This document shows, piece by piece, positions 1 through 64,000 of a stretch of DNA of 64,000 nucleotides. The notes below the pieces were generated by a model. The model was not told the DNA's origin and made no database searches. It saw only the letters and a list, made by a program, of their open reading frames with translations. Numbering within the stretch: position 1 is the first letter of the stretch; each line of letters starts with the position of its first letter. The stretch is from Candidatus Moraniibacteriota bacterium (GTDB lineage: Bacteria; Patescibacteriota; Minisyncoccia; Moranbacterales; UBA1568). Location: positions 41,280-105,279 of the forward strand of contig JAAXXG010000001.1 of the NCBI GenBank assembly GCA_013334575.1, read 5' to 3'. The position numbers and the translations under genes were made by a program.

Positions 1-613
1 GGGTGCCGATATCGTCGTCATTCCGAACGGGGTCGATATGCCACAGGAGCCGGCGCAACCTGAGACCGGTAAACATGTCCTGTTTATCGGGCGGACCGAG
101 GTCGATCAGAAGGGGTTGGACCTCTTGGTATCCGCGTGGTCGTCGGTGGCATCTCGCGTTTCGGTACCGCTCCTGATAGCGGGTGACGGTCAGGCGACGG
201 AATCGCGGCGACTCAAGGAAATCGTCGATGGCTCCGGCTGTGCCGATTCGATACGACTCGTCGGGCACGTTACCGGAGCGGAGAAAGACAGCCTGTTCCG
301 TGATGCCGCATTGGTCGCAATCCCGTCCCGGTTCGAGACCTTTTCCATGGTCGCGCTCGAGGCGTTCTCGTACGGGCTTCCGGTTGTCGCGTTCGACATT
401 TTGAACACGGGATGGTTTCCGGATGAGGCGGCAATTCGTATCGACCTGTTCGATACGGTGTCGTTCGGCAAGGCGATTGTATCCCTTCTTGACGATCCGG
501 ACCGACGTCGTCGCATGGGTGCGGCGGCCCGGGAGTCCGTGCGGCACTATGATTGGGACGGTATCGCCGAGCGCTATATTCGACATGCCGATCTTGTGAC
601 AGGAACGCTATGA
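1..613 (+). CDS. Glycosyltransferase family 4 (GT-B fold), C-terminal part; 5' end lies outside the window
   Basis: The frame is open from position 2 (GADIVVIPNGVD...). GT4-type motifs are present: EVDQKGLDLL, FETFSMVALEAFSYGLPVVAF. The stop overlaps the next start (ATGA). Confidence 0.8.
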   Translation, partial: GADIVVIPNGVDMPQEPAQPETGKHVLFIGRTEVDQKGLDLLVSAWSSVASRVSVPLLIAGDGQATESRRLKEIVDGSGCADSIRLVGHVTGAEKDSLFRDAALVAIPSRFETFSMVALEAFSYGLPVVAFDILNTGWFPDEAAIRIDLFDTVSFGKAIVSLLDDPDRRRRMGAAARESVRHYDWDGIAERYIRHADLVTGTL

Positions 614-1398
614 ATCTGGACAATCTCATCGAAACGATCGTCGCCGAGCGGATTCCGCTCCGATTCGTCTCTCCGCACCTCGATGACGCCGCGTTGTCGT
701 GCGGCAATCTTATGACGTACCTGCTTGGGAAGACCGATATGGAGGTCTGGACGGTCTTTACCGAGGCGTCCGCTCCTCCGTATACGCTGTCTGCAAAGGC
801 GTTCCTTTCCCAGTGCGGGATTTCGGATGCCAACCGGCTGTTTAGGGTACGGAAGGACGAGGACAAAGAGGTCCTTGACAGGTTGCGGTCCGGCTTCCGT
901 CATCTCGGTCATCCGGATGCGCTCTTTCGTCGTCGGAAGGTCGGCTTGTTCCTTCGGACGATCGCCCGACTTGTTCCGGAATTCGATCATGCGTATCCGA
1001 CCTATCGATGGCATGTCGTGACAGGCCGGGTCGCCTTATCGGAGGAGGCATTTCAAAGTCATATTCTTTCGGAAATTACGGAAGGTGTGACCGAAAGGGT
1101 TCCGATTCTCTTTTTTCCGCTCGGTTTGGGAAAGCATGTGGATCACGTACTGGTACGTGAGGTCGGCTTGCAATATTCCGGTCCTGTGGTATTCTATTCC
1201 GATTTCCCATATAGCCTGTCCGATCGTCCGGATCAGGGATTCCTGGACCGTCACGGACTCCGGAGTCACCAGTTCGGAGGGGCGGAGGGGGCCAAGCGGG
1301 AACTCATCGGTCTGTACGGCAGTCAGCACCTCTTCGAGGGCGACATCCCGGTTGTTTCCGAGGAGTATTTCTTCCGTGATGCTATCATGAAAGTATGA
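610..1398 (+). CDS. PIG-L/LmbE family N-acetylglucosaminyl deacetylase
   Basis: N-terminal SPHLDDAALSCG matches the PIG-L zinc-binding HxDD motif region. Start is ATG 610 in an ATGA overlap with the upstream stop. Confidence 0.65.
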   Translation: MNLDNLIETIVAERIPLRFVSPHLDDAALSCGNLMTYLLGKTDMEVWTVFTEASAPPYTLSAKAFLSQCGISDANRLFRVRKDEDKEVLDRLRSGFRHLGHPDALFRRRKVGLFLRTIARLVPEFDHAYPTYRWHVVTGRVALSEEAFQSHILSEITEGVTERVPILFFPLGLGKHVDHVLVREVGLQYSGPVVFYSDFPYSLSDRPDQGFLDRHGLRSHQFGGAEGAKRELIGLYGSQHLFEGDIPVVSEEYFFRDAIMKV

Positions 1399-2999
1399 AG
1401 TTCCGATTTGAAGGCCTGAGAGATATGATCCGACGAGAGGCGTTTGTTTTTGGCTGCGTCTGGTTCGTGATGATCCTTTTGCTTGTATCGGGAATACGCG
1501 GATTACCGGGAAATCCTGGAATCGATGAATTGAATACGGCTTCATGGACTGGAACGGGCCCTTTTGAATCCTCAAACGACAGGGGGCGATTCGCATTGAC
1601 GTATTCGCTTCTTGAAGACCACTCCCTGTCGTTTTCGATTCCAGTCGCGGCATTTGCCGCTCCCGATCTTGCAGTGACGGCTGACGGGCGTTATGTGTCT
1701 CTTTTTGCGCCGGGCGTATCATTTATGCTGATACCCGGGTACTACATAGGAAGACTGTTTCATTATTCTCAGGTCGGCGCGTTCGTCGTAGTGAGTCTTG
1801 TTGCCTTCGTAAATGCAGTGTTGCTGTACCTGATTGCCCGAAGAATCGGCGTTGGGAGAATCGCATCTCTAATCGGTTCGTTTGCTTTTCTGTTCGCGAC
1901 ACCGGCATTTACGTATGCCGTGTCCGTATCGCAGCATCATTTTGCGGTATTCTTCATATTTGCAAGCATATACGCGCTTCTCAAGTGGGACGATTGGAAA
2001 GCTCTCTTATTGGTGTGGTTTCTCTGTGCATGGTCCGTCGCAGTCGATAATCCGAATCTTTTCCTGCTGTTTCCGATCGGACTCTTAGCCTTGGTTAGGA
2101 TTGTTCGGACGAGGATATCGTCGGACCGTATTCGTATCACGTTGAAGCCGTTACGGGTTTTTACCATACTGATAATGATTGTCCCGCTTGTTTTTTTCGG
2201 GTGGTATAACTCGAACGCGAACGGTAGCGCCTTTCAGCTTGCTGGAACCCTTCGGCGAGCGCTGTCGGTATCGCAGTATCAGTCTGAAAGCGAACAGAGA
2301 GAGCTCGAGACGCTTGTTGCGATGCACGAAGAGGGGACCGGAGATTCCGGGACGGATTCTCCGAGTACGGTCGGATTCTTCAAGACGAGAAACCTGTACA
2401 ACGGTTTTTTCGTCCACTTCCTCAGTCCCGATCGCGGTATTTTGTATTTTACTCCGGTCGTGCTTTTCGGGATCGCCGGACTTGTCATATTGTCCAGAAA
2501 GAGAAGGGAACTCGCGAATACTTTGATTGCCGTTGTCGGCGTGAATATCTTGTTGTATTCAATGTGGGGTGATCCCTGGGGTGGATGGTCGTTCGGGTCG
2601 AGATATCTAGTGCCAACTTATGCGGTTCTTTGTCTTGCTGCAACCGTCGCTGTCGAACAATGGAGAAAGAATCGGATATTCATGCTTGTTTTCCTGTTGA
2701 TTTTTGGGTATTCATTGTGGATAAACGTACTTGGTGCGCTCGGAACCAATGCGATTCCACCACAGGCGGAAGTTCTGGCTCTCGAGCAGCTGACCGGACA
2801 TGAGGAAAAGTATACATACCAGCGGAGTTGGGATTACCTTGTCGTTAACGGCTCGAAGTCGTTGGTGTATCAGACAATTGCGAAACAGGAGATTACCGGG
2901 ATTCAATACTACCTGATTGTCGGTTCAATCGGTATGGTTGCTGCAACCTTGCTGGTCGTAGGCCTTCATTTCTCGTCACGCGCAAAAGATACCGTATGA
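1395..2999 (+). CDS. GT-C fold integral membrane glycosyltransferase (PMT/ArnT-like, GT39/GT83-type)
   Basis: 534 aa with more than 10 predicted TM helices and an acidic residue pair in the first extracytoplasmic loop (IDELN). Size and architecture match dolichyl/undecaprenyl-phosphate-sugar dependent transferases. ATGA overlap with the upstream gene. Confidence 0.55.
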   Translation: MKFRFEGLRDMIRREAFVFGCVWFVMILLLVSGIRGLPGNPGIDELNTASWTGTGPFESSNDRGRFALTYSLLEDHSLSFSIPVAAFAAPDLAVTADGRYVSLFAPGVSFMLIPGYYIGRLFHYSQVGAFVVVSLVAFVNAVLLYLIARRIGVGRIASLIGSFAFLFATPAFTYAVSVSQHHFAVFFIFASIYALLKWDDWKALLLVWFLCAWSVAVDNPNLFLLFPIGLLALVRIVRTRISSDRIRITLKPLRVFTILIMIVPLVFFGWYNSNANGSAFQLAGTLRRALSVSQYQSESEQRELETLVAMHEEGTGDSGTDSPSTVGFFKTRNLYNGFFVHFLSPDRGILYFTPVVLFGIAGLVILSRKRRELANTLIAVVGVNILLYSMWGDPWGGWSFGSRYLVPTYAVLCLAATVAVEQWRKNRIFMLVFLLIFGYSLWINVLGALGTNAIPPQAEVLALEQLTGHEEKYTYQRSWDYLVVNGSKSLVYQTIAKQEITGIQYYLIVGSIGMVAATLLVVGLHFSSRAKDTV

Positions 3000-4651
3000 G
3001 AACTCTGGATAGACATCAAAATCCCATAGAAGCGGAAATTTCGCTGGACAGGCGGAGCGCCGACCGATTCGTCAGATTCATCGATCGAAACTCGACCTTC
3101 CTTGTGACTGTCCTGCTTACCTTTGTTTCGGTATCCGCGTTCGCATATTATTACGCGAACGGCCTCGGTGTGGCGTACAACGACGCTCGGTCGCACCTCG
3201 ACATCGGCCGCCGCGTCGTCGAGGGGCTCAATCCCGGCGCCGCGCAGCTCGGATCGGTATGGCTGCCGCTCACGCACGCCCTGATGGGTCTCACCATCTG
3301 GAACGACTTCATGTGGCACTCGGGACTGGCCGGGGCGCTCTGGTCCATGATCGCGTTCGTCGGCACCGGAGTGCTGATCGACCGATACCTGAAGGAGATC
3401 GGAGTCGGCCTGCTCGGGCGCTTTACCGGTGTCGGCATCTTCGCCGCGAACCTCAATACGCTCTACCTGCAGTCGACCGCCATGACCGAACTCATGCTGC
3501 TCGGTACGATGACCGCCGGATGCTATTTCTTCCTGCTGTGGTACAAAAGACGGAAGATTCTCCATCTTGTCGCCGCGGCGTTCTTCATCGCGCTCTCGAC
3601 GCTCGTGCGGTACGACGGATGGTTCCTGCTCTTCATGGCGGCGGCGATACTCTTCCTGTCCACCTGGCGTGAGGGCGGGTACCGGAAGGCGGAGGGACTC
3701 TTCATCCTGTTCTCGACGCTCGGGGGATTCGGCGTCGCGCTCTGGGTGCTGTGGAACGCGCTTATCTTCAAGGATCCGCTTTACTTCGCGTTCGGTCCGT
3801 ATTCCGCGCATGCCCAGCAGGACCAGCTCGAGAGCGCCGGTGTCCTGCCGACCAAATGGCACTGGCTGCCGTCCATCAAGGTCTACTTTTACGCGCTCGC
3901 GTACAACTCCGGCGCGTTCACGATGATCCTCGGACTCGTCGGGCAGGTGACCATGTGGCTTGACCGGCGTCTTTCCCGGGAAGTTCGGACCGCGAGCGCG
4001 TTACTCGTCGCGCCGCTTCTCTTTAACGTGCTCGCTCTGTATCTGGGTCATTCCGTGCTCTACATCCAGGGTCTTTCCGGCGATACCTGGTTCAATGTCC
4101 GCTACGGTATCATGATGCTTCCCTCGTTCGCGATCGCGATCGGATATCTGACGGACCGACTCCGCGGTCTGCGGTTCACGCTCGTCGGACTCCTCCTGTT
4201 CACGACATTCTTCATGTTCTCGAGCGGGGATGCCGTAACCATCGACGATGCCCGCGTCGGCTCGAGTCAGAAGAACGTGAGCGAGGTGTCCGGATGGTTA
4301 CATGCCAATGCCGGACCGAAGAAGGGATTCATCCTCATCTCCGCCGCCTCTCACGACTCGGTCATCTTCTCGTCCGGTCTGCCGATGAGCCGGTTCATAC
4401 ACGAGGGCACCGGCAAATACTATGACGCGGCCATCGAAAGCCCCGATCATTGGGCTCGCTGGATCGTCGTGCGCAGCTATTCCGACGACGACTCCACCTG
4501 GCGCCAGCTCAAGGATAACGAGGGGTTCCTGGAGCGCTTTGAGAAGGTCGATTCCTATCCGTTCGCGGACATCTACGAGCTGCGACCCGAGTTCATTTCG
4601 GGCCTCGTGACGGATCAGATCTTCGCCGACAATCCGGGTAGCGAACGCTGA
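2996..4651 (+). CDS. GT-C fold membrane glycosyltransferase paralog (PMT/ArnT-like) with a soluble C-terminal domain
   Basis: 551 aa with a multi-TM N-terminal half and a soluble C-terminal ~150 aa. It is tandem to the previous GT-C gene, with an ATGA overlap. Confidence 0.5.
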   Translation: MRTLDRHQNPIEAEISLDRRSADRFVRFIDRNSTFLVTVLLTFVSVSAFAYYYANGLGVAYNDARSHLDIGRRVVEGLNPGAAQLGSVWLPLTHALMGLTIWNDFMWHSGLAGALWSMIAFVGTGVLIDRYLKEIGVGLLGRFTGVGIFAANLNTLYLQSTAMTELMLLGTMTAGCYFFLLWYKRRKILHLVAAAFFIALSTLVRYDGWFLLFMAAAILFLSTWREGGYRKAEGLFILFSTLGGFGVALWVLWNALIFKDPLYFAFGPYSAHAQQDQLESAGVLPTKWHWLPSIKVYFYALAYNSGAFTMILGLVGQVTMWLDRRLSREVRTASALLVAPLLFNVLALYLGHSVLYIQGLSGDTWFNVRYGIMMLPSFAIAIGYLTDRLRGLRFTLVGLLLFTTFFMFSSGDAVTIDDARVGSSQKNVSEVSGWLHANAGPKKGFILISAASHDSVIFSSGLPMSRFIHEGTGKYYDAAIESPDHWARWIVVRSYSDDDSTWRQLKDNEGFLERFEKVDSYPFADIYELRPEFISGLVTDQIFADNPGSER

Positions 4652-5934
4652 TGATCCGAAGGGCACTCTTTATTCTTGCTATCGGGACGCTCCCTGTCTT
4701 TCTGTGGGCGTACGCGAATCTCATTCCGGAGAAGCGCGTCTTTTATCCCGTCGAACGCGTCAGCACCTTTCCGTTTCAGTCGGTCGATACCATGAAGTAC
4801 TCGCGCGATCTCGCTCGCGAGAAGGCCGAGGACGTCTCTTTCGACGCGATTATCGAACGACAGGTCGCCGCCATCGCGGAATCCGGCGCGACACATGTCG
4901 CGGTCGCGACACCCTACGACGAAGAGTTCGCGCCCATGCTCGCGCGTTGGATCTCGTCGGCCAGGCGTCACGGGATCAAGGTGTGGTTCCGCGGGAACCT
5001 TTCCGGTTGGGAGGGGTGGTTCGGCTATCGGAAAATCACCCGTGCGCAGCATCTTTCCGGAATCGTCTCGTTCATCAATTCGCATCCCGAGTTCTTCGAG
5101 GATGGGGATGCGTTCTCGACCTGTCCCGAGTGCGAGAACGGCGGTCCGGGTGATCCGCGGCAGACGGGCGATGTCGCCGGTTTCCGGCAGTTCCTCGTTT
5201 CCGAGCATGATGCGGCAAGAGACGCGTTTCGAAAGATGGGAAAGGACGTGCGAACGGACCTGTTTTCCATGAACGGCGACGTCGCGCGTCTCGTGATGGA
5301 CAGACCGACGACCAAGGCGCTCGGTGGCACGGTGACCATCGATCACTACGTGAAGACGCCGGAATGGCTTGTCGCCGATGCGGAGGCTATCGCCAAGCAA
5401 AGCGGCGGGACCGTGGTATTCGGCGAATTCGGCGCGCCTATTCCGGACATACACGGCGAGATGACCGAGGAACAGCAGGCGCAGTGGCTCGAATCGGCGA
5501 TGCGTCTCCTCTCGGGCTCTTCCGCGGTGTCCGGTGCGAACTACTGGTCGGCGGTCGGAAGCTCGACGCAGCTTTGGGATAGCGAAGGGAATCCGTCCAA
5601 GGCGGCGAAGGTGCTCCGACAGTATTACCGTCCCCGTATCGCGCAGGGCATCGTCTCGGATGAGTTGGGAAGGGTATTGTCCGGTGTCTCCGTCACGTCC
5701 TCAAGCGGGGCGACGGCGGTGACCGATACACATGGGCACTATTCGTTCGGCGTTCCGGGAACGGAAACGGCGACGATCCGTTTTTCCCTGGACGGTTACG
5801 ACTCCCGAGAGGTCGCGTTTACCGGTGACACGCCGGAGACCGATGTCATTTTGCGGCCAATATATACGAACCCGCGCTACCGACTCCTGCGCCTGTTCGG
5901 CAGGTTCTTCGGTTTTTTGCACATGGCACAGTAA
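4651..5934 (+). CDS. Secreted/membrane-anchored protein: putative TIM-barrel glycoside hydrolase-like domain plus C-terminal carboxypeptidase-regulatory-like beta-sandwich
   Basis: N-terminal hydrophobic anchor (ALFILAIGTLPVFLWAYA). The FGEFG motif is compatible with a GH5-type nucleophile region. The C-terminal SSSGATAVTDTHGHYSFGVPGTETATIRF resembles a CarboxypepD_reg fold. TGATG overlap with the upstream gene. Confidence 0.35.
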   Translation: MIRRALFILAIGTLPVFLWAYANLIPEKRVFYPVERVSTFPFQSVDTMKYSRDLAREKAEDVSFDAIIERQVAAIAESGATHVAVATPYDEEFAPMLARWISSARRHGIKVWFRGNLSGWEGWFGYRKITRAQHLSGIVSFINSHPEFFEDGDAFSTCPECENGGPGDPRQTGDVAGFRQFLVSEHDAARDAFRKMGKDVRTDLFSMNGDVARLVMDRPTTKALGGTVTIDHYVKTPEWLVADAEAIAKQSGGTVVFGEFGAPIPDIHGEMTEEQQAQWLESAMRLLSGSSAVSGANYWSAVGSSTQLWDSEGNPSKAAKVLRQYYRPRIAQGIVSDELGRVLSGVSVTSSSGATAVTDTHGHYSFGVPGTETATIRFSLDGYDSREVAFTGDTPETDVILRPIYTNPRYRLLRLFGRFFGFLHMAQ

Positions 5935-6218
5935 TCACATCAGAGGAACCGATAGTACCGATGGATATCCGAGTGTCGAATCAGTTGGTTCGCGATGAGG
6001 CGTGCAAGGAGTCTATCTCAAAATTCGCTTCACTGTCATTCCGGAATCCGCCCGAGCATGCGCCAGGCAAGAGCCGGAATCTATTTCCTGGATCCCACCC
6101 CGGCATTCGCAGGGCAAGGGTCAACCGGCATACGCCGGTCAAAAGCCCGGGATGAAAAAACCATAGTTTTCGCAGATCGAAATATGCTCTGGTATTTTCG
6201 TATTGAAAGCGACCGGAT

Positions 6219-6247
6219 TTGACAGCTTCTCCGTACGGAGGTATCAA
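6219..6247 (+). promoter_or_regulatory. sigma70-like promoter TTGACA-17-TATCAA
   Basis: TTGACA at 6219-6224, a 17-nt spacer, then TATCAA. It lies about 300 nt upstream of the first tasA-like gene. Confidence 0.4.
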
Positions 6248-6348
6248 GGAGGTAAGAGCGGTGCGGAATCGGAGAGGAGTCAGTCGTTCGTCCGACGAAT
6301 GAACCTCGTATGACCTGCTACCACAATTTTCAGCCCGGTGCGGTACGG

Positions 6349-6410
6349 AAGGCCGACGGAAGCATGACAGCGAAGGCTGTCGCGTTTCCGTCGGTTTTTT
6401 CTTTGTCTCG
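6349..6410 (+). terminator. Intrinsic terminator (long nested hairpin plus U-tract)
   Basis: ccgacggaagc...gtttccgtcgg outer stem with a gacagc/gctgtc inner stem, followed by tttttt-cttt. Confidence 0.5.
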
Positions 6411-6518
6411 GAGAATGCTTCCGGGACGGGCGCAGAAACCGAGACGCCGCGGGAGCGAATCTCCCGGTCGATGTGGCGAGGTGGAAAGGTGAAATATGTT
6501 TTTCATAATTCAAATCCT

Positions 6519-7124
6519 ATGATGAAAATCTTGAAGAGTCTCGGGCTCATCGGGGCGGTCGTCGCGGTCGCGGGCGGCGCCACCTACGCGTACTTCAGCG
6601 ACACGGAGACGTCGTCGGGGAATACCATCGCCGCTGGAACGCTCGACCTGCAAATGAGCGGAGAAGGGACGGTGCCGTTCAGCGTGACGGACGCGTATCC
6701 GGGGATGCCGGCAGTGAAACGGCTTGTCCATGTGAAGAACGCGGGGTCGATCAATGGCCATCTGCAATTCACTGGCGCGACCGTCTCAAATGATGAAAAT
6801 GGTTTGAAGGAACCGGAAAGTTCAGACGGCGATAGCACGGACGGTGCGAGTGGAGGTGAGCTTTGTGCGAACCTCGAAGTGCAGGTCTCTTTCGTGGGTG
6901 GAGCATCTGATGTGGTGCTCTATCCGTGGGGATCGCTTGCGGCGCTCAATCCGACCGGAGATGCTCTGATGCCGGCGGCAGCCGAGCGGGATCTGAAGGT
7001 GGAGTTCCGCGTACCGGGAACGGTTGGAAATACGATTCAGAGTGATATTTGCGGGATCAATTACGGTCTCAAACTCGTCCAGGATGTGAATCAGGACGGA
7101 ACCGCCGATGAGGACGGACATTGA
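6519..7124 (+). CDS. TasA/camelysin-like secreted protein with SipW-cognate class signal peptide
   Basis: MMKILKSLGLIGAVVAVAGGATYAYFSDTETSSGNTIAAGTLDL aligns with the B. subtilis TasA N-terminus (GGGTWAAFND...ASGTLDLS). The downstream PG..K....V.N.GS region is also TasA-like. Confidence 0.7.
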   Translation: MMKILKSLGLIGAVVAVAGGATYAYFSDTETSSGNTIAAGTLDLQMSGEGTVPFSVTDAYPGMPAVKRLVHVKNAGSINGHLQFTGATVSNDENGLKEPESSDGDSTDGASGGELCANLEVQVSFVGGASDVVLYPWGSLAALNPTGDALMPAAAERDLKVEFRVPGTVGNTIQSDICGINYGLKLVQDVNQDGTADEDGH

Positions 7125-7245
7125 TCGGTAGGCTTGGTGTGCTCCCGGGGCCGATAGGAGCCCCGGGAGCGGGGTGACGGTAGACTACCGTTTGACCGTG
7201 CGACGGTAACGGGAGCATGACGGATAATCCGTGTCGACGAACGAT

Positions 7246-7947
7246 ATGATGAGGATACTGAAGAGTCTGTTCCTCATTTCGGCGGTCGTCGCGGTGGTAG
7301 GAGGGGCGACATACGCGTATTTCAGTGATACCGAAACGAGCGAAGGCAATACGGTGACGGCGGGAACCCTCGACCTCAAGGTTGGCGGCAAAGACGATCC
7401 GCTTGTCGAGAAGATCTCGGTGGGCGATATATATCCCGGAAGCGTCGTTACCAAGACGTGGAAGGTGGAGAATGCCGGGTCGGTTCCCGGCAAGGTGAAG
7501 GTGAAAATCAGGAACATAGCCGATAACGACAACGGCTGCGAGGAGCCCGAATCTCCGGGTGAGATCGCGGAATACGGCTTGGCGACCTGCGGTGCGGGCG
7601 AAGGGGAACTTTCAAGTTATCTGCGCACGCGCGTGTTTCAGAGCCATGTGAACTCGAACAATCCGGACTGGGGCATCAACGACTATCATTCGTACAATCT
7701 CGCCGGGCGGCACCCGGGCGGTTCGCCGTACGGTGGTGTGAAGTATATCGAGAACCTGTCCATGGGCGGGCAGTTAACGCTCAATCCGGGCGAGTTCCAG
7801 GTCATCAAGCTCGATATGCGTCTCGATCCGGACGTGAAGAGTCTGAGCGACTGGGGCGGCTGGCTGACTCATGATGTGAATGACAATCTTCTTCAGGGTG
7901 ATTCGACGACCTTCGATGTCGAATTCACGCTGGAACAGGTACACTGA
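7246..7947 (+). CDS. TasA/camelysin-like secreted protein paralog with SipW-cognate signal peptide
   Basis: MMRILKSLFLISAVVAVVGGATYAYFSDTETSEGNTVTAGTLDLKVGG. Tandem paralog of 6519..7124. Confidence 0.7.
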   Translation: MMRILKSLFLISAVVAVVGGATYAYFSDTETSEGNTVTAGTLDLKVGGKDDPLVEKISVGDIYPGSVVTKTWKVENAGSVPGKVKVKIRNIADNDNGCEEPESPGEIAEYGLATCGAGEGELSSYLRTRVFQSHVNSNNPDWGINDYHSYNLAGRHPGGSPYGGVKYIENLSMGGQLTLNPGEFQVIKLDMRLDPDVKSLSDWGGWLTHDVNDNLLQGDSTTFDVEFTLEQVH

Positions 7948-8039
7948 CGAAGTGGCGGAAGATCGTTCCGATCTCCTCTCCCGGCGTCGCGGCGGTGCCG
8001 GGGAGGGAGCGAGGAATATCGGAATATTACTGATAGGCA

Positions 8040-8693
8040 ATGAAACGGTTTCTCTCCATCGTGAACGGACTGGTCATGACGCTCCTCGTTTTGGTAGCGC
8101 TTCTTTCGCTTTCCTCGGCGTTCTCGGTGGGCGGGGTGCGGACCTTCTCGGTGTTGTCCGGGTCGATGGAGCCGACCATCCATACCGGAAGCGTCATCGT
8201 GACCGTACCGGCTTCGTCGTATGCAGTCGGAGACATCGTGACGCGCCGAACGGAGAACGCTTCCGTGACCGTGACGCACCGCATCGCCGAGGCATCGGAG
8301 AAGGGTGAAACGACGATGTTTCGTACGAAGGGCGATGCGAACGACATCGCGGACAGCGAGACGTTTCCGGAGGCGGATATTCTCGGCAGGGTACGCTTCT
8401 CGATCCCGTGGCTCGGCTATGTCGCGAGTTTCGCACGGACACGCGAGGGCTTCCTTCTCTTGGTCATCATCCCGGCGGTCATCGTGGTCTACGAGGAACT
8501 GCGGAAGCTGAAGGACGAGGTCGTGCGGCTTTGGCGGAAACGGCGGGAACGGAAGACCCTGTCGCGGGTCCGTATCGACGACGGGCCGAAGCCGGACCGA
8601 CCGGTCGCTCGTCCTGTTTCCGTGCCGGAAGGCAATATCGGCGAGATGCAATTCGGAGGACGGGAAGACGTGCCGAGGAAAAAGATCGTATGA
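8040..8693 (+). CDS. sipW: Signal peptidase I, SipW (archaeal/ER Sec11-type)
   Basis: N-terminal TM, then the SGSMEPT catalytic-Ser motif, a His in TVTHRIAEA, and KGDANDIADSE (GDxN box). A C-terminal TM is followed by a basic tail. Confidence 0.75.
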   Translation: MKRFLSIVNGLVMTLLVLVALLSLSSAFSVGGVRTFSVLSGSMEPTIHTGSVIVTVPASSYAVGDIVTRRTENASVTVTHRIAEASEKGETTMFRTKGDANDIADSETFPEADILGRVRFSIPWLGYVASFARTREGFLLLVIIPAVIVVYEELRKLKDEVVRLWRKRRERKTLSRVRIDDGPKPDRPVARPVSVPEGNIGEMQFGGREDVPRKKIV

Positions 8694-9739
8694 TGCTCAC
8701 GCTTCACACTGTGCGAAATTCGAAACAGGCTCTCCGGAACGGAGCGTTCCGGGCGGCGTTCGTTTCGCTGCTTGCAGTCGCAACGGGACTGTCGGGTGGC
8801 ATGTCGGGAACGAATGCCTTCTTTTCGGATACCGAGAGCGTGACCGGAAACTCCGTAGAGGCCGGTGTCTGGATTCCGACGCTCCACGCGTCGGTGTCGC
8901 CTGCGTCGCCGAACGGGCAGTATGACGCGACTCTCTACAAGACGCGTCCGTGCGTCACGCTTTCGTATGACGGTCTCTCGTCCGGGACCGCTACCATATG
9001 GTATGAATTTTCGGACGACGGAGATCCTCGGGACGGCGGGACGGTCTACGGCGGGGCCTGTATCGAGGTTCCCGACGGGGATCCGGTTCCGTTCCAGGCT
9101 GTCGCGGTGAACGTCGCGAATCCGGACTGGAGGAGCTCGGTCTTCTCGCGGGTGTTCAGGGTGGATACGGAATGTCCGGAGATCACGCTTGAGGACCCGG
9201 ATAATGGCGATACCGTTTCGGGAACCGTGAAGCTGCGCGGCACGCTTTCCGACAAGCATCCGCATCACTACTGGCTGGTCGTCGTAAGGAAATCGAACGG
9301 GGAACAGGTGGCGGGCCCGGGTGTCGTGAACGATTCGGATAGCTTTTCGGATAAGATTCTCTATGACTGGGATACGACGAAGGTCGTCGACGGGGACTAT
9401 GTCGTCAAGTTCGAGGCGCGCGACGCGGCCGGGAACAAGTGCGAACCGGGCAAGTCGGTCGATTGGAACACCGTTACCGTTCGAAATGCCGTTCCTGTCA
9501 CGGAAGCGGGAAATATGGACGCGAATCCCGGAGACGTGACGGTTTCCACGTCCGTCTCATCTCCGTCCGCATTGACGGTCGACGGAACCGGGCTGGATGG
9601 TGTTTCTGCTACGGGTGATCCGGGAACGGCGGAGGTTGTCGTGATAGAATCGGACCAGCGGCAGGTCAGCGGCGCGGAAACGGAAGAAATACGATCCGAA
9701 GGAACGGATGTTTCCGGATCGGGTGGATCCGGAGCATGA
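8690..9739 (+). CDS. Large secreted protein with SipW-cognate signal peptide (TasA-like N-terminus plus extra beta-rich domains)
   Basis: MMLTLHTV...AVATGLSGGMSGTNAFFSDTESVTGNSVEAG carries the SipW-type motif. ATGA overlap with the sipW stop. Ser/Gly/Asp-rich C-terminus. Confidence 0.6.
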   Translation: MMLTLHTVRNSKQALRNGAFRAAFVSLLAVATGLSGGMSGTNAFFSDTESVTGNSVEAGVWIPTLHASVSPASPNGQYDATLYKTRPCVTLSYDGLSSGTATIWYEFSDDGDPRDGGTVYGGACIEVPDGDPVPFQAVAVNVANPDWRSSVFSRVFRVDTECPEITLEDPDNGDTVSGTVKLRGTLSDKHPHHYWLVVVRKSNGEQVAGPGVVNDSDSFSDKILYDWDTTKVVDGDYVVKFEARDAAGNKCEPGKSVDWNTVTVRNAVPVTEAGNMDANPGDVTVSTSVSSPSALTVDGTGLDGVSATGDPGTAEVVVIESDQRQVSGAETEEIRSEGTDVSGSGGSGA

Positions 9740-9749
9740 ACGAAAAGAT

Positions 9750-10418
9750 ATGGCGTCAATGAAACGGACATTCGCACTTGCCTTCTTCACGGTCATGCTT
9801 ATGATTCCGAGCGCCGCGGTACAGGCGCGCGACGAACTCGATATCGATCCGGATCGGGGAAGGTTGTTCAACGAGCGGGATATGGCGCCGGGCGAGTCCG
9901 TATCGGCGGAAGTATCGGCTCGGAACCGTACGAAGGACAAGGCGGACCTTTTCCTTTCGGTCGACGGGCTCCAGGGCGAACGCCTGGCGAGAGTGATGCA
10001 GGTCGCTGTCATTGACCGAACGAACGGTGAGTATCTTGTCGGCGGTGAGAATGACGGCATGACGCTTGCGGATCTGAATGGTGCGCACCAGGTCTTTTTG
10101 GAACGGCTCGGGAAAAACCGTTCCGGATCGTACGAGATAAGGCTGACGTTCGATCCGAATGCCGGGAACCGGTATCAGGGAACGAAGACGAAGTTCGACT
10201 TATCTTTCAGACTTACGTCCTCGGTCGCGAAACCGGATTCCAATCCGCCGTGCCGGACCGACCGATGTCGCGATCGATGGGAACATGAGCGCGGGCGGGA
10301 CGACGACCGTAGCAATGACCGCGATTGGCGTGGTCGCTTTGTGGAAAGGTACCATCGTTTTTCGGATTCCATGTCTTGGTTTTTCGGCCGCGTATCGCAG
10401 GCTCTATCGCGAAGATAG
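9750..10418 (+). CDS. Secreted protein (Sec signal peptide, AVQA cleavage site) with a highly charged Arg/Asp-rich C-terminal tail
   Basis: MASMKRTFALAFFTVMLMIPSAAVQA. The C-terminus reads CRTDRCRDRWEHERGRDDDRSNDRDWRGRF. It is the last gene of the sipW cluster. Confidence 0.4.
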   Translation: MASMKRTFALAFFTVMLMIPSAAVQARDELDIDPDRGRLFNERDMAPGESVSAEVSARNRTKDKADLFLSVDGLQGERLARVMQVAVIDRTNGEYLVGGENDGMTLADLNGAHQVFLERLGKNRSGSYEIRLTFDPNAGNRYQGTKTKFDLSFRLTSSVAKPDSNPPCRTDRCRDRWEHERGRDDDRSNDRDWRGRFVERYHRFSDSMSWFFGRVSQALSRR

Positions 10419-10640
10419 CCGCCTGAACGGAACATTTCCCATGTCGACCCTGTTCGGGGTCGTTTTCGGATTCCGGCCCGCATCGGAGCGGGTCCGTACT
10501 CGCACCGCATTCAAGACACGATCGTTCAGGGGAAGCATTGTTGACAGAATTGCATAAAAGTGCCATGCTGTTCTTTCGACGTATTTAACAATTCGCCATT
10601 CACAACGGAAGCGAATGCTTCCATAAACAGGAGAACGGCC

Positions 10641-11198
10641 ATGAGAAAACAGCGATTCGGTTTCTTTCGAGAACTTCTTGTCCATGAGCACAAGGTCGTC
10701 TTGGAGGTTCTTGCGGTCGGGGTCATGCTGACGATCGCTTTTAATGTGTTCGACTACGCCTTCGGATATCGGTATCTTGATGTAAGCAGGCAGGTCCGAT
10801 TGAATCTGGAGAGCGGGCCTTCGTCTCAGCAGCTCGGGGTTATGGAAGCTCGCTTACGTGAGTTCAACGGCAACGAGCGAAACCCGGTGTCTATCGGTAT
10901 CTATGACCATTCGGACGGGCCTCATGCGACTAAGCGGGATATCAAGGAGCGACTCGACAACCTGCGCTTTTCCGGTCCGCGGGGAAAGACGTCACTTCTC
11001 TTTGTGGTACAGGATGATTACGTCATAATCAAGGCGCTTGGAAGCCCGAGTTTGAGCCAGGAAGAAATGGATGGAATCGCCAGACTGCAGCGAAAGGTGC
11101 AGAAGGCTCTCGATAAAGCGGATTCCTCTGATTCGTTCCGCTACGGAGATCCGACGAAGGCTATCCTGGCTGCGATCCTATCCGACAATGTGAACTAG
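10641..11198 (+). CDS. Hypothetical N-terminally membrane-anchored protein
   Basis: AGGAGAA RBS 5 nt before ATG 10641. One TM (VVLEVLAVGVMLTIAFNVF). AT-richer segment. Confidence 0.4.
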   Translation: MRKQRFGFFRELLVHEHKVVLEVLAVGVMLTIAFNVFDYAFGYRYLDVSRQVRLNLESGPSSQQLGVMEARLREFNGNERNPVSIGIYDHSDGPHATKRDIKERLDNLRFSGPRGKTSLLFVVQDDYVIIKALGSPSLSQEEMDGIARLQRKVQKALDKADSSDSFRYGDPTKAILAAILSDNVN

Positions 11199-11408
11199 CC
11201 GATTTCGGTCGGTATGATACTCCCGGTATGCGAATGCGTATCGGGAGTCGTTCGTTTTCACGCGGTATTCCGGTATCCCTGACAAAGACAGGGATTCGGA
11301 ATGAGAGGAACTGATAGCGAAAGCGCAAGAACGAGTCGAGAGAATCGGAAGCCATCACGTCTTCGAAAATGAAGAAGACCCGCCTTGGTGACGAGTCTTC
11401 GGAAGAAA

Positions 11409-11564
11409 TCAGCGAAACCAATCGCCGAACGTAAAACGGATTGCCTGGCCCGGAAGGCCGGCGATGATTTCGGTCACGTGTCCCATCTGGCCGCTCACGG
11501 TTAGGAGGATTACCGTCCAGATAGTCACGATCGTGAGGCCGATAATCATAGGAGCGTTTTTCAT
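11409..11564 (-). CDS. Possible 51-aa hydrophobic small membrane protein
   Basis: Own translation: MKNAPMIIGLTIVTIWTVILLTVSGQMGHVTEIIAGLPGQAIRFTFGDWFR. It is not in the ORF track (under 60 aa) and has only a weak GGGG Shine-Dalgarno. Confidence 0.2.
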   Translation of the reverse strand: MKNAPMIIGLTIVTIWTVILLTVSGQMGHVTEIIAGLPGQAIRFTFGDWFR

Positions 11565-11970
11565 GGGTACCCCGGTTGATTTTCGAGGATCTATTGTGAC
11601 TCAATATATCTATTATACATCAATTCATTATGAAAGTCAAATTGTTTCTTGGGCGGAATGAGTTCGGATCGGATGAGTGACTCGTGGCTTTCCGCGGTTG
11701 CGGAAGCGCGGTGATTCTTGACAAAGATGCGGATTCGGAATAGAAAGAAGCACCTGGGAAAACCAAAAATCAAGCCGGAAAATGGGCGTATCTGTTGTAT
11801 ACGGTATCCGCGGGCGAGAGTTTTCGTCCGGAGGCGTATGAAGAAGGCTTGTCTGGAATCGATCCTGGGAGGGATGAACGGGAAGACCGACCGGTGTCCG
11901 TCAGTTTCTGGCGCGCTCCGGTCGGTTTTTCATTGGTAACGAAATCGGTAACACGATAACGGAAAGGTCT

Positions 11971-14900
11971 ATGACGCTCAGTTTGACCCGAAGGTTCCGC
12001 AGGTGGTTCCGCGTCTTCGACGCGGTCGTGATCCTGGCGATGACTTTCCAGCCGGTCGCCCCGGCGGTGATTTTCTCGCAGGAGGCTCCTGCAGCCGAAG
12101 AGAAGTCGGTTGTGGAGACACCGAAGGATACCGAAGAAGTGAAACCGGAAGAGGAGGCGAAGCAGGAAGTGAAAGCGCCGGAAGCGCCTGTGACCGAGGA
12201 GTCGGAAGTCGCTGCGGCGGTCGAACCGACCGTTTCCGTTCCGGAAGTCGCCGTTAAGACGGAGACTTTGGAAACGGTGACGGATCCGACCGATGGCCAG
12301 TCGGCCGTTTCGGTTGAGGACGGAGCGGATATGCCGACCGAGCCGACCGTGGAAGCGGCCGGAGCGGCGTTCGATGAGCGTGCTCCCGAATGGAAGAAGA
12401 ACGACGACGGCTCGCGGACGATCCGCGTCGTCGTGGGAGAGGAATATGCATATCCGGATTCGGATCTTTCGATCCGGTTCACGAAGATCGATGCCGACAA
12501 GAACGCCGGAAACCCGCGGGAGATTACCGTGAAGTCACTGAAGCTTTCCGGGCGATTGGCGGACTCTCTCCGCTCGGTGTCGGATGACGCCTACGAAATC
12601 ACGTCCAGCATGGAGGATGGCACGTTCGAATATGCGCTTTCCATGCCTATCGGGAAGGGGATCGATGAGGGATCGCTTTCCGCTGCCTATGCGGACGATG
12701 AGCATGCGCTCGAAGACGAACGCATTAAGGAAGTCGATGACGAAGACTTGACGTTTGATGACGACCGTGGGATCGCGACCGTATCGGGAATGGATCATTT
12801 CACGGTTTGGTTTCTGCGGCATGATCCGGATCCCGTGAAAGTGAACATCTGTCACGCGACCGGATCCGAGACGAATCCGTTCACGAAGAACGAGGTGAGC
12901 ATCAACTCGGTCTCGAAGTGTCGCGATGCGGCGGGGCACGATGATCATGGCGGCGATATCATTCCTCCGTACTCGTATGGATCGTGCTCGTTCCGCGGGC
13001 AGAACTGGGATACCGACGGACGGGCCATCTGGAACAACGGCTGCAAGAGGCCGCTCGGATCCGCGACGCTTTTCGTTCGTAAGGAGGTTGTCAATGACGA
13101 CGGAGGAACGCTAGTCGCTCGTGATTTCGGTCTGCGTGTGCTGGATGCTCGCGGGAACGACGTGACGGGGAGTCCTGTCGCAGGCTCGGAATCGGGTATC
13201 GCGTTCGCGCTGCCGGCCGGTTCTTACTGGATCGGAGAGCGTTCCGTCACCGGGTATGTCCTGAAGGGATTCGAAGGGGATTGCGGGGTGGATGGTTCGG
13301 TGACGCTGGTCGCCGGAGAGTCGCGAAGCTGCACCGTCGTGAACGATGATATCGCTCCGCGTCTTACCGTGGTGAAACACGTGATAAACGACAACGACGG
13401 TACGCTTTCGGCAGGAAACTTCACCATGACCGTTTCCGGTACGGGCGTTTCCGAACCGTTCTTCGCTGGAAGCGAAACGGGAACGACGGTGACGCTCCGA
13501 CCCGGATCATACGAAGTCGGAGAGATCGGCGATGCGGGATATTCCATGACCGCGACCGAGTCATGCTCGGGAACGATCGCGCTCGGCGAGCATCGTACCT
13601 GTACGTTGACAAACGACGACAAGGCTCCGGTGAACATCGTCGCGTGGAAGGTCGTCTGTGACAACGAATCCGATTTGCCGAACCGCGACGGGGGCGCGGA
13701 TATATCAGCAACCACGGCTACGGACTACGTGGCGAGTCATCCGTCCTGCCGACTCGTGTCCGGATGGGGCTTCGAATGGGGAAACGAATGGGTAAGCAAT
13801 CCCGGTGACGATTTCGTCGGACCTGCCGGAAACGGTTGGTTGACATTCGGTCCGACCGGAGAGGATGGCTCCGCATCGGTTGCCATCGAGGATTTCTCAG
13901 AACGCGGAATCTGGCTCCGTGAGATCCTGCAGGAAGGGTATCTGCCGTTCACCTATACGCTCAACGGAAATACGAACGCGAACGATGTGTCCGCGGAATT
14001 TTTCTGCGACACCGACGTCGAGAACTACGATAATCAGGAGTGGATTCCGAATCCGGTTCGCGGCGCTACGTATCATTGCGTCGCGTGGAATGTCGGATTG
14101 GGATCGATTCACGGACGCAAGTGGGAGGACCTCGACGGAAACGGAACGATGGACGAAGTCGAGAATCTTCTGGGGGGATGGACGGTTTTTCTGGATAAAG
14201 ACGGAGACGGTGACCTTGATAAGGGAGAAGAATCGACCGAGACCGCTTCCGAGGGCGATCATTTCGGTTGGTACCGGTTCGGGAATCTGCTTCCGGGTAC
14301 CTACTCGGTCTGCGAGGTTCCGCGGGAGGGTTGGGTACAAAGCTATCCCGGTACCGTTTCCGAACCCGCATGTCATTCGGTCACGGTTCCCGATTCCGGT
14401 AATCGCGAGTCGGCTGGAAATTCGGTTGACGGTTCAGCGTACGACTTCGGAAACGGAAGACTCGGAACGCTCTCGATAGAGAAATTCAACGATGCGACGT
14501 CGCCGAAGAAGCCTGGCGAGACCGTGAAATATACGCTGCGCATATCCGCGTCCGAGGGGCGCGTTCTCGGTGTCAGCGTGACCGACCTTCCGCCGTCGGT
14601 GGCGGCATATGTCGACGGTTCCTGGTCGGCCGAGTCCAGCGAGGGCTCGTCGCATATCGGCGCGCTCGCGCTTGATCACGAGTACCACTCGCCGGGCGTA
14701 TGGGCTCTCGGCGATATGCTTCCGGGCGAGGTGATCACCCTTTCCTACGACGCGCTGGTGGCGGATGGTACCGATGCGGGTCAATATCCGGACCTCGCGT
14801 ACGCGCAGGGTGTCGGTCGGAGCGGAAATCTGTATGCCATGGCCGGTATCGGTGGAAACATCGATGATTCGCGCTATGTCGGAACGGCGATCGCCGTAGC

Positions 14901-16101
14901 GGATACGGATACGGCGGATCCCGCGAAGGTGACGACCGACCATCACGAGAAGGAACAGAAGGTCGTGAAGGGGCGGGTGCTCGGCGCGACGCTTCCGGAA
15001 ACGGGATCACCCTCGTTCATCCTGGTCCTCGCTCTCCTGCTTGTCGGAATCGGCGGCGCGACGCTTGCGATCGGAGGATCTGTAAGGAGCGGGAAACTCC
15101 GCGCGTACCTGCGGCGGACGGTTCGCCGATGGGCCATCGTGCCGGTAGTTGTCTTGACTGGAGCGTCCTGGGCATGGGGAACGGTCGATGCGGGATCCAT
15201 ACCGGACCTCTATATCCGGGCGGAAAGTCCTGAGTCGGCCGCGAACGGATCCTTCCTGATGGACTATGTGACGCTCGATACGGACAAGCAGGGAGGTATC
15301 GACGTTTCGTGTCAGGTGAAGAAGCCGGGGGCGTCCGGGTTCGCGACGTTCCAGACTGCCGTGATCGACAACGAACAAGGGGGAAATTCCGGACAGTGCG
15401 AAGTGGGTCCGTCGGAGCTTGCCGACGACGGAACGTATGTCTTCCGCGTGAAGGCGGAATCTGGAAGCGAAGAAGCGTTGAGCGCGGAATATTCCGTGGC
15501 ATACGATTCGACGCTGCCGGGTAGGCCGAAATCGATCGACAAGAGCTATGTGTCCAGCTGTATTAACCGCGTGAAGCTCCGTACCGCGGACGACGGTCAG
15601 ACGACACGCGTGGAAGTGTATCGTTCGACGAGTGAGGATTTCATGGCGGACGCCTCGACCCTGGTTCATACGGCTGTCGTCGGTCCGAATGCGACGTACG
15701 AGTATGACGATGCGCGTCCGTCCGCCATCTGCGGAAACAGGACGTATTACGCGGTACGCGCGTTCGACGATGCGGGGAACGCGTCTCCGGTACGTGAGGA
15801 GGATATGACCGAGACGAACAAGACGACCGCATACGAGGATGTGACGACGGAAGGCTCGGTAACGCTGAAGCCGGGCGCCGGTACGACGGTTTCCGAAGGA
15901 ACCGGTTCTGGCGAGACGACGGTGACCGGAGAGGTTGCCGGCGAGCAGTCCGGCAGCGGGGAGGGAACGGTCGAAGGAGCGGAGACGACCGCAGGCGGTT
16001 TCCCGCGGTGGGGATGGATACTTGTCGCGCTCGCGGCGTATGCCGGGTACCGGTGGTATGCTCTCCGGAAAGAACGGAAGGCGAGAATGCCGAAGATCTA
16101 G
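11971..16101 (+). CDS. 1,376-aa cell-surface adhesin-like protein with prealbumin/Cna-B/SdrD-B-like and DUF11-like repeats, an internal LPETG sorting signal and a second C-terminal membrane anchor
   Basis: N-terminal signal/anchor. Repeated V.NDD.AP beta-sandwich modules. SdrD-B-like DLDGNGTMDE...DKDGDGDLD. LPETG at nt 14992-15006, followed by a hydrophobic stretch and RSGKLRAYLRRTVRRW, then about 360 more aa ending in a TM plus KERKARMPKI. Confidence 0.7.
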   Translation: MTLSLTRRFRRWFRVFDAVVILAMTFQPVAPAVIFSQEAPAAEEKSVVETPKDTEEVKPEEEAKQEVKAPEAPVTEESEVAAAVEPTVSVPEVAVKTETLETVTDPTDGQSAVSVEDGADMPTEPTVEAAGAAFDERAPEWKKNDDGSRTIRVVVGEEYAYPDSDLSIRFTKIDADKNAGNPREITVKSLKLSGRLADSLRSVSDDAYEITSSMEDGTFEYALSMPIGKGIDEGSLSAAYADDEHALEDERIKEVDDEDLTFDDDRGIATVSGMDHFTVWFLRHDPDPVKVNICHATGSETNPFTKNEVSINSVSKCRDAAGHDDHGGDIIPPYSYGSCSFRGQNWDTDGRAIWNNGCKRPLGSATLFVRKEVVNDDGGTLVARDFGLRVLDARGNDVTGSPVAGSESGIAFALPAGSYWIGERSVTGYVLKGFEGDCGVDGSVTLVAGESRSCTVVNDDIAPRLTVVKHVINDNDGTLSAGNFTMTVSGTGVSEPFFAGSETGTTVTLRPGSYEVGEIGDAGYSMTATESCSGTIALGEHRTCTLTNDDKAPVNIVAWKVVCDNESDLPNRDGGADISATTATDYVASHPSCRLVSGWGFEWGNEWVSNPGDDFVGPAGNGWLTFGPTGEDGSASVAIEDFSERGIWLREILQEGYLPFTYTLNGNTNANDVSAEFFCDTDVENYDNQEWIPNPVRGATYHCVAWNVGLGSIHGRKWEDLDGNGTMDEVENLLGGWTVFLDKDGDGDLDKGEESTETASEGDHFGWYRFGNLLPGTYSVCEVPREGWVQSYPGTVSEPACHSVTVPDSGNRESAGNSVDGSAYDFGNGRLGTLSIEKFNDATSPKKPGETVKYTLRISASEGRVLGVSVTDLPPSVAAYVDGSWSAESSEGSSHIGALALDHEYHSPGVWALGDMLPGEVITLSYDALVADGTDAGQYPDLAYAQGVGRSGNLYAMAGIGGNIDDSRYVGTAIAVADTDTADPAKVTTDHHEKEQKVVKGRVLGATLPETGSPSFILVLALLLVGIGGATLAIGGSVRSGKLRAYLRRTVRRWAIVPVVVLTGASWAWGTVDAGSIPDLYIRAESPESAANGSFLMDYVTLDTDKQGGIDVSCQVKKPGASGFATFQTAVIDNEQGGNSGQCEVGPSELADDGTYVFRVKAESGSEEALSAEYSVAYDSTLPGRPKSIDKSYVSSCINRVKLRTADDGQTTRVEVYRSTSEDFMADASTLVHTAVVGPNATYEYDDARPSAICGNRTYYAVRAFDDAGNASPVREEDMTETNKTTAYEDVTTEGSVTLKPGAGTTVSEGTGSGETTVTGEVAGEQSGSGEGTVEGAETTAGGFPRWGWILVALAAYAGYRWYALRKERKARMPKI

Positions 16102-16125
16102 CGACGGGGCTGATGTTTCGCAAAA

Positions 16126-16155
16126 AGCGCCCGGCACCTTGCCGGGCCTTTGTCC
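16126..16155 (+). terminator. Hairpin downstream of the giant ORF (weak terminator)
   Basis: gcccggcaccttgccgggc followed by ctttgtccgtt. Confidence 0.35.
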
Positions 16156-16208
16156 GTTCGGAAGTGGACAAGATATCCCGTTTCGGCTAGGATGGTCGAA
16201 GCGGGAAC

Positions 16209-16282
16209 GGACAATTAGCTCAGTTGGTTAGAGCACTGCATTCACATTGCAGGGGTCGCTGGTTCGAGTCCAGCATTGTCCA
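16209..16282 (+). tRNA. tRNA-Val (anticodon CAC)
   Basis: 74-nt cloverleaf: acceptor GGACAAT/ATTGTCC, D-stem GCTC/GAGC, anticodon stem CTGCA/TGCAG with loop TTCACAT, T-stem GCTGG/CCAGC with loop TTCGAGT. Confidence 0.9.
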
Positions 16283-16392
16283 CAGCGATAAGACTTACGA
16301 CGTACAGCATACAACTTACGACACCGAATCGTATTCAGTCCGATTTTTCATACGGTTGTGCGTTGTCAGTTGTCGGTTGTCGGTTTCGGTAT

Positions 16393-17718
16393 ATGCTCGA
16401 TATACAGTTCATACGCGATCACCGGGACGAGATTGTCCGTGCGGCCAAGGGAAAGCGGCTCGATTTCGATGTCGACGCGCTGTTTGCGGCGGACCGCGAC
16501 CGCATCGAGGCCGCGCAGGCGCTCGAGGCCGCTCAGGCCCAGAAGAACGGGCTCAATCAGAAGATCGCCTCCGCGGGAAGCGACGGGGAACGTGCGGCCG
16601 CCATCGCCGAGGGAAAGGCGATCAAGGAGCGGATCGAATCGCTCGAGCCGGCGGCGCGCGAGACGAAGGAACGCTTCGACGCCCTCATGGCGCAGGTGCC
16701 GAATGTCGTGGCACCGGACACGCCGGCGGGGGAGAGCGACGAGGACAACGTCGAGGTCGCGAGAAAAGGGGATATCCGTGAGTTTCCGTTCGCGCCGAAG
16801 GATCATATCGCGCTTGGTGCGTCGCTCGGACTGTTCGATCTTGAGCGTGGAACGAAGGTGGCCGGATACCGGGGGTACTACCTGACCGGCGACGGTGCGA
16901 TGCTCGCGATGGGGCTCATGTCCTTTGCGCTCTCGAAGATGGCGTCCAAGGGATATGTTCCGATGATTCCGCCGACCTTGGTGAAGGGATTCCCGCTTTT
17001 CGGAAGCGGCTACTTCAAGGGGCTCGAGTACGACGGCGAAGTCGACGAGATCTATCAGGTCGCTTCCGGTGATCGCGATGCCGACGGGAGCGAATCCAAG
17101 GAACGGAAGTTTCTGGTCGGGACGGCGGAACCTTCGCTGCTCGCGTTCCATTCCGGAGAGACGATCGCGGCGGACCGGCTCCCGATCCGCTATGCCGGGT
17201 TCAGCCAGTGCTATCGGAGCGAGATCGGTTCGTACGGCAAGGATACCAAGGGTCTCTACCGGGTCCACGAGTTCATGAAGGTCGAACAGGTGGTTCTCGC
17301 GCCGGCGGATCCCGCGTTGGCCGATACGCTTCAGGAGGAGATGCTCGGTATCACAGAAGAGATCCTGACCGACCTCGGTCTTCCGATCCGTCGGATCCGC
17401 ATCTGTGCGGGTGACATGGGAACCGGGAAGTACAAGGCGTTCGATGTCGAGGCGTGGATGCCGGGTCTGGGGCGCTGGGGTGAGCTCGGAAGCGCGTCGA
17501 ACTTTACCGATTGGCAGGCGCGTCGCCTCGAGGTGCGGTATGCCGATCCGGATACCGGCAGAAAGATCCCGGTCTATATGCTCAATAACACCGCGCTTAC
17601 GTCCGTCCGACCGCTGATCGCGATTCTCGAGAACTTCCAGGAGTCGGATGGGTCGGTCGTCGTTCCGGAAGTCCTTCGCCCCTTTGTCGGTAAGGATCGT
17701 CTGATGCCGAACGTCTAG
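16393..17718 (+). CDS. serS: Seryl-tRNA synthetase
   Basis: MLDIQFIRDHRDEIV... N-terminal coiled-coil and class II aaRS core motifs. Length about 441 aa. Confidence 0.9.
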   Translation: MLDIQFIRDHRDEIVRAAKGKRLDFDVDALFAADRDRIEAAQALEAAQAQKNGLNQKIASAGSDGERAAAIAEGKAIKERIESLEPAARETKERFDALMAQVPNVVAPDTPAGESDEDNVEVARKGDIREFPFAPKDHIALGASLGLFDLERGTKVAGYRGYYLTGDGAMLAMGLMSFALSKMASKGYVPMIPPTLVKGFPLFGSGYFKGLEYDGEVDEIYQVASGDRDADGSESKERKFLVGTAEPSLLAFHSGETIAADRLPIRYAGFSQCYRSEIGSYGKDTKGLYRVHEFMKVEQVVLAPADPALADTLQEEMLGITEEILTDLGLPIRRIRICAGDMGTGKYKAFDVEAWMPGLGRWGELGSASNFTDWQARRLEVRYADPDTGRKIPVYMLNNTALTSVRPLIAILENFQESDGSVVVPEVLRPFVGKDRLMPNV

Positions 17719-17744
17719 GTTGACGCCTCACTTATTCCGCTTCG

Positions 17745-17780
17745 TACGAAAGACGCCTTCCGCAGGCGTCTTCGTTTCGT
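17745..17780. terminator. Hairpin terminator between convergent serS and the malic enzyme gene
   Basis: acgaaagacgcc ttccgca ggcgtcttcgtttcgt. Confidence 0.45.
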
Positions 17781-17799
17781 AGGTATCCGGTCGCTTCCG

Positions 17800-18954
17800 T
17801 CAGCGTTCGACGATTGCTGCACGGATGGCCGGGACGACGCCGGCGTCGAAGACCGAGGGAAGGATGCCGTCTCGTGACGGCTCAATGACCGAGGCGAGCG
17901 CCCGGGCTACGTCGTTCTTGAGTGTCGGAATGTCGGTCATGCGGAACGAGCGGTCTTTCATTCGGGCATCAAGGAGTCCGCGGAAGAGTCCCGGGAAGAC
18001 GAGCGCGTTGTTGATCTGGTTCGGAAAGTCGGAGCGTCCGGTGCCGACGATGAACGCGCCTCCGGCGACGGCTTCGTCGGGCAGGATTTCCGGGTCGGGA
18101 TTGGCCATGGCAAGCACGATGGGCCGTTCTGCCATCGTGCGGATATCGCCGGCGTTCAGGATATTGCCTTTGGAAACGCCGACGAACGCGTCGGCTTCCG
18201 AAATCGCGGTGGCAAGATCGCCTGCCAGTCCGCGCGGATTCGACCGCTCGGCGATATTCCGTTTTGCTCCGCTAAGGTCGTTCCGCTCCGGACCGAGTAT
18301 CCCGCGGCTGTCGACCAGGACGAGATCCCGCACGCCTTCGTCCAGGAGGAGCCGCGCGATAGCGATGCCGGCCGCGCCGGCGCCGTTTATGACGACCCGC
18401 ATGTCGGGAAGTGCGGTTCCGCGGACTTTGGCCGCGTTGAGGAGCGCGGCGAGCGTGACGATCGCCGTGCCGTCCTGGTCATCGTGGAAAACGGGGATAT
18501 CGAGCTCCCGTTCCAGACGTTCGAGAACCTCGAAACATGTCGGTGCGGCGATGTCCTCGAGGTTTATGCCTCCGAAGGAGGGCTCGATCCGTTTGCAGAA
18601 ATCGACGATCTCGTCGACACTTTCGGCTCGGATGCAAAGCGGCACCGCATCCACGTCCGCGGTCTTCTTGAAGAGCATGGCCTTGCCTTCCATGACCGGC
18701 AGGCCCGCGGTCGGGCCGATATCTCCGAGTCCGAGGATGGCGGTACCATCGGTCACGATGGCGACCGTGTTGCCGCGATTCGTGAGGAGGACGTCGGTTT
18801 CCGGTTCCGCGGCGATGGTTCGGCATACCTCCGCCACTCCCGGCGTATAGGCGAGCGCCAGATCTTCCGGAGTCTCGACCGGCGTCTTGATCGCGGTCCC
18901 TATCTTGCCGTGTCCGTCGAGGTGGTAGCGGATGGCGGGGTTGTTCCGGTCCAT
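17800..18954 (-). CDS. NAD(P)-dependent malic enzyme (short form)
   Basis: MDRNNPAIRYHLDGHGKIGT...LAYTPGVAEVC...VTDGTAILGLGDIGP, the canonical short malic enzyme pattern. Confidence 0.85.
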   Translation of the reverse strand: MDRNNPAIRYHLDGHGKIGTAIKTPVETPEDLALAYTPGVAEVCRTIAAEPETDVLLTNRGNTVAIVTDGTAILGLGDIGPTAGLPVMEGKAMLFKKTADVDAVPLCIRAESVDEIVDFCKRIEPSFGGINLEDIAAPTCFEVLERLERELDIPVFHDDQDGTAIVTLAALLNAAKVRGTALPDMRVVINGAGAAGIAIARLLLDEGVRDLVLVDSRGILGPERNDLSGAKRNIAERSNPRGLAGDLATAISEADAFVGVSKGNILNAGDIRTMAERPIVLAMANPDPEILPDEAVAGGAFIVGTGRSDFPNQINNALVFPGLFRGLLDARMKDRSFRMTDIPTLKNDVARALASVIEPSRDGILPSVFDAGVVPAIRAAIVER

Positions 18955-19075
18955 AGTCGGGTCCTTATCGGTTCAGCCGGCAGTGTATCACGCATACCTC
19001 GCCGCGAACAGGGTCGCCGGTATCGCGTATTGCTGCTATACTTGTACGATATCGAATCACTAAGGTATTCGTCCT

Positions 19076-20107
19076 ATGAAGTTCGGTTTGGAGCGCCGGT
19101 CCAAGAAGTCGGAAGCCGAGGGAGCGCGGAAGACGAAGTTCGAAAAGCCGCTTACCTATCTCCTATCCGGCATGATGCTTGTCGGCGGCGCACACGGTGC
19201 CTCGAAGATGGCGGAAAAACAGGCCGAAGCGCAGCGCGAGAAGCAGCGGAAGGAGCTTGTACAGCGGCACGAGCGCGAGATGCGCGCCCGGGAATCGGAT
19301 CGCGAACGCCTTACTAAGCTTGCCTCCGAAAGGAATCCAATAGCCGAACAGTTTGATTTCGACCGGGCGCATACGGATATCAGGGCAGAGACCGTGCGAG
19401 CCGCCGCTGAACATTGGTATGCGCGGAACATGGAAGGCGATTTTAGGGAAAAATTCTCGGGGGCGGCCGAGAAACTCGAGCGGCATTGGTCGGAGATAGG
19501 GGTGAACTTCGAACGGAACGACGTTCCGACGGAGTTCGCTACGCTTGCCATACAGGAAAGCTATCTGGAAGATACGAAGGATGGGAAGACCTACGGGGCG
19601 TATCAGTTGACGAAGATGAACGTGAATCGGTTTCATGTTCGCGACACGCATAGTCTTCGTGAGACATCGCGCGGTGCCGCCGAACTAATCGCGTCGATCG
19701 GACAGGAGATGCACAATCGTGGCATCGAAGAGCCTGCCTTTGTCACGCTCGCGTATAATGGTACGTTTGCGGTGCCATTTTTACTCAAGTGGAAGAAGAA
19801 TCATCCTGATCATCAGCCGACCATTGATGATTTCTGTCGATACATGAGCGACAGGGTGAATGCTGAGCGTGCACGTATCATCCGAGAGTATGGTCGTGGG
19901 AAAGATGCTCGTGAGCGATTTCACGATGCGGTCTACCCTATGCAGATAAATATCGATTATCTCGCGAAGTTTGAGGGAACGCTCCGGACGATCAAGAAGA
20001 TGCAGGATGACAATCGGATCCATGTCACGATGGTCGGACATTCCGATCCTTCGACGCTGGTCGCACAGGGGTCCGAGAAGTCCAATTCGGATAGGCGGGA
20101 GGGATAA
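19076..20107 (+). CDS. Hypothetical membrane-anchored protein with a possible SLT-like lytic transglycosylase motif
   Basis: N-terminal TM. AIQESYLEDTKDGKTYGAYQLTK resembles the SLT ES...GA.Q region. Charged coiled-coil linker. Confidence 0.3.
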   Translation: MKFGLERRSKKSEAEGARKTKFEKPLTYLLSGMMLVGGAHGASKMAEKQAEAQREKQRKELVQRHEREMRARESDRERLTKLASERNPIAEQFDFDRAHTDIRAETVRAAAEHWYARNMEGDFREKFSGAAEKLERHWSEIGVNFERNDVPTEFATLAIQESYLEDTKDGKTYGAYQLTKMNVNRFHVRDTHSLRETSRGAAELIASIGQEMHNRGIEEPAFVTLAYNGTFAVPFLLKWKKNHPDHQPTIDDFCRYMSDRVNAERARIIREYGRGKDARERFHDAVYPMQINIDYLAKFEGTLRTIKKMQDDNRIHVTMVGHSDPSTLVAQGSEKSNSDRREG

Positions 20108-20180
20108 GGGGAAGAGACACGATCTCAAAACCGAGGATGCGATACGCTTCCCTGATAGCATGGGGAATATTTTCCGGGGA

Positions 20181-20208
20181 TTGACGGAAGTCGATAATAC
20201 GCTATAAT
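20181..20208 (+). promoter_or_regulatory. sigma70-like promoter TTGACG-16-TATAAT
   Basis: ttgacg at 20181-86 and tataat at 20203-08. Confidence 0.55.
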
Positions 20209-20234
20209 GCGATGTTTTCGTTAAAACATCGCAT
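20207..20234 (+). promoter_or_regulatory. Perfect 12-bp inverted repeat (ATGCGATGTTTT-cgtt-AAAACATCGCAT) overlapping the -10 and predicted +1: operator-like
   Basis: Read directly from the sequence. It lies between the TATAAT box and the ATG of 20275. Confidence 0.5.
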
Positions 20235-20274
20235 ATTTCAAAACGGGAGGAAACTCCCACGAACCGTTATCATC

Positions 20275-20838
20275 ATGAAAAAACTCACCCGTTTACTGTT
20301 CCTTTGCGCAGTCGTTTTTGCGCTTATCCACTCGTCGCTTTCGGCGAAGGAGAGGTCATGCCTTTGGAAAGAAGTTTTTGTTCCGCTGGATACGGCATGC
20401 TCAAGAAACGATGATATCTATGTAAAATTATCCGGGAAGTTCAGAGTGCTTGATGTGGATCGGAACGGGGCTAGAATGCTCGCTCATGGAGAAGCCGCAC
20501 CAGACTTCGCAGGGCTTGAAGATGACATTTGTAAAAAAAACCAGCAATCGACCTATCCGGTGATGATCTACTGCCATCCGATGCGCATAATCACGAAAAC
20601 GGAGGAGACAAAAATCATCAGCAATTTCAAGCAGCAATTTCCGGGAAAACAAGGATACCTGATATTCTTTATCGGTCAGGAACAGGGTGGTTGTCTTATG
20701 ACAGCGTCAAGCGATGATGAATTGCGGCTTATGAGTGCCGAACTGGATCGCATCGTTTCACGTGCAGGAGCTACTAGGGATGGTAGCGGACGCTGGAATT
20801 GTATAAGGCCGCACATGTTGCCGAACGCAATCCTCTAA
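20275..20838 (+). CDS. Secreted hypothetical protein (Sec signal peptide), AT-richer composition
   Basis: MKKLTRLLFLCAVVFALIHSSLSA. No recognisable domain. Several Cys residues. Confidence 0.5.
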   Translation: MKKLTRLLFLCAVVFALIHSSLSAKERSCLWKEVFVPLDTACSRNDDIYVKLSGKFRVLDVDRNGARMLAHGEAAPDFAGLEDDICKKNQQSTYPVMIYCHPMRIITKTEETKIISNFKQQFPGKQGYLIFFIGQEQGGCLMTASSDDELRLMSAELDRIVSRAGATRDGSGRWNCIRPHMLPNAIL

Positions 20839-20858
20839 ACATAAGCGGTTGATTATTG

Positions 20859-20892
20859 AAAGCTCCCGGACAGAGATTCGGGAGCTTTTTTC
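20859..20892 (+). terminator. Intrinsic terminator
   Basis: aagctcccg gacagagatt cgggagctt followed by ttttt. Confidence 0.7.
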
Positions 20893-20925
20893 GGCGGCTT
20901 CGTTTCTGTGGGTCGTGCAGGGCTC
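20889..20925. repeat. 37-bp direct repeat, copy A: the last 17 nt of tRNA-Lys (3' T-arm/acceptor) plus 20 nt of 3' flank
   Basis: tttcggcggcttcgtttctgtgggtcgtgcagggctc is identical at 21067..21103. Confidence 0.8.
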
Positions 20926-21066
20926 TCCCTCACCTCTCGTCGCGCCGTCGCGCGACTCGGGCTGGGCACCACCTCGCGGTTTTGTCCTCTGACAAAACCC
21001 GCTCCGGCGTTCTCGCCCTGAGGAAGCGGAATCGTCCGCTTCCTTACGACCCAAACGAAAACCGCC

Positions 21067-21103
21067 TTTCGGCGGCTTCGTTTCTGTGGGTCGTGCAGGG
21101 CTC
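21067..21103. repeat. 37-bp direct repeat, copy B (overlaps the 3' end of the intact tRNA-Lys)
   Basis: Identical to 20889..20925. Confidence 0.8.
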
Positions 21104-21159
21104 GAACCTGCGACCGTTGGCTTAAAAGGCCACTGCTCTACCAGCTGAGCTAACGACCC
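21087..21159 (-). tRNA. tRNA-Lys (anticodon TTT)
   Basis: Reverse complement is GGGTCGTTAGCTCAGCTGGTAGAGCAGTGGCCTTTTAAGCCAACGGTCGCAGGTTCGAGCCCTGCACGACCCA. All four stems pair. Confidence 0.9.
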
Positions 21160-21321
21160 GGAATATGCCGATCCCGATCTTTCATTTTATTTCCGGTGCC
21201 ATTGTCGTCTAGGGCTCGGTCACGGATATCTTTCACGCCGTCGCATGAAAGATTCCTCGACCCCGGCTCGCTGTCCGGTCTGCTGACCAAACGACGCTCC
21301 GCCTTTCGAATCCTGACGGAT

Positions 21322-21379
21322 TCGAACCTGCGACCGTTGGCTTAAAAGGCCACTGCTCTGCCAGCTGAGCCAACGACCC
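21322..21379 (-). pseudogene. Truncated tRNA-Lys: 5' fragment covering positions 1-58, with the 3' T-stem/acceptor replaced
   Basis: 58 nt match the intact gene apart from two D-arm substitutions. The 3' T-stem and acceptor cannot pair (CCGTC / AGGATTC). The fragment is followed by an 8-bp perfect hairpin, tcgaatcc-tgac-ggattcga. Confidence 0.7.
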
Positions 21380-21499
21380 GGAAACATGGCAAGTATATAC
21401 TTGCTCTTACAAGGCGTCAATCAGTCGCTTTTCGGGCATCGGTCCTTCTGATATACTGATTCCGTGCCGGAAACGGCCGAAAATAACCATCGGACCAAT

Positions 21500-22618
21500 A
21501 TGAAACGGGCCGCGTTGTTGGGAATACCTCTGTTGGCATTGATGCTTTCCGGCTGTTCATCGTCTCAGACTCCTTCGGACGGCCAGAAGTCGCTCATTCC
21601 GGAAGGCCTCGTTTCCAAGAATGAGAAGGGAAGTGTCTGGAAGAGCGACGACGGAGGAGAGAGCTTTCATGTGAGTTCGACCGTCGACGCGACGAGGTCG
21701 ATCGACAAGGCGGATATTCTGTCGATCAGTTTTCATCCGACGAAGCCGATGTCGGTCATCCTGGGGACGGTCAACGACGGAGTCTTCAAGACCGAGGATG
21801 GCGGCGATACCTGGATGCCGATAGCCTTTCCCCCGAAACGGATTTACAGTTTCATCATCGACCGCAAGGACCCGGACAACCGCATGTTCGTCTCCGGTGT
21901 CGTGAACGGGCACGGAAAGATTTTCCGGACGGACGATGACGGGACCGCGTGGCACGAGGTGTATTCGGAGCCGGGCGAGAACACGTTCATTTCCTCGCTC
22001 GCGCAGGATCCGTTCGATGCCGCCGTCATCTATGCCGGAACGAGCGCCGGGACGCTGCTGAAGTCCGGGGACGCCGGGGCCACCTGGGGAAACGTAAGCG
22101 TGCCGGATACCGGAACCGGGATCGTGGCCGACATCGTCTTCGATCCGAAGAGGCGCGGATCCGTCTCGTTCCTTTCCTATACGAACAAGATGTTCCATTC
22201 CGACGATGGCGGGGTTACGTGGATAGACTGGGATCAGGTGCGACGGAACGACCGATCGCTCGAGAATCAGCAGGCGCCGAATCAGATGCTTACGCTGGTT
22301 GCCGATCCGTCGGTCTCCGGGACGTTGTATGCCGGGACCGGATCCTCCGGTATGTACCGGACGACGGATAACGGACGTACCTGGACCAAGATAAACATCA
22401 TCGAGAGTGCGGAGAAGTTCCCGATCAAATCGATAGCCGTGGACCCGAAGGATCCGCGTCGGATCGTATTCGTTGCGGGAAAGGCCTTTTACCGCTCGAC
22501 GGACGGCGGATCCACCTGGTCCGTCACGGCGCTCAACTCGGATCGCTCCGCGTCGGTCGCCGCATATGACCCGTTCGACTCCCGGTTCGTGTTCGTAGGC
22601 CTGAGGAGTTCGCAGTAA
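21500..22618 (+). CDS. Lipoprotein with BNR/Asp-box repeat beta-propeller (sialidase/Ycf48-like fold)
   Basis: MKRAALLGIPLLALMLSGC lipobox. Seven S/T-x-D-G-G-x-T-W repeats (SDDGGESF, TEDGGDTW, TDDDGTAW, SGDAGATW, SDDGGVTW, TTDNGRTW, STDGGSTW). Confidence 0.6.
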   Translation: MKRAALLGIPLLALMLSGCSSSQTPSDGQKSLIPEGLVSKNEKGSVWKSDDGGESFHVSSTVDATRSIDKADILSISFHPTKPMSVILGTVNDGVFKTEDGGDTWMPIAFPPKRIYSFIIDRKDPDNRMFVSGVVNGHGKIFRTDDDGTAWHEVYSEPGENTFISSLAQDPFDAAVIYAGTSAGTLLKSGDAGATWGNVSVPDTGTGIVADIVFDPKRRGSVSFLSYTNKMFHSDDGGVTWIDWDQVRRNDRSLENQQAPNQMLTLVADPSVSGTLYAGTGSSGMYRTTDNGRTWTKINIIESAEKFPIKSIAVDPKDPRRIVFVAGKAFYRSTDGGSTWSVTALNSDRSASVAAYDPFDSRFVFVGLRSSQ

Positions 22619-22645
22619 CGTATTAAGCAGGGAAATCGAAGGCAT

Positions 22646-23209
22646 ATGAGCTTGATCAAGGACATACTCGAGGGCGGCGGCGGACGTTTCGGTGCGGCGG
22701 TGGAACATTTTCGGTCGGAAGCGGCGAAGCTTCGTACCGGACGGGCTCACCCGTCGCTGGTGGAAGACCTGCTGGTCGACTATTACGGTACGAAGACTCC
22801 CGTGAAACAGCTTGCGAGCGTTTCGGTTCCGGAATCCCGGACGATCCTGATCCAGCCGTGGGACATCTCCGGACTGCAGGCCGTGGCGGACGCGATACGC
22901 GTATCCGATCTCGGTCTCAATCCGGCGGACGACGGTCGCGTCATCAGGTTGTCGTTGCCGGCTCTCACGGAAGACCGTCGCAAGGAGCTTGTCAGGACGC
23001 TGAACGCCCGAATGGAAGACGCCCGCGTCTCCATCCGCACTACCCGCGAGGAACTGTGGAAGGAGATCCAGCAATACGAGAAGGAAGGTTTGATCGGGGA
23101 AGACGAGAAGTTTTCCGGCAAGGACGAGCTGCAGAAGGAGGTCGACCGCTTCAACGCGGAGCTTGAATCGGTCCGGAGAAAGAAAGAGGAGGAGATCATG
23201 ACGGTCTGA
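22646..23209 (+). CDS. frr: Ribosome recycling factor
   Basis: Full-length RRF (187 aa). Confidence 0.9.
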   Translation: MSLIKDILEGGGGRFGAAVEHFRSEAAKLRTGRAHPSLVEDLLVDYYGTKTPVKQLASVSVPESRTILIQPWDISGLQAVADAIRVSDLGLNPADDGRVIRLSLPALTEDRRKELVRTLNARMEDARVSIRTTREELWKEIQQYEKEGLIGEDEKFSGKDELQKEVDRFNAELESVRRKKEEEIMTV

Positions 23210-23227
23210 TAACGTAACCGCACGACC

Positions 23228-24385
23228 ATGACCATCGGCACGCTCGTTATCTTCATCGTGATGCTCGGCGTACTCGTGCTTGTGCACGAGTACGGGCACT
23301 ACTTCGTCGCCGTTCGGAGCGGCATCAGGGCCGAAGAGTTCGGTTTCGGATTCCCGCCGCGACTCGTCGGCTTTTATCGCAAGCGCGGTTCCGGGAAGTG
23401 GGGCGTGGTCCTGGGGGAGCGGGAGGCGGAAACGGACGGCACGGTATGGTCCCTTAACTGGATACCGTTCGGCGGGTTCGTGCGCATGAAGGGCGAGGAC
23501 GAAAACGCGCGACGCGATCGGGACAGCTTCGCCTCCAAAGGCGTATGGACGCGCGTGGCCGTGCTGTCGGCCGGAGTCGTCATGAATTTCCTGCTTGCGT
23601 GGGCGATCGTTTCCGCGCTCTACGTCGTAGGCGTCCCTCGCACGGTCACCGACGAGACACGGGCGAACGCTTCGGACGTGTCGGTGATGATCATGTCGGT
23701 CGCGAAATCGTCTCCGGCGGAGGAGATGGGCCTGCGCCCCGGAGACCGGATCGTCGCGATAGAAGGAGAGTCCGTTTCGGGACTGACCGAGGCGAAGCAG
23801 GCGATCGATTCCCGGCGCGGGACGGAGACTGTGATCTCGATCGACCGTTCCGGGACGAGGATGGATCTTCACGGGACTCCGCGCTCGGTGACGCCGGAGA
23901 ACGAAGGCGCGCTCGGTATCGCGTTCGCGGAGATGGGTATCGTACGGTATCCGTGGTACGAGGCGCCGTTCCGCGGAGCGGTCGCGACATGGAACGCGTC
24001 GGTATCGGTCGCATCGGCCCTGTTCGAGATCGTCCGCGGAATCGTTCTCGGACGTTCCGGTGCCGGCGATGTCACCGGCCCGATCGGCATCGTCTATGCG
24101 ACACGGGAGGTGGCGGATCTGGGCCCCGCGTATCTGTTGCAGTTCGCCGCCATCCTTTCCATCAACCTTGCTATCTTCAATATCCTGCCGATTCCGGCAC
24201 TCGACGGGGGTCGGATCCTGTTCGTCCTTATCGAGAAGTTCAAGGGGGCGCCGGTCCGGGAAATCGTCGAACAGCGGTTTCACCAGATAGGATTCCTGCT
24301 GCTGTTGCTGCTGATGTTGGCGGTGACCGTCAGGGACGTCGCCCAGTTTCGGATACTCGAGAAGGTCTGGCAGCTGATTACGTAG
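23228..24385 (+). CDS. rseP: RIP metalloprotease RseP (site-2 protease)
   Basis: HEYGHY HExxH motif in TM1, a PDZ domain, and the C-terminal LDGG motif region. Confidence 0.85.
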   Translation: MTIGTLVIFIVMLGVLVLVHEYGHYFVAVRSGIRAEEFGFGFPPRLVGFYRKRGSGKWGVVLGEREAETDGTVWSLNWIPFGGFVRMKGEDENARRDRDSFASKGVWTRVAVLSAGVVMNFLLAWAIVSALYVVGVPRTVTDETRANASDVSVMIMSVAKSSPAEEMGLRPGDRIVAIEGESVSGLTEAKQAIDSRRGTETVISIDRSGTRMDLHGTPRSVTPENEGALGIAFAEMGIVRYPWYEAPFRGAVATWNASVSVASALFEIVRGIVLGRSGAGDVTGPIGIVYATREVADLGPAYLLQFAAILSINLAIFNILPIPALDGGRILFVLIEKFKGAPVREIVEQRFHQIGFLLLLLLMLAVTVRDVAQFRILEKVWQLIT

Positions 24386-24423
24386 TTCGAAAAGCCTTAT
24401 ATAAGGGATTATTTATTCCCATA

Positions 24424-24470
24424 CACCGCAGCGTCAGGCCGTATGCCGACGCTGCGATTCCTTTTGTGGG
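24424..24470 (+). terminator. Hairpin terminator after rseP
   Basis: cgcagcgtc aggccgtatgcc gacgctgcg followed by attccttttgtgg. Confidence 0.45.
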
Positions 24471-24499
24471 AATTACTCTGATTAAAAATCATTCGAATA

Positions 24500-24528
24500 T
24501 TGACAAAATGGCTTAGAAACGCTATTAT
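24500..24528 (+). promoter_or_regulatory. sigma70-like promoter TTGACA-17-TATTAT
   Basis: Read from the sequence. It precedes the gene at 24586. The 5'UTR carries two small hairpins. Confidence 0.5.
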
Positions 24529-24585
24529 ACCAGGTCGGATTTTCTCCGACTGATTCTCTTCGAAACGATTTCGAATCACAAGACT

Positions 24586-25218
24586 ATGGAACATTCGACA
24601 CTGCCCTTTGTTCTGCGCCGATGGCGAAAGGCCACTTTCGTCGGCGTTATGGTCGCCTCGCTGTCGTTCGTAGCCGTCTTCGTTTTCGGACCGGATTATT
24701 CCGTCCGGACGGACTATCTTGTCAGTCAGGATGGTGCCATGACCAAGGACTATTATTCGTTGACCCGTTCGGCGGAGTATATGAGCCGTATCCTTACGGA
24801 GGTGACGGGGAGCGAGCGTTTTATCGACGCGGTCATCGAGACCGGGAAGGTCGGGCAGGATTTTCTTCCTTCCGATAAGCGCGAACGACTCGCTTCGTGG
24901 AGGAGGATGGTCAGGATCGACAAGAAGCTCGACCTCGGCATTATCGGCGTTACGGTATCCGCCGACGACATGAAGTCGGCACAGAAGGTGTCGCTCGCGA
25001 TTTCGCAGGTCTTTACCGAGCGTAACGGCCGGTTTCTCGGCGGCGGGGATGCGAACGTCCCGGTCACGATCCTCTCCGGCCCGATAACGGAACGGAATCC
25101 TTCCGCAATACGGATCGCTATCGCCGTCCTGGGCGGATTCGCCGTAGGCTTTTTCGGATACCTGCTGCGCTCGTTCGTCGCCTCCATGTTCCGCGAGACG
25201 AAGGATCACGTTTCCTGA
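24586..25218 (+). CDS. Hypothetical bitopic membrane protein (TM, ~140-aa extracytoplasmic loop, TM), Wzz/CapA-like topology
   Basis: Annotation is from topology only. TM1 is FVGVMVASLSFVAVFVFG and TM2 is AIAVLGGFAVGFFGYLL. Confidence 0.3.
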   Translation: MEHSTLPFVLRRWRKATFVGVMVASLSFVAVFVFGPDYSVRTDYLVSQDGAMTKDYYSLTRSAEYMSRILTEVTGSERFIDAVIETGKVGQDFLPSDKRERLASWRRMVRIDKKLDLGIIGVTVSADDMKSAQKVSLAISQVFTERNGRFLGGGDANVPVTILSGPITERNPSAIRIAIAVLGGFAVGFFGYLLRSFVASMFRETKDHVS

Positions 25219-25456
25219 TCGATCTTCTCATGCCGGGTCGGAGCGCATTCTACGATCCGGACGAGAGGACCGATACCATGATATCGACGATATCGCGGTA
25301 GGCGATCCTCACGAGTTTGTTTACAATTCCATGACAGTCATGGTTCCGCCCGACCGGTGTCGGGATACGTGCATACCATCGCGCCACCGCGCGTCCATAG
25401 ATCGAACGAGTGTAATGATCCGAAACAAGCAATAAACGAGAAGGAGGGCAGCAGCG

Positions 25457-26401
25457 ATGACAGCTCTGCAGACATACGTAAGAAGGCTTCTCGTCGCGAT
25501 GTTTCTCCTGCTTGGAGGATGTGCGACGGTCGAGTCGAATACCGTCACTCTCAAGGGTGACAAGGGGAACGCGACGGAGCGGGTCCGCCGGGATATGACG
25601 ATCGCGATCGACCCGGTCGCATTCGCCGGGATTCCGTATACGGACGATATCAGGAACGGGAACTTCGTCGCCCTGTTGGCGACGTTTCCCCGTTCGGACG
25701 TTGCGTATTCGGAGTACCACTATTTCCGCGTGTCGTACCCGTGCTATGCGGTCGACGCGTCGGGAAAGGTGTATCCGGCACACGCCGTGTTTTCGGGTTA
25801 CGTCGGTGCTCGGCTGAGCGCGACCGTGATCGTCGAGGGCACGCGAACCGTTCCGGAGGATCTCCACATTATCTGGTTGTCTACCAGGGTGCGGAAAGCC
25901 TTCACGCTGGATGGGCCGGAAACGACGGAACCGCTCGATGAAAAGGTGTTCCGGGAGTCCGCATCGTATCGCCAGTCGTTCACGATGAACAACGGCTCGT
26001 CGGCACGGTCGCTCTCTCCCGTTAAAAGCGTGGATAAGGCGATCCGAAACTGGACGGTGTTCGAGACGAAGTCGGGCACGATCGTGTCACCGCTTTCCAT
26101 CGAACAGATACGCTTCCTGGCCCGGATCAACCCGATGTATTCCTTCAAGGAAAAGCTCATCGGGACCGGAAAGGGAGGCATCCAGATATCGTTCAATCCG
26201 ACGAACGACCTCATTATGAACGCCACGCAATTGGCGTTCAATATCGGGGTCGCCGCCGGTTCGAAGCCGATGGGACTCGACTACGAGTCGAACGTCTCGC
26301 GACTGGAGCTCGGTCGGAACACGCTGGTGCTTGAGGGTCTCATGCGCCAGCAGCAGTTGAAATTCGAATTCTTCAAGCAACCAACAAAAGGAGGGCAGTA
26401 A
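25457..26401 (+). CDS. Hypothetical lipoprotein
   Basis: MFLLLGGCATVES lipobox. No recognisable domain. Confidence 0.4.
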   Translation: MTALQTYVRRLLVAMFLLLGGCATVESNTVTLKGDKGNATERVRRDMTIAIDPVAFAGIPYTDDIRNGNFVALLATFPRSDVAYSEYHYFRVSYPCYAVDASGKVYPAHAVFSGYVGARLSATVIVEGTRTVPEDLHIIWLSTRVRKAFTLDGPETTEPLDEKVFRESASYRQSFTMNNGSSARSLSPVKSVDKAIRNWTVFETKSGTIVSPLSIEQIRFLARINPMYSFKEKLIGTGKGGIQISFNPTNDLIMNATQLAFNIGVAAGSKPMGLDYESNVSRLELGRNTLVLEGLMRQQQLKFEFFKQPTKGGQ

Positions 26402-26403
26402 CC

Positions 26404-28071
26404 GTGAAACGGAACTGGCATCTTCCGGTACTCGTCGTCCTGCTGATCCTCTGCGGAGGGTTCGTGGATGCAGGTGCCGTGGCACGGGCACAGTATGTCG
26501 TCCGCAAGGGCGACGTCATGTCCCGGCTGTTCGGAGCCGGCTACCGCAAGGTGGCGGCCGCGAGCGGCATCAAGGATCCGAACAGGATCAAGGTAGGGCA
26601 GAAGCTTACCATTCCCGACGGAGTCCGTTTCCGAAAGGAAACAGCCTCGTCCGGGAAATATGGCTTCGCGCTCAAGACGATCAACGGTGACTTCCGGTGG
26701 AAGAGCGGAAGGGATAAGTTGTCCGCGTTCCCGTCGAAAGGGTCATCTGCGATCAGGCTGCTCATGCCCGATCTCTCGGCAGTCGAGGCGAAAGTTCTCT
26801 GGGATCGGCTCTGCGCCGTCCCGACGAACGGCCGTTTCGAGAAAGGGGAGAACGGAGTCTTGTCCGCCGTGCTGGATGACAGCACCAAGACGAGACTCGA
26901 CCTGTCGAACGGCATGATGATCGGTGGTCGGAAAGCGATCCGTTTCACCGGAAATCTGAAGCTGGCGAAAGGTGATGCGTTGAAGACGGATCACCTGAGT
27001 GCGATCCGTGTCGGTGACCGATGGCTCATCCGTCCCGAGGTCTGTGGCAACCTGTTGCCCGGCCGCGGCGGCGAACGTCCTCCGGTCGTCGAGCCGCCCG
27101 TCGTACCATCAGTTCCGCCTGCCGCTCCGCCGTCTATCTCGGTGTTTCCGAACAAAGAGGGGTGTAACGCGGAATATGAACTCATCGTCGGTGCCGGTGT
27201 CTGGCAGAACGATCTTGCGAACGGGAGTTTCCAGTTCGGCGAAGGTATGATCTCCTGCCAGGTCGGCAACGGCTATTCCGCCGGTGTCGGATTCTACGGC
27301 TACCATGGCGAGGGTGAAAACGGCGAGGGCTACAGCTGGGAAGAGGGCGGAATAGGACCGCAGGTCGGCGTCAAGAGGAACTTCCTCAAGTCGCATCTCG
27401 ACGAGTTCGGTCAGGAGGTATTGTATCCGGCCGGATGGCAGCTTAAGTTCCGCTATCTGCCAAACGACTATGTCGAGGGCGGGAGCGACAGCTACCATGT
27501 CAAGCAGTGGGGGCATAAGTACGGCCTCTACGGCGAATACTGGCAGCGCGAGTCGGAAAACAGGATCGTCGGCGTGACCGGCGAGTACTGGTGGTACGAC
27601 CCGACGCGGTTCACATCATCCTGGTGTGGTGACAGCCCTCAGGACCGGGGAACGTGGAAGCTTGGCGTATACGACCAGCGACGCCTGAACGACCGTTGGC
27701 AGCTCCGGCTCGGCGCGAGCTATCTTCACCAGAACTGGGACAAGGTGAACTTCTTACAGCTCACTCCCGAGTTCAGGCTTGATGAGACGCTCATGCTGAC
27801 GCCGTGGGTGTCCATACCGCTTATCAACGACGTGAACCATGCCGGTCCGACGAAGGGCTTTACGGTCCGCCTCGAGGTTTGGGGCAAGTTCCGAAAGGAC
27901 TTCGAGAAGCGTTCCGAGCAGTCGGTCGTCGAGCTTGGCAAAGTCGGGGAATCAACCGACGAGAAGCCGGCAGATCCGGAAACGGTCGTCGCGGCTCCTG
28001 AAAAGGAAGCCGAAAGTCCGGCGGAATCGGTCGAAACGCCTGAAGCCGTCGATATCTACCAGGGTCAGTAA
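26404..28071 (+). CDS. LysM domain surface protein with aromatic-rich beta-strand C-terminal domain and acidic tail
   Basis: GTG start. Signal peptide. LysM region YVVRKGDVMSRLF...IKVGQKLTIP. The C-terminal half has alternating W/Y/F. Acidic low-complexity end. Confidence 0.55.
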   Translation: MKRNWHLPVLVVLLILCGGFVDAGAVARAQYVVRKGDVMSRLFGAGYRKVAAASGIKDPNRIKVGQKLTIPDGVRFRKETASSGKYGFALKTINGDFRWKSGRDKLSAFPSKGSSAIRLLMPDLSAVEAKVLWDRLCAVPTNGRFEKGENGVLSAVLDDSTKTRLDLSNGMMIGGRKAIRFTGNLKLAKGDALKTDHLSAIRVGDRWLIRPEVCGNLLPGRGGERPPVVEPPVVPSVPPAAPPSISVFPNKEGCNAEYELIVGAGVWQNDLANGSFQFGEGMISCQVGNGYSAGVGFYGYHGEGENGEGYSWEEGGIGPQVGVKRNFLKSHLDEFGQEVLYPAGWQLKFRYLPNDYVEGGSDSYHVKQWGHKYGLYGEYWQRESENRIVGVTGEYWWYDPTRFTSSWCGDSPQDRGTWKLGVYDQRRLNDRWQLRLGASYLHQNWDKVNFLQLTPEFRLDETLMLTPWVSIPLINDVNHAGPTKGFTVRLEVWGKFRKDFEKRSEQSVVELGKVGESTDEKPADPETVVAAPEKEAESPAESVETPEAVDIYQGQ

Positions 28072-28249
28072 CATCTGATCCGAACGAAACGAAAGTTTCG
28101 CTCCGAAGGAGGATGCCGTACCGTGAAAAGGTGATGGCGTCCGTTCCGACGGAATGTCGAAAATTCCAAGAAGGGGATCCAACGAGATACCCCTTTTTGC
28201 GTTTTCGGAGTATATGGAACGACTCAAGGCTGACTTGAGGGATGGCCTC

Positions 28250-28278
28250 TTGACAAATGTAATATTTTGCGCTAAAGT
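28250..28278 (+). promoter_or_regulatory. sigma70-like promoter TTGACA-17-TAAAGT
   Basis: Read from the sequence. A strong AGGAGG RBS precedes ATG 28385. Confidence 0.55.
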
Positions 28279-28384
28279 GGAAGGCTTCGTTCGATAAAGG
28301 GACCAACGTTATCCTTTTTGCAGAGCGAGGCTCAAACTTCAGTAGTTTTAATAAACCTTTCCGCTCATAGGAGGAGCGGTTATC

Positions 28385-28843
28385 ATGTTAAAAAACATCA
28401 GAAAAGTTGCGTTCGCATTCATGCTGATCGCAACACCGGTAACTATCGGAGTTACAGCAAACGCTTCGGCACAGGTCGTACAGACCTACCAGGCGCCTGC
28501 TTCAGCATCGCTTACGGTGACGAAGCAGGGCGGGAATGCCATTGTCACCTGGAAGGGACTCGATGCTGATGTAGCTTTTGTCGAACACTACATCGGGAAC
28601 GGCAAGAAAGGGGGCTTCATAAAACCCATAAAGGTTCCCGCCGGCGCAAGCAGCGTGGTTCTCGCTGACATCGCCAAGAACGGCGGCCGCTTCAACCTGA
28701 AGATGGCGGACGGGACGTTCCTGCACCTGGAGTGCGGCGGAAACCCGGAAACCACCATGCCGAAGTTCGTCGGCTGTCACGTCGACTGCAGCTGGGTCGA
28801 TACCAGGACCGGACAGCCGGCTGGCGCTCTTGAAGTCGACTAA
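28385..28843 (+). CDS. Small secreted Cys-containing protein (152 aa), apparently strongly expressed
   Basis: Signal peptide MLKNIRKVAFAFMLIATPVTIGVTANASA. Four Cys residues in the C-terminal third. Consensus promoter, AGGAGG RBS and strong terminator. Confidence 0.5.
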   Translation: MLKNIRKVAFAFMLIATPVTIGVTANASAQVVQTYQAPASASLTVTKQGGNAIVTWKGLDADVAFVEHYIGNGKKGGFIKPIKVPAGASSVVLADIAKNGGRFNLKMADGTFLHLECGGNPETTMPKFVGCHVDCSWVDTRTGQPAGALEVD

Positions 28844-28865
28844 CGTCAGTCGACACATACTAAAC

Positions 28866-28906
28866 AAGTCCCCGGTGTGACAAACTCCGGGGCTTGCTTT
28901 TTTTAT
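28866..28906 (+). terminator. Intrinsic terminator
   Basis: agtccccgg...ccggggctt followed by gcttttttta. Confidence 0.65.
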
Positions 28907-28950
28907 AATTATGTAGTATTATATAAGGTCGGTTCGAGAAAAGTATCCGT

Positions 28951-30441
28951 ATGGAACAGGGCGTTTCCGTATCGAAGGCCAATCCGCTTCCGTCAACCGA
29001 GGGAGTCGCTTTCGCGTTTCTCACCGTCCTGCTGTCGGTTGACGCGATTGTGAATGCGTCGTTCGGGTTTTCACTCCCGGTCTTCCTTGCGACGATCGTC
29101 CCGTCAGTCATGCTTTCCTTCCTCTTTCCGCGAGCCGGTCTTGCGGCATCGGTCTCGGTGACGGTCCTCTTCGAACGGTTTTTCACCCTCGCGCCGATCG
29201 TCCTCGGTGAGGCGACCTACAAGCTCTATCCGTTGGACGTCGTCCTTCTGGCGTCGTACTCCGGAATGATCGCGACGGGCCTGCTTCATGAAGGGCGTCG
29301 CCTCCGTCCGCGAATGTCCGACCTGTTTCTCGTCGCGTTCTTCGTGCTCGTGACCGCGATTTTCCTTTCCGATGTCGCTACGCGTTCCGAGGGTATCGCG
29401 ACCGCGTTTTCCACATGGAAGAATTACGTTTTCTATGGATCGGCATATTTCGCCGTCGCCGCCGCGACCAGGTCGATACCCGATCTGCGAGCGGCTTCTC
29501 GGGTATTCGTCGGATCCGTCGCGGTAGCGCTTACTATCCTTGTCATCGGCATCGTACGGGGCGGCGGTCTCTGGACGGAATTCACGCCGCTTTCGACGTC
29601 GGGAACCAGGTTTCTGGCGTTTCCGCACGCGTTCTATTATTCGCTTGCGTTCCTTGTCGTCATGCTGGGGTATTCGGGATCCGATACGAAGGCATCGGAT
29701 CGGGATCCTCACGGCACCGATCTCGCGCTTCTCCTGTTTCTCGGACTCGGCATCGTCGCGTCGCTGATGCGGCACCTGTGGATCGGTCTCGGTATCACGC
29801 TCCTTTCGGTCGCGATCTTTCGCCTCGCAACGGATGGTCGAAGAATCGTCTCGCGTCTTTTCCGACTCGCGGTTCCGGCGGTCTTCGTCCTTTCCCTGGT
29901 CGCGCTTCTTTTATCGATAGCACCTTCCTTCGTCGGTGACGTCGATCTTTCCGATGCCGTTTCCGTCATCAGGGAACGGGTTATCTCGATCGGAAATACG
30001 ACCGATGAGAGTCTCGTGTGGCGGGACGAGGTCTGGCACAGCGCGATAGCCAGATTCGCGGAACGCCCGGTCTTCGGGCTCGGATTCGGAGCGAGCGTTC
30101 CGGTGGAGTTCGGTGACTATCGTCAGTATGTCGAGGTCCGGAACATGCACAATTCCTGGCTTGCGCTCCTTATACAGACGGGCATCGTCGGCGGCGTCAT
30201 TTTCGCATCCTTTCTCGGGTTTCTGTTCTTCGATCTCTTCCGTTCGGCCTCGCGTTCTTCCGTGTTCCTGTCGGCGGGAAGAATCCTGACCGCATTGGCT
30301 TTTTTCCAGGGGCTCGTCTTTTTCTCGCAACCGTATCTGGAAACCAATCTGCTCGGAATCTTCTTCTGGATCACTCTCGGCTTGATCCGTTCGCTGCCGG
30401 ATATGAAAGCCGGTCCCAGCAAAGGTGTGACGACGATCTGA
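28951..30441 (+). CDS. O-antigen ligase/polymerase family membrane protein (Wzy_C domain)
   Basis: About 12 TM helices. HNSWLALLIQTGIVGGVIF matches the O-antigen ligase signature region. Confidence 0.6.
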   Translation: MEQGVSVSKANPLPSTEGVAFAFLTVLLSVDAIVNASFGFSLPVFLATIVPSVMLSFLFPRAGLAASVSVTVLFERFFTLAPIVLGEATYKLYPLDVVLLASYSGMIATGLLHEGRRLRPRMSDLFLVAFFVLVTAIFLSDVATRSEGIATAFSTWKNYVFYGSAYFAVAAATRSIPDLRAASRVFVGSVAVALTILVIGIVRGGGLWTEFTPLSTSGTRFLAFPHAFYYSLAFLVVMLGYSGSDTKASDRDPHGTDLALLLFLGLGIVASLMRHLWIGLGITLLSVAIFRLATDGRRIVSRLFRLAVPAVFVLSLVALLLSIAPSFVGDVDLSDAVSVIRERVISIGNTTDESLVWRDEVWHSAIARFAERPVFGLGFGASVPVEFGDYRQYVEVRNMHNSWLALLIQTGIVGGVIFASFLGFLFFDLFRSASRSSVFLSAGRILTALAFFQGLVFFSQPYLETNLLGIFFWITLGLIRSLPDMKAGPSKGVTTI

Positions 30442-30449
30442 CTCGACGT

Positions 30450-31673
30450 ATGCGTATTCTCGAAGTCAACAAGTTCTGCTACGGACGCCGCGGTGCCGAG
30501 CGGCATTTTCTCGATGTGATCGGCCTCTTGTCGCGAAACGGACACGACGTGGCCGTTTTCTCGATGCGTGATCCGCGGAATTGTCCGACGGGACACCCTG
30601 AATATCTCCTCAGCAGAGCCGGTTTCGCATCCGGTGATCATACCGGACCCCGGGAGTTCGCCAAAGGGATCGGCCGGCTATTCTGGTCCTTCGAGGGGCG
30701 ACGGCTCATGCGGCGGGCGCTCGAGGAATTCGATCCCGATATCGTCCATATCCACAACGCGTACCATCAGTTGTCCCCCTCGTTCTTTCCGGTCATTCGC
30801 TATCGGGGTATTCCGATCGTCCTGACGGTGCACGATTATCATATCGTCTCGCCGGACAAGGACGCCTATCATGATGAAGTCGGAACGGCGTACTGGAAAT
30901 ACCTGCGGATCGGACGGGATCCTCTTCCGAAGCGGATCCTGCTCGTGCTTCGAGCCTATGCCGACCGGTTGGCCGGATATTATACCCGCCATGTCGACGT
31001 CTTCATAGCTCCGAGCCGGTTCGTGGCGGATACGCTTATCCGTGCCGGAATCCCGGCGCGGAAGATCGTCATCGTACCGCATTTCGTTTCGGAAGAATTC
31101 CTGCCGGAGGCAGGTAGCCGCGTTCGGGCGGAGGTCGGTCCGTACGCCTTGTATGCCGGAGCCGTCGCGCCGGAGAAGGGGATCGGTAACCTCGTTTCGG
31201 TATTCGAAAAGCTCCGATATCCGCTTGTTCTTGCCGGCAGACGCACGATGGACATACCGTCGTCGAGGTATGTCAGGTATGCGGGTGACCTTACCCGCGA
31301 AGAACTCGGACCATTGATGAGCGGCGCATCCTTCGTCGTCAGCGCCTCGAGACTCAACGAGACGTTCGGACTGATCGCCCTTGAGGCGAACGCGGCCGGA
31401 AAGGCGTTCGTCGGTTATTCGGTCGGAGCCTTTCCGGAAATGATCGAGAACGGCGTGAACGGATGGCTTGCGGATACGGACAAGTCGTTCGAGCGATCGC
31501 TTGAAGGGCTGATTTCGGGACGAAAACGGTTGCCGGAAGCGGAGAGTCTCCGACGTCGTTCCCGCGAACGATACGGGGCTGATCGGTATCATCGTTCGCT
31601 GGAGTCCGTGTACCGCGACACGATAGCAAAAAAGCCGGCTCAGGACACGATGATCCGTCCGTCGAGCGCATGA
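30450..31673 (+). CDS. Glycosyltransferase family 4
   Basis: MRILEVNKFCYGRRGAERH (GT4 N-terminal domain). C-terminal EXFG motif (NETFGLIALEANAAGKAFV). Confidence 0.75.
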   Translation: MRILEVNKFCYGRRGAERHFLDVIGLLSRNGHDVAVFSMRDPRNCPTGHPEYLLSRAGFASGDHTGPREFAKGIGRLFWSFEGRRLMRRALEEFDPDIVHIHNAYHQLSPSFFPVIRYRGIPIVLTVHDYHIVSPDKDAYHDEVGTAYWKYLRIGRDPLPKRILLVLRAYADRLAGYYTRHVDVFIAPSRFVADTLIRAGIPARKIVIVPHFVSEEFLPEAGSRVRAEVGPYALYAGAVAPEKGIGNLVSVFEKLRYPLVLAGRRTMDIPSSRYVRYAGDLTREELGPLMSGASFVVSASRLNETFGLIALEANAAGKAFVGYSVGAFPEMIENGVNGWLADTDKSFERSLEGLISGRKRLPEAESLRRRSRERYGADRYHRSLESVYRDTIAKKPAQDTMIRPSSA

Positions 31674-33751
31674 GACAGCGATCCGTCCGGATAGACGGAG
31701 AGCGGATTGATGTCGAGTTCGGCGATCTGCGGAAAATCCTCGACGAGACGCGAAAGGCGAACTATACAATCGGTCAGGACGTCGAGATCGACCGCGCGTT
31801 CCCCGCGGATGCCGGAAAGGATCGGAAACGAGCGGAGTTCGGACAGCATTTCCTTGCCGTCCTCGTGCGTGACCGGAGCGAAGCGGGATGCGGCATCGCG
31901 GATCGCTTCCGTGTAGATCCCGCCCATCCCGACCAGGATCACCGTTCCGAGTCCGGGTTCGCGCTTCGCCCCGAGAATGATTTCCTTTCCTCCCGGTGAA
32001 GCCATCTCCATGACGGTCACCCCGTCGAGATGCGCGTTGGGCCGATGCGAACGGACGCGTGCCATGAGGCGACCGAATTCGGAGGCGACGTCCTCCGGCG
32101 GCACGTCGAGCGAGACGCCGCCGACATCGGTCTTATGCGATATATCCGACGACGAGATCTTGAGCGCGACGGAACGTCCGAACGTGCGCGCGATCGAGGC
32201 TGCTTGTGACGGCTCGGTCGCGAGTTCCGAACGGAGGAGCGGAAAGCCGTATGCGCCGAGAACTTCGAAGACTTCGGACTGGGTCAATGCGTAGCGGGAT
32301 TCCCGTGCGACCGCGCGGAACACGGATTCCGCGCGCGAGGTATCGATGTTCCCGAGGCGTCGTTTGCCCGAGACGTGTCGGAGATGCCAGGCGCCGGCCT
32401 GCGCAAGGTGCCCCAGTGTCCTCGTGGCGTCCTCGGGGTAGGTGAATACGGTGACGCCGCCCTCCCGAAGAACGGTGACGCCTTGTTCGACGGCGCGTCC
32501 GCCGGCAAAGACAGCGATGACGGGTTTCCCGGAGAGCCGTTTCGTCCTGACGATCTCGTGTGCGGTCTCTTCGGCCTCCGTCATGGATTGAGGGGTGAGT
32601 ATGACGAGAATCGCATCGATTCCATCGTCTTTTCCGACGACGTCCAGCGCGATGCGATACCGATCGCTCCTCGCGTCTCCGAGCAGGTCGATCGGATTGC
32701 CGACACTCGCGGCGGACGGAAGATGCGGACGGAGCGATGCGGCCGATCGTTCGGAAAGCGGAAGGATATCGAGTCCTGCGCGGGTGGCGGCATCGGCCGC
32801 GACGACGCCGAGTCCTCCGGCATTCGTGACGATGGCGACGCGACGACCGGGCGGGAGTGGGTTCTCGGAGAACGCCGCCGCCGTATCGATAAAATCCCTG
32901 ATGCTCTCCGCACGGATGACGTGAGCCTGGCGGAACAGGGCATCATACGATGAGTCGGAGCCCGCAAGCGATCCGGTATGGGAGCCGGAGGCGCGCTTTC
33001 CGGACTCGGTCTGTCCCGACTTGAGAACGATGATCGGTTTCGGTTCGCGCTTCGCGAGCGTCGCGCGACCGAGCGTCACGAACGACGCCGCATCGGAAAG
33101 GTCCTCCGAATACATCGCGATAACCCGCGTGTCCGGGTCTTCCGAAAGGTATTTGATAAGGGTCTTCTCGTCCAATACCGTCTTGTTCCCGGTACTCACG
33201 AATTTGGAGAAGCCGACCCGCCCGTCAGTCAGGTCGAGAATCGCGGTCATGAGCGCCCCGCTCTGCGAAAGAAGCCCGATGGAACCGCGTTTCGGCAGCC
33301 GGGATGCGAAGGAGGCGTTCAGACCGATCGCCGGATGCAGGAATCCGAGACAGTTCGGGCCGAGAAGGGCTATGCCGGATTCTTTGGCGATATCCGCGAT
33401 TTCACGCTCGAGAGCGAGACCGTCCGGGCCGGTCTCCCGGAAACCGGCGGAGACGACGACCGCGGCAGGTGAACCGATATCCGCCGACTGCCGAAGTATT
33501 TCCGGAACCGATGCCGCGGGCACCGCGATGATGACGAGGTCGGGTACGGCCTTCAGGGAGGCGAGATCGGGATGGCAGCGGACCCCGTAGAGTTCGTCGG
33601 CATTCGGGTTCACGAGGAAGACCTTTCCCGGGTACCCCCCGTAGACGAGATTCTTTGCTATGTCGTTGCCGACGCTGCCGATGCGGGCGGATGCACCGAC
33701 GAGGGCGACGGACTTCGGGGAGAAGAGGGAATCCAAGGGGGAGCGTTTCAT
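31640..33751 (-). CDS. ADP-forming acetyl-CoA synthetase / NDP-forming acyl-CoA synthetase (fused alpha-beta)
   Basis: 703 aa. CoA-binding N-terminus SVALVGASARIGSVG, a succinyl-CoA-synthetase-like flavodoxin domain and an ATP-grasp C-terminus. Typical of fermentative anaerobes and archaea. Confidence 0.8.
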   Translation of the reverse strand: MKRSPLDSLFSPKSVALVGASARIGSVGNDIAKNLVYGGYPGKVFLVNPNADELYGVRCHPDLASLKAVPDLVIIAVPAASVPEILRQSADIGSPAAVVVSAGFRETGPDGLALEREIADIAKESGIALLGPNCLGFLHPAIGLNASFASRLPKRGSIGLLSQSGALMTAILDLTDGRVGFSKFVSTGNKTVLDEKTLIKYLSEDPDTRVIAMYSEDLSDAASFVTLGRATLAKREPKPIIVLKSGQTESGKRASGSHTGSLAGSDSSYDALFRQAHVIRAESIRDFIDTAAAFSENPLPPGRRVAIVTNAGGLGVVAADAATRAGLDILPLSERSAASLRPHLPSAASVGNPIDLLGDARSDRYRIALDVVGKDDGIDAILVILTPQSMTEAEETAHEIVRTKRLSGKPVIAVFAGGRAVEQGVTVLREGGVTVFTYPEDATRTLGHLAQAGAWHLRHVSGKRRLGNIDTSRAESVFRAVARESRYALTQSEVFEVLGAYGFPLLRSELATEPSQAASIARTFGRSVALKISSSDISHKTDVGGVSLDVPPEDVASEFGRLMARVRSHRPNAHLDGVTVMEMASPGGKEIILGAKREPGLGTVILVGMGGIYTEAIRDAASRFAPVTHEDGKEMLSELRSFPILSGIRGERAVDLDVLTDCIVRLSRLVEDFPQIAELDINPLSVYPDGSLSHALDGRIIVS

Positions 33752-33850
33752 ATCGGTGTCTCTTTGCCCCCATTGTACGGGAATGGCGTCTTATTGACAA
33801 AAAATGGCTTCCTTGATATCATAGCCCGTTAATCATTGAGCGGGTGACGT

Positions 33851-34792
33851 ATGACTTTTCATGGGCGTTTTCACGTAAAATACGCCATTCTGGCGGTCGT
33901 TCTGGCGATGATCGTCCTGGTTCCGGCTGTCGTTTTCGGAAGTTCGCGAACCATTCATGTGGACGATGACGCCGATGGGACGCAGGACGGTTCGTACTCG
34001 CATCCGTATCGGAAGATCGGCGACGCGCTGAAGCATGCCGAAGAGGGTGACGAGGTATACGTCCATAACGGGACGTACGACGAGAACGTCACCATTCCGA
34101 AGGGCGTGAAGGTGAAAGGTAATTACAAGGATCGGAGCAAGGTCGTCATCGACGGGGACAAGGATGAGCCGACCGTGTCCATGAAGCACGAATCGGAATT
34201 GAGTTTCGTTACGGTGAAGGACGGACGTCATGGCATATCGGTCCGTGAGGACGCGAAAGCGAAGCTGTTCGACGTCGTCGTAAAGGGGGCGGAGCGTGAC
34301 GGCATACATGCCTATTCCGCACCCCGCGAGAAGAACCGCCGTCTGTACGCGGAAAAGGTGGAGGTAAGAGGGAGCGGTAAGGCCGGTATCTTTTCCGAGA
34401 AGCGTTACGTGGTGCTCGTCAACTGCGATATTCATGACAATGCGAACGACGGGATCGACTTCCTTGCCGGCACGAAGGCGTGGCTCGAGGACGTCCGTTC
34501 GAACGATAACCGCGGCAGCGGATGGAAGCTCGTGCTTGATGGTGCCGAAATCTGGACGAAGAACGATCAGTTCCGGCGGAACGGACGCGAGGGGGTGCTG
34601 GTGGAAAGCTTCGGAGCGGCCGGAAAGTTCGGACTGAAGCAGTCGAAAACCGTCGAAAACAAGCGATGGGGAGTCGCGCTCGTCGCGCGCGGCGCGGCCG
34701 CATCCGGCATGTGGAAGAACGTCTTCCTGGAGAAGGACTCGTCCTGGGGAAACGGCTTCGGTGACGTTTCGAGCGTGATCGTCACGCGATAG
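33851..34792 (+). CDS. Secreted right-handed parallel beta-helix repeat protein (pectate-lyase-like fold)
   Basis: Signal peptide. NGTYDENVTIPKGVKVKG, DGIHAYS, NDGIDF and NRGSGWKL repeat rungs. Confidence 0.5.
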   Translation: MTFHGRFHVKYAILAVVLAMIVLVPAVVFGSSRTIHVDDDADGTQDGSYSHPYRKIGDALKHAEEGDEVYVHNGTYDENVTIPKGVKVKGNYKDRSKVVIDGDKDEPTVSMKHESELSFVTVKDGRHGISVREDAKAKLFDVVVKGAERDGIHAYSAPREKNRRLYAEKVEVRGSGKAGIFSEKRYVVLVNCDIHDNANDGIDFLAGTKAWLEDVRSNDNRGSGWKLVLDGAEIWTKNDQFRRNGREGVLVESFGAAGKFGLKQSKTVENKRWGVALVARGAAASGMWKNVFLEKDSSWGNGFGDVSSVIVTR

Positions 34793-34823
34793 GTTTCGTG
34801 CCCGAGAAAGATAAGCGGAGGAC

Positions 34824-35972
34824 ATGAAGATCGCATTCATCGGACAGAAGGGGATTCCGGCGAAGTCCGGCGGGGTAGAGACCCACGTCGGACATCTTGC
34901 CGCGCGTCTCGCCGCAGCCGGTCACGAGGTGACCGTTTACGCGCGGTCGAACTATACCGACAAGACGCTGCGCTCATGGCGCGGCGTCCGGATCGTCACG
35001 CTTCCCAGCATTCCGACGAAGCATCTTGATGCCATCTCGCACACGGCGTTCGCGACGATACACGCTCTCTTCCGCCGATACGACGTGATCCATTATCAGT
35101 CGATCGGACCGAGCACGCTCGCCATCATACCGCGGATCCTTCTCCGTCGGACCGCCGTTATCTCGACCTTCCATAGTCGGGACTATTTCCACGGAAAGTG
35201 GGGGGTCGTCGCGAAGGCGTTCCTGCGTTTCGCCGAGCGATGCGCCTGCCGCTTTCCGCATCGGACGATAGCCGTTTCCAAGGGCATGTCCGAATACGCG
35301 CAAAAACGGTACGGAAGAGAGATCCCGTATGTTCCGAACGGGGCCGAGGCGATACGACCGGACTCGGATGCGTTCCTGACCGGGTTCGGACTCCGCGAGA
35401 AGCGGTATGTCCTCGCCGTTTCACGCCTCGTGGCACATAAGGGAATCCATCATCTTATCCGAGCTTTTCTGGAGCTCGAGGATACCGGACGGTTGCCGAA
35501 CAATTTCCGACTCGCGATCGTCGGAGCGAATGCGGGAACGCCGGGATACGAGCGTCATCTGCGGAAGATGTCCGAAGGACGTGAAAGCGTCCTGTTTCTC
35601 GGGGAGCAGACCGGTGAGGCGCTTGCCGAACTCTTCGCGAATGCGGCCATGTTCGTGCAGCCTTCGGAGGACGAGGGACTTTCCATCGCGCTGCTTGAAG
35701 CCATGAGCTACCGGCTCCCGATAGTCGCTACCAATATAACCGGAAACGAGGAAGCCTTGTCCGATTCCGGCATGTACTGCGAACCGAAGGACGTGGAATC
35801 CCTGAAAGGGGCGCTCGCCAGGATGCTGAGTCGTCCGGATCTCATGAAGGAATACGGGGAACGTGCCGGCAGGCGGGCATCCGAGGAATATGGCTGGGAC
35901 GCCATAGCCCGGAGGACGATGTCGTTGTATTCGGAAACGCTCGCTTCGATCGGACGCGTTGAAACGGAATAA
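34824..35972 (+). CDS. Glycosyltransferase family 4
   Basis: MKIAFIGQKGIPAKSGGVETHVGHLA. EXFG-type motif (DEGLSIALLEAMSYRLPIVA). Confidence 0.75.
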   Translation: MKIAFIGQKGIPAKSGGVETHVGHLAARLAAAGHEVTVYARSNYTDKTLRSWRGVRIVTLPSIPTKHLDAISHTAFATIHALFRRYDVIHYQSIGPSTLAIIPRILLRRTAVISTFHSRDYFHGKWGVVAKAFLRFAERCACRFPHRTIAVSKGMSEYAQKRYGREIPYVPNGAEAIRPDSDAFLTGFGLREKRYVLAVSRLVAHKGIHHLIRAFLELEDTGRLPNNFRLAIVGANAGTPGYERHLRKMSEGRESVLFLGEQTGEALAELFANAAMFVQPSEDEGLSIALLEAMSYRLPIVATNITGNEEALSDSGMYCEPKDVESLKGALARMLSRPDLMKEYGERAGRRASEEYGWDAIARRTMSLYSETLASIGRVETE

Positions 35973-35991
35973 TTCGCTTTCTCGAACTGAC

Positions 35992-37143
35992 ATGGAACGG
36001 AAGGGACGATTCGAAAAGGGAAACGGCAGACGGAACCCGTACATCGTGACGGGATTCGTCGCCGCGGTCGTGATGTTCGGCATGGCGGCCGGAATGTCCT
36101 GGGGGTATCGTGCCGACGTCCCCGTTCTCGCGATCGCAAAGAAGGATTCCGGGACCGATGCGGGCCGTCTTGCCGATGCGCTCGAGTATCTCTCGGAGAC
36201 CTCCCGTTTCCGGAATGCTTTCCTGGAGGAGGTTGACGGATTATCCGTACGCATGGGAGAGGAACCGGTTTCGGACCTTTCCGGCTCCGAACGCCGAAAA
36301 CTCGCCGATTCGATACTCTCCGTTTCGCATACCGGCGAGCACGTGACGGTGACCGGCTATGCCGACGATCCCGAAGCCGCGCGCGACATCGCGCGGACCG
36401 GCGCGCTGTCGCTGTTCCGGTATGCCGCAAAGTACTATGATGTGGATACGGAAGCGGACTTCCGTATCGTCGACGAACCGTCCGTGTCTTCGAGACTTCC
36501 GAACGCGTGGATCCTCCTGCTCGGCAGCGCGATACTCGGAACGCTTCTGACGGCGCTGCTCTTTTCGGTCGTTCCGAAGATCCGCACCGCTTCACGACGG
36601 ACCCCGATCATCTCGATGCCTTTCAACTCGGACATTTTCATGCCGAAACGTCCGGTGTCACCGATATTGACCGGAGATATCGACGGGATCGGCGAATCGG
36701 TTCCGACGGAATCGGGGAAAGAAGAGGCGGCATCCGACAAGTTCTTCGAGCCTGAGCCGGTCCGAAAGGATGCGGGAACCGAAGCGGCACGGTCGACATC
36801 GAAAAAGGCGCCCGCTCCTACCGATATTCCCGTCGCGATGTCCGAAGAGGAACGGAGGTTTCTTGAAGAGTTCAGTTTCGAACAGCCTGCCGGTGCCGAC
36901 CGCGACGAAACGATCGTATCCGAAGCGGAACCGCAGTCGGTATCGGAGGCCGACTCGGAGACGGTCGCAATGATCGATACCGAAAAGGAATCTTCGGTCG
37001 TCGCCGCGCCGACCCGGCCTCAGACCGGTGAAGAGTCCATCAGGAAGTCCGGAGCGGTCGGAATTAGGGATTCCGGCGAACCGCATCCCGTCCCGAGCCG
37101 GGAGGAATACCTGAAACGTCTCAACGAGCTGCTTCGCGGGTAG
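35992..37143 (+). CDS. Hypothetical bitopic membrane protein with Wzz/CapA-like topology and disordered acidic C-terminal tail
   Basis: TM1 is IVTGFVAAVVMFGMAAG, followed by a ~150-aa loop and TM2 WILLLGSAILGTLLTALLF. The start could also be 35959. Confidence 0.3.
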   Translation: MERKGRFEKGNGRRNPYIVTGFVAAVVMFGMAAGMSWGYRADVPVLAIAKKDSGTDAGRLADALEYLSETSRFRNAFLEEVDGLSVRMGEEPVSDLSGSERRKLADSILSVSHTGEHVTVTGYADDPEAARDIARTGALSLFRYAAKYYDVDTEADFRIVDEPSVSSRLPNAWILLLGSAILGTLLTALLFSVVPKIRTASRRTPIISMPFNSDIFMPKRPVSPILTGDIDGIGESVPTESGKEEAASDKFFEPEPVRKDAGTEAARSTSKKAPAPTDIPVAMSEEERRFLEEFSFEQPAGADRDETIVSEAEPQSVSEADSETVAMIDTEKESSVVAAPTRPQTGEESIRKSGAVGIRDSGEPHPVPSREEYLKRLNELLRG

Positions 37144-37177
37144 GGAGGTCATAAGCGGACCGATATCGAGAGATATT

Positions 37178-38572
37178 ATGGGAACCGACGAAATGGAAAG
37201 CAGGCGGAAAGGCGGATACGCCGGTGTCGTCATCGCGGTCATATCCGCGCTGTTTTTGGTCGGATGGTTCGGATATTGGCAGTTCAGGAATCGCGGGCTT
37301 ACCGCGGTAGGAGATCTCGCCTCTTCGCTTCCGATTTCGACGGTCACACGGAACGAGACGCAGGCCTTCGCGCTTCTTGCGGATTCGGTTCTGCGAACCG
37401 ACGGACGGGATCGGACGTATCTTATCCTGTTTCAGAACAGTCTCGAGCTCCGTCCGGGAGGGGGTTTCATAGGCTCCTTCGGCATTCTTAAGGTGAAGGA
37501 CGGACACGTGACGGAGTTTACGACGCACGATACCGGGAATTTTGACGGACGTATTCCCGATACGGTGACGCCTCCGTATCCCATGAAGGAAACCCTCAAG
37601 ATCGCCTCGTGGAAACTCCGCGACTCGAACTGGGAGCCTGACTTTCCGACGAACGCGAGGAAGGCGGTGGAATTCTACGAGATGGGAGGAGGCGGTGAAA
37701 AGTTCGACGGGGTCGTCGGCATCACGACCGACGTGCTTTCGTCGTTTCTTTCCGTCACGGGTCCGGTCGAGGTTCCGGGATTTCCCGGGACATATGCCGC
37801 CGACAACGCCGTCGTCGATCTCGAACGGCAGGTCGAACAGTCGTACGCCGAACAAGGTATCGATTTCGGTGAACGGAAATCGGTACTCGCGCTTCTCGGA
37901 CGGGAAATCATCGCCAAGGTGAAGTCACTGCCCGCAGGAGACAGACTCCGCCTGTTCGGCGTCCTCCGTGATGACCTGAATCGCAAGGATATCCAGCTTT
38001 ACTTCTCCGACGAGACTCTCGAGAACGCGGTGATATCGTCCGGATGGGACGGTGGATTCGAGGGGAATCGGTCGGACGATTTTCTGATGATGGTCGATGC
38101 CAACCTTGGGGCATGGAAAACGGATTCCGTCATCCGGCGTTCGGCGTCGTACGTGGTCGATCTTTCCCGTGAGACACCGAGGGCGACCCTTTCCGTTACG
38201 TACGAACACACCGGGAATGAGAAGACCTTCATGGTGAAGGATTATCAGAGTTATCTCCGCGTCTATGTCCCTTCCGGAAGCCATTTCGATACGGTGACAG
38301 GCGGTGCGACCGACCCCGTCTACGGTGAATTCATGGGGAAAAAGTATGTCGGAACGATCGTTCAGGTTCCGATCGGGCAAAAAAGGACCGTACAATTCGA
38401 ATACGACCTTCCCGCCGATCTCGAACGCGAGTACTACGATCTTATGATTCAGCGACAGGCAGGGGCCGGCGATGCGCCGATAGCGATTACGGTTATCGGC
38501 AAGGACGGCTCTAAGATAGAACGGAACGCCACGCTCGACAGGGATTTCGTACTGAGCGAAGCGGGTGGATAG
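37178..38572 (+). CDS. DUF4012 domain membrane-anchored protein
   Basis: N-terminal TM. LFQNSLELRPGGGFIGSFGILKVKDG matches the DUF4012 signature as I recall it, a family often found beside polysaccharide loci. Confidence 0.5.
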   Translation: MGTDEMESRRKGGYAGVVIAVISALFLVGWFGYWQFRNRGLTAVGDLASSLPISTVTRNETQAFALLADSVLRTDGRDRTYLILFQNSLELRPGGGFIGSFGILKVKDGHVTEFTTHDTGNFDGRIPDTVTPPYPMKETLKIASWKLRDSNWEPDFPTNARKAVEFYEMGGGGEKFDGVVGITTDVLSSFLSVTGPVEVPGFPGTYAADNAVVDLERQVEQSYAEQGIDFGERKSVLALLGREIIAKVKSLPAGDRLRLFGVLRDDLNRKDIQLYFSDETLENAVISSGWDGGFEGNRSDDFLMMVDANLGAWKTDSVIRRSASYVVDLSRETPRATLSVTYEHTGNEKTFMVKDYQSYLRVYVPSGSHFDTVTGGATDPVYGEFMGKKYVGTIVQVPIGQKRTVQFEYDLPADLEREYYDLMIQRQAGAGDAPIAITVIGKDGSKIERNATLDRDFVLSEAGG

Positions 38573-38687
38573 GTCTTATCGGATCTTCGGAACGACTCGG
38601 ACCCGGTTTCTCGCCCACGAGAGACGGGTCCCGTTTGTTTCAGTCTTCCGTTCATGACGGATACGGGGTATGATATATCGTACCGAT

Positions 38688-39380
38688 ATGAGTATGCGTT
38701 TCGATTTCGTCTCCATCTTTCCCGAGTGCTTCGATTCCTATCTCGGGGTATCCATGATGAACCGGGCACGCCAGGACGGGCTCGTCTCGTTCCGTTTCGC
38801 CGATCCGCGCAAGTACGCTACCGATAAACATCATACGGTCGATGATTCTCCGTACGGCGGCGGGGCGGGCATGGTAATGAAGCCGGAGCCGCTCTTCGCC
38901 TGTGTCGAGGACCTGCTCTCGGAAGGGGAGGCGTCGCGCGATCGGACCAGGATCATTCTCTTTTCGGCGAAAGGAAGACCCTTCGTACAGGACGATGCCA
39001 GACGGCTCGTAGGGTCTTACGATCGACTCATCCTTATAGCCGGACGCTACGAGGGGGTGGACGAACGCGTCCACGAACATCTTGTCGACGAGGAGCTTTC
39101 GATCGGCGAATACGTACTCACCGGCGGAGAACTTCCGGCGATGGTCGTCGCCGACGCGGTTACCCGACTCATTCCCGGCGTACTCGGCAACGCCGAGAGC
39201 GCCGAGACCGAATCGCATTCCGAAGAGGGTGTCCTCGAACATCCGCAGTATACGAAGCCGGAGGAATTCAGAGGATGGCGGGTGCCGGATGTCCTGCTCT
39301 CCGGCCATCACGAAGAGATTCGGAAATGGCGCGAGCGGATGTCGTCACGCCGTGCCGGAACCGATATCGAAACGGTATGA
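38688..39380 (+). CDS. trmD: tRNA (guanine37-N1)-methyltransferase
   Basis: [13 protein letters not shown]...[17 protein letters not shown]. Alternative starts at 38670 and 38694. Confidence 0.85.
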
Positions 39381-40525
39381 GCGTCCGACGACTGAGCGGA
39401 AGATCGGTCGCCAAGACGGATCGGACGACGTTCGATCGGCCGCTGCTTATGGCAGTCGCGCTACTTCTGGGTATCGGACTGGTGATGGTCGCAAGTGCCG
39501 GGGTGGCATACGGAAACCTCCGGTTCGAGGACGGAGCGTTTTTCCTGAAACGACAGTTTTTCGGAGTGATAGTCGGTGCCGTCGCCCTGTTCGCGTTCCA
39601 GCGAATCCCATACCGATTCTGGAAACGGGTGGCCGTCCCCATGTTCTTCGCCTCGATTGGGCTTCTTATTCTCGTCCTCATTCCCGGGGTCGGAACGTCC
39701 GCCTATGGCGCGGCCCGCTGGATCCAGCTCGGACCCATCCCTCCGTTCCAACCGTCGGAAATCATGAAGCTCTCCCTTATCGCCTATCTGGCGGCATGGT
39801 TTTCCGGCCGCGACCGCGGCGACATTTCCGATTTCTTCGAACACGTCATCCCGTTCCTGCTCATCCTCGGATCGGTCGCGTTTCTTATCCTGAAACAGCC
39901 GGATACCGGGACGCTCGCACTCATGTTCCTCATCGCGCTCTCGATGTTCTTCACGGCTGGCGGCCGACTTTCTCATATCGGGATCATGGTCGGATCGGGC
40001 CTGGCAGGTCTTGCCGTCCTTATCCTGATTGCCCCCTACCGAATGAAGCGCCTGCTCGTCTTTCTCAATCCCGACCACGATCCGACCGGAGCCGGATATC
40101 AGGTCCGGCAAGCGCTTATCGCGCTCGGTTCCGGGGGCCTTTTCGGAGTAGGTCTCGGGCACAGCAGGCAGAAGTTCCTGTATCTCCCGGAGCCGATGAC
40201 CGATTCGATCTTCGCGGTGCTCGGCGAGGAACTCGGCTTCATCGGCTGCATGGCGGTCATCTCGCTCTTCGTCTTTCTCGCGTATCGCGGATATCGCATC
40301 GCCAGGAACGCGCCGGACGAATTCGGCCGGCTCCTCTCGGTTGGCATCGTCTCATGGATCGTCTTTCAGGCATTCGTCAACATTTTCGCGATCAGCGGAC
40401 TGATGCCGCTTACCGGGGTTCCGCTCCCATTCATCAGTTACGGAGGAACTTCGCTGGCGGCGCTTCTCGGAGCGGTCGGCATATTGCTGAACGTCTCGAA
40501 AAACGCTACGATAAAGGGGAAATAG
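39377..40525 (+). CDS. ftsW: SEDS-family peptidoglycan glycosyltransferase FtsW/RodA
   Basis: 10 TM helices and SEDS motifs (e.g. [27 protein letters not shown]). ATGA overlap with trmD. Confidence 0.8.
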
Positions 40526-40540
40526 AACCGAACGTCCCAT

Positions 40541-41683
40541 ATGCCGAAGCATGAAGCACACCGGAACGAGCTGCGTATCGTTCTTACGGGAGGCCTTACC
40601 GGAGGACATCTTTTCCCGTTGCTCGCCGTCGCGAAGGCCGTCGCGAATCGGTCATCCGTACCGGTCACGTTCCTCTACCTCGGTCCTCCCGGACGTTTCG
40701 GATGCGATGCCGTTCGGAACGAGAACATTCCCGTCCGACCCATCGTAACCGGGAAGCTTCGTCGGTACTTCTCTTTCCGGAACGTCGTAGACCCCTTTAA
40801 GGCCGTTATCGGTTTCGTACAGTCGATTTGGTACCTGTACGCGTTCATGCCGGATGTCGTTTTCGCGAAAGGAGGCGCCGTCTCGGTGCCCGTCTGTCTT
40901 GCGGCCTGGGCACTTCGGATTCCGTTCATGATTCACGATTCGGATGCGGTTCCCGGGGCCGCCAACAGGATGCTTGCCGGATTCGCTTCCAGGATCGCCG
41001 TCGCGTATCCGTCGGCGGCGGGCGAGTTCCCCGTCGAAAAGACCGCCGTCACGGGAAATCCCGTCAGGCCTGAACTGTCGGGCGGGATCGCGTCACGGGC
41101 AGATTCATACTTCGGCTTCGCCTCCGATAAACCGCTCGTACTCGTGCTCGGTGGCAGTCTGGGGGCGAAATCCCTCAACGCGGCGGTGGCCCGCATGCTA
41201 CCCGATGTCATACGCGAGACACAGATCCTACACCAGACCGGGGAGGCGGGATACGCGGAAACGGTCTCTATCGCCGGAGAATACGGCATCAAGGCGGGCC
41301 GGGAAGGATACGTCGTCACCCCGTTTCTTTCCGCTTCGGAACTCGCAGACGCGCTCGTCAGGGCGGATATCGTTATTTCCCGAGCCGGAGCCTCGACCGT
41401 TTCCGAGCTCGCCGCGTTCGGAAAACCCTCCATACTTGTTCCGCTTCCCACCGCCGCGAACGATGAACAGAGAATGAATGCCTATCAGGTGGCGGGCATC
41501 GGCGGGGCTGTCGTCCTCGAGGAATCGAACCTGGGCGAACATATTCTCTCGGCGAAGGTCGATGCGCTTCTTCGTGACGGGAATCTCCGTGAAGCGATGT
41601 CGGAAGCCATCAGGGCCTTTCATAATCCCGCGGCCGCAGATATGCTCGCCGACGGCATCATCGGACTTTCCGCAAACGCATGA
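40541..41683 (+). CDS. murG: UDP-GlcNAc:undecaprenyl-PP-MurNAc-pentapeptide GlcNAc transferase
   Basis: LTGGLTGGHLFPLLAVA G-loop and a GT28 C-terminal domain. Confidence 0.85.
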   Translation: MPKHEAHRNELRIVLTGGLTGGHLFPLLAVAKAVANRSSVPVTFLYLGPPGRFGCDAVRNENIPVRPIVTGKLRRYFSFRNVVDPFKAVIGFVQSIWYLYAFMPDVVFAKGGAVSVPVCLAAWALRIPFMIHDSDAVPGAANRMLAGFASRIAVAYPSAAGEFPVEKTAVTGNPVRPELSGGIASRADSYFGFASDKPLVLVLGGSLGAKSLNAAVARMLPDVIRETQILHQTGEAGYAETVSIAGEYGIKAGREGYVVTPFLSASELADALVRADIVISRAGASTVSELAAFGKPSILVPLPTAANDEQRMNAYQVAGIGGAVVLEESNLGEHILSAKVDALLRDGNLREAMSEAIRAFHNPAAADMLADGIIGLSANA

Positions 41684-43059
41684 AGATCCATATCGTCGGA
41701 ATAGAAGGAGCCGGGACGTCCGCATTGGCAACCCTGTACGCACGACGGGGTCATGCGGTTACCGGCTCGGATGACGGGGACCGGTTTTATGCGTCCGTAC
41801 TCGAACACGAAAACATTCCCGTTTCGGTCGGATTCGACGCCCAAAACGTTCCCGAAGACGCCGAGCTGGTCGTTTATTCGACGGCGTTCGCGGAGAATCC
41901 CGAAACGGCCAGGGCACGAGACCTCGGTATACGGACCCTGTCGTACCCGGAGGCGATCGGAGAGCTTACCCGCGAATACATGAGCCTGCTCGTCTGCGGA
42001 ACACACGGAAAGACGACTACCTCGGCCATGCTCGCGGAGACATTGCGATCGGCCGGAAAGGATCCGTCCGCCGTCATCGGGAGCCGCGTTCGGGAATGGG
42101 ACGGAAACTCCCTGAGCGGATCCGGCAACCTGTTTGTCCTCGAAGCGGACGAGTATCAGGATAAACTTTCGCTCTATCATCCGTTCGCCGTCATCCTGAC
42201 CAGTGTCGACTGGGATCATCCGGATTTCTTTCCGGACGAGACGTCCTACCGGAAGACGTTTGAACGGTTCGTTTCCAGGATACCGGCACACGGAGTGTTG
42301 GTCTCGTCGTCCGATTCGGCCTCTGTCGTCGCCGTCGCCGAATCGGCGCACTGCCGCCGAATCACCTACGGATTCGACGGAAACGCGGATTACCGTATCG
42401 TTGACCGACATGCGGTCACGGCCGCGGAATCGGGTCCGGAAGGCATACGGCAGCGTTTCTCGATCGAAACCGACGCGGGACCGCTCGGAGTCTACGAGCT
42501 TCGTCTGCCCGGAAAACACAACGCCCAGAATGCCGCCGCCGTCATAGCGCTCGCATCGTATCTCGGGGTCGATCCCGAGGCCGTCCGCTCGGCGCTTGCC
42601 TCGTTCATCGGGACGGCCAGACGAAGCCAGTATGTGGGGGAGTTCAACGGCATCCCGATATACGACGACTACGCGCATCACCCCGAAGAGCTTCGCGCGA
42701 CCATTTCCGCCTTCCGCGACGCGTATCCCGAACACCGACTCGTCGCCGTATTCCACCCGCATACCTTCACCCGTACGGCCGCGCTTCTCTCCGAATTCGC
42801 GCAGGCCTTCGACAACGCCTCGCGAGTGTTGGTTCTCGACATCTACGGTTCGGCCCGCGAGAAACAGGGAGGGGTTTCCTCGGCGGATCTCGTCGCGGGC
42901 ATCAACCGCTACGCGCCAGGAAAGGCGGAGCATATCCCGACGATCCCGGAAGCCGTCTCCCGTCTTCGCGATACCCTTGAAGACGGGGATCTTCTGGTCA
43001 CCTTCGGCGCCGGAGATGTCTGGCACGTAGCCGAGGGGGTAGTCGGAGCGGAAACGTGA
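41680..43059 (+). CDS. murC: UDP-N-acetylmuramate--L-alanine ligase
   Basis: MKIHIVGIEGAGTSALA...GTHGKTTTSAML. ATGA overlap with murG. Confidence 0.85.
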   Translation: MKIHIVGIEGAGTSALATLYARRGHAVTGSDDGDRFYASVLEHENIPVSVGFDAQNVPEDAELVVYSTAFAENPETARARDLGIRTLSYPEAIGELTREYMSLLVCGTHGKTTTSAMLAETLRSAGKDPSAVIGSRVREWDGNSLSGSGNLFVLEADEYQDKLSLYHPFAVILTSVDWDHPDFFPDETSYRKTFERFVSRIPAHGVLVSSSDSASVVAVAESAHCRRITYGFDGNADYRIVDRHAVTAAESGPEGIRQRFSIETDAGPLGVYELRLPGKHNAQNAAAVIALASYLGVDPEAVRSALASFIGTARRSQYVGEFNGIPIYDDYAHHPEELRATISAFRDAYPEHRLVAVFHPHTFTRTAALLSEFAQAFDNASRVLVLDIYGSAREKQGGVSSADLVAGINRYAPGKAEHIPTIPEAVSRLRDTLEDGDLLVTFGAGDVWHVAEGVVGAET

Positions 43060-43239
43060 GCATCGTGCAGGATGATTATGAATGAAGTATTCGAAAATCT
43101 GATAGTGCCGAAACGGATTCGAGAAAGGGATGCTGAAAATACTATCGATTCCTTGGATGTTTCGCCCGTCCGAAGATCTGATATCAAACAGCGCCATGAA
43201 AGCGGCTTGAGTCGGGAATAGTGGACTCGACGGGAAGTC

Positions 43240-44775
43240 TTGAAGACGCTGGTCGCCTTTCTCGGCGGGGCGGCGGTTTTTAGCGTGTCCGGTTGTGCGC
43301 TTGAAGGAAAAGAGGAAAGGACGGGAAATGATTTCGAAATCGAACGACTCCCGGATGATTTCTGGTTTCGGGTAATCACGAGGATCTACGAGCGCTTCGG
43401 CGAGGATCCGAATCCCATGCAGATCCGCGCTCATGCGATCGTCCGCGCGCTAGGTATCCCGTCGGGGCAGGTATCCGCACTGACATCGACCGAAGCCGCC
43501 GTCCGGACCGATTCGAAAACGGATGAGGTCATCGCGGAGAAACTGACCAACAGGGCCGGCGTCGAAATATTGCCGGAGCATATCTCCTCATCCGATATCC
43601 TCGACCTGTATCCGGACGGTTTGCCGGAAGAAATCAAACAACACCTCGATCCGCGAATCGTGGAGATGTTCGAAGCGCGGTACGAGCATGCCGCGGAGAT
43701 AAAAAGGCTGTACGGAGATACTGAAGACAGAAAAATCGCTTTGAATCAGGAAATCTATTTCAGGCTCCCGGGAGGCATCGACCTCCTGAGTATCGGCTAT
43801 GCGCATACGCCAGAATATCAGGAAATCCATGGTGATTACCTGGAGCGGATTTCAAGGAATGCGTCAGTTATCGCTATTGAAGGGTTTTCGAATTTTCCGT
43901 ACGGGGCAAGTAATGAAGCGCGATATCAAGGGGATGGCAAGGAAGATGGTCATTACGATAGACTCATGCATCGGGCCGTGCGAGCGGGTTTCAAAGGTCT
44001 GTTTGCCGAAGTGGATGCGAGGGATACTCGCGAGGATTGGGAGGTCCTTATGAAAACAGACGAGAGAAATCCGCTTCCGTTCATGGATGATTTTTATGAG
44101 AAATATCTGGCGTATATCCGCAGGGAACACCCGGTTTTGTATGCCGAGATAGGTTCGGAAGATCAATTCCGGAAGCTTCTCCTTCTGCAATTGACTGATC
44201 TGCCTGATAGGGAGGTGATGCGGAGTGGTCGAAGCTATGATGACCGTAGGGCGGTCGGAAGTGATTTCGAGTATGCTCCGGATCCCGAAGGGTTCGAATT
44301 CGGCCAGGTGTTATTTTCCGATGCACTCTCGGCCGTCAAGCTGCACCTTATCGGCAGGCTGATGGCGGACGGAAAAATCAGCAAAGGCCCGATTCTTGAT
44401 TTCGAGGGGGCGGCTCATCTCCCGAACAAGTCGTTCTTTCTCCGTTATCCGGAGTATGCCATGGAGGTTGTTCTGCGGACATTACCTGAACTTATCTCAT
44501 ATCACGCATTCGCTGACATACTCGCGCGGGACCTCGAGCATCCCGACTGGTCGGAAGTCGTTTGGCATATCGCCAAGCTTGCCTTCGCTCGGACAACCGA
44601 CGATCCGGATCGCATAGATTCGTTTTTCTACGACTACCTCGGTGAATACGGCATCGACCCAGAGACGGTCATCCCGTCGGACGAAGAGATACGTGAGATC
44701 ATGAGGCGGAAGAAATACACCGCTACAATCCGAAAGGAGAGTGTCGTCGACTCAAAATCTGGCCGCTCGGACTAG
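43240..44775 (+). CDS. Hypothetical lipoprotein (TTG start), AT-richer gene between murC and murB
   Basis: With TTG read as Met: MKTLVAFLGGAAVFSVSGC lipobox. No recognisable domain. Confidence 0.45.
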   Translation: MKTLVAFLGGAAVFSVSGCALEGKEERTGNDFEIERLPDDFWFRVITRIYERFGEDPNPMQIRAHAIVRALGIPSGQVSALTSTEAAVRTDSKTDEVIAEKLTNRAGVEILPEHISSSDILDLYPDGLPEEIKQHLDPRIVEMFEARYEHAAEIKRLYGDTEDRKIALNQEIYFRLPGGIDLLSIGYAHTPEYQEIHGDYLERISRNASVIAIEGFSNFPYGASNEARYQGDGKEDGHYDRLMHRAVRAGFKGLFAEVDARDTREDWEVLMKTDERNPLPFMDDFYEKYLAYIRREHPVLYAEIGSEDQFRKLLLLQLTDLPDREVMRSGRSYDDRRAVGSDFEYAPDPEGFEFGQVLFSDALSAVKLHLIGRLMADGKISKGPILDFEGAAHLPNKSFFLRYPEYAMEVVLRTLPELISYHAFADILARDLEHPDWSEVVWHIAKLAFARTTDDPDRIDSFFYDYLGEYGIDPETVIPSDEEIREIMRRKKYTATIRKESVVDSKSGRSD

Positions 44776-44859
44776 GGGTCTTCCGCGATTCCGACGGTTC
44801 CGTATGGTATACTGCGCAATGAAAGTCTCCTCTCGGCAGTAATCCGTCGCCGTTCGCTT

Positions 44860-45870
44860 ATGGAATTCCGAAGCAACGTTCCGCTCGCACACTATACGAC
44901 CTTCCGGATCGGAGGCCCGGCAAAACTCTACGCGGAAGTATCGGACGCAAGCGAGCTCTCGCTCGGATACGAACGCGCGGCGAAGGATCACCTGCCGGTA
45001 TACGTCTTTTCGGGAGGGAGTAACATACTCTTCTCGGACGAAGGATTCCCGGGTCTGATCCTCCGTCTCACGGACGGCGGATTCCGGATCCTTGACGCGG
45101 GACTTGTCTCCGTCGGCGCCGGACGGAAGCTGAACGAGCTTGTTACCGAGTGCTGCAAGTCGGGTTTGTCGGGTCTCGAAAGACTGGCCGGGATTCCCGG
45201 ATCGGTCGGAGGGGCGATCCGAGGAAACGCAGGCGCCTTCGGCGCAGACACGGGGTCGGTCGTCGCATCGGTCAAGGCGCTTGATACGAGGACCGGGATG
45301 GTGCGCGAGTATCAACGGGAGGAATGCGTTTTCGGATACCGGGAAAGTCTATTCAAACGGCATCCCGAACTCGTCGTCCTGTCGGCGGAATTCCGTCTCG
45401 GAACGGGCGCGGACCCGAAGGCCCTGCTTTGGAAGGCGGAATCGGTCCGGCGGGAACGCGAGGAAAAACACTCGCAGGACGCGTTCAGCGCGGGATCTTT
45501 CTTCATGAATCCGGTAGTACTCGACGAACGTCTTCGGGAGGAATTTCGACGGGATTCCGGAAAGGAACCTAAGGACGAGCGGCTTCCTGCGGGATGGATA
45601 ATCGACCAGGTCGGACTTCGCGGGCGAATCATCGGACATGCGAAGGTCAGCGAACAGCACCCGAACTATATCGTGAACACCGGAGGAGCAACCGCGGCGG
45701 AGGTGCTCACCCTCGTCTCGATCGTCAAGCAGAAGGTCCGGGACGAACTCGACATTCAGCTTCAGGCGGAAGTGCAGCTCGTCGGTTTCGGGCACGAATC
45801 AGCCAAACATCGAAGAAAACCGATCGAAAATCAGCCTGCGGATGAAAGCTGGCCGCCGCTCGGTACGTAA
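44860..45870 (+). CDS. murB: UDP-N-acetylenolpyruvoylglucosamine reductase
   Basis: FAD-binding N-terminus (HYTTFRIGGPA), GGSNIL, and a C-terminal MurB domain. Confidence 0.85.
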   Translation: MEFRSNVPLAHYTTFRIGGPAKLYAEVSDASELSLGYERAAKDHLPVYVFSGGSNILFSDEGFPGLILRLTDGGFRILDAGLVSVGAGRKLNELVTECCKSGLSGLERLAGIPGSVGGAIRGNAGAFGADTGSVVASVKALDTRTGMVREYQREECVFGYRESLFKRHPELVVLSAEFRLGTGADPKALLWKAESVRREREEKHSQDAFSAGSFFMNPVVLDERLREEFRRDSGKEPKDERLPAGWIIDQVGLRGRIIGHAKVSEQHPNYIVNTGGATAAEVLTLVSIVKQKVRDELDIQLQAEVQLVGFGHESAKHRRKPIENQPADESWPPLGT

Positions 45871-45914
45871 GAAGGTCGGGTGTATACTATGGGTGATCAG
45901 TAACGGCACGACGT

Positions 45915-46265
45915 ATGAGAACCACGTTTCTGGCGAAAGATTGTACGATACGCGACAGTGAGCGGGAGTATATCGAGAAGCGCCTTTCGGAGATTTCCGA
46001 CCTGTTCCATACCGATTCGCTCTTCGACGTCGAGGTCGACATGGATAAGAAGGGTTTTTTCCGGGTGGAGGTGAACGTACGGGAGCCTCACGATCTGACC
46101 CGGGCGGAAGAGACCTCAAAGAGCGTGGAAGGGTCTATCGACATGGTTATCGACAAGCTTCGGGTCCAGATCGTCCGCGAGAAGGACCGGAAACGCGACT
46201 TGCAGGAACGTGGCGCACGCTCAATCAAGAAAGGATTGGTCATCGACGATTCCGCAAGGTTCTGA
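45915..46265 (+). CDS. hpf: Ribosome hibernation promoting factor / RaiA family
   Basis: 116 aa with YfiA/HPF-type fold signatures (EKRLSEISDLF...VEVDMDK...AEETSKSVEGSIDMVIDKL). Confidence 0.8.
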   Translation: MRTTFLAKDCTIRDSEREYIEKRLSEISDLFHTDSLFDVEVDMDKKGFFRVEVNVREPHDLTRAEETSKSVEGSIDMVIDKLRVQIVREKDRKRDLQERGARSIKKGLVIDDSARF

Positions 46266-46334
46266 CCGTGTCCCGCGACGGGAAGTTCCGTAGATTCTTT
46301 CGTTAACACTATCCAGCCCGCAAGGAGGTGGGTC

Positions 46335-46832
46335 ATGAGAAACACACGCACAAGAAGGCATCCGATCATCATCGTCGGTGCAGGTGCCGATTTCGAGGAA
46401 ATCGGCCGTGATATCGCGGCACTGTCTCCCGAGCATCTCGTTCCCATATTCGCCGGCATGATCACGCGAATCAGGGAGGAGGGGGACGGAGACGCGGTGC
46501 GGGGAAGAACGCGTCTTTCCGGATTATTGGGGCGCGCGCTTGATGCCGCAGCGGGAGTGCACGCCTGTTTCGTGAGAATCGGATCGGAAGACACGTCGAA
46601 AAGCCGAAAATGGCATTACAGGACATCTCCCGAAAAACTTGGAGCCGGCATTATCGCTCTTCGTTACGATCTGACCGTTCGGGTTCTCCGGTCGATGCTT
46701 GAATCCTTCGCTCATCGGGAAGCGGGGAGGTATCGATCCGCTCTGAAACCGATGCTGATGTTCGTCGCGACGTTCGTGCGCATAGAGCGCTTGTGCACGC
46801 CGTATATCGAACAGGAAAAGAAGGGGGAATGA
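46335..46832 (+). CDS. Hypothetical protein
   Basis: AGGAGG RBS. A terminator hairpin follows at 46849-46885. Confidence 0.35.
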   Translation: MRNTRTRRHPIIIVGAGADFEEIGRDIAALSPEHLVPIFAGMITRIREEGDGDAVRGRTRLSGLLGRALDAAAGVHACFVRIGSEDTSKSRKWHYRTSPEKLGAGIIALRYDLTVRVLRSMLESFAHREAGRYRSALKPMLMFVATFVRIERLCTPYIEQEKKGE

Positions 46833-46848
46833 TGGATGATCCCCGTCG

Positions 46849-46885
46849 CGCCGCATGGCTTTGACGGGGACGTTTTTTGCCTTTA
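46849..46885 (+). terminator. Intrinsic terminator
   Basis: ccccgtcgcgccgcatggctttgacgggg followed by acgttttttgcc. Confidence 0.55.
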
Positions 46886-46970
46886 GAATAGGAAAAACGG
46901 AAAGTTTACGTTCCGGAAATGACCGGGACGCTTCCGATGATCCGGTTTCGTCCGCATAACTGTCTCCCGT

Positions 46971-49619
46971 ATGGATTTCATGAAGAAAATGTTCGGATCG
47001 AACGAGCGAGTCATCGCGTCGTTGCGTCCGACCGTCGACGCGATCAATGCGCTCTCGAAGGCGATGGAGGATCTTTCTGACGAGGCCCTGCGCGCGAAGA
47101 CCGAGGAATTCCGCTCACGTCTCGCGAAAGGCGAGACGGAGGGCGACCTCCTGCCGGAAGCGTTCGCGGTCGTCCGCGAAGCGGCTCGACGGGTGATCGG
47201 CGAGCGACATTACGACGTGCAGCTTCTGGGCGGTATCGTACTGCATCAGGGGAAGATCGCGGAGATGCGGACCGGAGAAGGGAAGACGCTCACGTCGACC
47301 TTGCCGGTCTATCTCAACGCGGTTTCCGGAAAAGGGGTGCATGTCGTCACGGTAAACGACTACCTGGCGAAACGGGACGCGAACTGGATGGGTCGGGTAT
47401 TCCATTTCCTCGGGCTTTCCACGGCCTGCATCCTGCAGCAGGGCATCTCGTACCGGTACGAGCCGAACGTGATCGACCGCGACGAAGTGACCGTCGAGGC
47501 CGAAAATCTCGTTCCGGTGACACGTCGGGAGGCTTACGCCGCGGATATCACCTACGGGACGAACAACGAGTTCGGCTTCGACTACCTCCGGGACAACATG
47601 GTCGCAGACCTGGCGGACATGGTTCAGCGGGGACTCAACTTCGCCATCGTCGACGAAGTGGACTCCATCCTGATCGACGAGGCACGGACGCCACTTATCA
47701 TTTCCGCACCCGATTCCGAGTCGACCAAGCTGTACGAGCGGTTCGCTCGGATCGTTCCGCGGCTCCATGCCGAAGAGGACTACGTCCTGGATGAGAAGTT
47801 CCGTTCCGTCACCCTGACCGACAAGGGAATCAGCCGTGTCGAGGAGCTGCTCGGAATGCCGAACCTGTACGGGGAAGGGAATATCCAGTATGTCCACCAT
47901 CTCGAACAGTCGCTTAAGGCCCAGTTCGTCTTCCACCGCGATCGGGACTACGTCGTTCGCGACGGCGAGGTGCTTATCGTGGACGATTTCACGGGCCGGA
48001 TCATGCAGGGACGCCGGTACAGCGAAGGGCTCCATCAGGCGATCGAAGCGAAGGAGGGAGTGACGGTACAGCGCGAATCGCGGACGCTTGCGACCATCAC
48101 GTTCCAGAACTATTTCCGCCTCTACGGAAAGCTGGCCGGAATGACCGGTACCGCATCGACCTCCGCCGAAGAGTTCTCGAAGGTCTACTCGCTCGACGTC
48201 GTCGAAATACCCACGAACCGTCCCATGACGCGTACGGACCTTCCGGATATCATCTACAAGACCGAGGAGGGAAAATTCCGGAAGATCGCGGAGGAGGTGA
48301 AGCGGATACATGAAACCGGGCAACCGGTCCTGATCGGGACGATCGCCATCGAGAAATCGGAATACCTGTCGGCGCTCCTCGAACGCGAGGGTGTCCCGCA
48401 CGAGGTACTGAACGCCAAGCAGCACGAGCGCGAGGCGTCCATCGTCGCGGCCGCGGGCCGAAAGGGCGCGGTCACGATCGCCACGAACATGGCCGGTCGC
48501 GGAACCGACATCAAGCTCGGTGACGGCGTCAGGGAGCTTGGCGGGCTCGTGATCCTCGGGACCGAACGGCACGAGGCGCGTCGCATCGACAATCAGCTGC
48601 GCGGCCGTTCCGGACGCCAGGGCGATCCGGGAATGACGAGATTCTACCTTTCGCTTGAAGACGAGCTCATGCGCCGATTTGCCGGCGACCGGCTCAAGAA
48701 CATGATGAACACGATGGGGCTTCCGGATGACGAACCCATCGAAAGCAAGGCTATCTCGCACATGGTAGAGAGCGCCCAGACGAAGATCGAAGGATTCAAC
48801 TTCGACATCCGCAAGCACGTCCTCGACTACGACGATGTCATGAACCGCCAGCGCGAGGTGATCTATCGTCGTCGGCGCGAAGCCCTTTCGGCATCGGCGA
48901 TGACCGAAGTCACCGAGGACCTGCTTGCCGAGGAATTGGACCGGATCGTCGGGTTCCATTGTGCCGGGAGCGAATCGGAGTGGGCGATCGCGGAAATCGT
49001 CGCCGAAGCGAACGGTATGTATCCCTCCCTCGATGAACGCGCGACCATCGGAAACGTCGAGGCTATCCGGGACGACCGGGCGCTCGACGAGGAAGAGAAG
49101 CGGGCGCAGATCCGGGAACTGATGCTTTTGGAAGGAAAATCCGCGCTATCGAAGAAGGCGGAAGCCGTGCCGACGGAGATCTGGGATAGGATCCAGCGGG
49201 CGCTGTATGTCCAGTCGCTCGACCAGCTGTGGATGAACCACCTCGACGAGATCGAATATCTCCGTCAGGGCATCGGCCTGCGCGGCTACGGGCAGCGCGA
49301 TCCGCTCGTCGAATACAAGCGGGAAGCGTTCAATCTGTTCACGGGACTGCTCGACGCGGTCCGAAAGACCTACCTTCTGACCGTCTTCAAGATCGGCCCC
49401 ATACAGGAAGCGCCCATCGCCGTCGAGCGGAAGAACATCGTCCTCTCGGGCGCTTCGGATTCGGCGGAGCAGTTCTCCGGCTCCGGGGAAGAAGGAAACG
49501 ACCGCTCAAAGGGATCGACCGCCAAGAGCGAACCGCTCCATGCGGACAACGTCATCGGTCGCAACGATCCCTGCCCGTGCGGCTCGGGGAAGAAGTACAA
49601 GAAGTGTTGCGGGAAATAG
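46971..49619 (+). CDS. secA: Preprotein translocase ATPase SecA
   Basis: Full-length SecA with DEAD motor motifs and a C-terminal zinc-binding CPCGSGKKYKKCCG. Confidence 0.95.
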   Translation: MDFMKKMFGSNERVIASLRPTVDAINALSKAMEDLSDEALRAKTEEFRSRLAKGETEGDLLPEAFAVVREAARRVIGERHYDVQLLGGIVLHQGKIAEMRTGEGKTLTSTLPVYLNAVSGKGVHVVTVNDYLAKRDANWMGRVFHFLGLSTACILQQGISYRYEPNVIDRDEVTVEAENLVPVTRREAYAADITYGTNNEFGFDYLRDNMVADLADMVQRGLNFAIVDEVDSILIDEARTPLIISAPDSESTKLYERFARIVPRLHAEEDYVLDEKFRSVTLTDKGISRVEELLGMPNLYGEGNIQYVHHLEQSLKAQFVFHRDRDYVVRDGEVLIVDDFTGRIMQGRRYSEGLHQAIEAKEGVTVQRESRTLATITFQNYFRLYGKLAGMTGTASTSAEEFSKVYSLDVVEIPTNRPMTRTDLPDIIYKTEEGKFRKIAEEVKRIHETGQPVLIGTIAIEKSEYLSALLEREGVPHEVLNAKQHEREASIVAAAGRKGAVTIATNMAGRGTDIKLGDGVRELGGLVILGTERHEARRIDNQLRGRSGRQGDPGMTRFYLSLEDELMRRFAGDRLKNMMNTMGLPDDEPIESKAISHMVESAQTKIEGFNFDIRKHVLDYDDVMNRQREVIYRRRREALSASAMTEVTEDLLAEELDRIVGFHCAGSESEWAIAEIVAEANGMYPSLDERATIGNVEAIRDDRALDEEEKRAQIRELMLLEGKSALSKKAEAVPTEIWDRIQRALYVQSLDQLWMNHLDEIEYLRQGIGLRGYGQRDPLVEYKREAFNLFTGLLDAVRKTYLLTVFKIGPIQEAPIAVERKNIVLSGASDSAEQFSGSGEEGNDRSKGSTAKSEPLHADNVIGRNDPCPCGSGKKYKKCCGK

Positions 49620-49628
49620 CGAAAAACC

Positions 49629-50159
49629 ATGTCTGCCGAATACATCAGCCTCAAGAATGCGAAACAGGACAAGTTATTCTATTTCGTGGCGAACGTGGTC
49701 GTCTATCGCGAGGCCGACGGAAGATGCCTCATCCTGAAAAGAAGCGAGGCGGAGAAAGTCCATCCCGGCCGCTGGTGCGTTCCCGGAGGGAAGCTCGAGT
49801 GGCACCAGCTTGATCCGACACGACCGACCCGTCGAAATGGAGACGTGCTCGATTACGAGAATGCCGTCGAGGAACTTCTCAGCCGAGAAGTGGAGGAAGA
49901 GGCCGGGATTTCCATACGGAACGGACTCGAATACATCAACAGCGTCGCCTTTATCCGCCCGGATGCCGTACCGGTCATCCTCGTCAAGTTCGCGGCCATA
50001 TATGCAGCCGGAGAGGTACGGATCGAGAAGGGAGCCTTCACCGACTCCGCCTGGGTAAACGCCGAAGAAGTCGGATCGTACGAATGTATCGACGGAATCA
50101 AGGAAGAGGTCGGAAAGACGATCGATCTATTTCGAAAACGCGCTATCGATCGCGTATGA
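49629..50159 (+). CDS. NUDIX hydrolase
   Basis: Nudix box GGKLEW...REVEEEAGI. Confidence 0.7.
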   Translation: MSAEYISLKNAKQDKLFYFVANVVVYREADGRCLILKRSEAEKVHPGRWCVPGGKLEWHQLDPTRPTRRNGDVLDYENAVEELLSREVEEEAGISIRNGLEYINSVAFIRPDAVPVILVKFAAIYAAGEVRIEKGAFTDSAWVNAEEVGSYECIDGIKEEVGKTIDLFRKRAIDRV

Positions 50160-50671
50160 GCAAGATCATGACGCTCACGATGATCGTCCGGGACGGGAAG
50201 ATGCTTCTCGGCATGAAGAAGCGGGGATTCGGTGTCGGAAAATGGAACGGATTCGGAGGAAAGGTTGAGGAAGGGGAATCGATACGCGAAGCCGCCATAC
50301 GCGAAGTCTTCGAAGAATCGGGCCTGACCGTCGAAGAACTCGAGGAAGCGGGAACGGCTGAGTTTTCTTTCGAGGACGGGACCGGGTCGCGGACGGTTCA
50401 TGTGTTCCGATGCGCTTCGTACTCGGGAGACCCGGTCGAGACGGATGAGATGCGACCGGAATGGTTTGACCTGGACAGACTTCCGATTTCGGACATGTGG
50501 CCCGCCGATACGCATTGGCTGTCCGGCTACTTCCTCCATGACAAACCGTTTCGGGCGGAATTCCTGTATGATCACCCGACGGCACCGGACCGTCCCAGTA
50601 CGATCCTCCGGATGGAAATCTCGGAAATTCGGAATGATGAAAATATTTCCGGTCGAATTTCTATCCGATAA
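50156..50671 (+). CDS. NUDIX hydrolase (MutT-like)
   Basis: GGKVEEGESIREAAIREVFEESGL Nudix box. ATGA overlap with the upstream NUDIX gene. Confidence 0.7.
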   Translation: MSKIMTLTMIVRDGKMLLGMKKRGFGVGKWNGFGGKVEEGESIREAAIREVFEESGLTVEELEEAGTAEFSFEDGTGSRTVHVFRCASYSGDPVETDEMRPEWFDLDRLPISDMWPADTHWLSGYFLHDKPFRAEFLYDHPTAPDRPSTILRMEISEIRNDENISGRISIR

Positions 50672-50970
50672 CGCGTAGTGGAAAAAGTCTTCAATCGGGC
50701 TCTTTGACGACAAAAAAACCGGCATACCCGCGTTTTCAACCAAACAAAGGAGTGAATGGGTGAAGTGCCTGCTGTGCACGCGGGTTGCCGGTCCATAATC
50801 GCTGTCGGAACGAACTGAGTGGAGTATAGTCTATCGCCCGTTCCTGTCAAGAGTCGCAAAAAATGAACCCGGCCGACCCTGCCCGTTGGCATAGAATTCG
50901 ACCGGGTTACCGCGTTTGTCGCTGAACAAGCCGCGGGAAGAACTGTCACCAGTATAGTCGGGATCAAAGG

Positions 50971-51027
50971 AAAAAAACAACCCCGTCTGTGATTGTTTTC
51001 CACCGAAGCGGAATCATCAGACGGGGT
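50971..51027 (-). terminator. Minus-strand intrinsic terminator (14-bp stem with one bulge, plus U7)
   Basis: ccccgtctg-tgatt ... aatcatcagacgggg. Read on the minus strand it is followed by TTGTTTTTTT. Confidence 0.55.
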
Positions 51028-51144
51028 GCAGCGGCGTGTCCCCCAATTCACGCCGCCTATTGCCTGTATTGCGCAGACAAATCCAAATCAAGAAAGGTAC
51101 TATGCACCTACCCGGTAGCCACTTTTTGGCCACCGTTCCGTAGT
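50971..51144 (-). ncRNA. Candidate small RNA (~175 nt), unidentified family
   Basis: Minus-strand promoter TTGACG-17-TAAATT (plus coordinates 51179-51151). Two 3' hairpins and a U-tract terminator. No plausible ORF. Confidence 0.3.
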
Positions 51145-51274
51145 GATACGAATTTATCACTTGAACAGCCATGCGTCAAGAGTGGGTGAAAGTATTTCAA
51201 GTGACGGAATATCTCCGAAAGGCTTTCCTTTCTGAGCCATATCGATATACAATCCGATATAATGGCTTATCCAT

Positions 51275-52345
51275 ATGGATTTATCCGATCTCGAATCGTA
51301 CGATTACAAGCTTCCTGAAGAACTTATCCGGAAACGCGGCGTGGAACCGCGCGACTCGGCACGTCTCTTCGTTTACGACACGGCCGAGAACCTGGTCGTT
51401 CACGATACGTTCGCGAATCTTAGTGACCATCTTCCGAAAGGATCGCTGCTCGTACTCAACGAAACCCGCGTCGTCCCGGCGCGCCTCGTCCTGCGGAAAG
51501 AAACGGGCGGCAAGATCGAGGTCTTCGTACTGGCGAACGAGATACGAAACGGCGAGGACACCGTTCCGGTCCTTGTCGACCGGAAGTGCGTCCCCGGAAT
51601 GCGGCTTTCGTTTCCGGATGGGAGTTATTTCGAGGTCGTTTCGCAACGGGAGAATCGATTTTTCGTCCGGCCAGTATCCGAAATGGCGCTCGGTGAGCTG
51701 CTCGATCGGTACGGCTCGACGCCGATCCCTCATTATCTGGAAAACGGGAACGAAGCGGACGAGGAGATGGCTCTCAGGAGCCGATATCAGACCGTTTTCG
51801 CGAATGCCGGCGCATCCGTCGCCGCACCGACCGCATCGCTTCACTTCACGGAGAAGGTATTCGACCGGCTCCGGGAAAAGGGAGCAGGGGCGGTTCGGAT
51901 CGGACTCGACGTCGGTCTCGGAACCTTCTCGCCGCTCCGGCGGGAACACTTCGAGACCGGACGGCTTCATCGCGAGCATGTCACCGTATCCGCGGAAGCC
52001 GCGACCCGACTTTCGGAAGCGAAACGGAAGGGGAATGCCATCGTCGCCGTCGGTACGACCGCGCTTCGGACGCTCGAGACGGTAGTTCAGACGGATGAGT
52101 CGGGAGTAGCACGCTTCGCGGCATACGAAGGCGAGACCGACATCTTCATCAGGCCTCCGTACGTCTTCCTGTCAGCCGATATGCTGATTACCAATTTCCA
52201 TCTCCCGAAGAGCTCGCTTATGCTGCTCGTAGAAGCGTTCCTTCGGGACAAAGGAGCGGACAGGAGTCTGGTTTCGCTGTATGAAGAGGCGATCCGGGAG
52301 AGCTATTCCTTCTATTCGTTCGGCGACTCGATGCTTATCCGATGA
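51275..52345 (+). CDS. queA: S-adenosylmethionine:tRNA ribosyltransferase-isomerase
   Basis: MDLSDLESYDYKLPEELIRKRGVEPRDSARLFV, the canonical QueA N-terminus. 356 aa. Confidence 0.9.
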   Translation: MDLSDLESYDYKLPEELIRKRGVEPRDSARLFVYDTAENLVVHDTFANLSDHLPKGSLLVLNETRVVPARLVLRKETGGKIEVFVLANEIRNGEDTVPVLVDRKCVPGMRLSFPDGSYFEVVSQRENRFFVRPVSEMALGELLDRYGSTPIPHYLENGNEADEEMALRSRYQTVFANAGASVAAPTASLHFTEKVFDRLREKGAGAVRIGLDVGLGTFSPLRREHFETGRLHREHVTVSAEAATRLSEAKRKGNAIVAVGTTALRTLETVVQTDESGVARFAAYEGETDIFIRPPYVFLSADMLITNFHLPKSSLMLLVEAFLRDKGADRSLVSLYEEAIRESYSFYSFGDSMLIR

Positions 52346-52725
52346 TTCGGACATGGGACAGGGAGGCTCGAAGCGCAACGCCGTTCCGGCCCTGTGCTAA
52401 AATGACGGAAACGGACGAATCTATGAGATATGACAAACTAGTCAGGGATCGTATTCCGGAACTGATACGCGAAAAGAATCAATCCTGCTCGTTTCATGTC
52501 GCGACGGACGAGGAGTACCGGAAAAAACTCTACGAAAAGCTTCACGAGGAGGCGGAAGAACTCGTCGCCGACCGGAATGCGGGGGAGGTCGCGGACATCC
52601 TGGAAGTACTCGATGCGATCATGGCGCTCGAGGGCATTTCTCCGGAAGAGGTCTCCGTCGTGAAGCAGGAAAAACATGAACGGCGCGGAGGCTTCGAAAG
52701 TCGGATCATCCTGGAGGAATCATGA
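52342..52725 (+). CDS. MazG/HisE-like nucleotide pyrophosphohydrolase domain protein
   Basis: KLVRDRIPELI...EEAEEL...EVADILEVLDAI, an all-alpha NTP-PPase pattern. ATGA overlap with queA. Alternative starts at 52402 and 52423. Confidence 0.4.
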   Translation: MIRTWDREARSATPFRPCAKMTETDESMRYDKLVRDRIPELIREKNQSCSFHVATDEEYRKKLYEKLHEEAEELVADRNAGEVADILEVLDAIMALEGISPEEVSVVKQEKHERRGGFESRIILEES

Positions 52726-52726
52726 T

Positions 52727-53113
52727 ATGAAAAAGAAAATGATCGTCGCCGTACTCGGAGCGAGCGATAAGCCGGCGCGGTATTCGAACAAGGCGGTCCG
52801 GGAACTTGTCGCCCACGGGTACGACGTCATACCGATCCATCCTTCGCTTTCAGCCGTAGAAGGAATTCCGGTCGTTCGTGGAATGAACGGAATCGACGGC
52901 GAAGTCGACGCGCTTTCGGTGTATGTGAGGCCGGATATCAGCGGAAACCTTGCGGACGAGATCATCCGACTTGCACCGAAGACGGCCATATTCAATCCCG
53001 GAACGGAGAATCCGGATCTCGAAGGACGCCTTTCCGAGGCGGGTATCCGTGTGGCCCATGCCTGCACCGTTACGACGCTCCGGACCGGCACGTTCGCCTC
53101 ACTCATACGGTAA
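52727..53113 (+). CDS. CoA-binding domain protein (YccU-like)
   Basis: MKKKMIVAVLGASDKPARYSNKAVRELVAHGYDVIPIHP. Confidence 0.6.
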   Translation: MKKKMIVAVLGASDKPARYSNKAVRELVAHGYDVIPIHPSLSAVEGIPVVRGMNGIDGEVDALSVYVRPDISGNLADEIIRLAPKTAIFNPGTENPDLEGRLSEAGIRVAHACTVTTLRTGTFASLIR

Positions 53114-53123
53114 CGATCCTCCT

Positions 53124-54272
53124 GTGACCTTCCGTCTTCTCAGAGCGTTTTCCTTCATCTTCTCGGTCGTCATCGGACTTGCGATGGCATACGCATCCGT
53201 CACGGGAGTCCGTTTCGGAGTGCAGGCTTTCGGTGCACGGACCGTTTCCGCTACCACGGTTTCCTCGGAGATCAGGGATCCCGAACAGCCGTTCCTTATA
53301 TCGTTCTCGGATTCCGTAGGATCTTCGGATGCTCTTTCCGGTCTCTCGGTCGAACCGGCGACACCGTTTCACACCGAATGGCGCGATGGTGGAAAGATTC
53401 TCGCAGTCCTTCCCGAAACGGCGTGGGAGTCGGGAGCAACCTACCGAATAGGGTCGGCAGGCGGTCATGTCGGCGTTCGGACCCGCGTCGAACCGTTCTC
53501 ACTCGGATTCTCGGTTCCGGGGTACCCCGCCGTCGCCGAGGTCAATCCTTCCGATGGTGCGTCCGACGTGCTGCTCGACATTGAGGATCCGATCACGGTC
53601 CGTTTCGACCGTTCTATATCGGATTTTTTCGCGGACTTTTCGATAACGCCGGACATAGGCGTCACGTACGAGAACGATTCCGATAAGACGACGTTCCGGA
53701 TCCTTCCGCGAGAACCGCTCCGGCCGGATACCGTCTATACGATGACCGTGCGTGTCAGATGGCGATACGAAGCGGATGACGCGTTTCGTGAAGTCACGCG
53801 GGTTTCGTTTCGAACTCCTCCCGCGAAGCCCGTATCGTGGGCGCAGGACGTATCCGAACGCGTCTCGCAGGTCCGACGCTATGCCAAGGCGCCATTGCCG
53901 ATGGGAAAGGTCATAGATATCGATCTCTCGAGTCAGGTCATGACGATCTTCGAGAACGGACAACTGCTTGATGCGTATCCGGTCTCATCCGGGAAGCCCG
54001 GCATGGATACGCCAAAAGGGGAGTATGCGATCCGGAACAAGGCGCCACGCCCGTGGTCTTCCGCGTACGGGCTCTATATGCCGTATTGGATGGCGCTTGT
54101 TCCGGACGGAAAATTCGGAATACACGAGCTTCCCGAATGGCCGGGCGGCTATAAGGAGGGAGCCGCACACCTCGGTCGGCCCGTCTCGCATGGATGCGTC
54201 CGGCTCGGTGTCGGTCCAGCGGAGCGTGTCTTTGCATGGGCGGATATAGGAACTCCGGTCATCGTCCATTGA
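53124..54272 (+). CDS. L,D-transpeptidase (YkuD domain) with N-terminal Ig-like domains
   Basis: C-terminal HGCVRL catalytic motif (GRPVSHGCVRLGVGP). Probable GTG start at 53124 before a signal anchor. Confidence 0.7.
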   Translation: MTFRLLRAFSFIFSVVIGLAMAYASVTGVRFGVQAFGARTVSATTVSSEIRDPEQPFLISFSDSVGSSDALSGLSVEPATPFHTEWRDGGKILAVLPETAWESGATYRIGSAGGHVGVRTRVEPFSLGFSVPGYPAVAEVNPSDGASDVLLDIEDPITVRFDRSISDFFADFSITPDIGVTYENDSDKTTFRILPREPLRPDTVYTMTVRVRWRYEADDAFREVTRVSFRTPPAKPVSWAQDVSERVSQVRRYAKAPLPMGKVIDIDLSSQVMTIFENGQLLDAYPVSSGKPGMDTPKGEYAIRNKAPRPWSSAYGLYMPYWMALVPDGKFGIHELPEWPGGYKEGAAHLGRPVSHGCVRLGVGPAERVFAWADIGTPVIVH

Positions 54273-54392
54273 CAGTCCTTGAAAAGTCGCTGGAAAAGCC
54301 TCCGATTCCGTGGTATCCTGGATCGGTTACCGGTGCGGATGCCCGGTTTTTGGTGAGCCGAAACGGAGGGGCAGTATCAGAGAGACCACCCT

Positions 54393-55154
54393 ATGAACCA
54401 AGTCATCATCATGGCCGGCGGAAAGGGCACCCGCATGAACATGGTCGAAAAACCCAAGACCATGATCGAGGTGGCCGGCAAGCCGATCGTCGAACATATC
54501 GTCGAGGCCGCCGAGAAAGCCGTCCCCGAGACGAAGCCCGTCGTCATCATCGGCTTCCAGGGCCACACCATCGTCGAGCACTTCGGAGACCGCATCCATG
54601 CCGTCGAGCAGAAGGAACAGCTCGGCACCGGACACGCCGTCGCCTGCGCCGCCCCGCTCCTCCGGGACGAACGGGACATCGAGCACATCATCGTGCTCGC
54701 CGGCGACCAACCCCTCATCTCCGAGCTCACCATCCGCACCGTCCTCACCCATCACCGGGACCGGAGCGAGACCGTCACCCTCGGTACCGTCGTCGTTCCC
54801 GACTACGAGGGTATCAACGCCCACCTCCTCCACTACGGACGCATCGTCCGAGGAGAAGACGGCTCCGTCCTCCGCATCGTCGAGTACAAGGACGCCACCG
54901 ACGCGGAACGCGCCCTCCGTGAGGTCAACACCAGCATCTACTGCTTCGACGCGAAGTGGCTCTGGGAGCACATCGACCGTCTCGAAAGCGACAATGCCGC
55001 CAAGGAGTTCTACCTGACCGACCTCATCGCCATGGCCATGGGAGAGGGGAGGACCATCTGCGCTCTCGCGCTGCCGAATCCCGAGGAGGGACTCAACGTG
55101 AACACGCCGGAGCAGCTGGAAGTGATAGAGGGGATATTCGGGAATCGTTTATGA
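54393..55154 (+). CDS. Sugar-1-phosphate nucleotidyltransferase (GlmU uridyltransferase-domain-like, lacking the LbH acetyltransferase domain)
   Basis: IIMAGGKGTRM G-loop. LAGDQPLI and FYLTDLI resemble the GlmU N-terminal domain. Only 253 aa. Confidence 0.6.
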   Translation: MNQVIIMAGGKGTRMNMVEKPKTMIEVAGKPIVEHIVEAAEKAVPETKPVVIIGFQGHTIVEHFGDRIHAVEQKEQLGTGHAVACAAPLLRDERDIEHIIVLAGDQPLISELTIRTVLTHHRDRSETVTLGTVVVPDYEGINAHLLHYGRIVRGEDGSVLRIVEYKDATDAERALREVNTSIYCFDAKWLWEHIDRLESDNAAKEFYLTDLIAMAMGEGRTICALALPNPEEGLNVNTPEQLEVIEGIFGNRL

Positions 55155-55296
55155 ACGCGTGCCGATCGTGACCATGCGGCGGGTCCGGGCTCGGACCCGC
55201 CTTTTGTATTCCGAAGAATTTTGCATTCCGACAAACGATGGGGTATAACGGCGGTAGTCGGACAGTCTCGTTAACAGAATCGAAGGCAGGTGACCC

Positions 55297-55470
55297 ATGG
55301 TTACGGATACGAACGATCAATCAGGACTTGAGCTCGTCATCATTTCCATCGCGTTTTTTTCGGCCTATGTATTACTGATGGCGATAATGGCTTTTTTGAA
55401 GATATTTTGGCTTCCATATGTGATAGGAGCCGTCGTCATCGGACTCTCATGGAAAGCCGTGTATCGATAG
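55297..55470 (+). CDS. Possible 57-aa two-TM small membrane protein
   Basis: Own translation: MVTDTNDQSGLELVIISIAFFSAYVLLMAIMAFLKIFWLPYVIGAVVIGLSWKAVYR. Not in the ORF track. Confidence 0.2.
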   Translation: MVTDTNDQSGLELVIISIAFFSAYVLLMAIMAFLKIFWLPYVIGAVVIGLSWKAVYR

Positions 55471-55732
55471 GGCGGTGCTTCTGCGTACGAAGGATACCGT
55501 GATCAGGAGGGCTATAATGGCTCTCCTGAACTGGTTTTCAGAAGAGGTTCTGTCGGAAAGAGTCTTGACAGAACGTTTGTTTCGCTGTAAAATAAGTTGA
55601 TTCCGACACTTGATCGGAATTATCTGGCACATTACCAAATGCGATCAATCGGACAGCGTCTCGGACGTCTCTTTGCGAGGTTTCTGAAGCGCTGTCCGAT
55701 TTCCGGCAGCGCAATAAAAAGAATATCGAACG

Positions 55733-56242
55733 ATGTACAAGAAAGGTATCATTATCGACCCCCACGGAAAACGGTGGACTTTTGCTCCAGAGTCCTTATC
55801 GTACGTGCTGAGGGATGCGCAGAGAAACGTCATATTCACGATAAGCGTGAAAGATACTGAACTGATTGTTCCTGACTTTGAGAACGATCTCCCTCAATTG
55901 CAAAACTTCGATATCGAACTTGACATATCCGGGTCAACGCTATTCGCTCAACCGGCATCGGAATGCCGGAAGTGCCTGATGATTTTGTATGTGAATGCCG
56001 TCGACCGAGTCGATTTCTCGAAAAAGGCCGAGCCGTTGCGTTTCATCGAGTTGGGAACGGGAAGGATCGGAAACCCGCGAAAACTGAAACGCGACTGCTG
56101 TCGATTTGAATCGTCGCGAATGCTCGTAGTCGCCCTCCAACCAGGGGGTCGGGTCGTGGTGCATCCCGGAGGCAGGACGTCGTCGGATAAGAAGAAGACG
56201 TATCGTTACACTGGCAACGAAATCTGGACCGCCGTCCCTTAG
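55733..56242 (+). CDS. Hypothetical protein (AT-richer segment)
   Basis: No recognisable domain. A hairpin terminator follows at about 56281-56325. Confidence 0.35.
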   Translation: MYKKGIIIDPHGKRWTFAPESLSYVLRDAQRNVIFTISVKDTELIVPDFENDLPQLQNFDIELDISGSTLFAQPASECRKCLMILYVNAVDRVDFSKKAEPLRFIELGTGRIGNPRKLKRDCCRFESSRMLVVALQPGGRVVVHPGGRTSSDKKKTYRYTGNEIWTAVP

Positions 56243-56359
56243 AGGCTCCCAGCGCGCGGAAAGCGGAATCGAGTAAAAAATGAAATCTCCCTTCGGTAGT
56301 ACCCGGGGAGATTTCTTCATTTATGCTAGAATACCGATGAAACTACGAATTTCTATACT

Positions 56360-57766
56360 ATGTCCCTCATGGTCAGCGTCTCGGGAATCCGAGGCATCGT
56401 CGGGGAAGACCTGACACCGGAAAATCTCGTCTCCTACGCCCGGGGGTTCGCCGTCTGGCTGCGGAGATCGGTACCGGATAGCCGGAAACCGCTCGTCGTC
56501 ATCGGTCGGGATACCCGGCCTTCGGGGCGTCCGATCGCCGCACTCATAGCCGAGACGCTCGCCCTTTCCGGGTGCGACGTGATCGACCTCGGTATCGCGA
56601 CCACTCCGACGGTCGAACTCGCCGTCACCGACAAGAAAGCCGACGGAGGCATCATCGTGACCGCATCCCATAATCCCGCTCCCTGGAACGCGCTCAAGCT
56701 GCTTACGTCGGCGGGGGAGTTTCTCAGCGGAACGGAGCTCGACGAATTCCTCGCCGCGACGGACCATGCCGATCGGTCCTCGGCCGCCTGGGACGGTATC
56801 GGTTCCGTCGAGCGCGACGCGACGGCGGATACGGCACATATGGACCGGATCCTGGCGCTCCCGTTCGTCGACACGGACGCGATATCGCGGCAGGGATTCC
56901 GGGTCCTCGTGGACGCCGTGGAAGGGGCCGGCTCGTCCGTGGTTCCGGCGCTCTGCGAGCGGCTCGGTATCGCGCACGTGGAACGGCTCGACTGCGACGG
57001 AACCGGCCTGTTTCCGAGGAATCCCGAACCGATCATCGACAACCTCGGGGAAACGATCGCGAAAGTCCGCGAGACGGACTGCGACTTCGGCATCATCGTC
57101 GATCCGGACGTCGACCGACTCGCGCTCGTCTGCGAGGATGGAACGCTCTTCGGCGAAGAATACACCCTCGTGGCCTGCGCCGATTTCTACCTTGAGAAAT
57201 ATCCCGGAACCGTCGTGAATAACCTCTCGAGTAGCCGCGCGCTTCGCGACGTGGCCGTCTTACACGGACAGCGATGCGTCAGCGCCGCAGTCGGCGAAGC
57301 GAACGTCGTTTCTGTCATGAAGGAGGAAGATGCTGTCATCGGCGGCGAGGGAAACGGCGGCGTCATCCTGCCGTCGCTTCACTACGGGCGAGACGCGCTT
57401 GTCGGTATCGCACTGTTCGTTTCTGCGTTCGCATCCTGGCGCGAGAAACGCGGAGCGGATGAGGAGCGTACGCTCTCAGCCTTCCGAAAGACCTTCCCGC
57501 AATACTTCATGGCCAAGAAGAAGATCGAGGTCTCCGTCCCGAAGGACCGTCTCGCAACACTCTTTGAGACGATTGCACAGGCACATCCTGAAGCCGAACC
57601 GGATACGCGCGACGGTCTCAAACTTGATTTTCCGGACTCCTGGGTCCATCTCCGGGCCTCGAACACCGAACCGATCGTCCGTATCTATACCGAAGCGAAG
57701 ACGGCGGAAGAAGCCGACCGGATAGCGGAATCGTATATTTCAGAAATCTCCGCGATTCAGGAATAA
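56360..57766 (+). CDS. glmM: Phosphoglucosamine mutase / phosphohexomutase
   Basis: SVSGIRGIVGEDLTPE plus the TASHNPAPWNALK active-site Ser motif. Four-domain alpha-D-phosphohexomutase length. Confidence 0.8.
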   Translation: MSLMVSVSGIRGIVGEDLTPENLVSYARGFAVWLRRSVPDSRKPLVVIGRDTRPSGRPIAALIAETLALSGCDVIDLGIATTPTVELAVTDKKADGGIIVTASHNPAPWNALKLLTSAGEFLSGTELDEFLAATDHADRSSAAWDGIGSVERDATADTAHMDRILALPFVDTDAISRQGFRVLVDAVEGAGSSVVPALCERLGIAHVERLDCDGTGLFPRNPEPIIDNLGETIAKVRETDCDFGIIVDPDVDRLALVCEDGTLFGEEYTLVACADFYLEKYPGTVVNNLSSSRALRDVAVLHGQRCVSAAVGEANVVSVMKEEDAVIGGEGNGGVILPSLHYGRDALVGIALFVSAFASWREKRGADEERTLSAFRKTFPQYFMAKKKIEVSVPKDRLATLFETIAQAHPEAEPDTRDGLKLDFPDSWVHLRASNTEPIVRIYTEAKTAEEADRIAESYISEISAIQE

Positions 57767-57815
57767 GCCCAAGGGATGGGATTTTCGGGGCCGATGGCGC
57801 TTCCGTTTCCGGTAC

Positions 57816-57844
57816 TTGATTTATTTTTGCGGAAGTGCTATAAT
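57816..57844 (+). promoter_or_regulatory. Consensus sigma70 promoter TTGATT-17-TATAAT
   Basis: Read from the sequence. There is no protein gene downstream on this strand. Confidence 0.55.
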
Positions 57845-57850
57845 ATAGAC

Positions 57851-58066
57851 GAATGAGGATAGTGCCGAAACAGTTTCGGACAACGGCCTTTCGGCTTCGG
57901 AATCGGGCAATGTCCCGCTTCTCCTCGTCAGTCGGCGTCCAGAACAAAACCAGGGAGGTAGTGATGCGATGACCACCCCTCTTGCGCGTAATCATACATA
58001 AAACGGCCGGGCAACTAAGAGGAGTCCTTGCGAGCGCAACGCCGGACTCCTCTTCTTATTTTTTTC
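57851..58066 (+). ncRNA. Candidate small RNA (~215 nt), unidentified family
   Basis: A consensus promoter is followed by hairpin-rich sequence and a strong terminator. The only ORF is a 41-codon, extremely basic peptide starting at the TSS with no RBS. Confidence 0.35.
58017..58066 (+). terminator. Intrinsic terminator: 11-bp stem aagaggagtcc/ggactcctctt plus U-tract
   Basis: Read from the sequence. It may also terminate the convergent RND operon. Confidence 0.65.
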
Positions 58067-58189
58067 TCCGAACCGTTCTGATACGAAGGTATGCATCGGT
58101 TTTCATTCCGCTTCAGGCAAAGGCCTGCTTCGGAAGCGAATCACGATTCCTGTCCGCACTGAACCGGAAAGCCCAGACTTCGCTCACGT

Positions 58190-58417
58190 TCATCTTTTCT
58201 TATCGAATGTCGTATCGACGAGGATCGCCATCGGGCAGTAGCCCGTCATCGCGAAGAAGACAAGCATGACGCCCACGAAGAGATCGCCCCACGCGAAGCG
58301 GATGTCCGCAAGGATCGAGAGTGCCGCGAAGACCGCGACCATGATTCCCGCGATGGCGAACATGATCCGCTCGACCGTCCACGCGGAGGTATCGAGCCGG
58401 TAGATATTCCGTTTCAT
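58190..58417 (-). CDS. DUF2892 (YgaP-like) small membrane protein
   Basis: 75 aa with two TM helices. The DUF2892 pattern ...AGIMVAVFAALS...GVMLVFFAMTGYCPM is present. Confidence 0.55.
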   Translation of the reverse strand: MKRNIYRLDTSAWTVERIMFAIAGIMVAVFAALSILADIRFAWGDLFVGVMLVFFAMTGYCPMAILVDTTFDKKR

Positions 58418-58450
58418 AGTGGTTTCGTTGCGATTTCCGATGTTCCGACG

Positions 58451-61400
58451 CTAGGCGTCCCAGTGTTTCCGCTCGAAGACATGGTATACGAGCGGGAAGA
58501 TGACCAGCGTCAGGAAGGTCGATGCGGAGAGTCCGAAGATGATCGCCCAGGCGAGCCCTTCCCAGACCGGATCAGTGATGATCGTGAGAGAGCCCAGGAT
58601 CGCCGTCAGCGAGGTGAGCGTGATCGGGAGCAATCTGACCCGTCCCGTCTCCACGAGCGCCTCCTTGAGGGGTTTTCCGGCCTTTCGAAGGGGTTCCAGG
58701 TATTCGAGGAAGATGACCGAGTTCTTGACCGAGAGGCCGGCGAGCGAGATGACGCCGATCATCGAGGTCGCGTTGAAGTAGGTCCCCTTGATCGCATGAA
58801 GGAGCGCGAATCCCGGGAACACCCCGATGAGTCCGAGCGGGATGGATACCATGATGAGCAGCGGGACGAAGAGAGATTCCGTTTTCGCGGCGAGCACGAA
58901 GTAGATAAGGAAGATGGCGACACCCATCGCGATGCCCAGGTCGCGGAAAACCTCGAGCGTCAGCTTCCATTCGCCGCCTAGTTCGACCGCATAGCGCTTT
59001 CCGGTCGTCTGATCCTCGTATTCGGCACCGAGCAGGGACCAGGAGACAAGCTTCCCGTTTCCGTCCGGCAGCCGGTATGAGAGCAGTTTCGGGAACAGGT
59101 CGATCACCGCGTAGACTACGCTCCGCCCTTCCATCTCGGCCGAGACCGCCACGGTCGGCTGCCGGTTGTCCGAAAGAATCGGGAGATCCGTCGCACGGTC
59201 CGTCTTTTCGAGCAGTTCGGTGAGCGGAACCTGCGTTCCGGTCGTACGTGAGGGGATGGAGATTCCGGAGAGATCGTTCTCCTCGTCACGCGATTCGCGG
59301 GCAAGGCGCAGGAAGACGTATTCCTGTTCCGACTGCCGGACACCCGGAGCCAGCGACTCGTGGTACAGTCCGACCTGAGCTCCGGAAAGCGCGATATGCA
59401 GCGTCGCGGCGATATCCGATGGCGAGACGCCGAGCAGACCGGCCTTCTCGGTACGGATGCGATAGGAATAGCCGAGGACGCGTTCCGGTGTCGAGCGGTC
59501 GATATCCGTCGTTCCGGAGATATTCCTGACCTCATCCTCGATGTCGCGCGCCATATCCTCACGGACACGTTCATCGTCACCCTTCACCTTGAGGTAGAAA
59601 GTCGCCATGACCGGCGGTCCCGGCGGATCCTCCATGATACGCACGGACATATCCGGATGTTCCTGCGAGAGCCGTTCGGCGCGTTTCCGGAAGTCGGACG
59701 CGATCTCCTCGGACATGCGGTCGCGGTCTTCCGATTCGGAGAGATTCACCCGCAGGGTCGCCTGGTTACCCGATACGCGCGTCGCGCTTCCCTTGAAGAG
59801 CCCGTTGAAATCGCTCACCGGAGCCTCGCCGACGAAGCTCTCCACGCTTTCGACTTCCGAGATATCGAGTGCCACGCTCTCGGTCTCCCGCGCGATATCG
59901 CGGGTCACGTCGACGGAAGTCGACGTCGGCATATCGAGATAGACGTAGAACTGCTGGCGATCCGCCTTCGGAAGCATGCGGAACGGGACGGCGGGCGAGA
60001 AGGGGAGGATGACGGAAACCGCGAAGATCGCCGCGGTACCGAGGATCGTGCCGAGCCGGCGCTTCCGCGTGGCCAGGAGCGACGAGAGGAGCTTCCCGTA
60101 GCGTCGGTCGAGCCGCTCGAACTGACGCAGGAAGAATCCTTCGTGCGCATGGTCCTTGCCGGTATCCTTCGGCGTGAAGACGAGCGCGAGAAAAGGATTC
60201 ACCGTCACGGAAAAGAGGAGGGACGCGAAGAGCGATGCCGGCACGAAGAAGGGGATGGGAGCCATGTAGGGCCCCATCATACCGGTGACGAACGCCATCG
60301 GGATGAAGGAGATGGCCATGGTCAGCGTCGAAAGCGCCAGGGCGCCGCCGACCTCGTCGACCGCCTTCACGATGAGGCGGATGCGGTTCTCCCCGGGATA
60401 GAGGCGGAAATATCGTGCGACGTTCTCGATGACGACGATCGCGTCGTCGACAAGGAGTCCGAGCGCCAGGATGAGCGCGAAGAGGGTGATGCGGTTCACC
60501 GTCTGACCGGCGAAGAGTCCCATGCCGAATACCGCCAGAAGCACGAGCGGGATCGAGACCGCCGCGACCATCGCGTTCCGGAAACCGAGGAACATCATGA
60601 GCAGTACGGCGACCACGATGACCGATTTCGTAAGGTCGAAGGTGAGCTTGCCGATTTCCTCGCCTGCGATGGCCCCCTCGTCGCGCAGCACGTGTGCGGA
60701 GACGTCGGACGGGATCGTCGTTCCCTTGAGCGACTCGAGGCGGGAGAGGACCCCTTCGGAAACGGTCGTCGCGTTCGTTCCGCGCAGTTTGGAGAGGGCG
60801 ATATGCACGACCGGAGAATCGGATCCCTCGTGTTCCGACAGGTCGACGGAGTCGGTGATCTCGCCGGGTCCGTACGAGATGTCGGCGATATCGGAAAGCC
60901 GCGTCACGGCCGATCCCTCCTGCCGTATGACGAGATTGCCGAGGTCCTCGGTACCCCGGAGATTCCCAGATACGGTAAGAGACGGCGTCCGATCCTCACC
61001 GTCGACGGGCTCGACGAGTCCGATGCCGTTCGACCCGCCGATTATGCCGGCGATCTCGCCGAGGGATATGCCACGGGCGGAAAGTTCGGAAGCGCGCGGC
61101 TCGACCAGAAGCCGATTGACGCGCCCACCGATCACTTCGACGCGCGATACGCCGTCCTCACGCTTCAGTTCGTCCGCGACATCGGCGGCGAGCCGGCGGA
61201 GCGAGGTCTCGGAGAGGGTTTCCGAGGTGAGGCCGATATCGATGATCGGTACGTCGTCCGGATCGACCGACTGTACGATCGGATCCATGGCGCCGGCAGG
61301 CTTCTGTGTAATATGGTCCCGGAGCTTCTGATTGAGAGCGATCTTCGCCTCTTCGCGGTCGTATCCGACGAGAAATTTGACCATGACCATACTCCGCCCG

Positions 61401-61732
61401 CCCGGATGACTTTCGGACGAGATCTCGTCGATTCCCGGCAACTCGGAGACGCGGTCTTCCATCGGTCGCGTGATGAGCTCGTACACCTCGGAAGCGGACG
61501 CGTTCGGAAAATCCGTCACGATCACGAACGCGGGAGCGACGATGTCGGGATTGTACTGTTTCGGTGTCAGGATGAAAGAAAGCGTGCCCCAGGCCGCGAC
61601 TACGATGATCGTCAGGATGGAAAGTTCCCGCTTTCCGAGAAAGAGCGCGGTGATCCTTCCCGCAAGACCGAGGCGCTCGCGCCCGCTCGGGGCTTCTTCA
61701 CGACCGGAAACCGGAGATGTCGGTTCGTTCAT
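58451..61732 (-). CDS. RND efflux transporter permease (AcrB/HAE-like)
   Basis: 1093 aa with 12 TM helices and two large periplasmic loops. The N-terminal region aligns with AcrB. Confidence 0.85.
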   Translation of the reverse strand: MNEPTSPVSGREEAPSGRERLGLAGRITALFLGKRELSILTIIVVAAWGTLSFILTPKQYNPDIVAPAFVIVTDFPNASASEVYELITRPMEDRVSELPGIDEISSESHPGGRSMVMVKFLVGYDREEAKIALNQKLRDHITQKPAGAMDPIVQSVDPDDVPIIDIGLTSETLSETSLRRLAADVADELKREDGVSRVEVIGGRVNRLLVEPRASELSARGISLGEIAGIIGGSNGIGLVEPVDGEDRTPSLTVSGNLRGTEDLGNLVIRQEGSAVTRLSDIADISYGPGEITDSVDLSEHEGSDSPVVHIALSKLRGTNATTVSEGVLSRLESLKGTTIPSDVSAHVLRDEGAIAGEEIGKLTFDLTKSVIVVAVLLMMFLGFRNAMVAAVSIPLVLLAVFGMGLFAGQTVNRITLFALILALGLLVDDAIVVIENVARYFRLYPGENRIRLIVKAVDEVGGALALSTLTMAISFIPMAFVTGMMGPYMAPIPFFVPASLFASLLFSVTVNPFLALVFTPKDTGKDHAHEGFFLRQFERLDRRYGKLLSSLLATRKRRLGTILGTAAIFAVSVILPFSPAVPFRMLPKADRQQFYVYLDMPTSTSVDVTRDIARETESVALDISEVESVESFVGEAPVSDFNGLFKGSATRVSGNQATLRVNLSESEDRDRMSEEIASDFRKRAERLSQEHPDMSVRIMEDPPGPPVMATFYLKVKGDDERVREDMARDIEDEVRNISGTTDIDRSTPERVLGYSYRIRTEKAGLLGVSPSDIAATLHIALSGAQVGLYHESLAPGVRQSEQEYVFLRLARESRDEENDLSGISIPSRTTGTQVPLTELLEKTDRATDLPILSDNRQPTVAVSAEMEGRSVVYAVIDLFPKLLSYRLPDGNGKLVSWSLLGAEYEDQTTGKRYAVELGGEWKLTLEVFRDLGIAMGVAIFLIYFVLAAKTESLFVPLLIMVSIPLGLIGVFPGFALLHAIKGTYFNATSMIGVISLAGLSVKNSVIFLEYLEPLRKAGKPLKEALVETGRVRLLPITLTSLTAILGSLTIITDPVWEGLAWAIIFGLSASTFLTLVIFPLVYHVFERKHWDA

Positions 61733-61756
61733 AAGGTTCGTTCTGGAGAGGAAGGA

Positions 61757-62908
61757 TCAACGGGAGACGATCACGCGATCTCCATCGCGCAAGGCGTAGG
61801 CACCCTCGACGACCACCTCCGTTCCGGCATCGATACCGGAGCGGATCTCGCGTCGGTCGGCGACCGATTCGCCGAGAACGACCTTCCGGAAGGAAACCGT
61901 ATCGTTTTCGACGGCCGCGACGAAGGTGTCGTCGTACAGGTGAATGATCGCCGTTTCCGGAACGGATACCGTTTCCCGTGCCGTTCCGGAGGGAAGTGTC
62001 ACCGTCACGAACCGACCCGGAAGAAGAGAACCTCCGACATCGGCCGGAATTCCGACACGGATGATCGTCGACTGCGACGAGATGCCGACCGCCCGGGCGA
62101 TCGAGATGACCGAGCCGGAAACCGGATCGGAGCCGGTCTCCGAACGGACCGACACGGTATCTCCCTTCGCTATCGCGGTCGCGACATCACCCGGTACGGA
62201 CAGACGCGTTTCGAGCGATTCGGTCGAGGCGACCGTAAACAGCGGCATGCCGGGGCCGACGAAGGTGCCAAGCGAGACGAAGCGGTTCGTCACGACGCCG
62301 GAAAACGGCGCGGTGATAGTCGCGTCCGAGACCGCCGCTCCGGCGACCAGGCTTCCGCCGTATGCCGCCCCCACTTCCGCCTTGGCGGCGGCATGCTGCG
62401 CGTCGCGCATGCGTTTCGCGCTCGTGACCGCCTCCTTCGCGATCGAAAGGTCGCGGGACGAAAGGTCTCCGTTCTCATAGGCGTCTTCCGCCTTATGAAG
62501 TGACGCCTCGGCCTCGTCGACCTTCTGGTCATAGAAATCGTCGGATGCGGAAAGGGCGTTTTTCGCCGCATCGAGAGAGATTCCGGCGCTCTCGAGCATC
62601 GCGCGCTGATCGCTGCCGTCGAGAATGGCGAGCGTCTCGCCGGCGCGCACGGTGTCACCTTCCTCCTTGAGAAGCTTCACGACGTATCCGCCGACCTTGG
62701 GAGCGACGTCCGCCTGACGAGCACCGGTCACGAATCCGGAAACGTCGCGTGACGGCCGGAACGGGGCAGGGGAGAGCGTCTCGGTACTGACCTGTTTCGA
62801 TGCCACGACGGGAACCGGTTCGGCCTCCGTTTTTCGGAGGGTCAGGTATCCGACGGCGATCGCAGCGGCTGGGATAACGAAAAAGAGAGCGGAACACATC
62901 CGTTTCAT
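61757..62908 (-). CDS. Efflux RND transporter periplasmic adaptor (membrane fusion protein, HlyD family)
   Basis: N-terminal anchor, coiled-coil hairpin, lipoyl and beta-barrel domains. Lies immediately upstream of the RND gene. Confidence 0.75.
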   Translation of the reverse strand: MKRMCSALFFVIPAAAIAVGYLTLRKTEAEPVPVVASKQVSTETLSPAPFRPSRDVSGFVTGARQADVAPKVGGYVVKLLKEEGDTVRAGETLAILDGSDQRAMLESAGISLDAAKNALSASDDFYDQKVDEAEASLHKAEDAYENGDLSSRDLSIAKEAVTSAKRMRDAQHAAAKAEVGAAYGGSLVAGAAVSDATITAPFSGVVTNRFVSLGTFVGPGMPLFTVASTESLETRLSVPGDVATAIAKGDTVSVRSETGSDPVSGSVISIARAVGISSQSTIIRVGIPADVGGSLLPGRFVTVTLPSGTARETVSVPETAIIHLYDDTFVAAVENDTVSFRKVVLGESVADRREIRSGIDAGTEVVVEGAYALRDGDRVIVSR

Positions 62909-62927
62909 AGGATTCCGGTTTACGGGT

Positions 62928-63209
62928 TTACTTGCTTTGCGCGGTCTTCACGATCCGGACGAGCTCGTCGCGGAGCGCGTCGGCATTCCTGACACCGTCG
63001 AGCTCGCGGGCGATGTGCCGGTCGAGCATGAGGAGATTCGCCGACTTGAGGAGTCCGATGACCGAAAGCACCTGCTGGATCACCGGGAAGCATTCCCGCT
63101 CCTCGCCGACCATCGTCTCGATCTTGCCGAGACTCGTCCGTGCCTTCCGAAGGGCGATGAGAATCTTCTCCTTTTCGCCGGAAGGACGGAGTGACTGCTT
63201 CGTTTCCAT
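62928..63209 (-). CDS. Metal-sensing transcriptional repressor, CsoR/RcnR/FrmR family (DUF156)
   Basis: 93 aa. KILIALRKARTSLGKIETMV...ECFPVIQQVLSVIGLLKSANLLMLDRHI matches the CsoR helix-bundle signature with a conserved Cys/His. Confidence 0.75.
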   Translation of the reverse strand: METKQSLRPSGEKEKILIALRKARTSLGKIETMVGEERECFPVIQQVLSVIGLLKSANLLMLDRHIARELDGVRNADALRDELVRIVKTAQSK

Positions 63210-63236
63210 GGTACGCCTGTCAACGGATTATATATC

Positions 63237-63257
63237 TATACCTATGGTACAGGTATA
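63237..63257. promoter_or_regulatory. Inverted repeat TATACCT-atggtac-AGGTATA overlapping the csoR promoter: candidate CsoR-type operator
   Basis: ATACC-N9-GGTAT-like palindrome 28 nt upstream of the csoR start. On the minus strand it overlaps a TATAAT -10 box. Confidence 0.45.
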
Positions 63258-63319
63258 TATCGGAACTGTCAAGAAAACGGAATAGTCTGAAATATTCCCT
63301 GAATAAGCCTATTTCTTAC

Positions 63320-64000
63320 CTATTCCGACAATCCGAGTGCCGAAAGGAACGTCCGGAGTTCCTCGCCACGGAGGGCCCGATACGATCCGCGGGGGATCGA
63401 TCCGAGGCGGATATCCATGATACGGACGCGCCGAAGCGCGATGACGGTGCCACCGACGGCCGCCAGCATACGGCGGACCTGATGTTTCCGTCCTTCGGTG
63501 ATCGTAAGCGAAAGCGTGCGCGGGCCGGTCTTCCGCGCTTTCGCGGGCCGGGCGGGGCCGTCCTCGAGCGAGACGCCGCTTTCGAGAGCGGTGATCATAT
63601 CCGTACGGATTGGCTCACGGATCGTCACCTCGTATTCCTTCTCGTGCCGGAAACGCGGCGAGAGGAGACGCTCGGTGATGCGCCCGTCGTCGGTGAGGAT
63701 GATGAGTCCCTCCGACTCCTTGTCGAGTCGGCCGACCGGAAAGACTCCGGAGACCGGAACGATGTCCGCGATCGACTTCGCGGAATGACCTTTCTCGGGA
63801 TTCGTCAGGACACCGCGGGGCTTGTTGTAGGCGAGGTAGCGGAACGCCTTCCTTCGGATCTCGTTTCGGACGATGACCTTGTCGCCTTCATTCACGCGGT
63901 CGGCCAGTGCAGCGACACGGCCGTTTATAGTGATCAATCCCTTTACGATGAGATCGTCGGCGCCCCGGCGCGTCGAAACGCCCGTCAGTGCAAGATAGCG
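63320..64000 (-). CDS. Pseudouridine synthase, RsuA/RluB family; N-terminus lies beyond the window edge
   Basis: GRLDKESEGL catalytic Asp motif. An S4-like region is likely upstream. Confidence 0.8.
   Translation of the reverse strand, partial: RYLALTGVSTRRGADDLIVKGLITINGRVAALADRVNEGDKVIVRNEIRRKAFRYLAYNKPRGVLTNPEKGHSAKSIADIVPVSGVFPVGRLDKESEGLIILTDDGRITERLLSPRFRHEKEYEVTIREPIRTDMITALESGVSLEDGPARPAKARKTGPRTLSLTITEGRKHQVRRMLAAVGGTVIALRRVRIMDIRLGSIPRGSYRALRGEELRTFLSALGLSE

Follow-up and report, generated by a model that had tools for sequence, protein, structure and literature searches.

The first 5.9 kb of the window, which is the whole stretch of 64,000 nucleotides that was analysed, raise the question of what a tightly packed run of genes with two consecutive GT-C-like membrane proteins does at the cell surface, namely, whether it glycosylates proteins, puts a charged residue on a membrane glycolipid, or assembles a surface polysaccharide. 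The genes are as follows:

up to 613, plus strand: GT4 gene, 3' two-thirds only, its 5' end lying beyond the window edge
610-1398, plus strand: PIG-L, 262 aa
1395-2999, plus strand: GT-C A, 534 aa (524 aa if the start is at 1425)
2996-4651, plus strand: GT-C B, 551 aa
4651-5934, plus strand: ORF5, 427 aa

Stop/start overlaps had been described at every junction and all of them can be read in the sequence (ATGA at 610-613, 1395-1398, and 2996-2999; TGATG at 4649-4653), but the one at 1395 hinges on the start codon picked. An independent gene call on the contig L086, which is identical to the window contig over 8016 nt, agrees with the starts of PIG-L, B, and ORF5 but begins gene A at window position 1425 (Met11) and not at 1395. 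Therefore, the overlap at 1395 rests on the choice of start, and the alignment of A-family N-termini does not decide between the two. These 5.9 kb hold four overlaps in a row, against about 3-4 at plausible junctions between genes in all of the other 58 kb (8690/8693, 41680, and 52342), and therefore this run is locally unusual. The description of the stretch as a five-gene operon has to be revised, because positions 1-5934 are the 3' 5.9 kb of an eight-gene cluster of ~13.3 kb (putatively co-transcribed) that starts ~7.4 kb upstream of the window in the same genome (L086). Its order is a 1584-aa multi-domain enzyme, a GT2, a FemAB/CelD-like acyltransferase, GT4, PIG-L, A, B, and ORF5. No phosphoglycosyl-transferase, LCP-type ligase, or c-di-GMP (PilZ) module was seen in this cluster, and there are no rhamnan backbone genes in the cluster of this genome. 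On balance we think it probable that 1-5934 is the distal part of a cell-envelope glycan assembly cluster of eight genes in Candidatus Moranbacteria which is directed at a surface polysaccharide.

The 1584-aa protein combines several predicted domains. Its first GT2 domain (aa 2-213) is ArnC-like (NF007986, 1.3e-26, well short of the equivalog cutoff), with hydrophobic segments coming after it at 275-322. It has a second GT2, processive and CelA/PgaC-like, with TM helices, and it also contains a GT4. A region with 8-10 TM helices matches Polysacc_synt_3 (Wzx-type) at 23.0 bits, exactly at the cutoff, over 2-287 of the 293 profile positions, and Polysacc_synt is recorded in the counterpart of this protein at locus L003. 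A giant or edge-cut ORF containing a GT4 is found upstream in 43 of 59 related loci.

The GT4 and PIG-L calls were both borne out. The GT4 protein matches the Pfam families Glyco_trans_1_4 (1.7e-25) and Glycos_transf_1 (3.9e-22). The full gene begins 497 nt before the window does (L086 8080-9189) and codes for 369 aa with Glyco_transf_4 and Glycos_transf_1 domains, and the best NCBIfam resemblances of the protein are MshA and BshA, both far under their cutoffs. PIG-L scores 36.2 bits against PF02585 (cutoff 28.2), and the zinc-binding motifs HxDD and HxxH are present in its translation as PHLDD (H23, D25, and D26) and HVDH. No TM segment is predicted in GT4 and no TM or signal segment in PIG-L, which is predicted to be a cytoplasmic de-N-acetylase of the PIG-L/LmbE family. 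Among the 59 related loci, PIG-L is present in 13, and GT4 accompanies it at every one of these; CE4 deacetylases (the ArnD family) are present in 29, one or the other in 39, and neither in 20. The CE4 and PIG-L deacetylases of these loci are mostly without clear TM or signal segments. The GT4 and PIG-L pair is thus a variable accessory of the cluster and lies outside its core.

The core is formed by the last three genes. A, B, and ORF5 follow one another as a syntenic trio in about 80 loci of Patescibacteria. The gene directly before B is A in 71 of 84 cases, and the one directly after it is ORF5 in 65 of 84 (at most four genes away in 75). At 71 loci, the junction of A and B shows an overlapping start candidate in 53 (of the 4-nt type in 24) and a gap of at most 30 nt in the remaining 18. 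Conservation of the trio extends to at least 332 species-level genomes, and wherever the source records carry a name its members are hypothetical proteins. What lies between the giant protein and the trio differs from locus to locus and includes GT2, GT4, CE4, APH-like, DRL, methyltransferase, and Rml genes, those for Rml being found in some related loci only. A polysaccharide pyruvyl-transferase gene lies within one related cluster. A sortase and a small secreted LAxTG protein, the latter with a linker rich in Ser, Thr, and Gly, come after ORF5 in 36 of 82 loci.

Both membrane proteins had been called GT-C enzymes. This holds for the fold, as judged from structure models, whereas neither A nor B reaches the threshold of any curated family. 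The AF2 model of A has a pLDDT of 88.2 and a pTM of 0.90, and all of its Foldseek matches at a probability of 1.0 are GT-C enzymes, among them Pmt4 (1.9e-5), ArnT (2.9e-5), ALG12, AglB, and STT3. The high-confidence structural matches of B are likewise GT-C enzymes only, and the predicted models of both polytopic proteins superpose on the GT-C TM core. ArnT is among the top structural matches of both proteins, as are Pmt4 and Pmt2 among the top matches overall, and the ranking is flat across GT39, GT22, GT66, GT83, and GT58. By sequence, A matches Pfam PMT (PF02366) only over a partial stretch (138-269) at 19.3 bits, the cutoff being 22.7, and B does not match it. Neither matches PMT_2 (PF13231). 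Sub-threshold PMT matches were found in 1 of 32 A-family members and 1 of 32 B-family members, and sub-threshold PMT_2 matches in 2 of the latter; PMT_4TMC and MIR domains were found in none of A, B, or 64 family members at E ≤ 0.1. The best curated match of A is NF047440, an NCBIfam family of putative GTs named LA_3751/LA_3752 (3.7e-16 over residues 92-273; 59 bits, the family cutoff being 200), which B resembles weakly (0.004). That family is itself uncharacterised and its name joins two consecutively numbered Leptospira loci; none of the papers searched mentions it. A has more than 1000 homologues, all of them unannotated proteins of Patescibacteria, and A and B are mutually very divergent (hhalign probability 18%).

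The label PMT/ArnT-like survives at a more general level than GT39/PMT or GT83/ArnT membership, to which the sequences do not extend. B is polytopic, with an extracytoplasmic alpha/beta domain at about 440-540 in its C-terminal part, and no other gene of the cluster is as conserved; 809 cluster representatives match its profile at E ≤ 1e-30. The PMT_2 cutoff (26.1 bits) is passed at 27-35 bits by 11 of 16 sampled relatives that carry the B module. The passing relatives P0244, P0250, P0252, P0255, P0263, P0266, P0300, P0312, P0331, P0338, P0347, and P0355 were retrieved by the B profile at E values of 1e-83 to 1e-148. Since these distant relatives pass PMT_2, PMT/ArnT-like is tenable at the superfamily level, and B itself would belong to PMT_2 by transitive homology only. 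The acidic residues of the first loop, a GT-C hallmark, were found on alignment just after TM1. In B, TM1 spans 33-54 in the model and D63, about nine residues past it in the first outside loop, is conserved in 100% of 127 diverged relatives, R205 and R369 being conserved in 99-100%; D63 is likely to be the catalytic base. The first loop of A has P56, S60, E74, and D91 invariant and E58 (at least 90%), R63, G64, and R65 nearly invariant, so that E58, E74, and D91 are candidate positions for a catalytic base.

ORF5 had been described as a secreted hydrolase-like protein. It has a hydrophobic N-terminus (aa 4-26) that could be a membrane anchor or a signal, and a CarboxypepD_reg beta-sandwich (aa 332-393; 33.2 bits, cutoff 32.3). 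The conserved, catalytic-looking N-domain of ~290 aa found no Pfam or PDB match above E 0.01, even with a 43-sequence profile, one of whose members matches Glyco_hydro_cc at 0.015. Its invariant residues E160, E162, N163, and E259 lie within CPECENGG and GEFGAP. Although the N-domain itself is unmatched, hydrolase is a plausible if indirect description, because a domain homologous to ORF5 (hhalign probability 100, E 8.9e-82) is fused to B in P0252 and passes Pfam Glyco_hydro_cc (PF11790; 26.2 bits, cutoff 21) in the part that corresponds to ORF5 228-315, GEFGAP included. ORF5 is therefore a probable glycoside hydrolase of the clan GH-A type.

In a number of proteins B is fused to other domains. 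There are four distinct clusters of fusions of B to an ORF5-like domain, five clusters of fusions to GH5, five fusions of a synthase-like GT2 to B, a Ktedonobacteraceae protein that joins a synthase-like GT2, B, and GH113, and one chain of GtrA, GT2, and B (P0355). By hhalign, ORF5 is not similar to the GH5 domains found in its place in these fusions. A and B are joined in one chain in one cluster (P0242, in two assemblies), where a frameshift at the overlapping junction could be an alternative source. Fusion to ORF5-like, GH5, GH113, GtrA and GT2, and synthase-like GT2 domains suggests polyprenyl-phosphate-sugar donors and a polysaccharide acceptor. In particular, the partners GH5, GH113, Glyco_hydro_cc-like, and synthase-type GT2 favour such an acceptor over protein O-mannosylation.

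Based on these findings we propose the following. At the cytoplasmic face the 1584-aa protein would supply an ArnC/GtrB-like GT2, a processive synthase-like GT2, a Wzx-like flippase domain, and a GT4. The lineage-variable tailoring enzymes, which here would be the GT2, the FemAB/CelD-like acyltransferase, and the GT4 and PIG-L pair, would join it in making one or more polyprenyl-phosphate-linked sugars and a glycan chain, GT4 adding an N-acetyl-hexosamine from which PIG-L would then remove the acetyl group. After flipping or export, A and B, probably as a complex at the outer face of the membrane, would move a sugar or oligosaccharide from the polyprenyl-phosphate donor to the surface polysaccharide. 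The membrane-anchored ORF5, a probable GH-A-type glycanase or transglycosylase with a carbohydrate-binding-like beta-sandwich, would bind, trim, or release the polymer.

We regard the cluster as a probable variant, so far undescribed, of multi-component transmembrane glycosylation or of polysaccharide assembly. Synthase-dependent exopolysaccharide systems that combine a glycanase and a deacetylase are BcsA/BcsZ (cellulose), PgaC/PgaB (PNAG), and PelF/PelA (Pel). They share with this cluster the CelA/PgaC-like GT2 with TM helices, a membrane-anchored GH-like enzyme, and the frequent deacetylases, but their deacetylases are extracytoplasmic whereas PIG-L here has no export signal, and to our knowledge they are without GT-C enzymes. 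The three- and four-component systems of Gram-positive cell-wall polymers, CsbB/GtcA/YfhO, GtlA/GtcA/GtlB, and GacI/J/K/L (PMC8035078), are similar in having a GT2 resembling polyprenyl-phosphate sugar synthases (here the predicted ArnC-like domain), a flippase-like module (predicted to be Wzx-type here and GtrA-type in P0355), a polytopic GT-C in which one outside loop carries a conserved acidic residue, a PMT_2 domain as in GtlB and GttB (here in the B relatives), and a monoderm host. Unlike these, the cluster here has two adjacent divergent GT-C enzymes instead of one and an obligatory glycanase-like partner, a single giant protein carries both its predicted donor synthase and its predicted flippase, and its window proteins fall below all curated family thresholds. 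In the lactococcal PSP/Rha-CWPS pathway (WpsA/B, WpsC-F, the flippase WpsG, and the GT-C enzymes WpsH/I and WpsJ) the oligosaccharide is assembled on undecaprenyl monophosphate, and a conserved initiator, flippase, and GT-C flank variable cytoplasmic GTs (PMC10821137). There too the outer face has more than one GT-C, with roles in polymerising the glycan and in transferring it to another polymer, and by analogy A and B could be a polymerase or a ligase, which is conjecture. The likeness is one of organisation, and the GH-like partner and the synthase-like GT2 of this cluster set it apart.

The alternative that fares best, and that we nevertheless regard as unlikely, is protein O-glycosylation, in which A and/or B would be PMT/TfpW-like and move a polyprenyl-phosphate sugar to Ser/Thr of secreted proteins such as TasA-like fibres, the LPETG adhesin, pilins, or sortase substrates. 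The structural matches to Pmt4 and Pmt2 agree with it, A and B might form a hetero-complex of two paralogues as Pmt1-Pmt2 do, and like the GT39 PMTs (Pmt1/2/4 and actinobacterial Pmt) they have an acidic residue early in loop 1. The flat structural ranking does not single out GT39, however, and identity to these PMTs is 10-14%, the Pfam cutoff is missed by A, B is unmatched, and MIR and PMT_4TMC are absent from both. No WWDYG-type oligosaccharyltransferase motif (GT66) is visible in the C-terminal sequence of B, and this reading would hardly explain why B has repeatedly been fused to glycoside hydrolases and to GT2s of the polysaccharide synthase type. It had also been suggested that the adjacent TasA-like fibres or the giant adhesin are what is glycosylated. 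Secreted TasA-like proteins and the adhesin do lie just downstream in this genome, but they adjoin the trio in this genome only, and therefore synteny gives no support for them as targets. The sortase substrate that follows ORF5 in many related loci would fit a protein acceptor too, but no u206/sortase homologue was found within the window.

Still less probable, in our view, is a charge modification like that by ArnT, where an undecaprenyl-phosphate amino sugar would be de-N-acetylated by PIG-L or CE4 in the cytoplasm and flipped, and A or B would put this single cationic residue on a membrane glycolipid or a teichoic-acid-like polymer. The earlier note had named such ArnT and deacetylase logic as one possibility, and part of it stands: the ArnC-like GT2, the Wzx-like domain, the deacetylases of many related loci, and the rank of ArnT among the structural matches are consistent with it, and from the GtrA-GT2-B fusion it would follow that at least some relatives use donors of the monosaccharide type. 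The order of GT2, cytoplasmic de-acylation, flipping, and GT-C transfer is also that of ArnC/ArnD/ArnT, Francisella FlmF2/NaxD/FlmK, and Bordetella LgmA/C/B, and half of the related loci have a gene of the ArnD family. The deacetylase here, however, is a PIG-L with a GT4 and not a CE4 with a GT2, it is dispensable across loci in which the trio is constant, and A and B miss PMT_2. MshA, BshA, and PIG-A are GT4 enzymes that act on soluble or phosphatidyl acceptors and not on polyprenyl phosphate, which argues against the GT4 partner of PIG-L in this role, and the many GT2/GT4 genes, the synthase-like GT2, and the glycanase-like partner would be superfluous for a simple decoration. Since, as far as we know, Patescibacteria are regarded as lacking LPS, lipid A would not be the acceptor.

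That A and/or B are non-catalytic GT-C-fold scaffolds or transport/assembly factors organising the synthase and ORF5, comparable to PIG-U/GAB1 in GPI transamidase and in keeping with their scores under all curated GT family thresholds, is very improbable in view of the invariant Asp after TM1 and the conserved Arg and Glu among the 127 diverged B relatives, the invariant acidic and basic first-loop residues in A, the PMT_2 matches of B relatives, and the fusion of B to the donor-making GtrA and GT2 module.

Surface-polysaccharide assembly, the reading that we prefer, can be taken further, to the possibility, which we raise tentatively, that the trio is the machinery for an unrecognised envelope polymer found throughout the phylum Patescibacteria, a stand-in for teichoic acid or secondary cell-wall polysaccharide. 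If this is true, a heteromeric and unclassified GT-C pair would be physically coupled to a new glycoside-hydrolase-like family, and the conservation of B, on a par with that of core housekeeping proteins, would reflect its recognition of an acceptor that does not vary, such as a peptidoglycan-linked or lipid-anchored core. Strain-specific surface diversity of relevance to host attachment and phage recognition would then come from the variable genes upstream.

The Patescibacteria (CPR) make up a large part of bacterial diversity and are host-attached, and the chemistry of their envelope is almost unstudied experimentally. The trio, which unites an exceptionally conserved GT-C, a probable new glycanase family, and hypervariable tailoring genes, offers a testable handle on their surface glycan that may bear on host attachment, phage receptors, and cultivation markers. 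The trio further extends the GT-C fold by two sequence families that are missed by the current Pfam and NCBIfam models. The natural fusions suggest that the coupling of a GT-C to a glycanase is broader and as yet undescribed in Terrabacteria such as Chloroflexota.

The earlier note had taken 1-5934 for a five-gene operon. Five consecutive forward-strand ORFs were indeed found there by ORF reading, but the unit is larger. In a Logan contig of the same organism (L086), identical to the window over 8016 nt, further tightly packed genes lie upstream on the same strand; the cluster therefore has eight genes over about 13.3 kb and is cut by the window edge. Its genes are as follows:

upstream of the window, same strand as the others: 1584-aa protein, hereafter the giant protein
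upstream of the window, same strand: GT2, 315 aa
upstream of the window, same strand: Acetyltransf_6 (FemAB/CelD-like), 376 aa
upstream of the window to 613, +: ORF 1, GT4, 369 aa at full length, its last 203 codons opening the window
610-1398, +: ORF 2, PIG-L
1395-2999, +: ORF 3, membrane protein A
2996-4651, +: ORF 4, membrane protein B
4651-5934, +: ORF 5 (ORF5)

By domain matches the giant protein has four parts: a GT2 resembling ArnC (NF007986, 1.3e-26), after which come hydrophobic helices; a processive GT2 of CelA/PgaC-like type that has TM helices; a stretch of 8-10 TM helices with a Wzx-type Polysacc_synt_3 match exactly at the cutoff (23.0 bits); and a GT4 at the C-terminus. As to the stop/start overlaps claimed for every junction, ATGA at 610 and 2996 and TGATG at 4649-4653 were confirmed. 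ATGA is also present at 1395, but whether it is an overlap depends on the start of A, because independent gene calls on L086, which agree with the window ORFs on the starts of PIG-L, B, and ORF5, begin A at window position 1425, 30 nt later; aligned homologue N-termini leave both starts possible. The remaining 58 kb of the window has such overlaps at just 3-4 or so of its plausible gene junctions. In other genomes the A to B junction is also tight, with an overlapping start candidate in 53 of 71 loci and a gap of 30 nt or less in the other 18. Promoter and terminator sites in 1-7300 were no more numerous than in shuffled sequence and so were uninformative on the operon boundaries.

The earlier note had also called A and B PMT/ArnT-like GT-C transferases. 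The exact A protein is on record under HGB18_00230, a hypothetical protein from a Candidatus Moranbacteria MAG, and its match to Pfam PMT is sub-threshold (19.3 against a cutoff of 22.7), as is that to the uncharacterised NCBIfam family LA_3751/LA_3752. B had no match in Pfam and only a marginal one to the same NCBIfam family (E 0.004). Searches of the PDB with A, B, and ORF5, as single sequences and as profiles, gave nothing relevant. Confident AlphaFold models were obtained from alignments of 32 sequences (pLDDT 88.2 and pTM 0.90 for A, 76.9 and 0.75 for B). High-probability structural matches were to GT-C proteins only, namely, Pmt4, ArnT, ALG12, AglB, and STT3 for the A model and STT3, ALG12, and ArnT for the B model in Foldseek. 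The GT-C fold of both proteins is established at the level of these predicted structures, but the narrower assignment to GT39, GT83, or GT66 is not: at identities of 7-14%, no CAZy family stands out in the ranking. In sequence, A and B have little in common (hhalign probability 18%, E 1.3e-3), sharing the stretch WGDPWGGW.FGSRY / SGDTWFNVRY, and with so low a probability their paralogy is not demonstrable from sequence. In B, D63, about nine residues past TM1, is 100% conserved in 127 diverged relatives, and W89, E165, R205, and R369 are conserved along with it; this is the pattern expected for a putative GT-C catalytic base and phosphate-binding residues.

Relatives of B carry most of the evidence on function. 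When the B profile was searched against 1.84 billion cluster representatives, 2577 clusters matched at E <= 1e-3 and 809 at E <= 1e-30. About two of these make up the tight Patescibacteria subfamily; the rest form a wide family scoring 300-510 bits, at least one member of which is from Chloroflexota (Ktedonobacteraceae MBA2286223.1). Since most of the sampled wide-family members with a B module pass Pfam PMT_2 (27-35 bits against 26.1), transitive homology places B, as a predicted member, in the ArnT/PMT_2 branch. Natural fusions occur in this family. A and B form one chain in P0242 (two assemblies, canonical gene context). B is joined to an ORF5-like domain in four separate clusters, to GH5 in five, to a synthase-like GT2 in five, to a synthase-like GT2 together with GH113, to GT2 in P0312, and to GtrA and GT2 in a single chain in P0355. 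By the definition in PMC8035078, the last combination amounts to a whole three-component glycosylation system, and it argues for polyprenyl-phosphate sugars as the likely donors. The replacement of ORF5 by clan GH-A glycanases and the fusions to processive GT2 synthases argue, in turn, that the acceptor would be a polysaccharide. In one A+B fusion locus (L088 6001-9198, also L089) the fused ORF is of 1065 aa, the cluster also has a polysaccharide pyruvyl-transferase (PS_pyruv_trans) and a CE4 deacetylase, and where ORF5 would be there is a shorter gene (323 aa) that matches nothing in Pfam, followed by a 180-aa gene and a sortase gene.

ORF5 had been described as a secreted hydrolase-like protein. 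It consists of an N-terminal hydrophobic anchor, a conserved, roughly 290-aa domain in which E160, E162, N163, and E259 are invariant, and a CarboxypepD_reg beta-sandwich. The earlier description is plausible; the 290-aa domain itself has no relative in Pfam or the PDB, even by profile. The fused domain in P0252 matched the ORF5 profile (hhalign probability 100, E 8.9e-82) and passes Pfam Glyco_hydro_cc (26.2 against 21). Because bona fide clan GH-A glycanases repeatedly replace it at the same position, ORF5 is probably a glycanase or transglycosylase. That it is a cryptic GH5 or GH113 was rejected, since in hhalign the ORF5 family showed no similarity to the GH5 and GH113 domains found in its place in fusions.

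Homologues of B and A number more than 2000 and more than 1000, respectively, in a set of 5.8 billion proteins. Among about 50 listed, every source name given was 'hypothetical protein', and nearly all that had an organism name were from Patescibacteria MAGs. Relatives of B turned up in 332 species-representative genomes when DNA was scanned with two peptides; 80 loci of Microgenomates, Parcubacteria, and WWE3 lineages were kept, and synteny was counted over 82 non-redundant loci (84 cases). A was directly upstream of B in 71 of the 84 cases, and ORF5 directly downstream in 65 and within four genes in 75. Identity at shared loci was 56-79% for B, 43-55% for A, and 39-57% for ORF5; the strong conservation of B may reflect an acceptor or partner that does not vary. 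Upstream of this trio gene content is highly variable and includes GT2 (60 loci), GT4, CE4 deacetylase, APH-like kinase, DRL oxidoreductase, methyltransferases, Rml/NTP-transferase, and FemAB-like genes. The GT4 and PIG-L identities proposed earlier were both upheld by Pfam, and PIG-L has the metal-binding motifs PHLDD and HVDH; an export signal was looked for in it and not found. In the 59 loci where 7 kb or more is available upstream, PIG-L is present in 13, adjoined by GT4 every time, whereas a giant or edge-cut GT4-containing ORF is present in 43. Thus, the GT4 and PIG-L pair is an accessory module, and the conserved core is the trio with the giant protein. CE4 is present in 29 of the 59, and since three loci have both deacetylases and 20 have neither, the two are not strict alternatives.

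Some loci differ in arrangement. One genome (L016 9010-19571) has the module in tandem as A-B-ORF5, B-ORF5, and an 863-aa B variant, which suggests that the GT-C/glycanase pair has been duplicated and has diversified. A more distant cluster (L087 1-9774) has GT2, a B+ORF5 fusion, a B-like protein (516 aa), an LPG_synthase_TM protein (the MprF flippase-domain family), a second B-like protein (502 aa), and an ORF5-like protein (429 aa), that is, multiple B paralogues and no A. Many TPA MAG records with the Patescibacteria-type locus (B 58-74% identical, same synteny; e.g. L037, L008, and L028 in the set L006-L085) are titled 'uncultured Bdellovibrionales', 'Gammaproteobacteria', 'Pseudomonadales', or 'Bathyarchaeia archaeon', and these labels look unreliable.

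We consider it fairly probable, taking all steps jointly, that the cluster builds or modifies a surface polysaccharide as follows. Polyprenyl-phosphate-linked sugars and glycan would be made at the cytoplasmic face by the giant protein together with the variable tailoring enzymes; in this genome GT4 would add a GlcNAc-type sugar, PIG-L would de-N-acetylate it, and the FemAB-like enzyme would possibly re-acylate. Once the product was flipped or exported, A and B would, probably as a complex, move a sugar or oligosaccharide onto the surface polysaccharide, and ORF5 would bind the polymer and trim or release it. Among described architectures the closest are the lactococcal PSP pathway, in which variable GTs are flanked by conserved initiator, flippase, and GT-C enzymes (PMC10821137), and the multi-component transmembrane glycosylation systems (PMC8035078). 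No literature describing the trio or linking Patescibacteria to GT-C enzymes was found in a search that left most subscription journals outside. The cluster is known logic with new parts, namely, two GT-C families that escape the curated models now in use and a GH-like family that is probably new, all in obligate association.

The main alternative is that A, B, or both O-glycosylate proteins, and the earlier note had named the neighbouring TasA-like fibres and giant adhesin as possible targets. The downstream genes are:

6471-7124: Peptidase_M73 (camelysin/TasA-like)
7231-7947: Peptidase_M73 (camelysin/TasA-like)
8040-8693: S26/S24 signal-peptidase-like (SipW-like), weak match
following, in the neighbourhood 6471-10418: two unannotated secreted-looking ORFs
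within 11971-16101: 1376-aa adhesin with SpaA_2 and SdrD_B domains and an LPETG motif

Among the related loci compared, TasA-like, SipW-like, and LPETG adhesin genes accompany the trio in this genome only, and this link was rejected on synteny. A different protein stands beside the trio elsewhere. In 36 of the 82 loci the trio is followed by a gene for a small secreted protein and then by a sortase gene (about 180 aa, PF04203, 1e-21), e.g. L027 12063-12632, L039 12007-12873, and L054 5832-6374 (sortase). The small protein has a signal peptide, a Cys-rich domain with a QTNWWK motif, a Ser/Thr/Gly-rich linker, and a C-terminal VLGLA[ST]TG, TM segment, and basic tail, which is a sorting signal of the LAxTG type; the pair could serve the glycan system as a partner or acceptor anchored to the wall. 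This Ser/Thr-rich substrate and the PMT among the structural matches favor protein O-glycosylation, but the module is absent from the 64-kb window, PMT membership was not borne out, and B is fused to GH and synthase domains, so that we regard it as unlikely. Somewhat less likely still is an ArnT-like charge modification by a single amino sugar, which fits the ArnC-like, CE4, and PIG-L elements but leaves the dispensability of the deacetylases and the many GT genes unexplained. That A and B are non-catalytic GT-C scaffolds is very improbable given their invariant catalytic-type residues.

Between ORF5 and the first TasA-like gene lies a non-coding gap of 536 nt (5935-6470), long for such a compact genome, in which Rfam was blank at the gathering threshold and a convincing terminator was not found. 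The Rfam scan of the window gave three tRNAs and nothing else. Two tRNA-Lys(UUU) genes lie 150 nt apart at 21086-21159 and 21306-21380 (-), and the second, with 41 bits against 70, may be a degenerate duplicate.

Follow-up and report, generated by a model that had tools for sequence, protein, structure and literature searches.

A probable TasA-like fibre operon of Candidatus Moranbacteria that encodes a dedicated SipW-type signal peptidase

Introduction

What does a group of secreted proteins encoded around a SipW-type signal peptidase build in a bacterium of an uncultured candidate phylum? The window analysed here, meaning the whole stretch of 64,000 nucleotides, comes from a Candidatus Moranbacteria MAG (Patescibacteria/CPR), which bears out the candidate-phylum origin supposed in an earlier note on this DNA. 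The host is a CPR bacterium and non-sporulating. The earlier note had also read the locus as a dedicated surface-fibre system. We find that positions 6519-10418 of the window form an operon which encodes, beside a SipW-type signal peptidase of its own, the parts of a probable TasA-like surface fibre; the fibre reading is supported in that the TIGR04088, PF12389 and archaeal/ER-type signal peptidase models were all matched above their cut-offs. The operon joins a known class. TasA homologues of Patescibacteria were published in 2022, and tip and anchor parts are already known from the archaeal Tafi and AbpX loci.

Results

Features of the locus

Every ORF of the earlier note was present as described. 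The features on which the analysis draws are as follows, with the evidence in brackets.

6519..7124, + strand: protein A, TasA/camelysin-family fibre subunit, 201 aa (PF12389, TIGR04088, member of family alignment A1)
7141..7170, + strand: GC-rich hairpin in the A-B gap, perfect stem of 11 bp with an 8-nt loop (fold, shuffles, relative L002)
7246..7947, + strand: protein B, TasA/camelysin-family fibre subunit, 233 aa (PF12389, TIGR04088, 62 homologues, profile and AF2 model)
7973..8009, + strand: second GC-rich hairpin, between B and the peptidase gene (fold)
8040..8693, + strand: SipW-like ER/archaeal-type signal peptidase I, 217 aa (TIGR02228, motifs, TM segments)
8690..9739, + strand: protein C, proposed fibre initiator or tip, 349 aa (TIGR04088, hhalign, 23 homologues)
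9750..10418, + strand: protein D, proposed acceptor-only cell-end subunit, 222 aa (hhalign, signal peptide, tail)
10641..11198, + strand: ORF E, 185-212 aa, one TM segment (last ORF before the terminator)
11219..11258, + strand: intrinsic-terminator-like site, canonical, 13-bp stem then T-run (terminator scan)
11971..16101, + strand: giant surface adhesin, 1376 aa, conserved neighbour (SpaA_2, SdrD_B and DUF11-type repeats; synteny)

The start of protein A was set at 6519 because its homologues begin MKKIL or MMKIL; the first ATG in the ORF list is at 6471.

Proteins A and B belong to the TasA superfamily

The claim that three proteins carry the rare SipW-cognate signal peptide held: at a TIGR04088 cut-off of 19 bits, protein A scored 40.2 bits (E 2.5e-10), protein B 40.6 bits (E 1.9e-10) and protein C 27.7 bits (E 2.1e-6), and protein D gave no match. 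In a six-frame motif scan of the 64-kb window, the genes for A, B and C were the only ones with a SipW-type signal peptide plus an AGTLDL/AGVWIP motif. In protein A the signal peptide is followed by the donor-strand motif YFSDTETS...AGTLDL, and protein B likewise has a SipW-type signal peptide and a donor strand. The strand lies directly after the signal-peptide cleavage site in A, B and C (YFSDTETS / FFSDTESV). Against PF12389 (cut-off 22.5 bits), A and B scored 40.5 and 49.1 bits, both above the gathering score, and neither C nor D was matched. The PF12389 alignments in A and B are limited to the first ~80 residues, which counts against our reading. Mature A is acidic (pI 4.1), and A and B are 50% identical across their N-terminal 131 residues.

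The likeness to TasA proposed earlier was upheld by both profile and model. The A/B family profile aligns end to end with the TasA structures 5OF1 and 8AUR (E ~1.5e-7, profile positions 32-199), and the AF2 model of protein B (pLDDT 79.5) found its best Foldseek matches in the TasA fibre (8aur_A and 5of1_B, E 1.3e-5). The TM-score between this model and TasA was a modest 0.41, a further point against. A jelly-roll fold resembling TasA was found across the whole mature protein, as expected of a TasA-superfamily member. Across family alignment A1, the most conserved features are the donor strand and the last beta-strands. The A1 profile also matched AbpX weakly (E 0.007), and the A-like gene of L002 is interrupted.

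A SipW-like signal peptidase lies between the subunits and the accessory proteins

The Sec11/SipW-type peptidase with SGSMEPT and KGDAND boxes reported earlier was recovered. It scored 114.5 bits against TIGR02228 (cut-off 51.85) and only 19 bits against the bacterial P-type model TIGR02227 (cut-off 47). The boxes SGSMEP (Ser42), THR (His80) and GDAND (from residue 98) lie between two hydrophobic segments, TM1 at residues 4-22 and TM2 at ~136-154. The arrangement is Ser/His, not Ser/Lys; we take Ser and His to be the catalytic residues, as in B. subtilis SipW. Assignment as a Bacillus SipW equivalog was rejected, the NF046067 score being 119.9 bits and the equivalog cut-off 190, and the enzyme is SipW-like, not a SipW equivalog. 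A basic C-terminal extension of ~60 aa had also been claimed. The basic cytoplasmic tail after TM2 does measure ~63 aa, but the extension itself is ~36-45 residues: only ~36 of the 63 are extra relative to the Bacillus SipW model, query residues 5-172 aligning with profile positions 5-180 of 189. From the co-encoding and the TIGR04088 signal peptides, we infer that this peptidase would cleave A, B and C.

Protein C has the donor strand and protein D the jelly roll

Of the three TasA/camelysin-like substrates originally counted, A and B are TasA-like throughout, but C is so only in its signal peptide and donor strand and continues with an Ig-like body. Its SipW-type signal peptide and donor-strand motif FFSDTESVTGNSVEAG are followed by two Ig-like domains, both conserved, and by a low-complexity tail that is acidic; the hhalign match between C and the TasA family is confined to residues 21-73 (93% probability). 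Some of the 23 C homologues have LTD or Big_7 domains; in the C-like proteins we found these adhesin-type domains and no anchor. When the C-family profile was compared with all PDB chain sequences at E <= 1, it recovered only the SiiE BIg domains (2yn3), weakly, at E 0.011. Since no TapA entry appeared in this search, C was rejected as a TapA sequence homologue; it is TapA-like in its proposed role only.

Protein D, described earlier as a fourth secreted protein with an R/D-rich tail, does have an ordinary signal peptide with an AXA site (cleavage between AVQA and RDEL) and, at its end, an R/D-rich, basic tail (pI 10.0, 26% K+R, 19% D+E) with the conserved motif PPCRTDRCRDRWEHER. By hhalign, D is homologous to the TasA family at 97% probability, its mature N-terminus being aligned to AGTLDL. 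The TasA-fold jelly roll starts at this position, and the donor strand is missing. Because D begins exactly after the donor strand, it would be able to accept a strand and not to donate one. We classify D as a divergent, predicted TasA-fold protein, the third of the operon. Two results weigh against this: the structure model of D has only moderate confidence (pLDDT 66.8), and its Foldseek search against the PDB returned no match at E <= 0.001.

D belongs to a large family of 846 clusters without a Pfam model, whose members combine a signal peptide with a TasA fold lacking the donor strand, nearly always end in TM helices and close a TasA-SipW module; D too stands last in its module. Among 40 D-like relatives fetched, all had a signal peptide, none had the donor motif and 34 had C-terminal TM helices; one had LAPTG plus a TM segment. 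Metagenome loci contributed 18 D-like ORFs, every complete one with a C-terminal anchor. In the D of the window, no hydrophobic segment follows the signal peptide, and a C-terminal membrane or sortase-type anchor was not found.

The module TasA(1-4) - SipW - donor-strand-only protein - D-like is recurrent. We found this gene order in the window, in L002, L003, L004 and L005, and in 14 of the 26 metagenome loci (loci of at least 8 kb).

Hairpins, terminator and neighbouring genes

The 11-bp perfect stem noticed between A and B was confirmed, with the arms GCTCCCGGGGC and GCCCCGGGAGC, and it is also kept in L002 with one G-U-compatible change. The A-B intergenic region of 136 nt folds better than 200 of 200 shuffles (z = -3.45). 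A terminator scan that required a T-run did not list this hairpin, which, having no T-run, is not a canonical intrinsic terminator. The second hairpin resembles an element after a TasA-like gene of L003 (83.6% nucleotide match, L003 7071-7125). As a whole, its 101-nt stretch is not significant against shuffles (z = -0.79); this, and the absence of a T-run from both hairpins, we count against our reading. Further downstream, the SipW stop codon overlaps the start of C (ATGA), and the gap between C and D is 10 nt. The only canonical terminator follows E and closes an A-to-E transcription unit. ORF E had no match in a family model search. It has no conserved counterpart in L002 or L003, which makes it doubtful that it belongs to the system.

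The giant LPXTG protein had been thought to follow the operon directly. It does not, since its gene starts after ORF E and the terminator; it is a conserved neighbour, with synteny in L002, L003 and L007, but a separate transcription unit. The LPETG motif is present (LPETG-SPSFILVLALLLVGIGGATLAIGG-SVRSGKLRAYLRRTVRR, that is LPXTG, hydrophobic segment and basic residues), but it is internal rather than C-terminal, at residues 1008-1012 of 1376 (nt 14992-15006). After the motif come a TM segment, a basic loop, a TM2 that resembles a signal peptide, a conserved ~330-aa module and a terminal TM segment. The residues after LPETG number 364 in the window, 370 in L002 and at least 296 in L007. Among the ORFs scanned in the 64-kb window, neither a credible TLxTC-bearing ORF nor a sortase Pfam match was found.

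Discussion

Family membership, folds, motifs and gene order with its conservation are established; cleavage, polymerisation, the polarity of the fibre and the parts played by C and D are what we infer. The locus is probably an operon for a TasA-superfamily fibre that would assemble outside the cell by donor-strand complementation, with A and B as subunits, C as initiator or tip and D as cell-end acceptor. A, B and C would be exported by Sec, and the co-encoded peptidase would cut after the conserved G-A-T-Y-A / G-T-N-A. Cleavage would release YFSDTETS.GN.. as an N-terminal strand in which residue +2 is aromatic and residue +4 acidic. The fibre would then grow as every A or B fills the jelly roll of the subunit after it with this strand. 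For TasA, the strand donated to subunit n+1 consists of residues 28-38, and the N-terminus of TapA mimics it (PMC9674648). The donor strands of AbpX show the aromatic +2 / acidic +4 pattern (preprint 10.64898/2026.01.04.697558), of which Y-F-S-D is the counterpart in the window.

Having a strand and no jelly roll, C would only donate, and we propose that it starts the fibre or caps its far end, displaying its Ig-like domains and acidic tail in a role likened to that of TapA, AbpB or TafC. D, with a jelly roll and no strand, would only accept, taking the strand of the last, cell-proximal subunit; its probable place is the fibre's cell end. Because almost all D-like relatives have C-terminal TM helices, which would hold them in the membrane, a base anchor or assembly platform is proposed. 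On our best reading, the membrane part of D has been replaced in this clade by the conserved charged, Cys-bearing tail. The anchor argument rests on the TM anchor of relatives, yet the D of the window has none, and we count this against our reading. The hairpins after A and B, together with the overlapping or near-adjacent start and stop codons across SipW, C and D, suggest a high output of subunits and a low output of accessory proteins.

The place of D is where a different account has most room. D might act close to the membrane as a chaperone or platform, binding the strand of the newest subunit only transiently in the manner of an usher, and in the TM-less clade as a released terminator limiting fibre length. 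An acceptor-only architecture suits a chaperone as well as an anchor, the D of the window has no TM segment, and TapA has been recast as a strand-complementing chaperone (PMC10151520). We nevertheless consider this rather unlikely: the relatives have permanent anchors of the TM or sortase type, frequently with long spacers, as would suit a base piece, and each operon has a single D gene, at the end of the module. The polarity could also be reversed, with C as the cell-wall-proximal anchor and D capping the distal end. For a long time TapA was described as an anchoring protein (PMC9674648), and the long acidic tail of C could bind the wall, while the lack of a TM segment in D would fit here too. 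In the wider family, however, TM or LAPTG anchors are found on D-like and not on C-like proteins, which have adhesin-type domains instead, and this makes the reversal improbable.

Strand exchange itself would be dispensable if the SipW-dependent proteins stayed monomeric or formed an amorphous matrix at the surface or in secreted form, with C and D unrelated and merely co-operonic. TasA does exist as a soluble monomer (PMC9674648), and the fold similarity of D is weak by Foldseek. We hold this to be still more improbable, for the strand plus groove in A and B, the strand alone in C and the groove alone in D are hard to explain without strand exchange, and many divergent loci preserve this complementary pattern with the genes in the same order. 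That A and B are secreted camelysin-type (M73) metalloproteases instead of structural subunits is suggested by the name of the matching Pfam family (Peptidase_M73, camelysin) and by one distant homologue annotated 'M73 family metallopeptidase', but is highly implausible, as HExxH and other metal-site motifs are absent from their sequences, TasA, the homologue of solved structure, is a fibre subunit with a jelly roll, and family conservation peaks at the donor strand and last beta-strands, not at a catalytic site.

The donor-strand fibre that we favour can be set beside four known systems. Like B. subtilis tapA-sipW-tasA (5OF1, 8AUR), the locus encodes its substrates together with a dedicated signal peptidase of the ER type; both systems have TasA-fold subunits whose N-terminal donor strand spans the SipW cleavage site, and an accessory protein with a donor-strand-like N-terminus and a different body. 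The locus differs in gene order (subunits, then peptidase, then accessories), in having two subunit paralogues, in a C without detectable sequence similarity to the TapA domain, in the extra acceptor-only TasA paralogue D, absent from Bacillus, in a peptidase below the Bacillus SipW equivalog cut-off (119.9 vs 190) and in its non-sporulating CPR host. In B. cereus sipW-tasA-calY, two TasA paralogues likewise adjoin sipW and a TapA orthologue is absent; the factor used by B. cereus is a different one, BC1280/CapP, and donor-only or acceptor-only partners such as C and D are not described for that locus.

Haloarchaeal Tafi loci comprise TafA/TafE pilins, a TafC tip, a TafD signal peptidase and a TafF anchor (PMC12337348). 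By their described parts list, they share strand-donating major and minor pilins, a tip, a dedicated signal peptidase and an anchor combining a jelly-roll-like domain with a membrane helix (PMC12337348); TafF would be the functional analogue of the D-like acceptor-only anchor family. Tafi loci, however, are archaeal, with export mostly by Tat; in TafF the helix stands before the jelly-roll-like domain, whereas D-like TM helices come after it, and no DUF5305/TafG partner was seen at our locus. AbpX and the archaeal bundling pilus (AbpA-AbpB), also of the TasA superfamily, resemble the proposed fibre as chaperone-free donor-strand polymers. Their loci encode a peptidase of the TIGR02228 type, their subunits are acidic (pI about 4), and their donor strand follows the aromatic +2 / acidic +4 pattern; minor subunits and tip proteins occur as well, and in bacteria also anchors of the SLH or LPXTG kind. 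The peptidase associated with AbpX has ten TM helices, whereas that of the window has two, and the phyla named in the preprint are Bacillota and Chloroflexota, with no mention of Patescibacteria (preprint 10.64898/2026.01.04.697558).

A and B are TasA-fold subunits

The ORF listing recovered the genes of the region as the earlier note had described them. The features that carry the argument are the following:

6519-7124 (+), protein A, PF12389 and TIGR04088
7246-7947 (+), protein B, PF12389 and TIGR04088
8040-8693 (+), SipW-like signal peptidase, TIGR02228 at 114.5 bits against a cut-off of 51.85
8690-9739 (+), protein C, TIGR04088 above the cut-off
9750-10418 (+), protein D
11971-16101 (+), giant SpaA/SdrD-like adhesin (11288-16603 in the relative locus L002, 16090-21002 in L007)

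The earlier note had counted A, B and C as TasA/camelysin-like substrates with a SipW-cognate signal peptide. The signal peptide holds for all three (TIGR04088, cut-off 19 bits), and a six-frame motif scan of the whole window confined it, together with the donor-strand motif, to these three genes. Family membership stands for A and B, which exceed the PF12389 gathering score, whereas a profile comparison matched C to the TasA family over residues 21-73 only, that is, the signal peptide and FFSDTESVTGNSVEAG (93% probability). No silent cassettes or further A/B copies were found elsewhere in the window.

Homologues numbered 62, and nearly all of them carry PF12389. Conserved positions of the A/B family alignment are FSDTE..S..N...AGTLDLK, PG, N.GS..G, EPE and GEL, with the C-terminal motif DN..QGDS..FD..F.L.Q. 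The profile of this alignment matched the TasA structures 5OF1 and 8AUR end to end (E 1.5e-7, profile 32-199 to TasA 5-203) and AbpX weakly. When the comparison with TasA structures suggested in the earlier note was made with Foldseek, the AlphaFold model of B (pLDDT 79.5) came closest to the TasA fibre 8AUR (E 1.3e-5) and the monomer 5OF1 (E 1.3e-3), and nothing beyond these two matched at E ≤ 0.001. A and B are TasA-fold subunits, and their mature proteins are acidic (pI 4.1 and 4.5). A protease reading of A and B was rejected, there being no metal-binding motif whatever. The donor strand that TasA puts into the next subunit consists of residues 28-38, which follow the SipW site directly (PMC9674648); the equivalent stretch in A and B is YFSDTETSxGN, which also has the aromatic +2 and acidic +4 pattern of AbpX-type donor strands (10.64898/2026.01.04.697558).

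The peptidase, previously read as Sec11/SipW-type, is of the archaeal/ER type, with the boxes SGSMEP (Ser42), THR (His80) and GDAND flanked by two TM segments. It is not an orthologue of Bacillus SipW, since it reaches 119.9 bits with the Bacillus SipW equivalog model, below the cut-off of 190; we therefore call it SipW-like. An R-K-K-I-V-like motif closes its C-terminus in four loci (the window at 8672-8693, L002, L003 and L007). Because the window codons of this end hold a purine-rich SD-like stretch and the ATGA in which the peptidase stop overlaps the C start (8690-8693, with GAGGAAAAAG just before), the conservation may reflect translational coupling instead of protein function.

Putative strand-only and groove-only partners

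Beyond residue 73, C has two conserved beta-rich domains and then a variable acidic tail. Its relatives carry LTD or Big_7 domains, and the BIg domains of SiiE were its only match among PDB sequences. C would thus be a strand-only protein that donates the first strand; in this proposed role it resembles TapA, AbpB and TafC, although a profile search of PDB sequences detected no homology to TapA.

The signal peptide of D is of the ordinary kind and has an AXA site (between AVQA and RDEL). The alignment of its small family matched the TasA family with 97% probability (E 1.1e-10), from the AGTLDL position through the last N.YQG..FDL.F.L strand. Since the match begins at AGTLDL, D lacks a donor strand, and on these profiles it is predicted to be groove-only. 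The AlphaFold model of D was moderate (pLDDT 66.8) and its Foldseek matches were weak.

With HMMER, 846 D-like clusters were recovered when 1.84 billion representatives were scanned in full; these proteins are 200-500 aa long, and the match always falls in their N-terminal ~170 residues. All 40 of the relatives fetched have a signal peptide and none has the donor motif; C-terminal TM helices, called by a simple hydropathy rule, are present in 34, and one relative (P0129) ends with LAPTG and a TM segment. Pfam gave no match for the two D-like relatives scanned, from L004 and L005. A CxxWPxWxW motif opens the C-terminal membrane region in 16 of the 40 (P0092-P0131), many of which, judged by eye, seemingly have a second Cys-containing TM segment; this region may be a conserved membrane domain of unknown function.

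The D proteins of the window, L002 and L003 are an exception in the D-like family, having, in place of the TM part, a charged tail in which the motif PPCRTDRCRDRWEHER is conserved. Pattern scans with the D alignment gave no match in JGI metagenome contigs and a single Moraniibacteriota genome in GTDB; therefore, the exact Moranbacteria-type D with a charged tail is narrowly distributed.

Gene order and operon signals

The order A, B, SipW, C, D and giant adhesin is common to the window, L002 (a JGI metagenome) and L003 (a Moraniibacteriota genome). The more distant, CPR-like contigs L004 and L005 run from TasA-like genes through the peptidase and a strand-only protein to a D-like protein, and L007 has the first three with no D-like match. 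The TasA-like pattern recovered 26 metagenome loci that are 8 kb or longer, and 14 of them have the order TasA-like, peptidase, strand-only, D-like; several of the remaining ones end too early to judge. The A/B family alignment was too diverse for this pattern scan, and a different alignment (A5) was used instead.

The hairpin reported between A and B (7141-7170, 11-bp perfect stem) is present, and the A-B intergenic stretch folds better than 200 of 200 shuffles (z = -3.45). This hairpin has no T-run; a GC-rich hairpin without a T-run follows A and likewise B. The sole canonical terminator of the operon (11219-11258) lies 3' of ORF E, and 10 nt separate the C stop from the D start. Taken together, these signals fit a greater predicted output of subunits than of accessories, in line with the suggestion of the earlier note. 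The promoter scan was uninformative (7 sites against 3.7 ± 2.3 expected), and the conserved element between A and B matched no Rfam family, either at the gathering threshold over the whole window or at E ≤ 1 over 5900-8100. ORF E (10641-11198, +), which has no family match and is not conserved, was left out of the system.

Between the window and L002, nucleotide identity is 93.6% over 7119-7400 (5895-6176 in L002), which takes in the A-B intergenic stretch and B up to codon 52, and 96% over 7119-7260. It is 79% for the SipW-C-D block, and the remainder of B cannot be aligned as DNA. The high 5' identity together with the unalignable body of B points to a pilin-like mosaic (conserved 5' end, variable body) or to RNA-level constraint. 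In L002, an AT-rich insert of ~100 nt (5662-5762) splits the A-like gene, a separate 45-aa ORF coding for the last beta-strand; the split gene may be a pseudogene, a small insertion or an assembly artefact.

A giant adhesin adjoins the operon

The LPETG of the giant adhesin is mid-protein, at residue 1008 of 1376 (nt 14992-15006). After it come a TM segment and a basic loop, next a signal-peptide-like segment, and then a conserved module of ~330 aa, in which two beta-rich domains with Cys pairs and an acidic linker precede the final TM segment with its basic tail. The same in-frame arrangement of LPXTG and then module is found in L002 and L007, to which the module of the window is 45% and 31% identical, so that three lineages share it, and in L003 the sequence runs on from LPETG to the locus end. 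The giant looks like a sortase substrate fused to a second membrane protein. No published description of this fusion type was found in a literature search of limited breadth, nor anything specific on sortase or LPXTG in Patescibacteria, and no sortase was detected within the 64-kb window, either by the TLxTC motif or by Pfam among the ORFs scanned.

Host and genomic surroundings

The taxonomy record places the host in Candidatus Moranbacteria, phylum Candidatus Moraniibacteriota, within the Patescibacteria/Parcubacteria group, and B is identical to the HGB18_00250 product of a Candidatus Moranbacteria MAG. A spore-coat reading of the fibre was rejected on general knowledge, the host being a CPR bacterium. 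The G+C content of the window is 55-62%, and the rest of it holds housekeeping and envelope genes, among them many glycosyltransferases, an L,D-transpeptidase and the genes of SerRS, RRF, RseP, TrmD, FtsW, MurG/C/B and SecA. Directly upstream of the operon, within 38-5934, are:

GT4 glycosyltransferase and PIG-L-type deacetylase
PMT-like membrane glycosyltransferase, followed by another large membrane protein, of unknown family
CarboxypepD_reg-domain protein

In L004, PMT_2 and GtrA-GT2 genes (5984-8694) lie just 5' of the TasA module. The upstream glycosyltransferase genes of the two loci hint that the fibre proteins are glycosylated.

Three further observations concern the window. An AcrB-type RND transporter (1093 aa) is encoded with an HlyD-like membrane-fusion protein at 58451-62908 (-) in this CPR genome; CPR are usually taken as a single-membrane group. 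The window also has a pair of tRNA-Lys(UUU) genes at a distance of 150 nt (21086-21380, -), of which the second has a much lower Rfam score (41 vs 70 bits). Antisense ORFs of up to 1047 aa occur at 21557-24283 (-), 59360-62503 (+) and 7893-8651 (-). They lie over real genes, and Pfam gave no match for the two that were scanned (21557-24283 and 59360-62503); such ORFs are a usual artefact in high-G+C DNA.

Proposed mechanism and comparison with known systems

In the mechanism that we propose, Sec export and SipW cleavage would free the donor strand, C would give the first strand, A and B would polymerise, and D, at the cell end, would take the last strand. The main argument for it is the strand/groove complementarity among the four proteins, which is kept over many loci. 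In the wider family, anchors are found on D-like and not on C-like proteins, which would set the polarity.

The joint reading goes considerably further, and we consider it improbable in its entirety. Patescibacteria would carry a complete, chaperone-free, polar donor-strand pilus of four complementary parts: strand-and-groove subunits, a tip with the strand alone, a base with the groove alone and a peptidase dedicated to them. The groove-only D-like proteins would make up a large base-anchor family that had no name before. In the Moranbacteria clade, where the base would have lost its membrane helices, its charged Cys-bearing tail would link the fibre to the cell, perhaps with the giant fusion protein as partner, and fibre and adhesin would form one episymbiont host-attachment organelle.

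CPR bacteria are tiny, mostly uncultured and thought to live attached to other cells by means that are largely unknown. A TasA-type fibre operon with a putative strand-only tip and groove-only base, adjoined by a giant adhesin, is a concrete candidate for such attachment. Strand/groove complementarity would also offer a clean genetic logic for the polarity and anchoring of TasA-superfamily fibres, which are still debated for TapA in Bacillus, and annotation of many genomes could take in the D-like family, whose 846 clusters have no Pfam model.

PF12389 homologues were already reported in 2022 to be readily found in Patescibacteria (PMC9245690); the literature on TasA and CPR yielded no paper on the system and nothing specific beyond this PNAS sentence. 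Because TasA homologues in Patescibacteria are thus already published, the gain is incremental. Archaeal Tafi loci combine pilins, both major and minor, with a tip protein, a peptidase and an anchor of the jelly-roll type (PMC12337348), and bacterial AbpX loci comprise tip, minor-subunit and SLH/LPXTG anchor genes according to a 2026 preprint (10.64898/2026.01.04.697558). The predicted groove-only D family and its variant without TM helices are a useful refinement over these known systems.

Follow-up and report, generated by a model that had tools for sequence, protein, structure and literature searches.

An internal sortase sorting signal in a fibrillar adhesin fused in frame to a predicted membrane-anchored tandem fibronectin-III protein of a Patescibacterium

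Results

Organization of the fused open reading frame

The DNA analysed here, a stretch of 64 kb referred to as the window, derives from an uncultured ultra-small (CPR) bacterium. It encodes a surface protein of 1,376 residues (plus stop); in the profile search this protein represents a 50% cluster of its own (P0010). The features of the protein are listed in Table 1. The LPETG pentapeptide was located at residues 1008–1012 (14992–15006), exactly as in the original prediction, and the reading frame continues beyond it without interruption; the reported extension of about 360 amino acids corresponds to a sorting signal lying 365 residues from the C-terminus. The pentapeptide is followed by a 25-residue hydrophobic segment, a loop with seven Arg/Lys and a signal-peptide-like segment ending VDA|G. 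Two fibronectin-III (Fn3) domains come next, and a disordered linker connects them to the last helix, which carries a basic tail.

Table 1. Features of the fused open reading frame and the evidence for each
Feature	Residues	Position in the window	Strand	Basis
Fused ORF: fibrillar adhesin with internal sorting signal, then internal signal peptide and tandem-Fn3 module with C-terminal membrane anchor	1-1376	11971..16101	+	ORF list of the window
N-terminal export signal	~1-37	11971..12081	+	Kyte-Doolittle 1.9 over 19 aa; end coordinate approximate
SpaA_2 prealbumin-like stalk domain	462-537	13354..13581	+	Pfam PF19403, E=1e-12
SdrD B-like domain (SdrD_B)	716-807	14116..14391	+	Pfam PF17210, E=3.4e-8
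Conserved pre-anchor beta-sandwich, DUF11/CLIPPER-like	830-991	14458..14943	+	HMM matches; AlphaFold2 strands
VLGATLPETG: family-wide VLGA motif and sortase pentapeptide	1003-1012	14977..15006	+	Sequence, family alignment
TM1, hydrophobic domain of the sorting signal, predicted outside-to-inside	1013-1037	15007..15081	+	Hydropathy, AlphaFold2 helix
Cytoplasmic basic loop, 7 Arg/Lys, no Asp/Glu	1038-1054	15082..15132	+	Sequence
Internal signal peptide, h- and c-region, ends V-D-A	1055-1074	15133..15192	+	Homology to stand-alone signal peptides
Tandem fibronectin-III module	1075-1279	15193..15807	+	AlphaFold2, Foldseek, profile search
Disordered Gly/Thr/Glu-rich stalk	1280-1346	15808..16008	+	pLDDT below 50, model residues 454-516
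C-terminal membrane anchor and basic tail RKERKARMPKI	1347-1365 and 1366-1376	16009..16098	+	AlphaFold2, hydropathy

The export signal consists of a basic n-region (TRRFRRWFR) followed by the hydrophobic AVVILAMTFQPVAPAVIFS. Prealbumin-like, SdrD-B-like and DUF11-like domains had been proposed for the passenger, and each has a counterpart in the profile searches. SpaA_2, which is counted among the predicted isopeptide-bond stalk domains (PMC12617251), was reported by Pfam for two stretches, one of which is positioned in Table 1. SdrD_B was matched once, and the NCBIfam DUF11/CLIPPER repeat TIGR01451 gave a weak match, below cutoff, at residues 841–888. The region preceding the anchor folds into strands with high pLDDT in the AlphaFold2 model (model residues 1–162). 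An HMM of this region matched 98 of the 99 fused homologues and also 14 of the 16 upstream LPxTG genes of split loci described below, with E values from 1e-39 to 1e-59; judged from these matches, the beta-sandwich is the sole passenger domain common to all substrates of the gene cassette. The Pfam and NCBIfam scans of the fused protein returned no match to TIGR01167 or Gram_pos_anchor, and no M26 or G5 homology.

The internal sorting signal and the junction

A complete tripartite sortase signal had been claimed, and this reading holds: LPETG is followed by the uncharged S1013–S1037 and then by V1038–W1054 with its seven Arg/Lys. Among ORFs longer than 150 aa in all six frames of the 64 kb, only the fused ORF carries an LPxTG-like motif with a hydrophobic segment after it. 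VLG occurs within 14 aa ahead of LPxTG in 94 of 99 fused homologues, and the V, L, G, L, P, T and G of VLGATLPETG are invariant in alignment A2. The LPETG segment is disordered in the AlphaFold2 model (pLDDT below 50); the peptide RVLGATLPETGSPS is the expected cleavage substrate of the cognate sortase, with the predicted cut between T1011 and G1012. No stretch of the protein is more hydrophobic than TM1 (19-aa Kyte-Doolittle value 2.68), which forms a helix in the model (model residues 186–210); its median length across the family is 23 aa. In the family, the loop after TM1 has a median of 8 aa with 4 K/R and 0 D/E and is followed by an h-region. The basic loop doubles as the stop-transfer tail of the sorting signal and the n-region for the signal peptide behind it. 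An AAGGAG inside this loop (15084–15089) is likely a relic of the ribosome-binding site of a formerly separate downstream gene.

The signal-peptide-like stretch noted in the original prediction proved to be homologous to the genuine N-terminal signal peptides of stand-alone proteins. It comprises A1055–A1074 (AIVPVVVLTGASWAWGTVDA), a short hydrophobic stretch whose 13-aa Kyte-Doolittle value is 1.87, as compared with a passenger maximum of 1.2, and signal peptidase I is predicted to cut between A1074 and G1075. At the matching aligned position, [AVS]xA was present in 92% of the fused and 94% of the stand-alone forms; the chance baseline is high, 61–73% in shuffles, and therefore the argument leans mainly on positional concordance. 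Where the window has VDA|G, the aligned site reads AKA|N/D/G in its relatives L012, L013 and P0045. VDA|G is less canonical than their sites, with Asp at −2 and AWG before it.

The Fn3 module and the C-terminal anchor

The segment after the junction, previously described as a fibronectin/Ig-like module, was modelled by AlphaFold2 with a pLDDT of 88.8 as a tandem Fn3 pair. Foldseek matched it to tandem Fn3 pairs, V. cholerae RbmA among them. The module had no match in Pfam or NCBIfam, or by sequence in PDB, and its own profile search returned 445 representatives at E ≤ 1e-30. Its conserved features are four Cys and the motifs F[RK]TADDG.T..VEVYRS and YYAVRAFD.AGN.S. The stalk that follows holds TVEGAE, which the clade alignment identifies as this clade's version of a recurrent (S/E)VLG(E/A) motif of the family; 120 of 156 module tails contain this motif, where shuffles predict 10.8. 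The protein ends in WGWILVALAAYAGYRWYAL and RKERKARMPKI. A transmembrane segment with a basic tail and without LPXTG had been proposed here, and an AlphaFold2 helix (model residues 518–543) agrees with it, the hydrophobicity being weak (13-aa Kyte-Doolittle 1.51). No LPxTG was found near the C-terminus of the fused ORF, and 148 of 157 family members likewise have a C-terminal TM without this motif.

Fused and split forms in a three-gene cassette

Among the best 157 cluster representatives with the module, 98 carry LPxTG 47–79 aa upstream in the same protein, and 56 are stand-alone proteins of about 320 aa with an ordinary N-terminal signal peptide. LPxTG is kept in 98 of the 101 fused representatives. 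At the DNA level, 39 species-representative CPR genomes were compared: the locus was fused in roughly 25 of them, an automatic count that includes two false 'fused' calls, and split in about a dozen. At least 21 changes between the two states were counted on a neighbour-joining tree. In split loci, the upstream gene ends in LPxTG-TM-RRKYx-stop and shares an 8-nt overlap, ATGNNTAA, with the module gene. This overlap was detected by script in 10 of 14 split loci and by inspection in 13, the three additional loci having the octamer just 3' of the start picked by the script. An AGGAG Shine-Dalgarno sequence lies within the Arg/Lys codons of the basic tail of the upstream gene.

A sortase gene lies directly 3' in all contexts examined, and one follows in about 36 of the 39 genomes. 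The score of this sortase was best for class C (64 bits against a cutoff of 160), with similar scores for classes D and E, and it is below the cutoff of every curated class. These genes make up a three-gene sortase cassette that is conserved across Patescibacteria (CPR), widespread and previously undescribed. The first gene is predicted to encode a fibrillar adhesin ending in a CLIPPER-like domain and the series VLGA-LPxTG-TM-basic tail; the second encodes a protein of about 320 aa in which a signal peptide precedes two Fn3 domains and a disordered stalk leads to a C-terminal TM helix; the third encodes a dedicated sortase.

Genomic neighbourhood

No sortase was found within the 64-kb window. 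The fused ORF is followed by tRNA-Val and SerRS, where relatives have the sortase. A cassette-type sortase is present on a contig of the same sequencing sample, which is not tied to this genome. The window encodes FtsW, MurG, MurC, MurB, an L,D-transpeptidase and a LysM protein, and this presence of peptidoglycan synthesis genes means that an ordinary wall acceptor exists.

Upstream of the fused ORF, a cluster contains a SipW/archaeal-type signal peptidase gene and genes for three proteins whose signal peptides are SipW-cognate; two of the three proteins are TasA/camelysin-like. SipW/TasA-type genes also accompany fused proteins of about 700 aa in L005, L009, L019, L020 and L022. The tie between these genes and the fused adhesin is one of co-location only.

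Discussion

A probable precursor for two surface proteins

The sorting signal lies in the middle of the protein because two neighbouring cassette genes, the first and the second, were fused in frame. We consider it probable that the product of this natural fusion is a polyprotein precursor, cut into an adhesin and a membrane-anchored module, and the two-anchor polyprotein reading of the original prediction is supported in this form. In this scheme, the N-terminal signal exports the passenger of about 1,000 aa, TM1 would halt the transfer while the basic loop stays cytoplasmic, the next hydrophobic segment would act as an internal signal peptide that restarts export for the Fn3 module, and the last helix would fix the module in the membrane. 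Hydropathy, charge and the AlphaFold2 model are the basis for predicting these three helices and their topology. Sortase would cleave LPET|G and pass the adhesin to an acceptor, most simply a peptidoglycan precursor, and signal peptidase I would probably cleave VDA|G at 1074/1075, as suggested by the conservation of the site. Together the two cuts would release a module of the same form as the stand-alone protein and leave a TM hairpin of about 63 aa. The module would remain beside the membrane-bound sortase and might provide the adhesin, or its anchoring, with a scaffold or tether.

Alternative readings

The original prediction had left open whether the genes were fused or a sequencing frameshift had removed a stop. 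The true in-frame fusion stands and the error does not: an erroneous indel joining two separate genes is effectively refuted. Since more distant homologues overlap by 8 nt, a single-base error could join them, and the source is of metagenome type, so that the confirming contig from the independent Logan assembly (L001) may stem from the same reads. However, this other assembler yielded an identical protein. The junction contains no homopolymer run of 5 nt or more, no start or stop codon with which any frame would yield two genes again, and no alternative frame that stops and restarts sensibly. The closest relatives (L012, L013 and P0045/L051, Moraniibacteriota; 72–76% module identity) have the same in-frame junction in three related species, keeping LPETG and the open frame although the hydrophobic junction has diverged and contains a one-codon indel. 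Moreover, about two thirds of the family is fused, including proteins from several independent samples, such as P0008 and P0002, which recur in contigs of separate samples. Alignment with homologues, which had been suggested as a check, did reveal split two-gene forms, but these are the more distant homologues, mostly of Microgenomatia type, and they confirm a two-gene origin rather than an error here.

Granting the fusion, its processing could differ from the scheme above. It is unlikely that the internal LPETG stays unprocessed, with the motif as a relic of the fusion and the product a single polytopic protein with two ectodomains and three TM helices after signal-peptide removal. The window lacks a sortase, unlike nearly all relatives, and a stable three-TM topology fits the positive-inside rule and the modelled helices. 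Against this stand the retention of LPxTG among fused representatives and the invariance of the VLGA motif in alignment A2; the closest relatives hold the exact LPETG beside a diverged TM sequence, which indicates purifying selection on the motif, and L012 and L051 keep a sortase near their loci. A similarly small chance is given to a reaction in which sortase joins the adhesin, instead of to the cell wall, to a conserved lysine or the new N-terminus of the Fn3 module. The product would be a covalent conjugate of adhesin and anchor, with TM3 holding it in the membrane, and in fused proteins an intramolecular transpeptidation would excise the TM hairpin in a sortase-driven 'splice'. The strict 1:1 genetic coupling of substrate and module and their repeated fusion are in its favour, as is the end of the module, which resembles a sorting signal (VLG motif, TM, basic tail) without LPxTG, so that the module would stay in the membrane beside the sortase. 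Among 156 representatives, 92% have a lysine at the position of K1191 (...SIDK|SY), on the first strand of the second Fn3 domain, but this lysine is not invariant and lies outside any YPKN-type pilin motif. The best, weak score of the sortase is for the pilin-polymerising class C, but it is far under the cutoff and similar to those for D and E, and the peptidoglycan synthesis genes make an ordinary acceptor available.

Comparison with known systems

Canonical Gram-positive sortase substrates and fibrillar adhesins share with the fused protein the N-terminal signal, the tripartite LPxTG-hydrophobic-basic sorting signal and a stalk of SpaA_2, SdrD_B and CLIPPER-like domains (PMC12617251), whereas here the signal is internal and preceded by a conserved VLGA extension. 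The nearest precedent is the N-terminus of the streptococcal IgA1/Zmp proteases, in which a signal peptide is followed by LPXTG, two hydrophobic segments and a second signal peptidase site, with the second cleavage 56 residues downstream of LPXTG (PMC3518915; PMC9637739). In both, LPXTG is not C-terminal and the second hydrophobic segment is a proposed second signal peptide for cleavage by signal peptidase. Here 63 residues span the interval (G1012 to A1074), and across the family the module begins at a median of about 59 residues from LPxTG. However, the proteases have a short peptide before LPXTG and large G5 and M26 protease domains after it, without a C-terminal anchor, whereas the protein described here has the 1,000-aa adhesin before the motif and a small TM-anchored tandem-Fn3 protein after it. 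Unlike Zmp, the Fn3-module family also occurs in split, two-gene form, and it comes with a dedicated sortase gene next to it.

The predicted layout of the module matches that of PamR, a CPR protein named as the 'RbmA-like pilus tether' and encoded in the Pam pilus operon of Ca. Mycosynbacter amalyticus. In PamR, of about 33 kDa, a signal peptide and an extra N-terminal strand precede two tandem FnIII domains that resemble V. cholerae RbmA, and a TM helix forms the C-terminus (bioRxiv 10.64898/2026.03.03.709456). The two were compared by described layout, with RbmA among the Foldseek matches of the module, and the tethering of a surface filament to the membrane proposed for PamR is a plausible model for the Fn3 module. 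The neighbour of PamR is a chaperone, PamD, rather than a sortase, and the preprint does not mention an LPXTG protein (bioRxiv 10.64898/2026.03.03.709456); the genome scan returned no M. amalyticus locus. Class C sortase-assembled pilus operons likewise have a dedicated sortase adjoining its substrate and an accessory membrane-bound protein, but the cassette sortase is under every class cutoff, its best, weak score being for class C, the Fn3 module is without LPxTG and the YPKN pilin motif, and each cassette has one LPxTG substrate. The TasA/SipW biofilm-fibre locus of Bacillus is comparable to the upstream genes in the window (SipW-type peptidase, TasA/camelysin-like proteins), and is without sortase, LPxTG protein and Fn3 anchor.

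In the survey of PMC12617251, the sorting motif was sought in the last 50 residues only, and searches limited in this way would miss the signal described here. As a result of the in-frame fusion, one precursor should yield a wall-linked adhesin and a separate membrane-anchored protein. Because both cuts would yield the two products of the split operons, the fused and split forms would be functionally equivalent, and they may interconvert via small indels in the 8-nt ATGNNTAA overlap.

An internal sorting signal in a fused adhesin

Direct reading of the sequence bore out the original prediction that the adhesin carries LPETG near aa 1008 with a hydrophobic and a positively charged segment behind it. 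All three elements of a sorting signal (LPXTG, hydrophobic segment and positive charges) are present from aa 1008 onward, and the signal is not C-terminal, the ORF running on for 322 aa beyond the basic loop (Table). The protein has GRVLGATLPETG at this place, where family members carry a VLGA motif directly before LPxTG, and the LPETG-bearing peptide, a candidate sortase substrate, is RVLGATLPETGSPS. Among ORFs longer than 150 aa in all six frames, the adhesin holds the only LPxTG-plus-hydrophobic signal of the window. The curated anchor models TIGR01167 and PF00746 gave no match at E≤1 in Pfam and NCBIfam scans of the whole protein.

Table. Features of the adhesin and of other genes in the window
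Feature	Position	Strand	Remarks
TasA/SipW-type cluster	6471-10418	+	just upstream of adhesin
Two camelysin/TasA-like proteins	6471-7124, 7231-7947	+	SipW-cognate signal peptides
SipW/archaeal-type signal peptidase I	8040-8693	+	TIGR02228, 114.5 bits
Third SipW-cognate protein	8690-9739	+	
Homologue of N-terminal domain of ~700-aa fused proteins	9708-10418	+	
Fused ORF	11971-16101	+	uninterrupted, 1,376 aa
SpaA_2	aa 462-537		Pfam
SdrD_B	aa 716-807		Pfam
DUF11 repeat	aa 841-888		weak NCBIfam match
Pre-anchor domain			beta-sandwich (AlphaFold2)
[VIL]LG[A/E]-type motif	14977-14988, 15950-15970		before LPETG and in stalk, respectively
Segment containing VLGATLPETG			disordered (AlphaFold2)
LPETG	aa 1008-1012, nt 14992-15006	+	read from sequence
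TM1	S1013-S1037		25 aa, uncharged; most hydrophobic part of protein, Kyte-Doolittle 2.68
Helices	aa 1015-1039, aa 1042-1070		AlphaFold2
Basic loop	V1038-W1054		17 aa, 7 Arg/Lys, zero acidic residues
Second hydrophobic stretch, short	A1055-A1074		AIVPVVVLTGASWAWGTVDA; 13-aa KD 1.87 vs passenger maximum 1.2
Two Fn3 domains, then 63-aa stalk			stalk disordered (AlphaFold2)
Terminal helix	aa 1347-1372		AlphaFold2
C-terminus			WGWILVALAAYAGYRWYAL then RKERKARMPKI; LPxTG absent nearby
tRNA-Val (CAC)	16209-16283		108 nt past adhesin stop
SerRS ORF	16276-17718		mechanically called TTG start overlaps tRNA-Val
LysM protein	26404-28071		
Peptidoglycan set	39275-45870, 52950-54272		FtsW/RodA, MurG, Mur ligase (MurC), MurB; YkuD L,D-transpeptidase with Big_5
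SecA	46971-49619		
Overlapping opposite-strand ORFs	58451-61732, 59360-62503	-, +	each >1,000 aa; no Pfam match for the + strand ORF

The prealbumin-like and SdrD-B-like domains predicted in the passenger correspond to Pfam matches to SpaA_2 and SdrD_B, and the predicted DUF11-like domain was recovered by NCBIfam, but only weakly. The AlphaFold2 model summarized in the Table covers aa 830-1376 and was built with 30 fused sequences. When the module was modelled alone, a tandem Fn3 was obtained (pLDDT 88.8), and the Foldseek matches of the module in the PDB were only generic tandem Fn3 pairs, V. cholerae RbmA among them. The module had no match in Pfam, NCBIfam or PDB sequence searches, and its relatives are annotated as 'hypothetical protein' in the source databases. 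It ends in a C-terminal TM without LPxTG, as do 148 of 157 family members, and its tail agrees with theirs in anatomy.

Several conserved or unusual residues were seen in the protein. The module cysteines C1114, C1143, C1197 and C1254 are conserved in 98-100% of 156 representatives, and K1191 (15541-15543), in the first strand of Fn3-2, is Lys in 92% of the same set. The context of this conserved Lys is ...Y/I-x-K-D/S and differs from YPKN. In the passenger, nucleotides 12800-13150 (about aa 280-395) encode a Cys/His-rich stretch (…NICHATGSETNPF…AAGHDDHGGDIIPPYSYGSCSFRGQNWD…NNGCKRP) with no Pfam or NCBIfam match; the adhesin may bind its ligand through this stretch as a head.

The fusion is genuine

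A sequencing frameshift, one of the origins that had been proposed for the long ORF, was rejected. The contig L001 of the Logan assembly (run SRR11449211) encodes an identical 1,376-aa protein; this contig was assembled separately, possibly from the same reads. The other frames at the junction show no arrangement of a stop and a restart and no homopolymer run of 5 nt or more, and no canonical start follows the AAGGAG located there. The junction is also open, in the same frame and with LPETG, in the closest relatives, which are from Moraniibacteriota: L012 (76% module identity), L013 (72%) and the locus L051 encoding P0045. Among these loci the segment from TM1 through the loop to the signal has diverged and includes a one-codon indel, with the frame still open, and the flanking domains are highly conserved. 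Two more fused homologues, P0008 and P0002, were seen again on contigs of different samples. The fused protein with the internal LPETG is real.

Fused and split states in a large family

A sequence search with aa 960-1376 found eight homologues with 33-38% identity. Four are proteins of 704-724 aa in which LP[AL]TG is followed by a TM and basic residues, then by another hydrophobic segment, and finally by the module with its C-terminal TM. The other four are stand-alone proteins of 318-319 aa, each beginning with an ordinary signal peptide. The module core (alignment A1) was turned into a profile, which scores the window protein at E=2.4e-79 over aa 1078-1279; searched against 1.84 billion cluster representatives, it gave 2,326 matches, 445 of them with E≤1e-30. 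The best matches of this search and the first eight homologues made up a set of 157 proteins. In 98 of the 157 representatives an LPxTG lies 47-79 aa (median 59) before the module on the same polypeptide, while 56 are stand-alone modules and three have degenerate motifs. The motif is LPATG in 58 proteins, LPSTG in 19, LPGTG in 10, LPKTG in 5, LPLTG and LPETG in 2 each, and LPYTG and LPDTG in 1 each.

At the DNA level, the module was found in 39 species-representative genomes, most of them labelled Patescibacteria; the labelled groups are Moraniibacteriota, Saccharibacteria, WWE3, Daviesbacteria, Dojkabacteria, Levybacteria, Gottesmanbacteria and WS6. About 12 of the 39 records are labelled Gammaproteobacteria, Pseudomonadales or Thermodesulfobacteriota, and we presume that these are mislabelled CPR bins. 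Approximately 25 of the loci are fused and approximately 12 are split, where the automatic fused count includes two false calls made on LA.TG within a signal peptide.

In every stand-alone context, the module gene is directly preceded by one for a large protein whose C-terminus consists of LPxTG, a TM and a tail like RRKYA-stop. The two genes overlap by 8 nt (ATGNNTAA) in 10 of 14 split loci as scored directly by script, and in 13 of 14 by inspection, since at three more loci the overlap lies just downstream of the earlier in-frame start that had been picked. The Arg/Lys codons of the basic tail form the Shine-Dalgarno sequence (AGGAG) of the downstream gene. Because of the 8-nt overlap, a single-base indel is enough to join the genes or to part them. 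A rough neighbour-joining tree of the 156 modules requires at least 21 switches between the fused and the split state, as compared with 45 for shuffled labels, and fusion and fission have clearly occurred repeatedly. The possibility that orthologs are split at this point was thus confirmed as far as stand-alone module genes exist, in line with a two-gene origin, but the closest relatives are fused like the window protein.

The passenger varies in length from about 350 to more than 2,700 aa before the anchor, and the domain next to the anchor is shared. The HMM of this CLIPPER/DUF11-like domain matched 98 of 99 fused members, including the window protein, as well as 14 of the 16 genes that lie upstream of the module at split loci (E 1e-39 to 1e-59). 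The VLGA motif stands just before LPxTG in 94 of the 99 fused members and is invariant in alignment A2. In 120 of 156 proteins the disordered stalk of the module also contains a [VIL]LG[A/E] motif, where chance would give 10.8, and its stalk version in the Moraniibacteriota clade is VEGA(E/Q).

A second signal peptide at the junction

In the 99 fused members, TM1 has a median of 23 aa and is followed by a loop (median 8 aa, 4 K/R, 0 D/E) and then by a second uncharged stretch. An [AVS]xA site ends this stretch in 92% of the fused proteins and in 94% of the stand-alone ones. The chance baseline is high, with shuffled controls giving 61% and 73%, and therefore the stronger argument for the site is positional concordance: fused and stand-alone proteins agree in where the site lies with respect to the module (-2 to +2) and in its residue preferences. 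The putative signal-peptidase site of the window protein is TVDA↓GS (aa 1074/1075), which aligns with AKA↓N, AKA↓D and AKA↓G of relatives. SipW was considered as the peptidase for the internal signal and rejected, the SipW-cognate motif AxFSDxE being absent from it.

Two other observations were made in this region. The AAGGAG at 15084-15089, within the basic-loop codons, matches the position of the downstream gene's Shine-Dalgarno sequence in split relatives; judged from the sequence, it appears to be left over from a time when the genes were separate, because no canonical in-frame start codon comes after it in the window. The n-regions of the N-terminal signal (TRRFRRWFRVF, 11986-12012) and the internal signal (LRRTVRRWAIV, 15112-15138) are similar, each with two Arg pairs and then Trp.

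The accompanying sortase

A sortase gene lies directly downstream of the module in every stand-alone context and likewise directly after the fused gene in fused contexts; it was found just after the module at about 36 of the 39 genome loci. The cassette sortase carries the His/Cys/Arg motifs and scores below the cutoff of every class, the best being class C with 64 bits versus 160. In the 64-kb window, no sortase was detected with an HMM built from seven cassette sortases in six-frame ORFs of 50 aa or more, or with a TLxTC motif scan. The genes directly downstream of the adhesin are those for tRNA-Val, within which the Logan contig terminates, and SerRS, whose true start is probably the ATG at 16393. 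The sortase gene is two genes (1.4 kb) downstream in L012 and 0.5 kb downstream in L051.

The same run, SRR11449211, contains a cassette-type sortase (P0164) on a 2-kb contig (L053) that is unassigned to the window genome. P0164 is 63% identical to the L012 sortase overall and about 70% over the catalytic domain, and its GC3 is similar. L053 does not overlap the window. The first approximately 90 nt of L053, which lie upstream of the sortase, are similar to the 3' end of L013, a related locus, and not to the window. Positions 1-105 of L053 match L013 at 7172-7249 and 7918-8009 (80-86% translated), twice downstream of the L013 fused gene, and from this match the shared sequence may be a repeat or a conserved intergenic region between module and sortase.

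The window contains a set of peptidoglycan genes, indicating that the organism makes a wall usable by a sortase. TasA/SipW-type genes, which neighbour the adhesin here, also accompany the cassette at five other loci (L005, L009, L019, L020 and L022).

Comparison with known systems

By analogy of layout, the mechanistic precedent closest to this junction comes from streptococcal IgA1/Zmp metalloproteases. Their N-terminus carries a signal peptide and LPXTG, then two hydrophobic segments, and, 56 residues downstream of the motif, another site for signal peptidase (PMC3518915; PMC9637739). The window protein similarly has a non-C-terminal LPXTG, two hydrophobic segments and a predicted second signal-peptidase site. 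However, it has no G5 or M26 domain in Pfam and NCBIfam and carries a tandem Fn3 downstream, its large domain precedes the motif, and it has a second anchor of its own. It is outside the Zmp/IgA1 (M26) family because of the missing G5/M26, the upstream position of the large domain and this second anchor.

The module was also compared with PamR (QHN43270.1 / WP_260763282.1), an RbmA-like tandem-FnIII protein with a C-terminal TM that was proposed as a CPR pilus tether in a June 2026 preprint (bioRxiv 10.64898/2026.03.03.709456) and whose pam operon encodes the pilins PamA/B and the chaperones PamC/D. The predicted layout of the module agrees with the description of PamR in the signal peptide, an N-terminal strand, two RbmA-like FnIII domains, the C-terminal TM and a size of about 33 kDa, the stand-alone homologues having about 320 aa. 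Unlike in the cassette, the neighbour of PamR is the chaperone PamD and not a sortase. No Mycosynbacter protein or locus was found by the genome scan or by a Saccharibacteria-weighted profile search, the latter returning only 'hypothetical protein'. In contrast to sortase-polymerised pilins, the module has neither a C-terminal LPxTG nor the YPKN pilin motif.

A survey of isopeptide-domain adhesins scores sortase motifs solely in the last 50 residues (PMC12617251), and internal-LPxTG proteins would therefore be missed. Full-text literature searches on internal LPXTG, on second signal peptides and on sortases of CPR/Patescibacteria/Saccharibacteria did not turn up any account of such an architecture in CPR. 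The window protein belongs to a large, unannotated CPR family, and the logic of its junction has one known precedent.

Possible processing of the precursor

The analysis showed that the architecture is conserved, that it arose from two genes, that relatives have a dedicated sortase, and that the sortase motif and the signal-peptidase site have both been retained. These computational results best support a two-anchor polyprotein, as the original prediction had suggested for one of its options. In the pathway that we infer, the precursor would be inserted with the passenger outside, TM1 crossing from outside to inside and the basic loop lying in the cytoplasm. The internal signal peptide would then re-export the Fn3 module, to be anchored by TM3. 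The sortase would cleave LPET↓G and pass the adhesin to an acceptor, for which a peptidoglycan precursor is the simplest candidate, and signal peptidase I would cleave VDA↓G to yield a module equal to the stand-alone form. We favour the reading that the Fn3 module is a membrane-bound scaffold or tether working with the sortase and the conserved pre-anchor domain.

Alternatively, the sortase might ligate the adhesin covalently not to the cell wall but to the Fn3 membrane protein, intramolecularly in fused forms, which we regard as unlikely. Either the new N-terminus or the 92%-conserved Lys in the first strand of Fn3-2 would be the acceptor, a proposal to which we give little credence. In a fused precursor, LPET↓G would be cut and re-ligated to the module of the same chain with excision of the two-helix hairpin, again an improbable course. 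An invariant pilin-like nucleophile was rejected for the module, its Lys being only 92% conserved and the pilin motif absent, and this residue is retained solely for the improbable ligation. If ligation were true, it would amount to a protein 'splice' catalysed by sortase, through which CPR bacteria would obtain an adhesin tethered to the membrane.

Significance for CPR bacteria

Sortase signals are defined, and looked for, at the C-terminus. In this family, which occurs over a sizeable part of the bacterial tree, namely in CPR/Patescibacteria (Moraniibacteriota, Saccharibacteria, WWE3, Dojkabacteria, WS6 and others), the sorting signal is usually in the middle of the precursor and is followed by a re-initiating signal peptide, and the substrates thus escape standard annotation and surveys. 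This is a second natural case of an internal sorting signal, after the pneumococcal IgA1 protease. The analysis defines a widespread cassette of three components: an LPxTG adhesin of the CLIPPER type, a membrane protein with tandem Fn3 domains, and a sortase that falls in no class. Databases say only 'hypothetical protein' for it, and its module family comprises at least 445 clusters (50% identity, E≤1e-30). Fusion and fission, in being repeated, serve as a natural 'Rosetta stone', according to which the Fn3 protein acts jointly with the sortase substrate. CPR bacteria spend their lives attached to host cells, and to our knowledge their surface attachment machinery is largely uncharacterised. 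The cassette is a concrete, testable candidate for a CPR attachment system.
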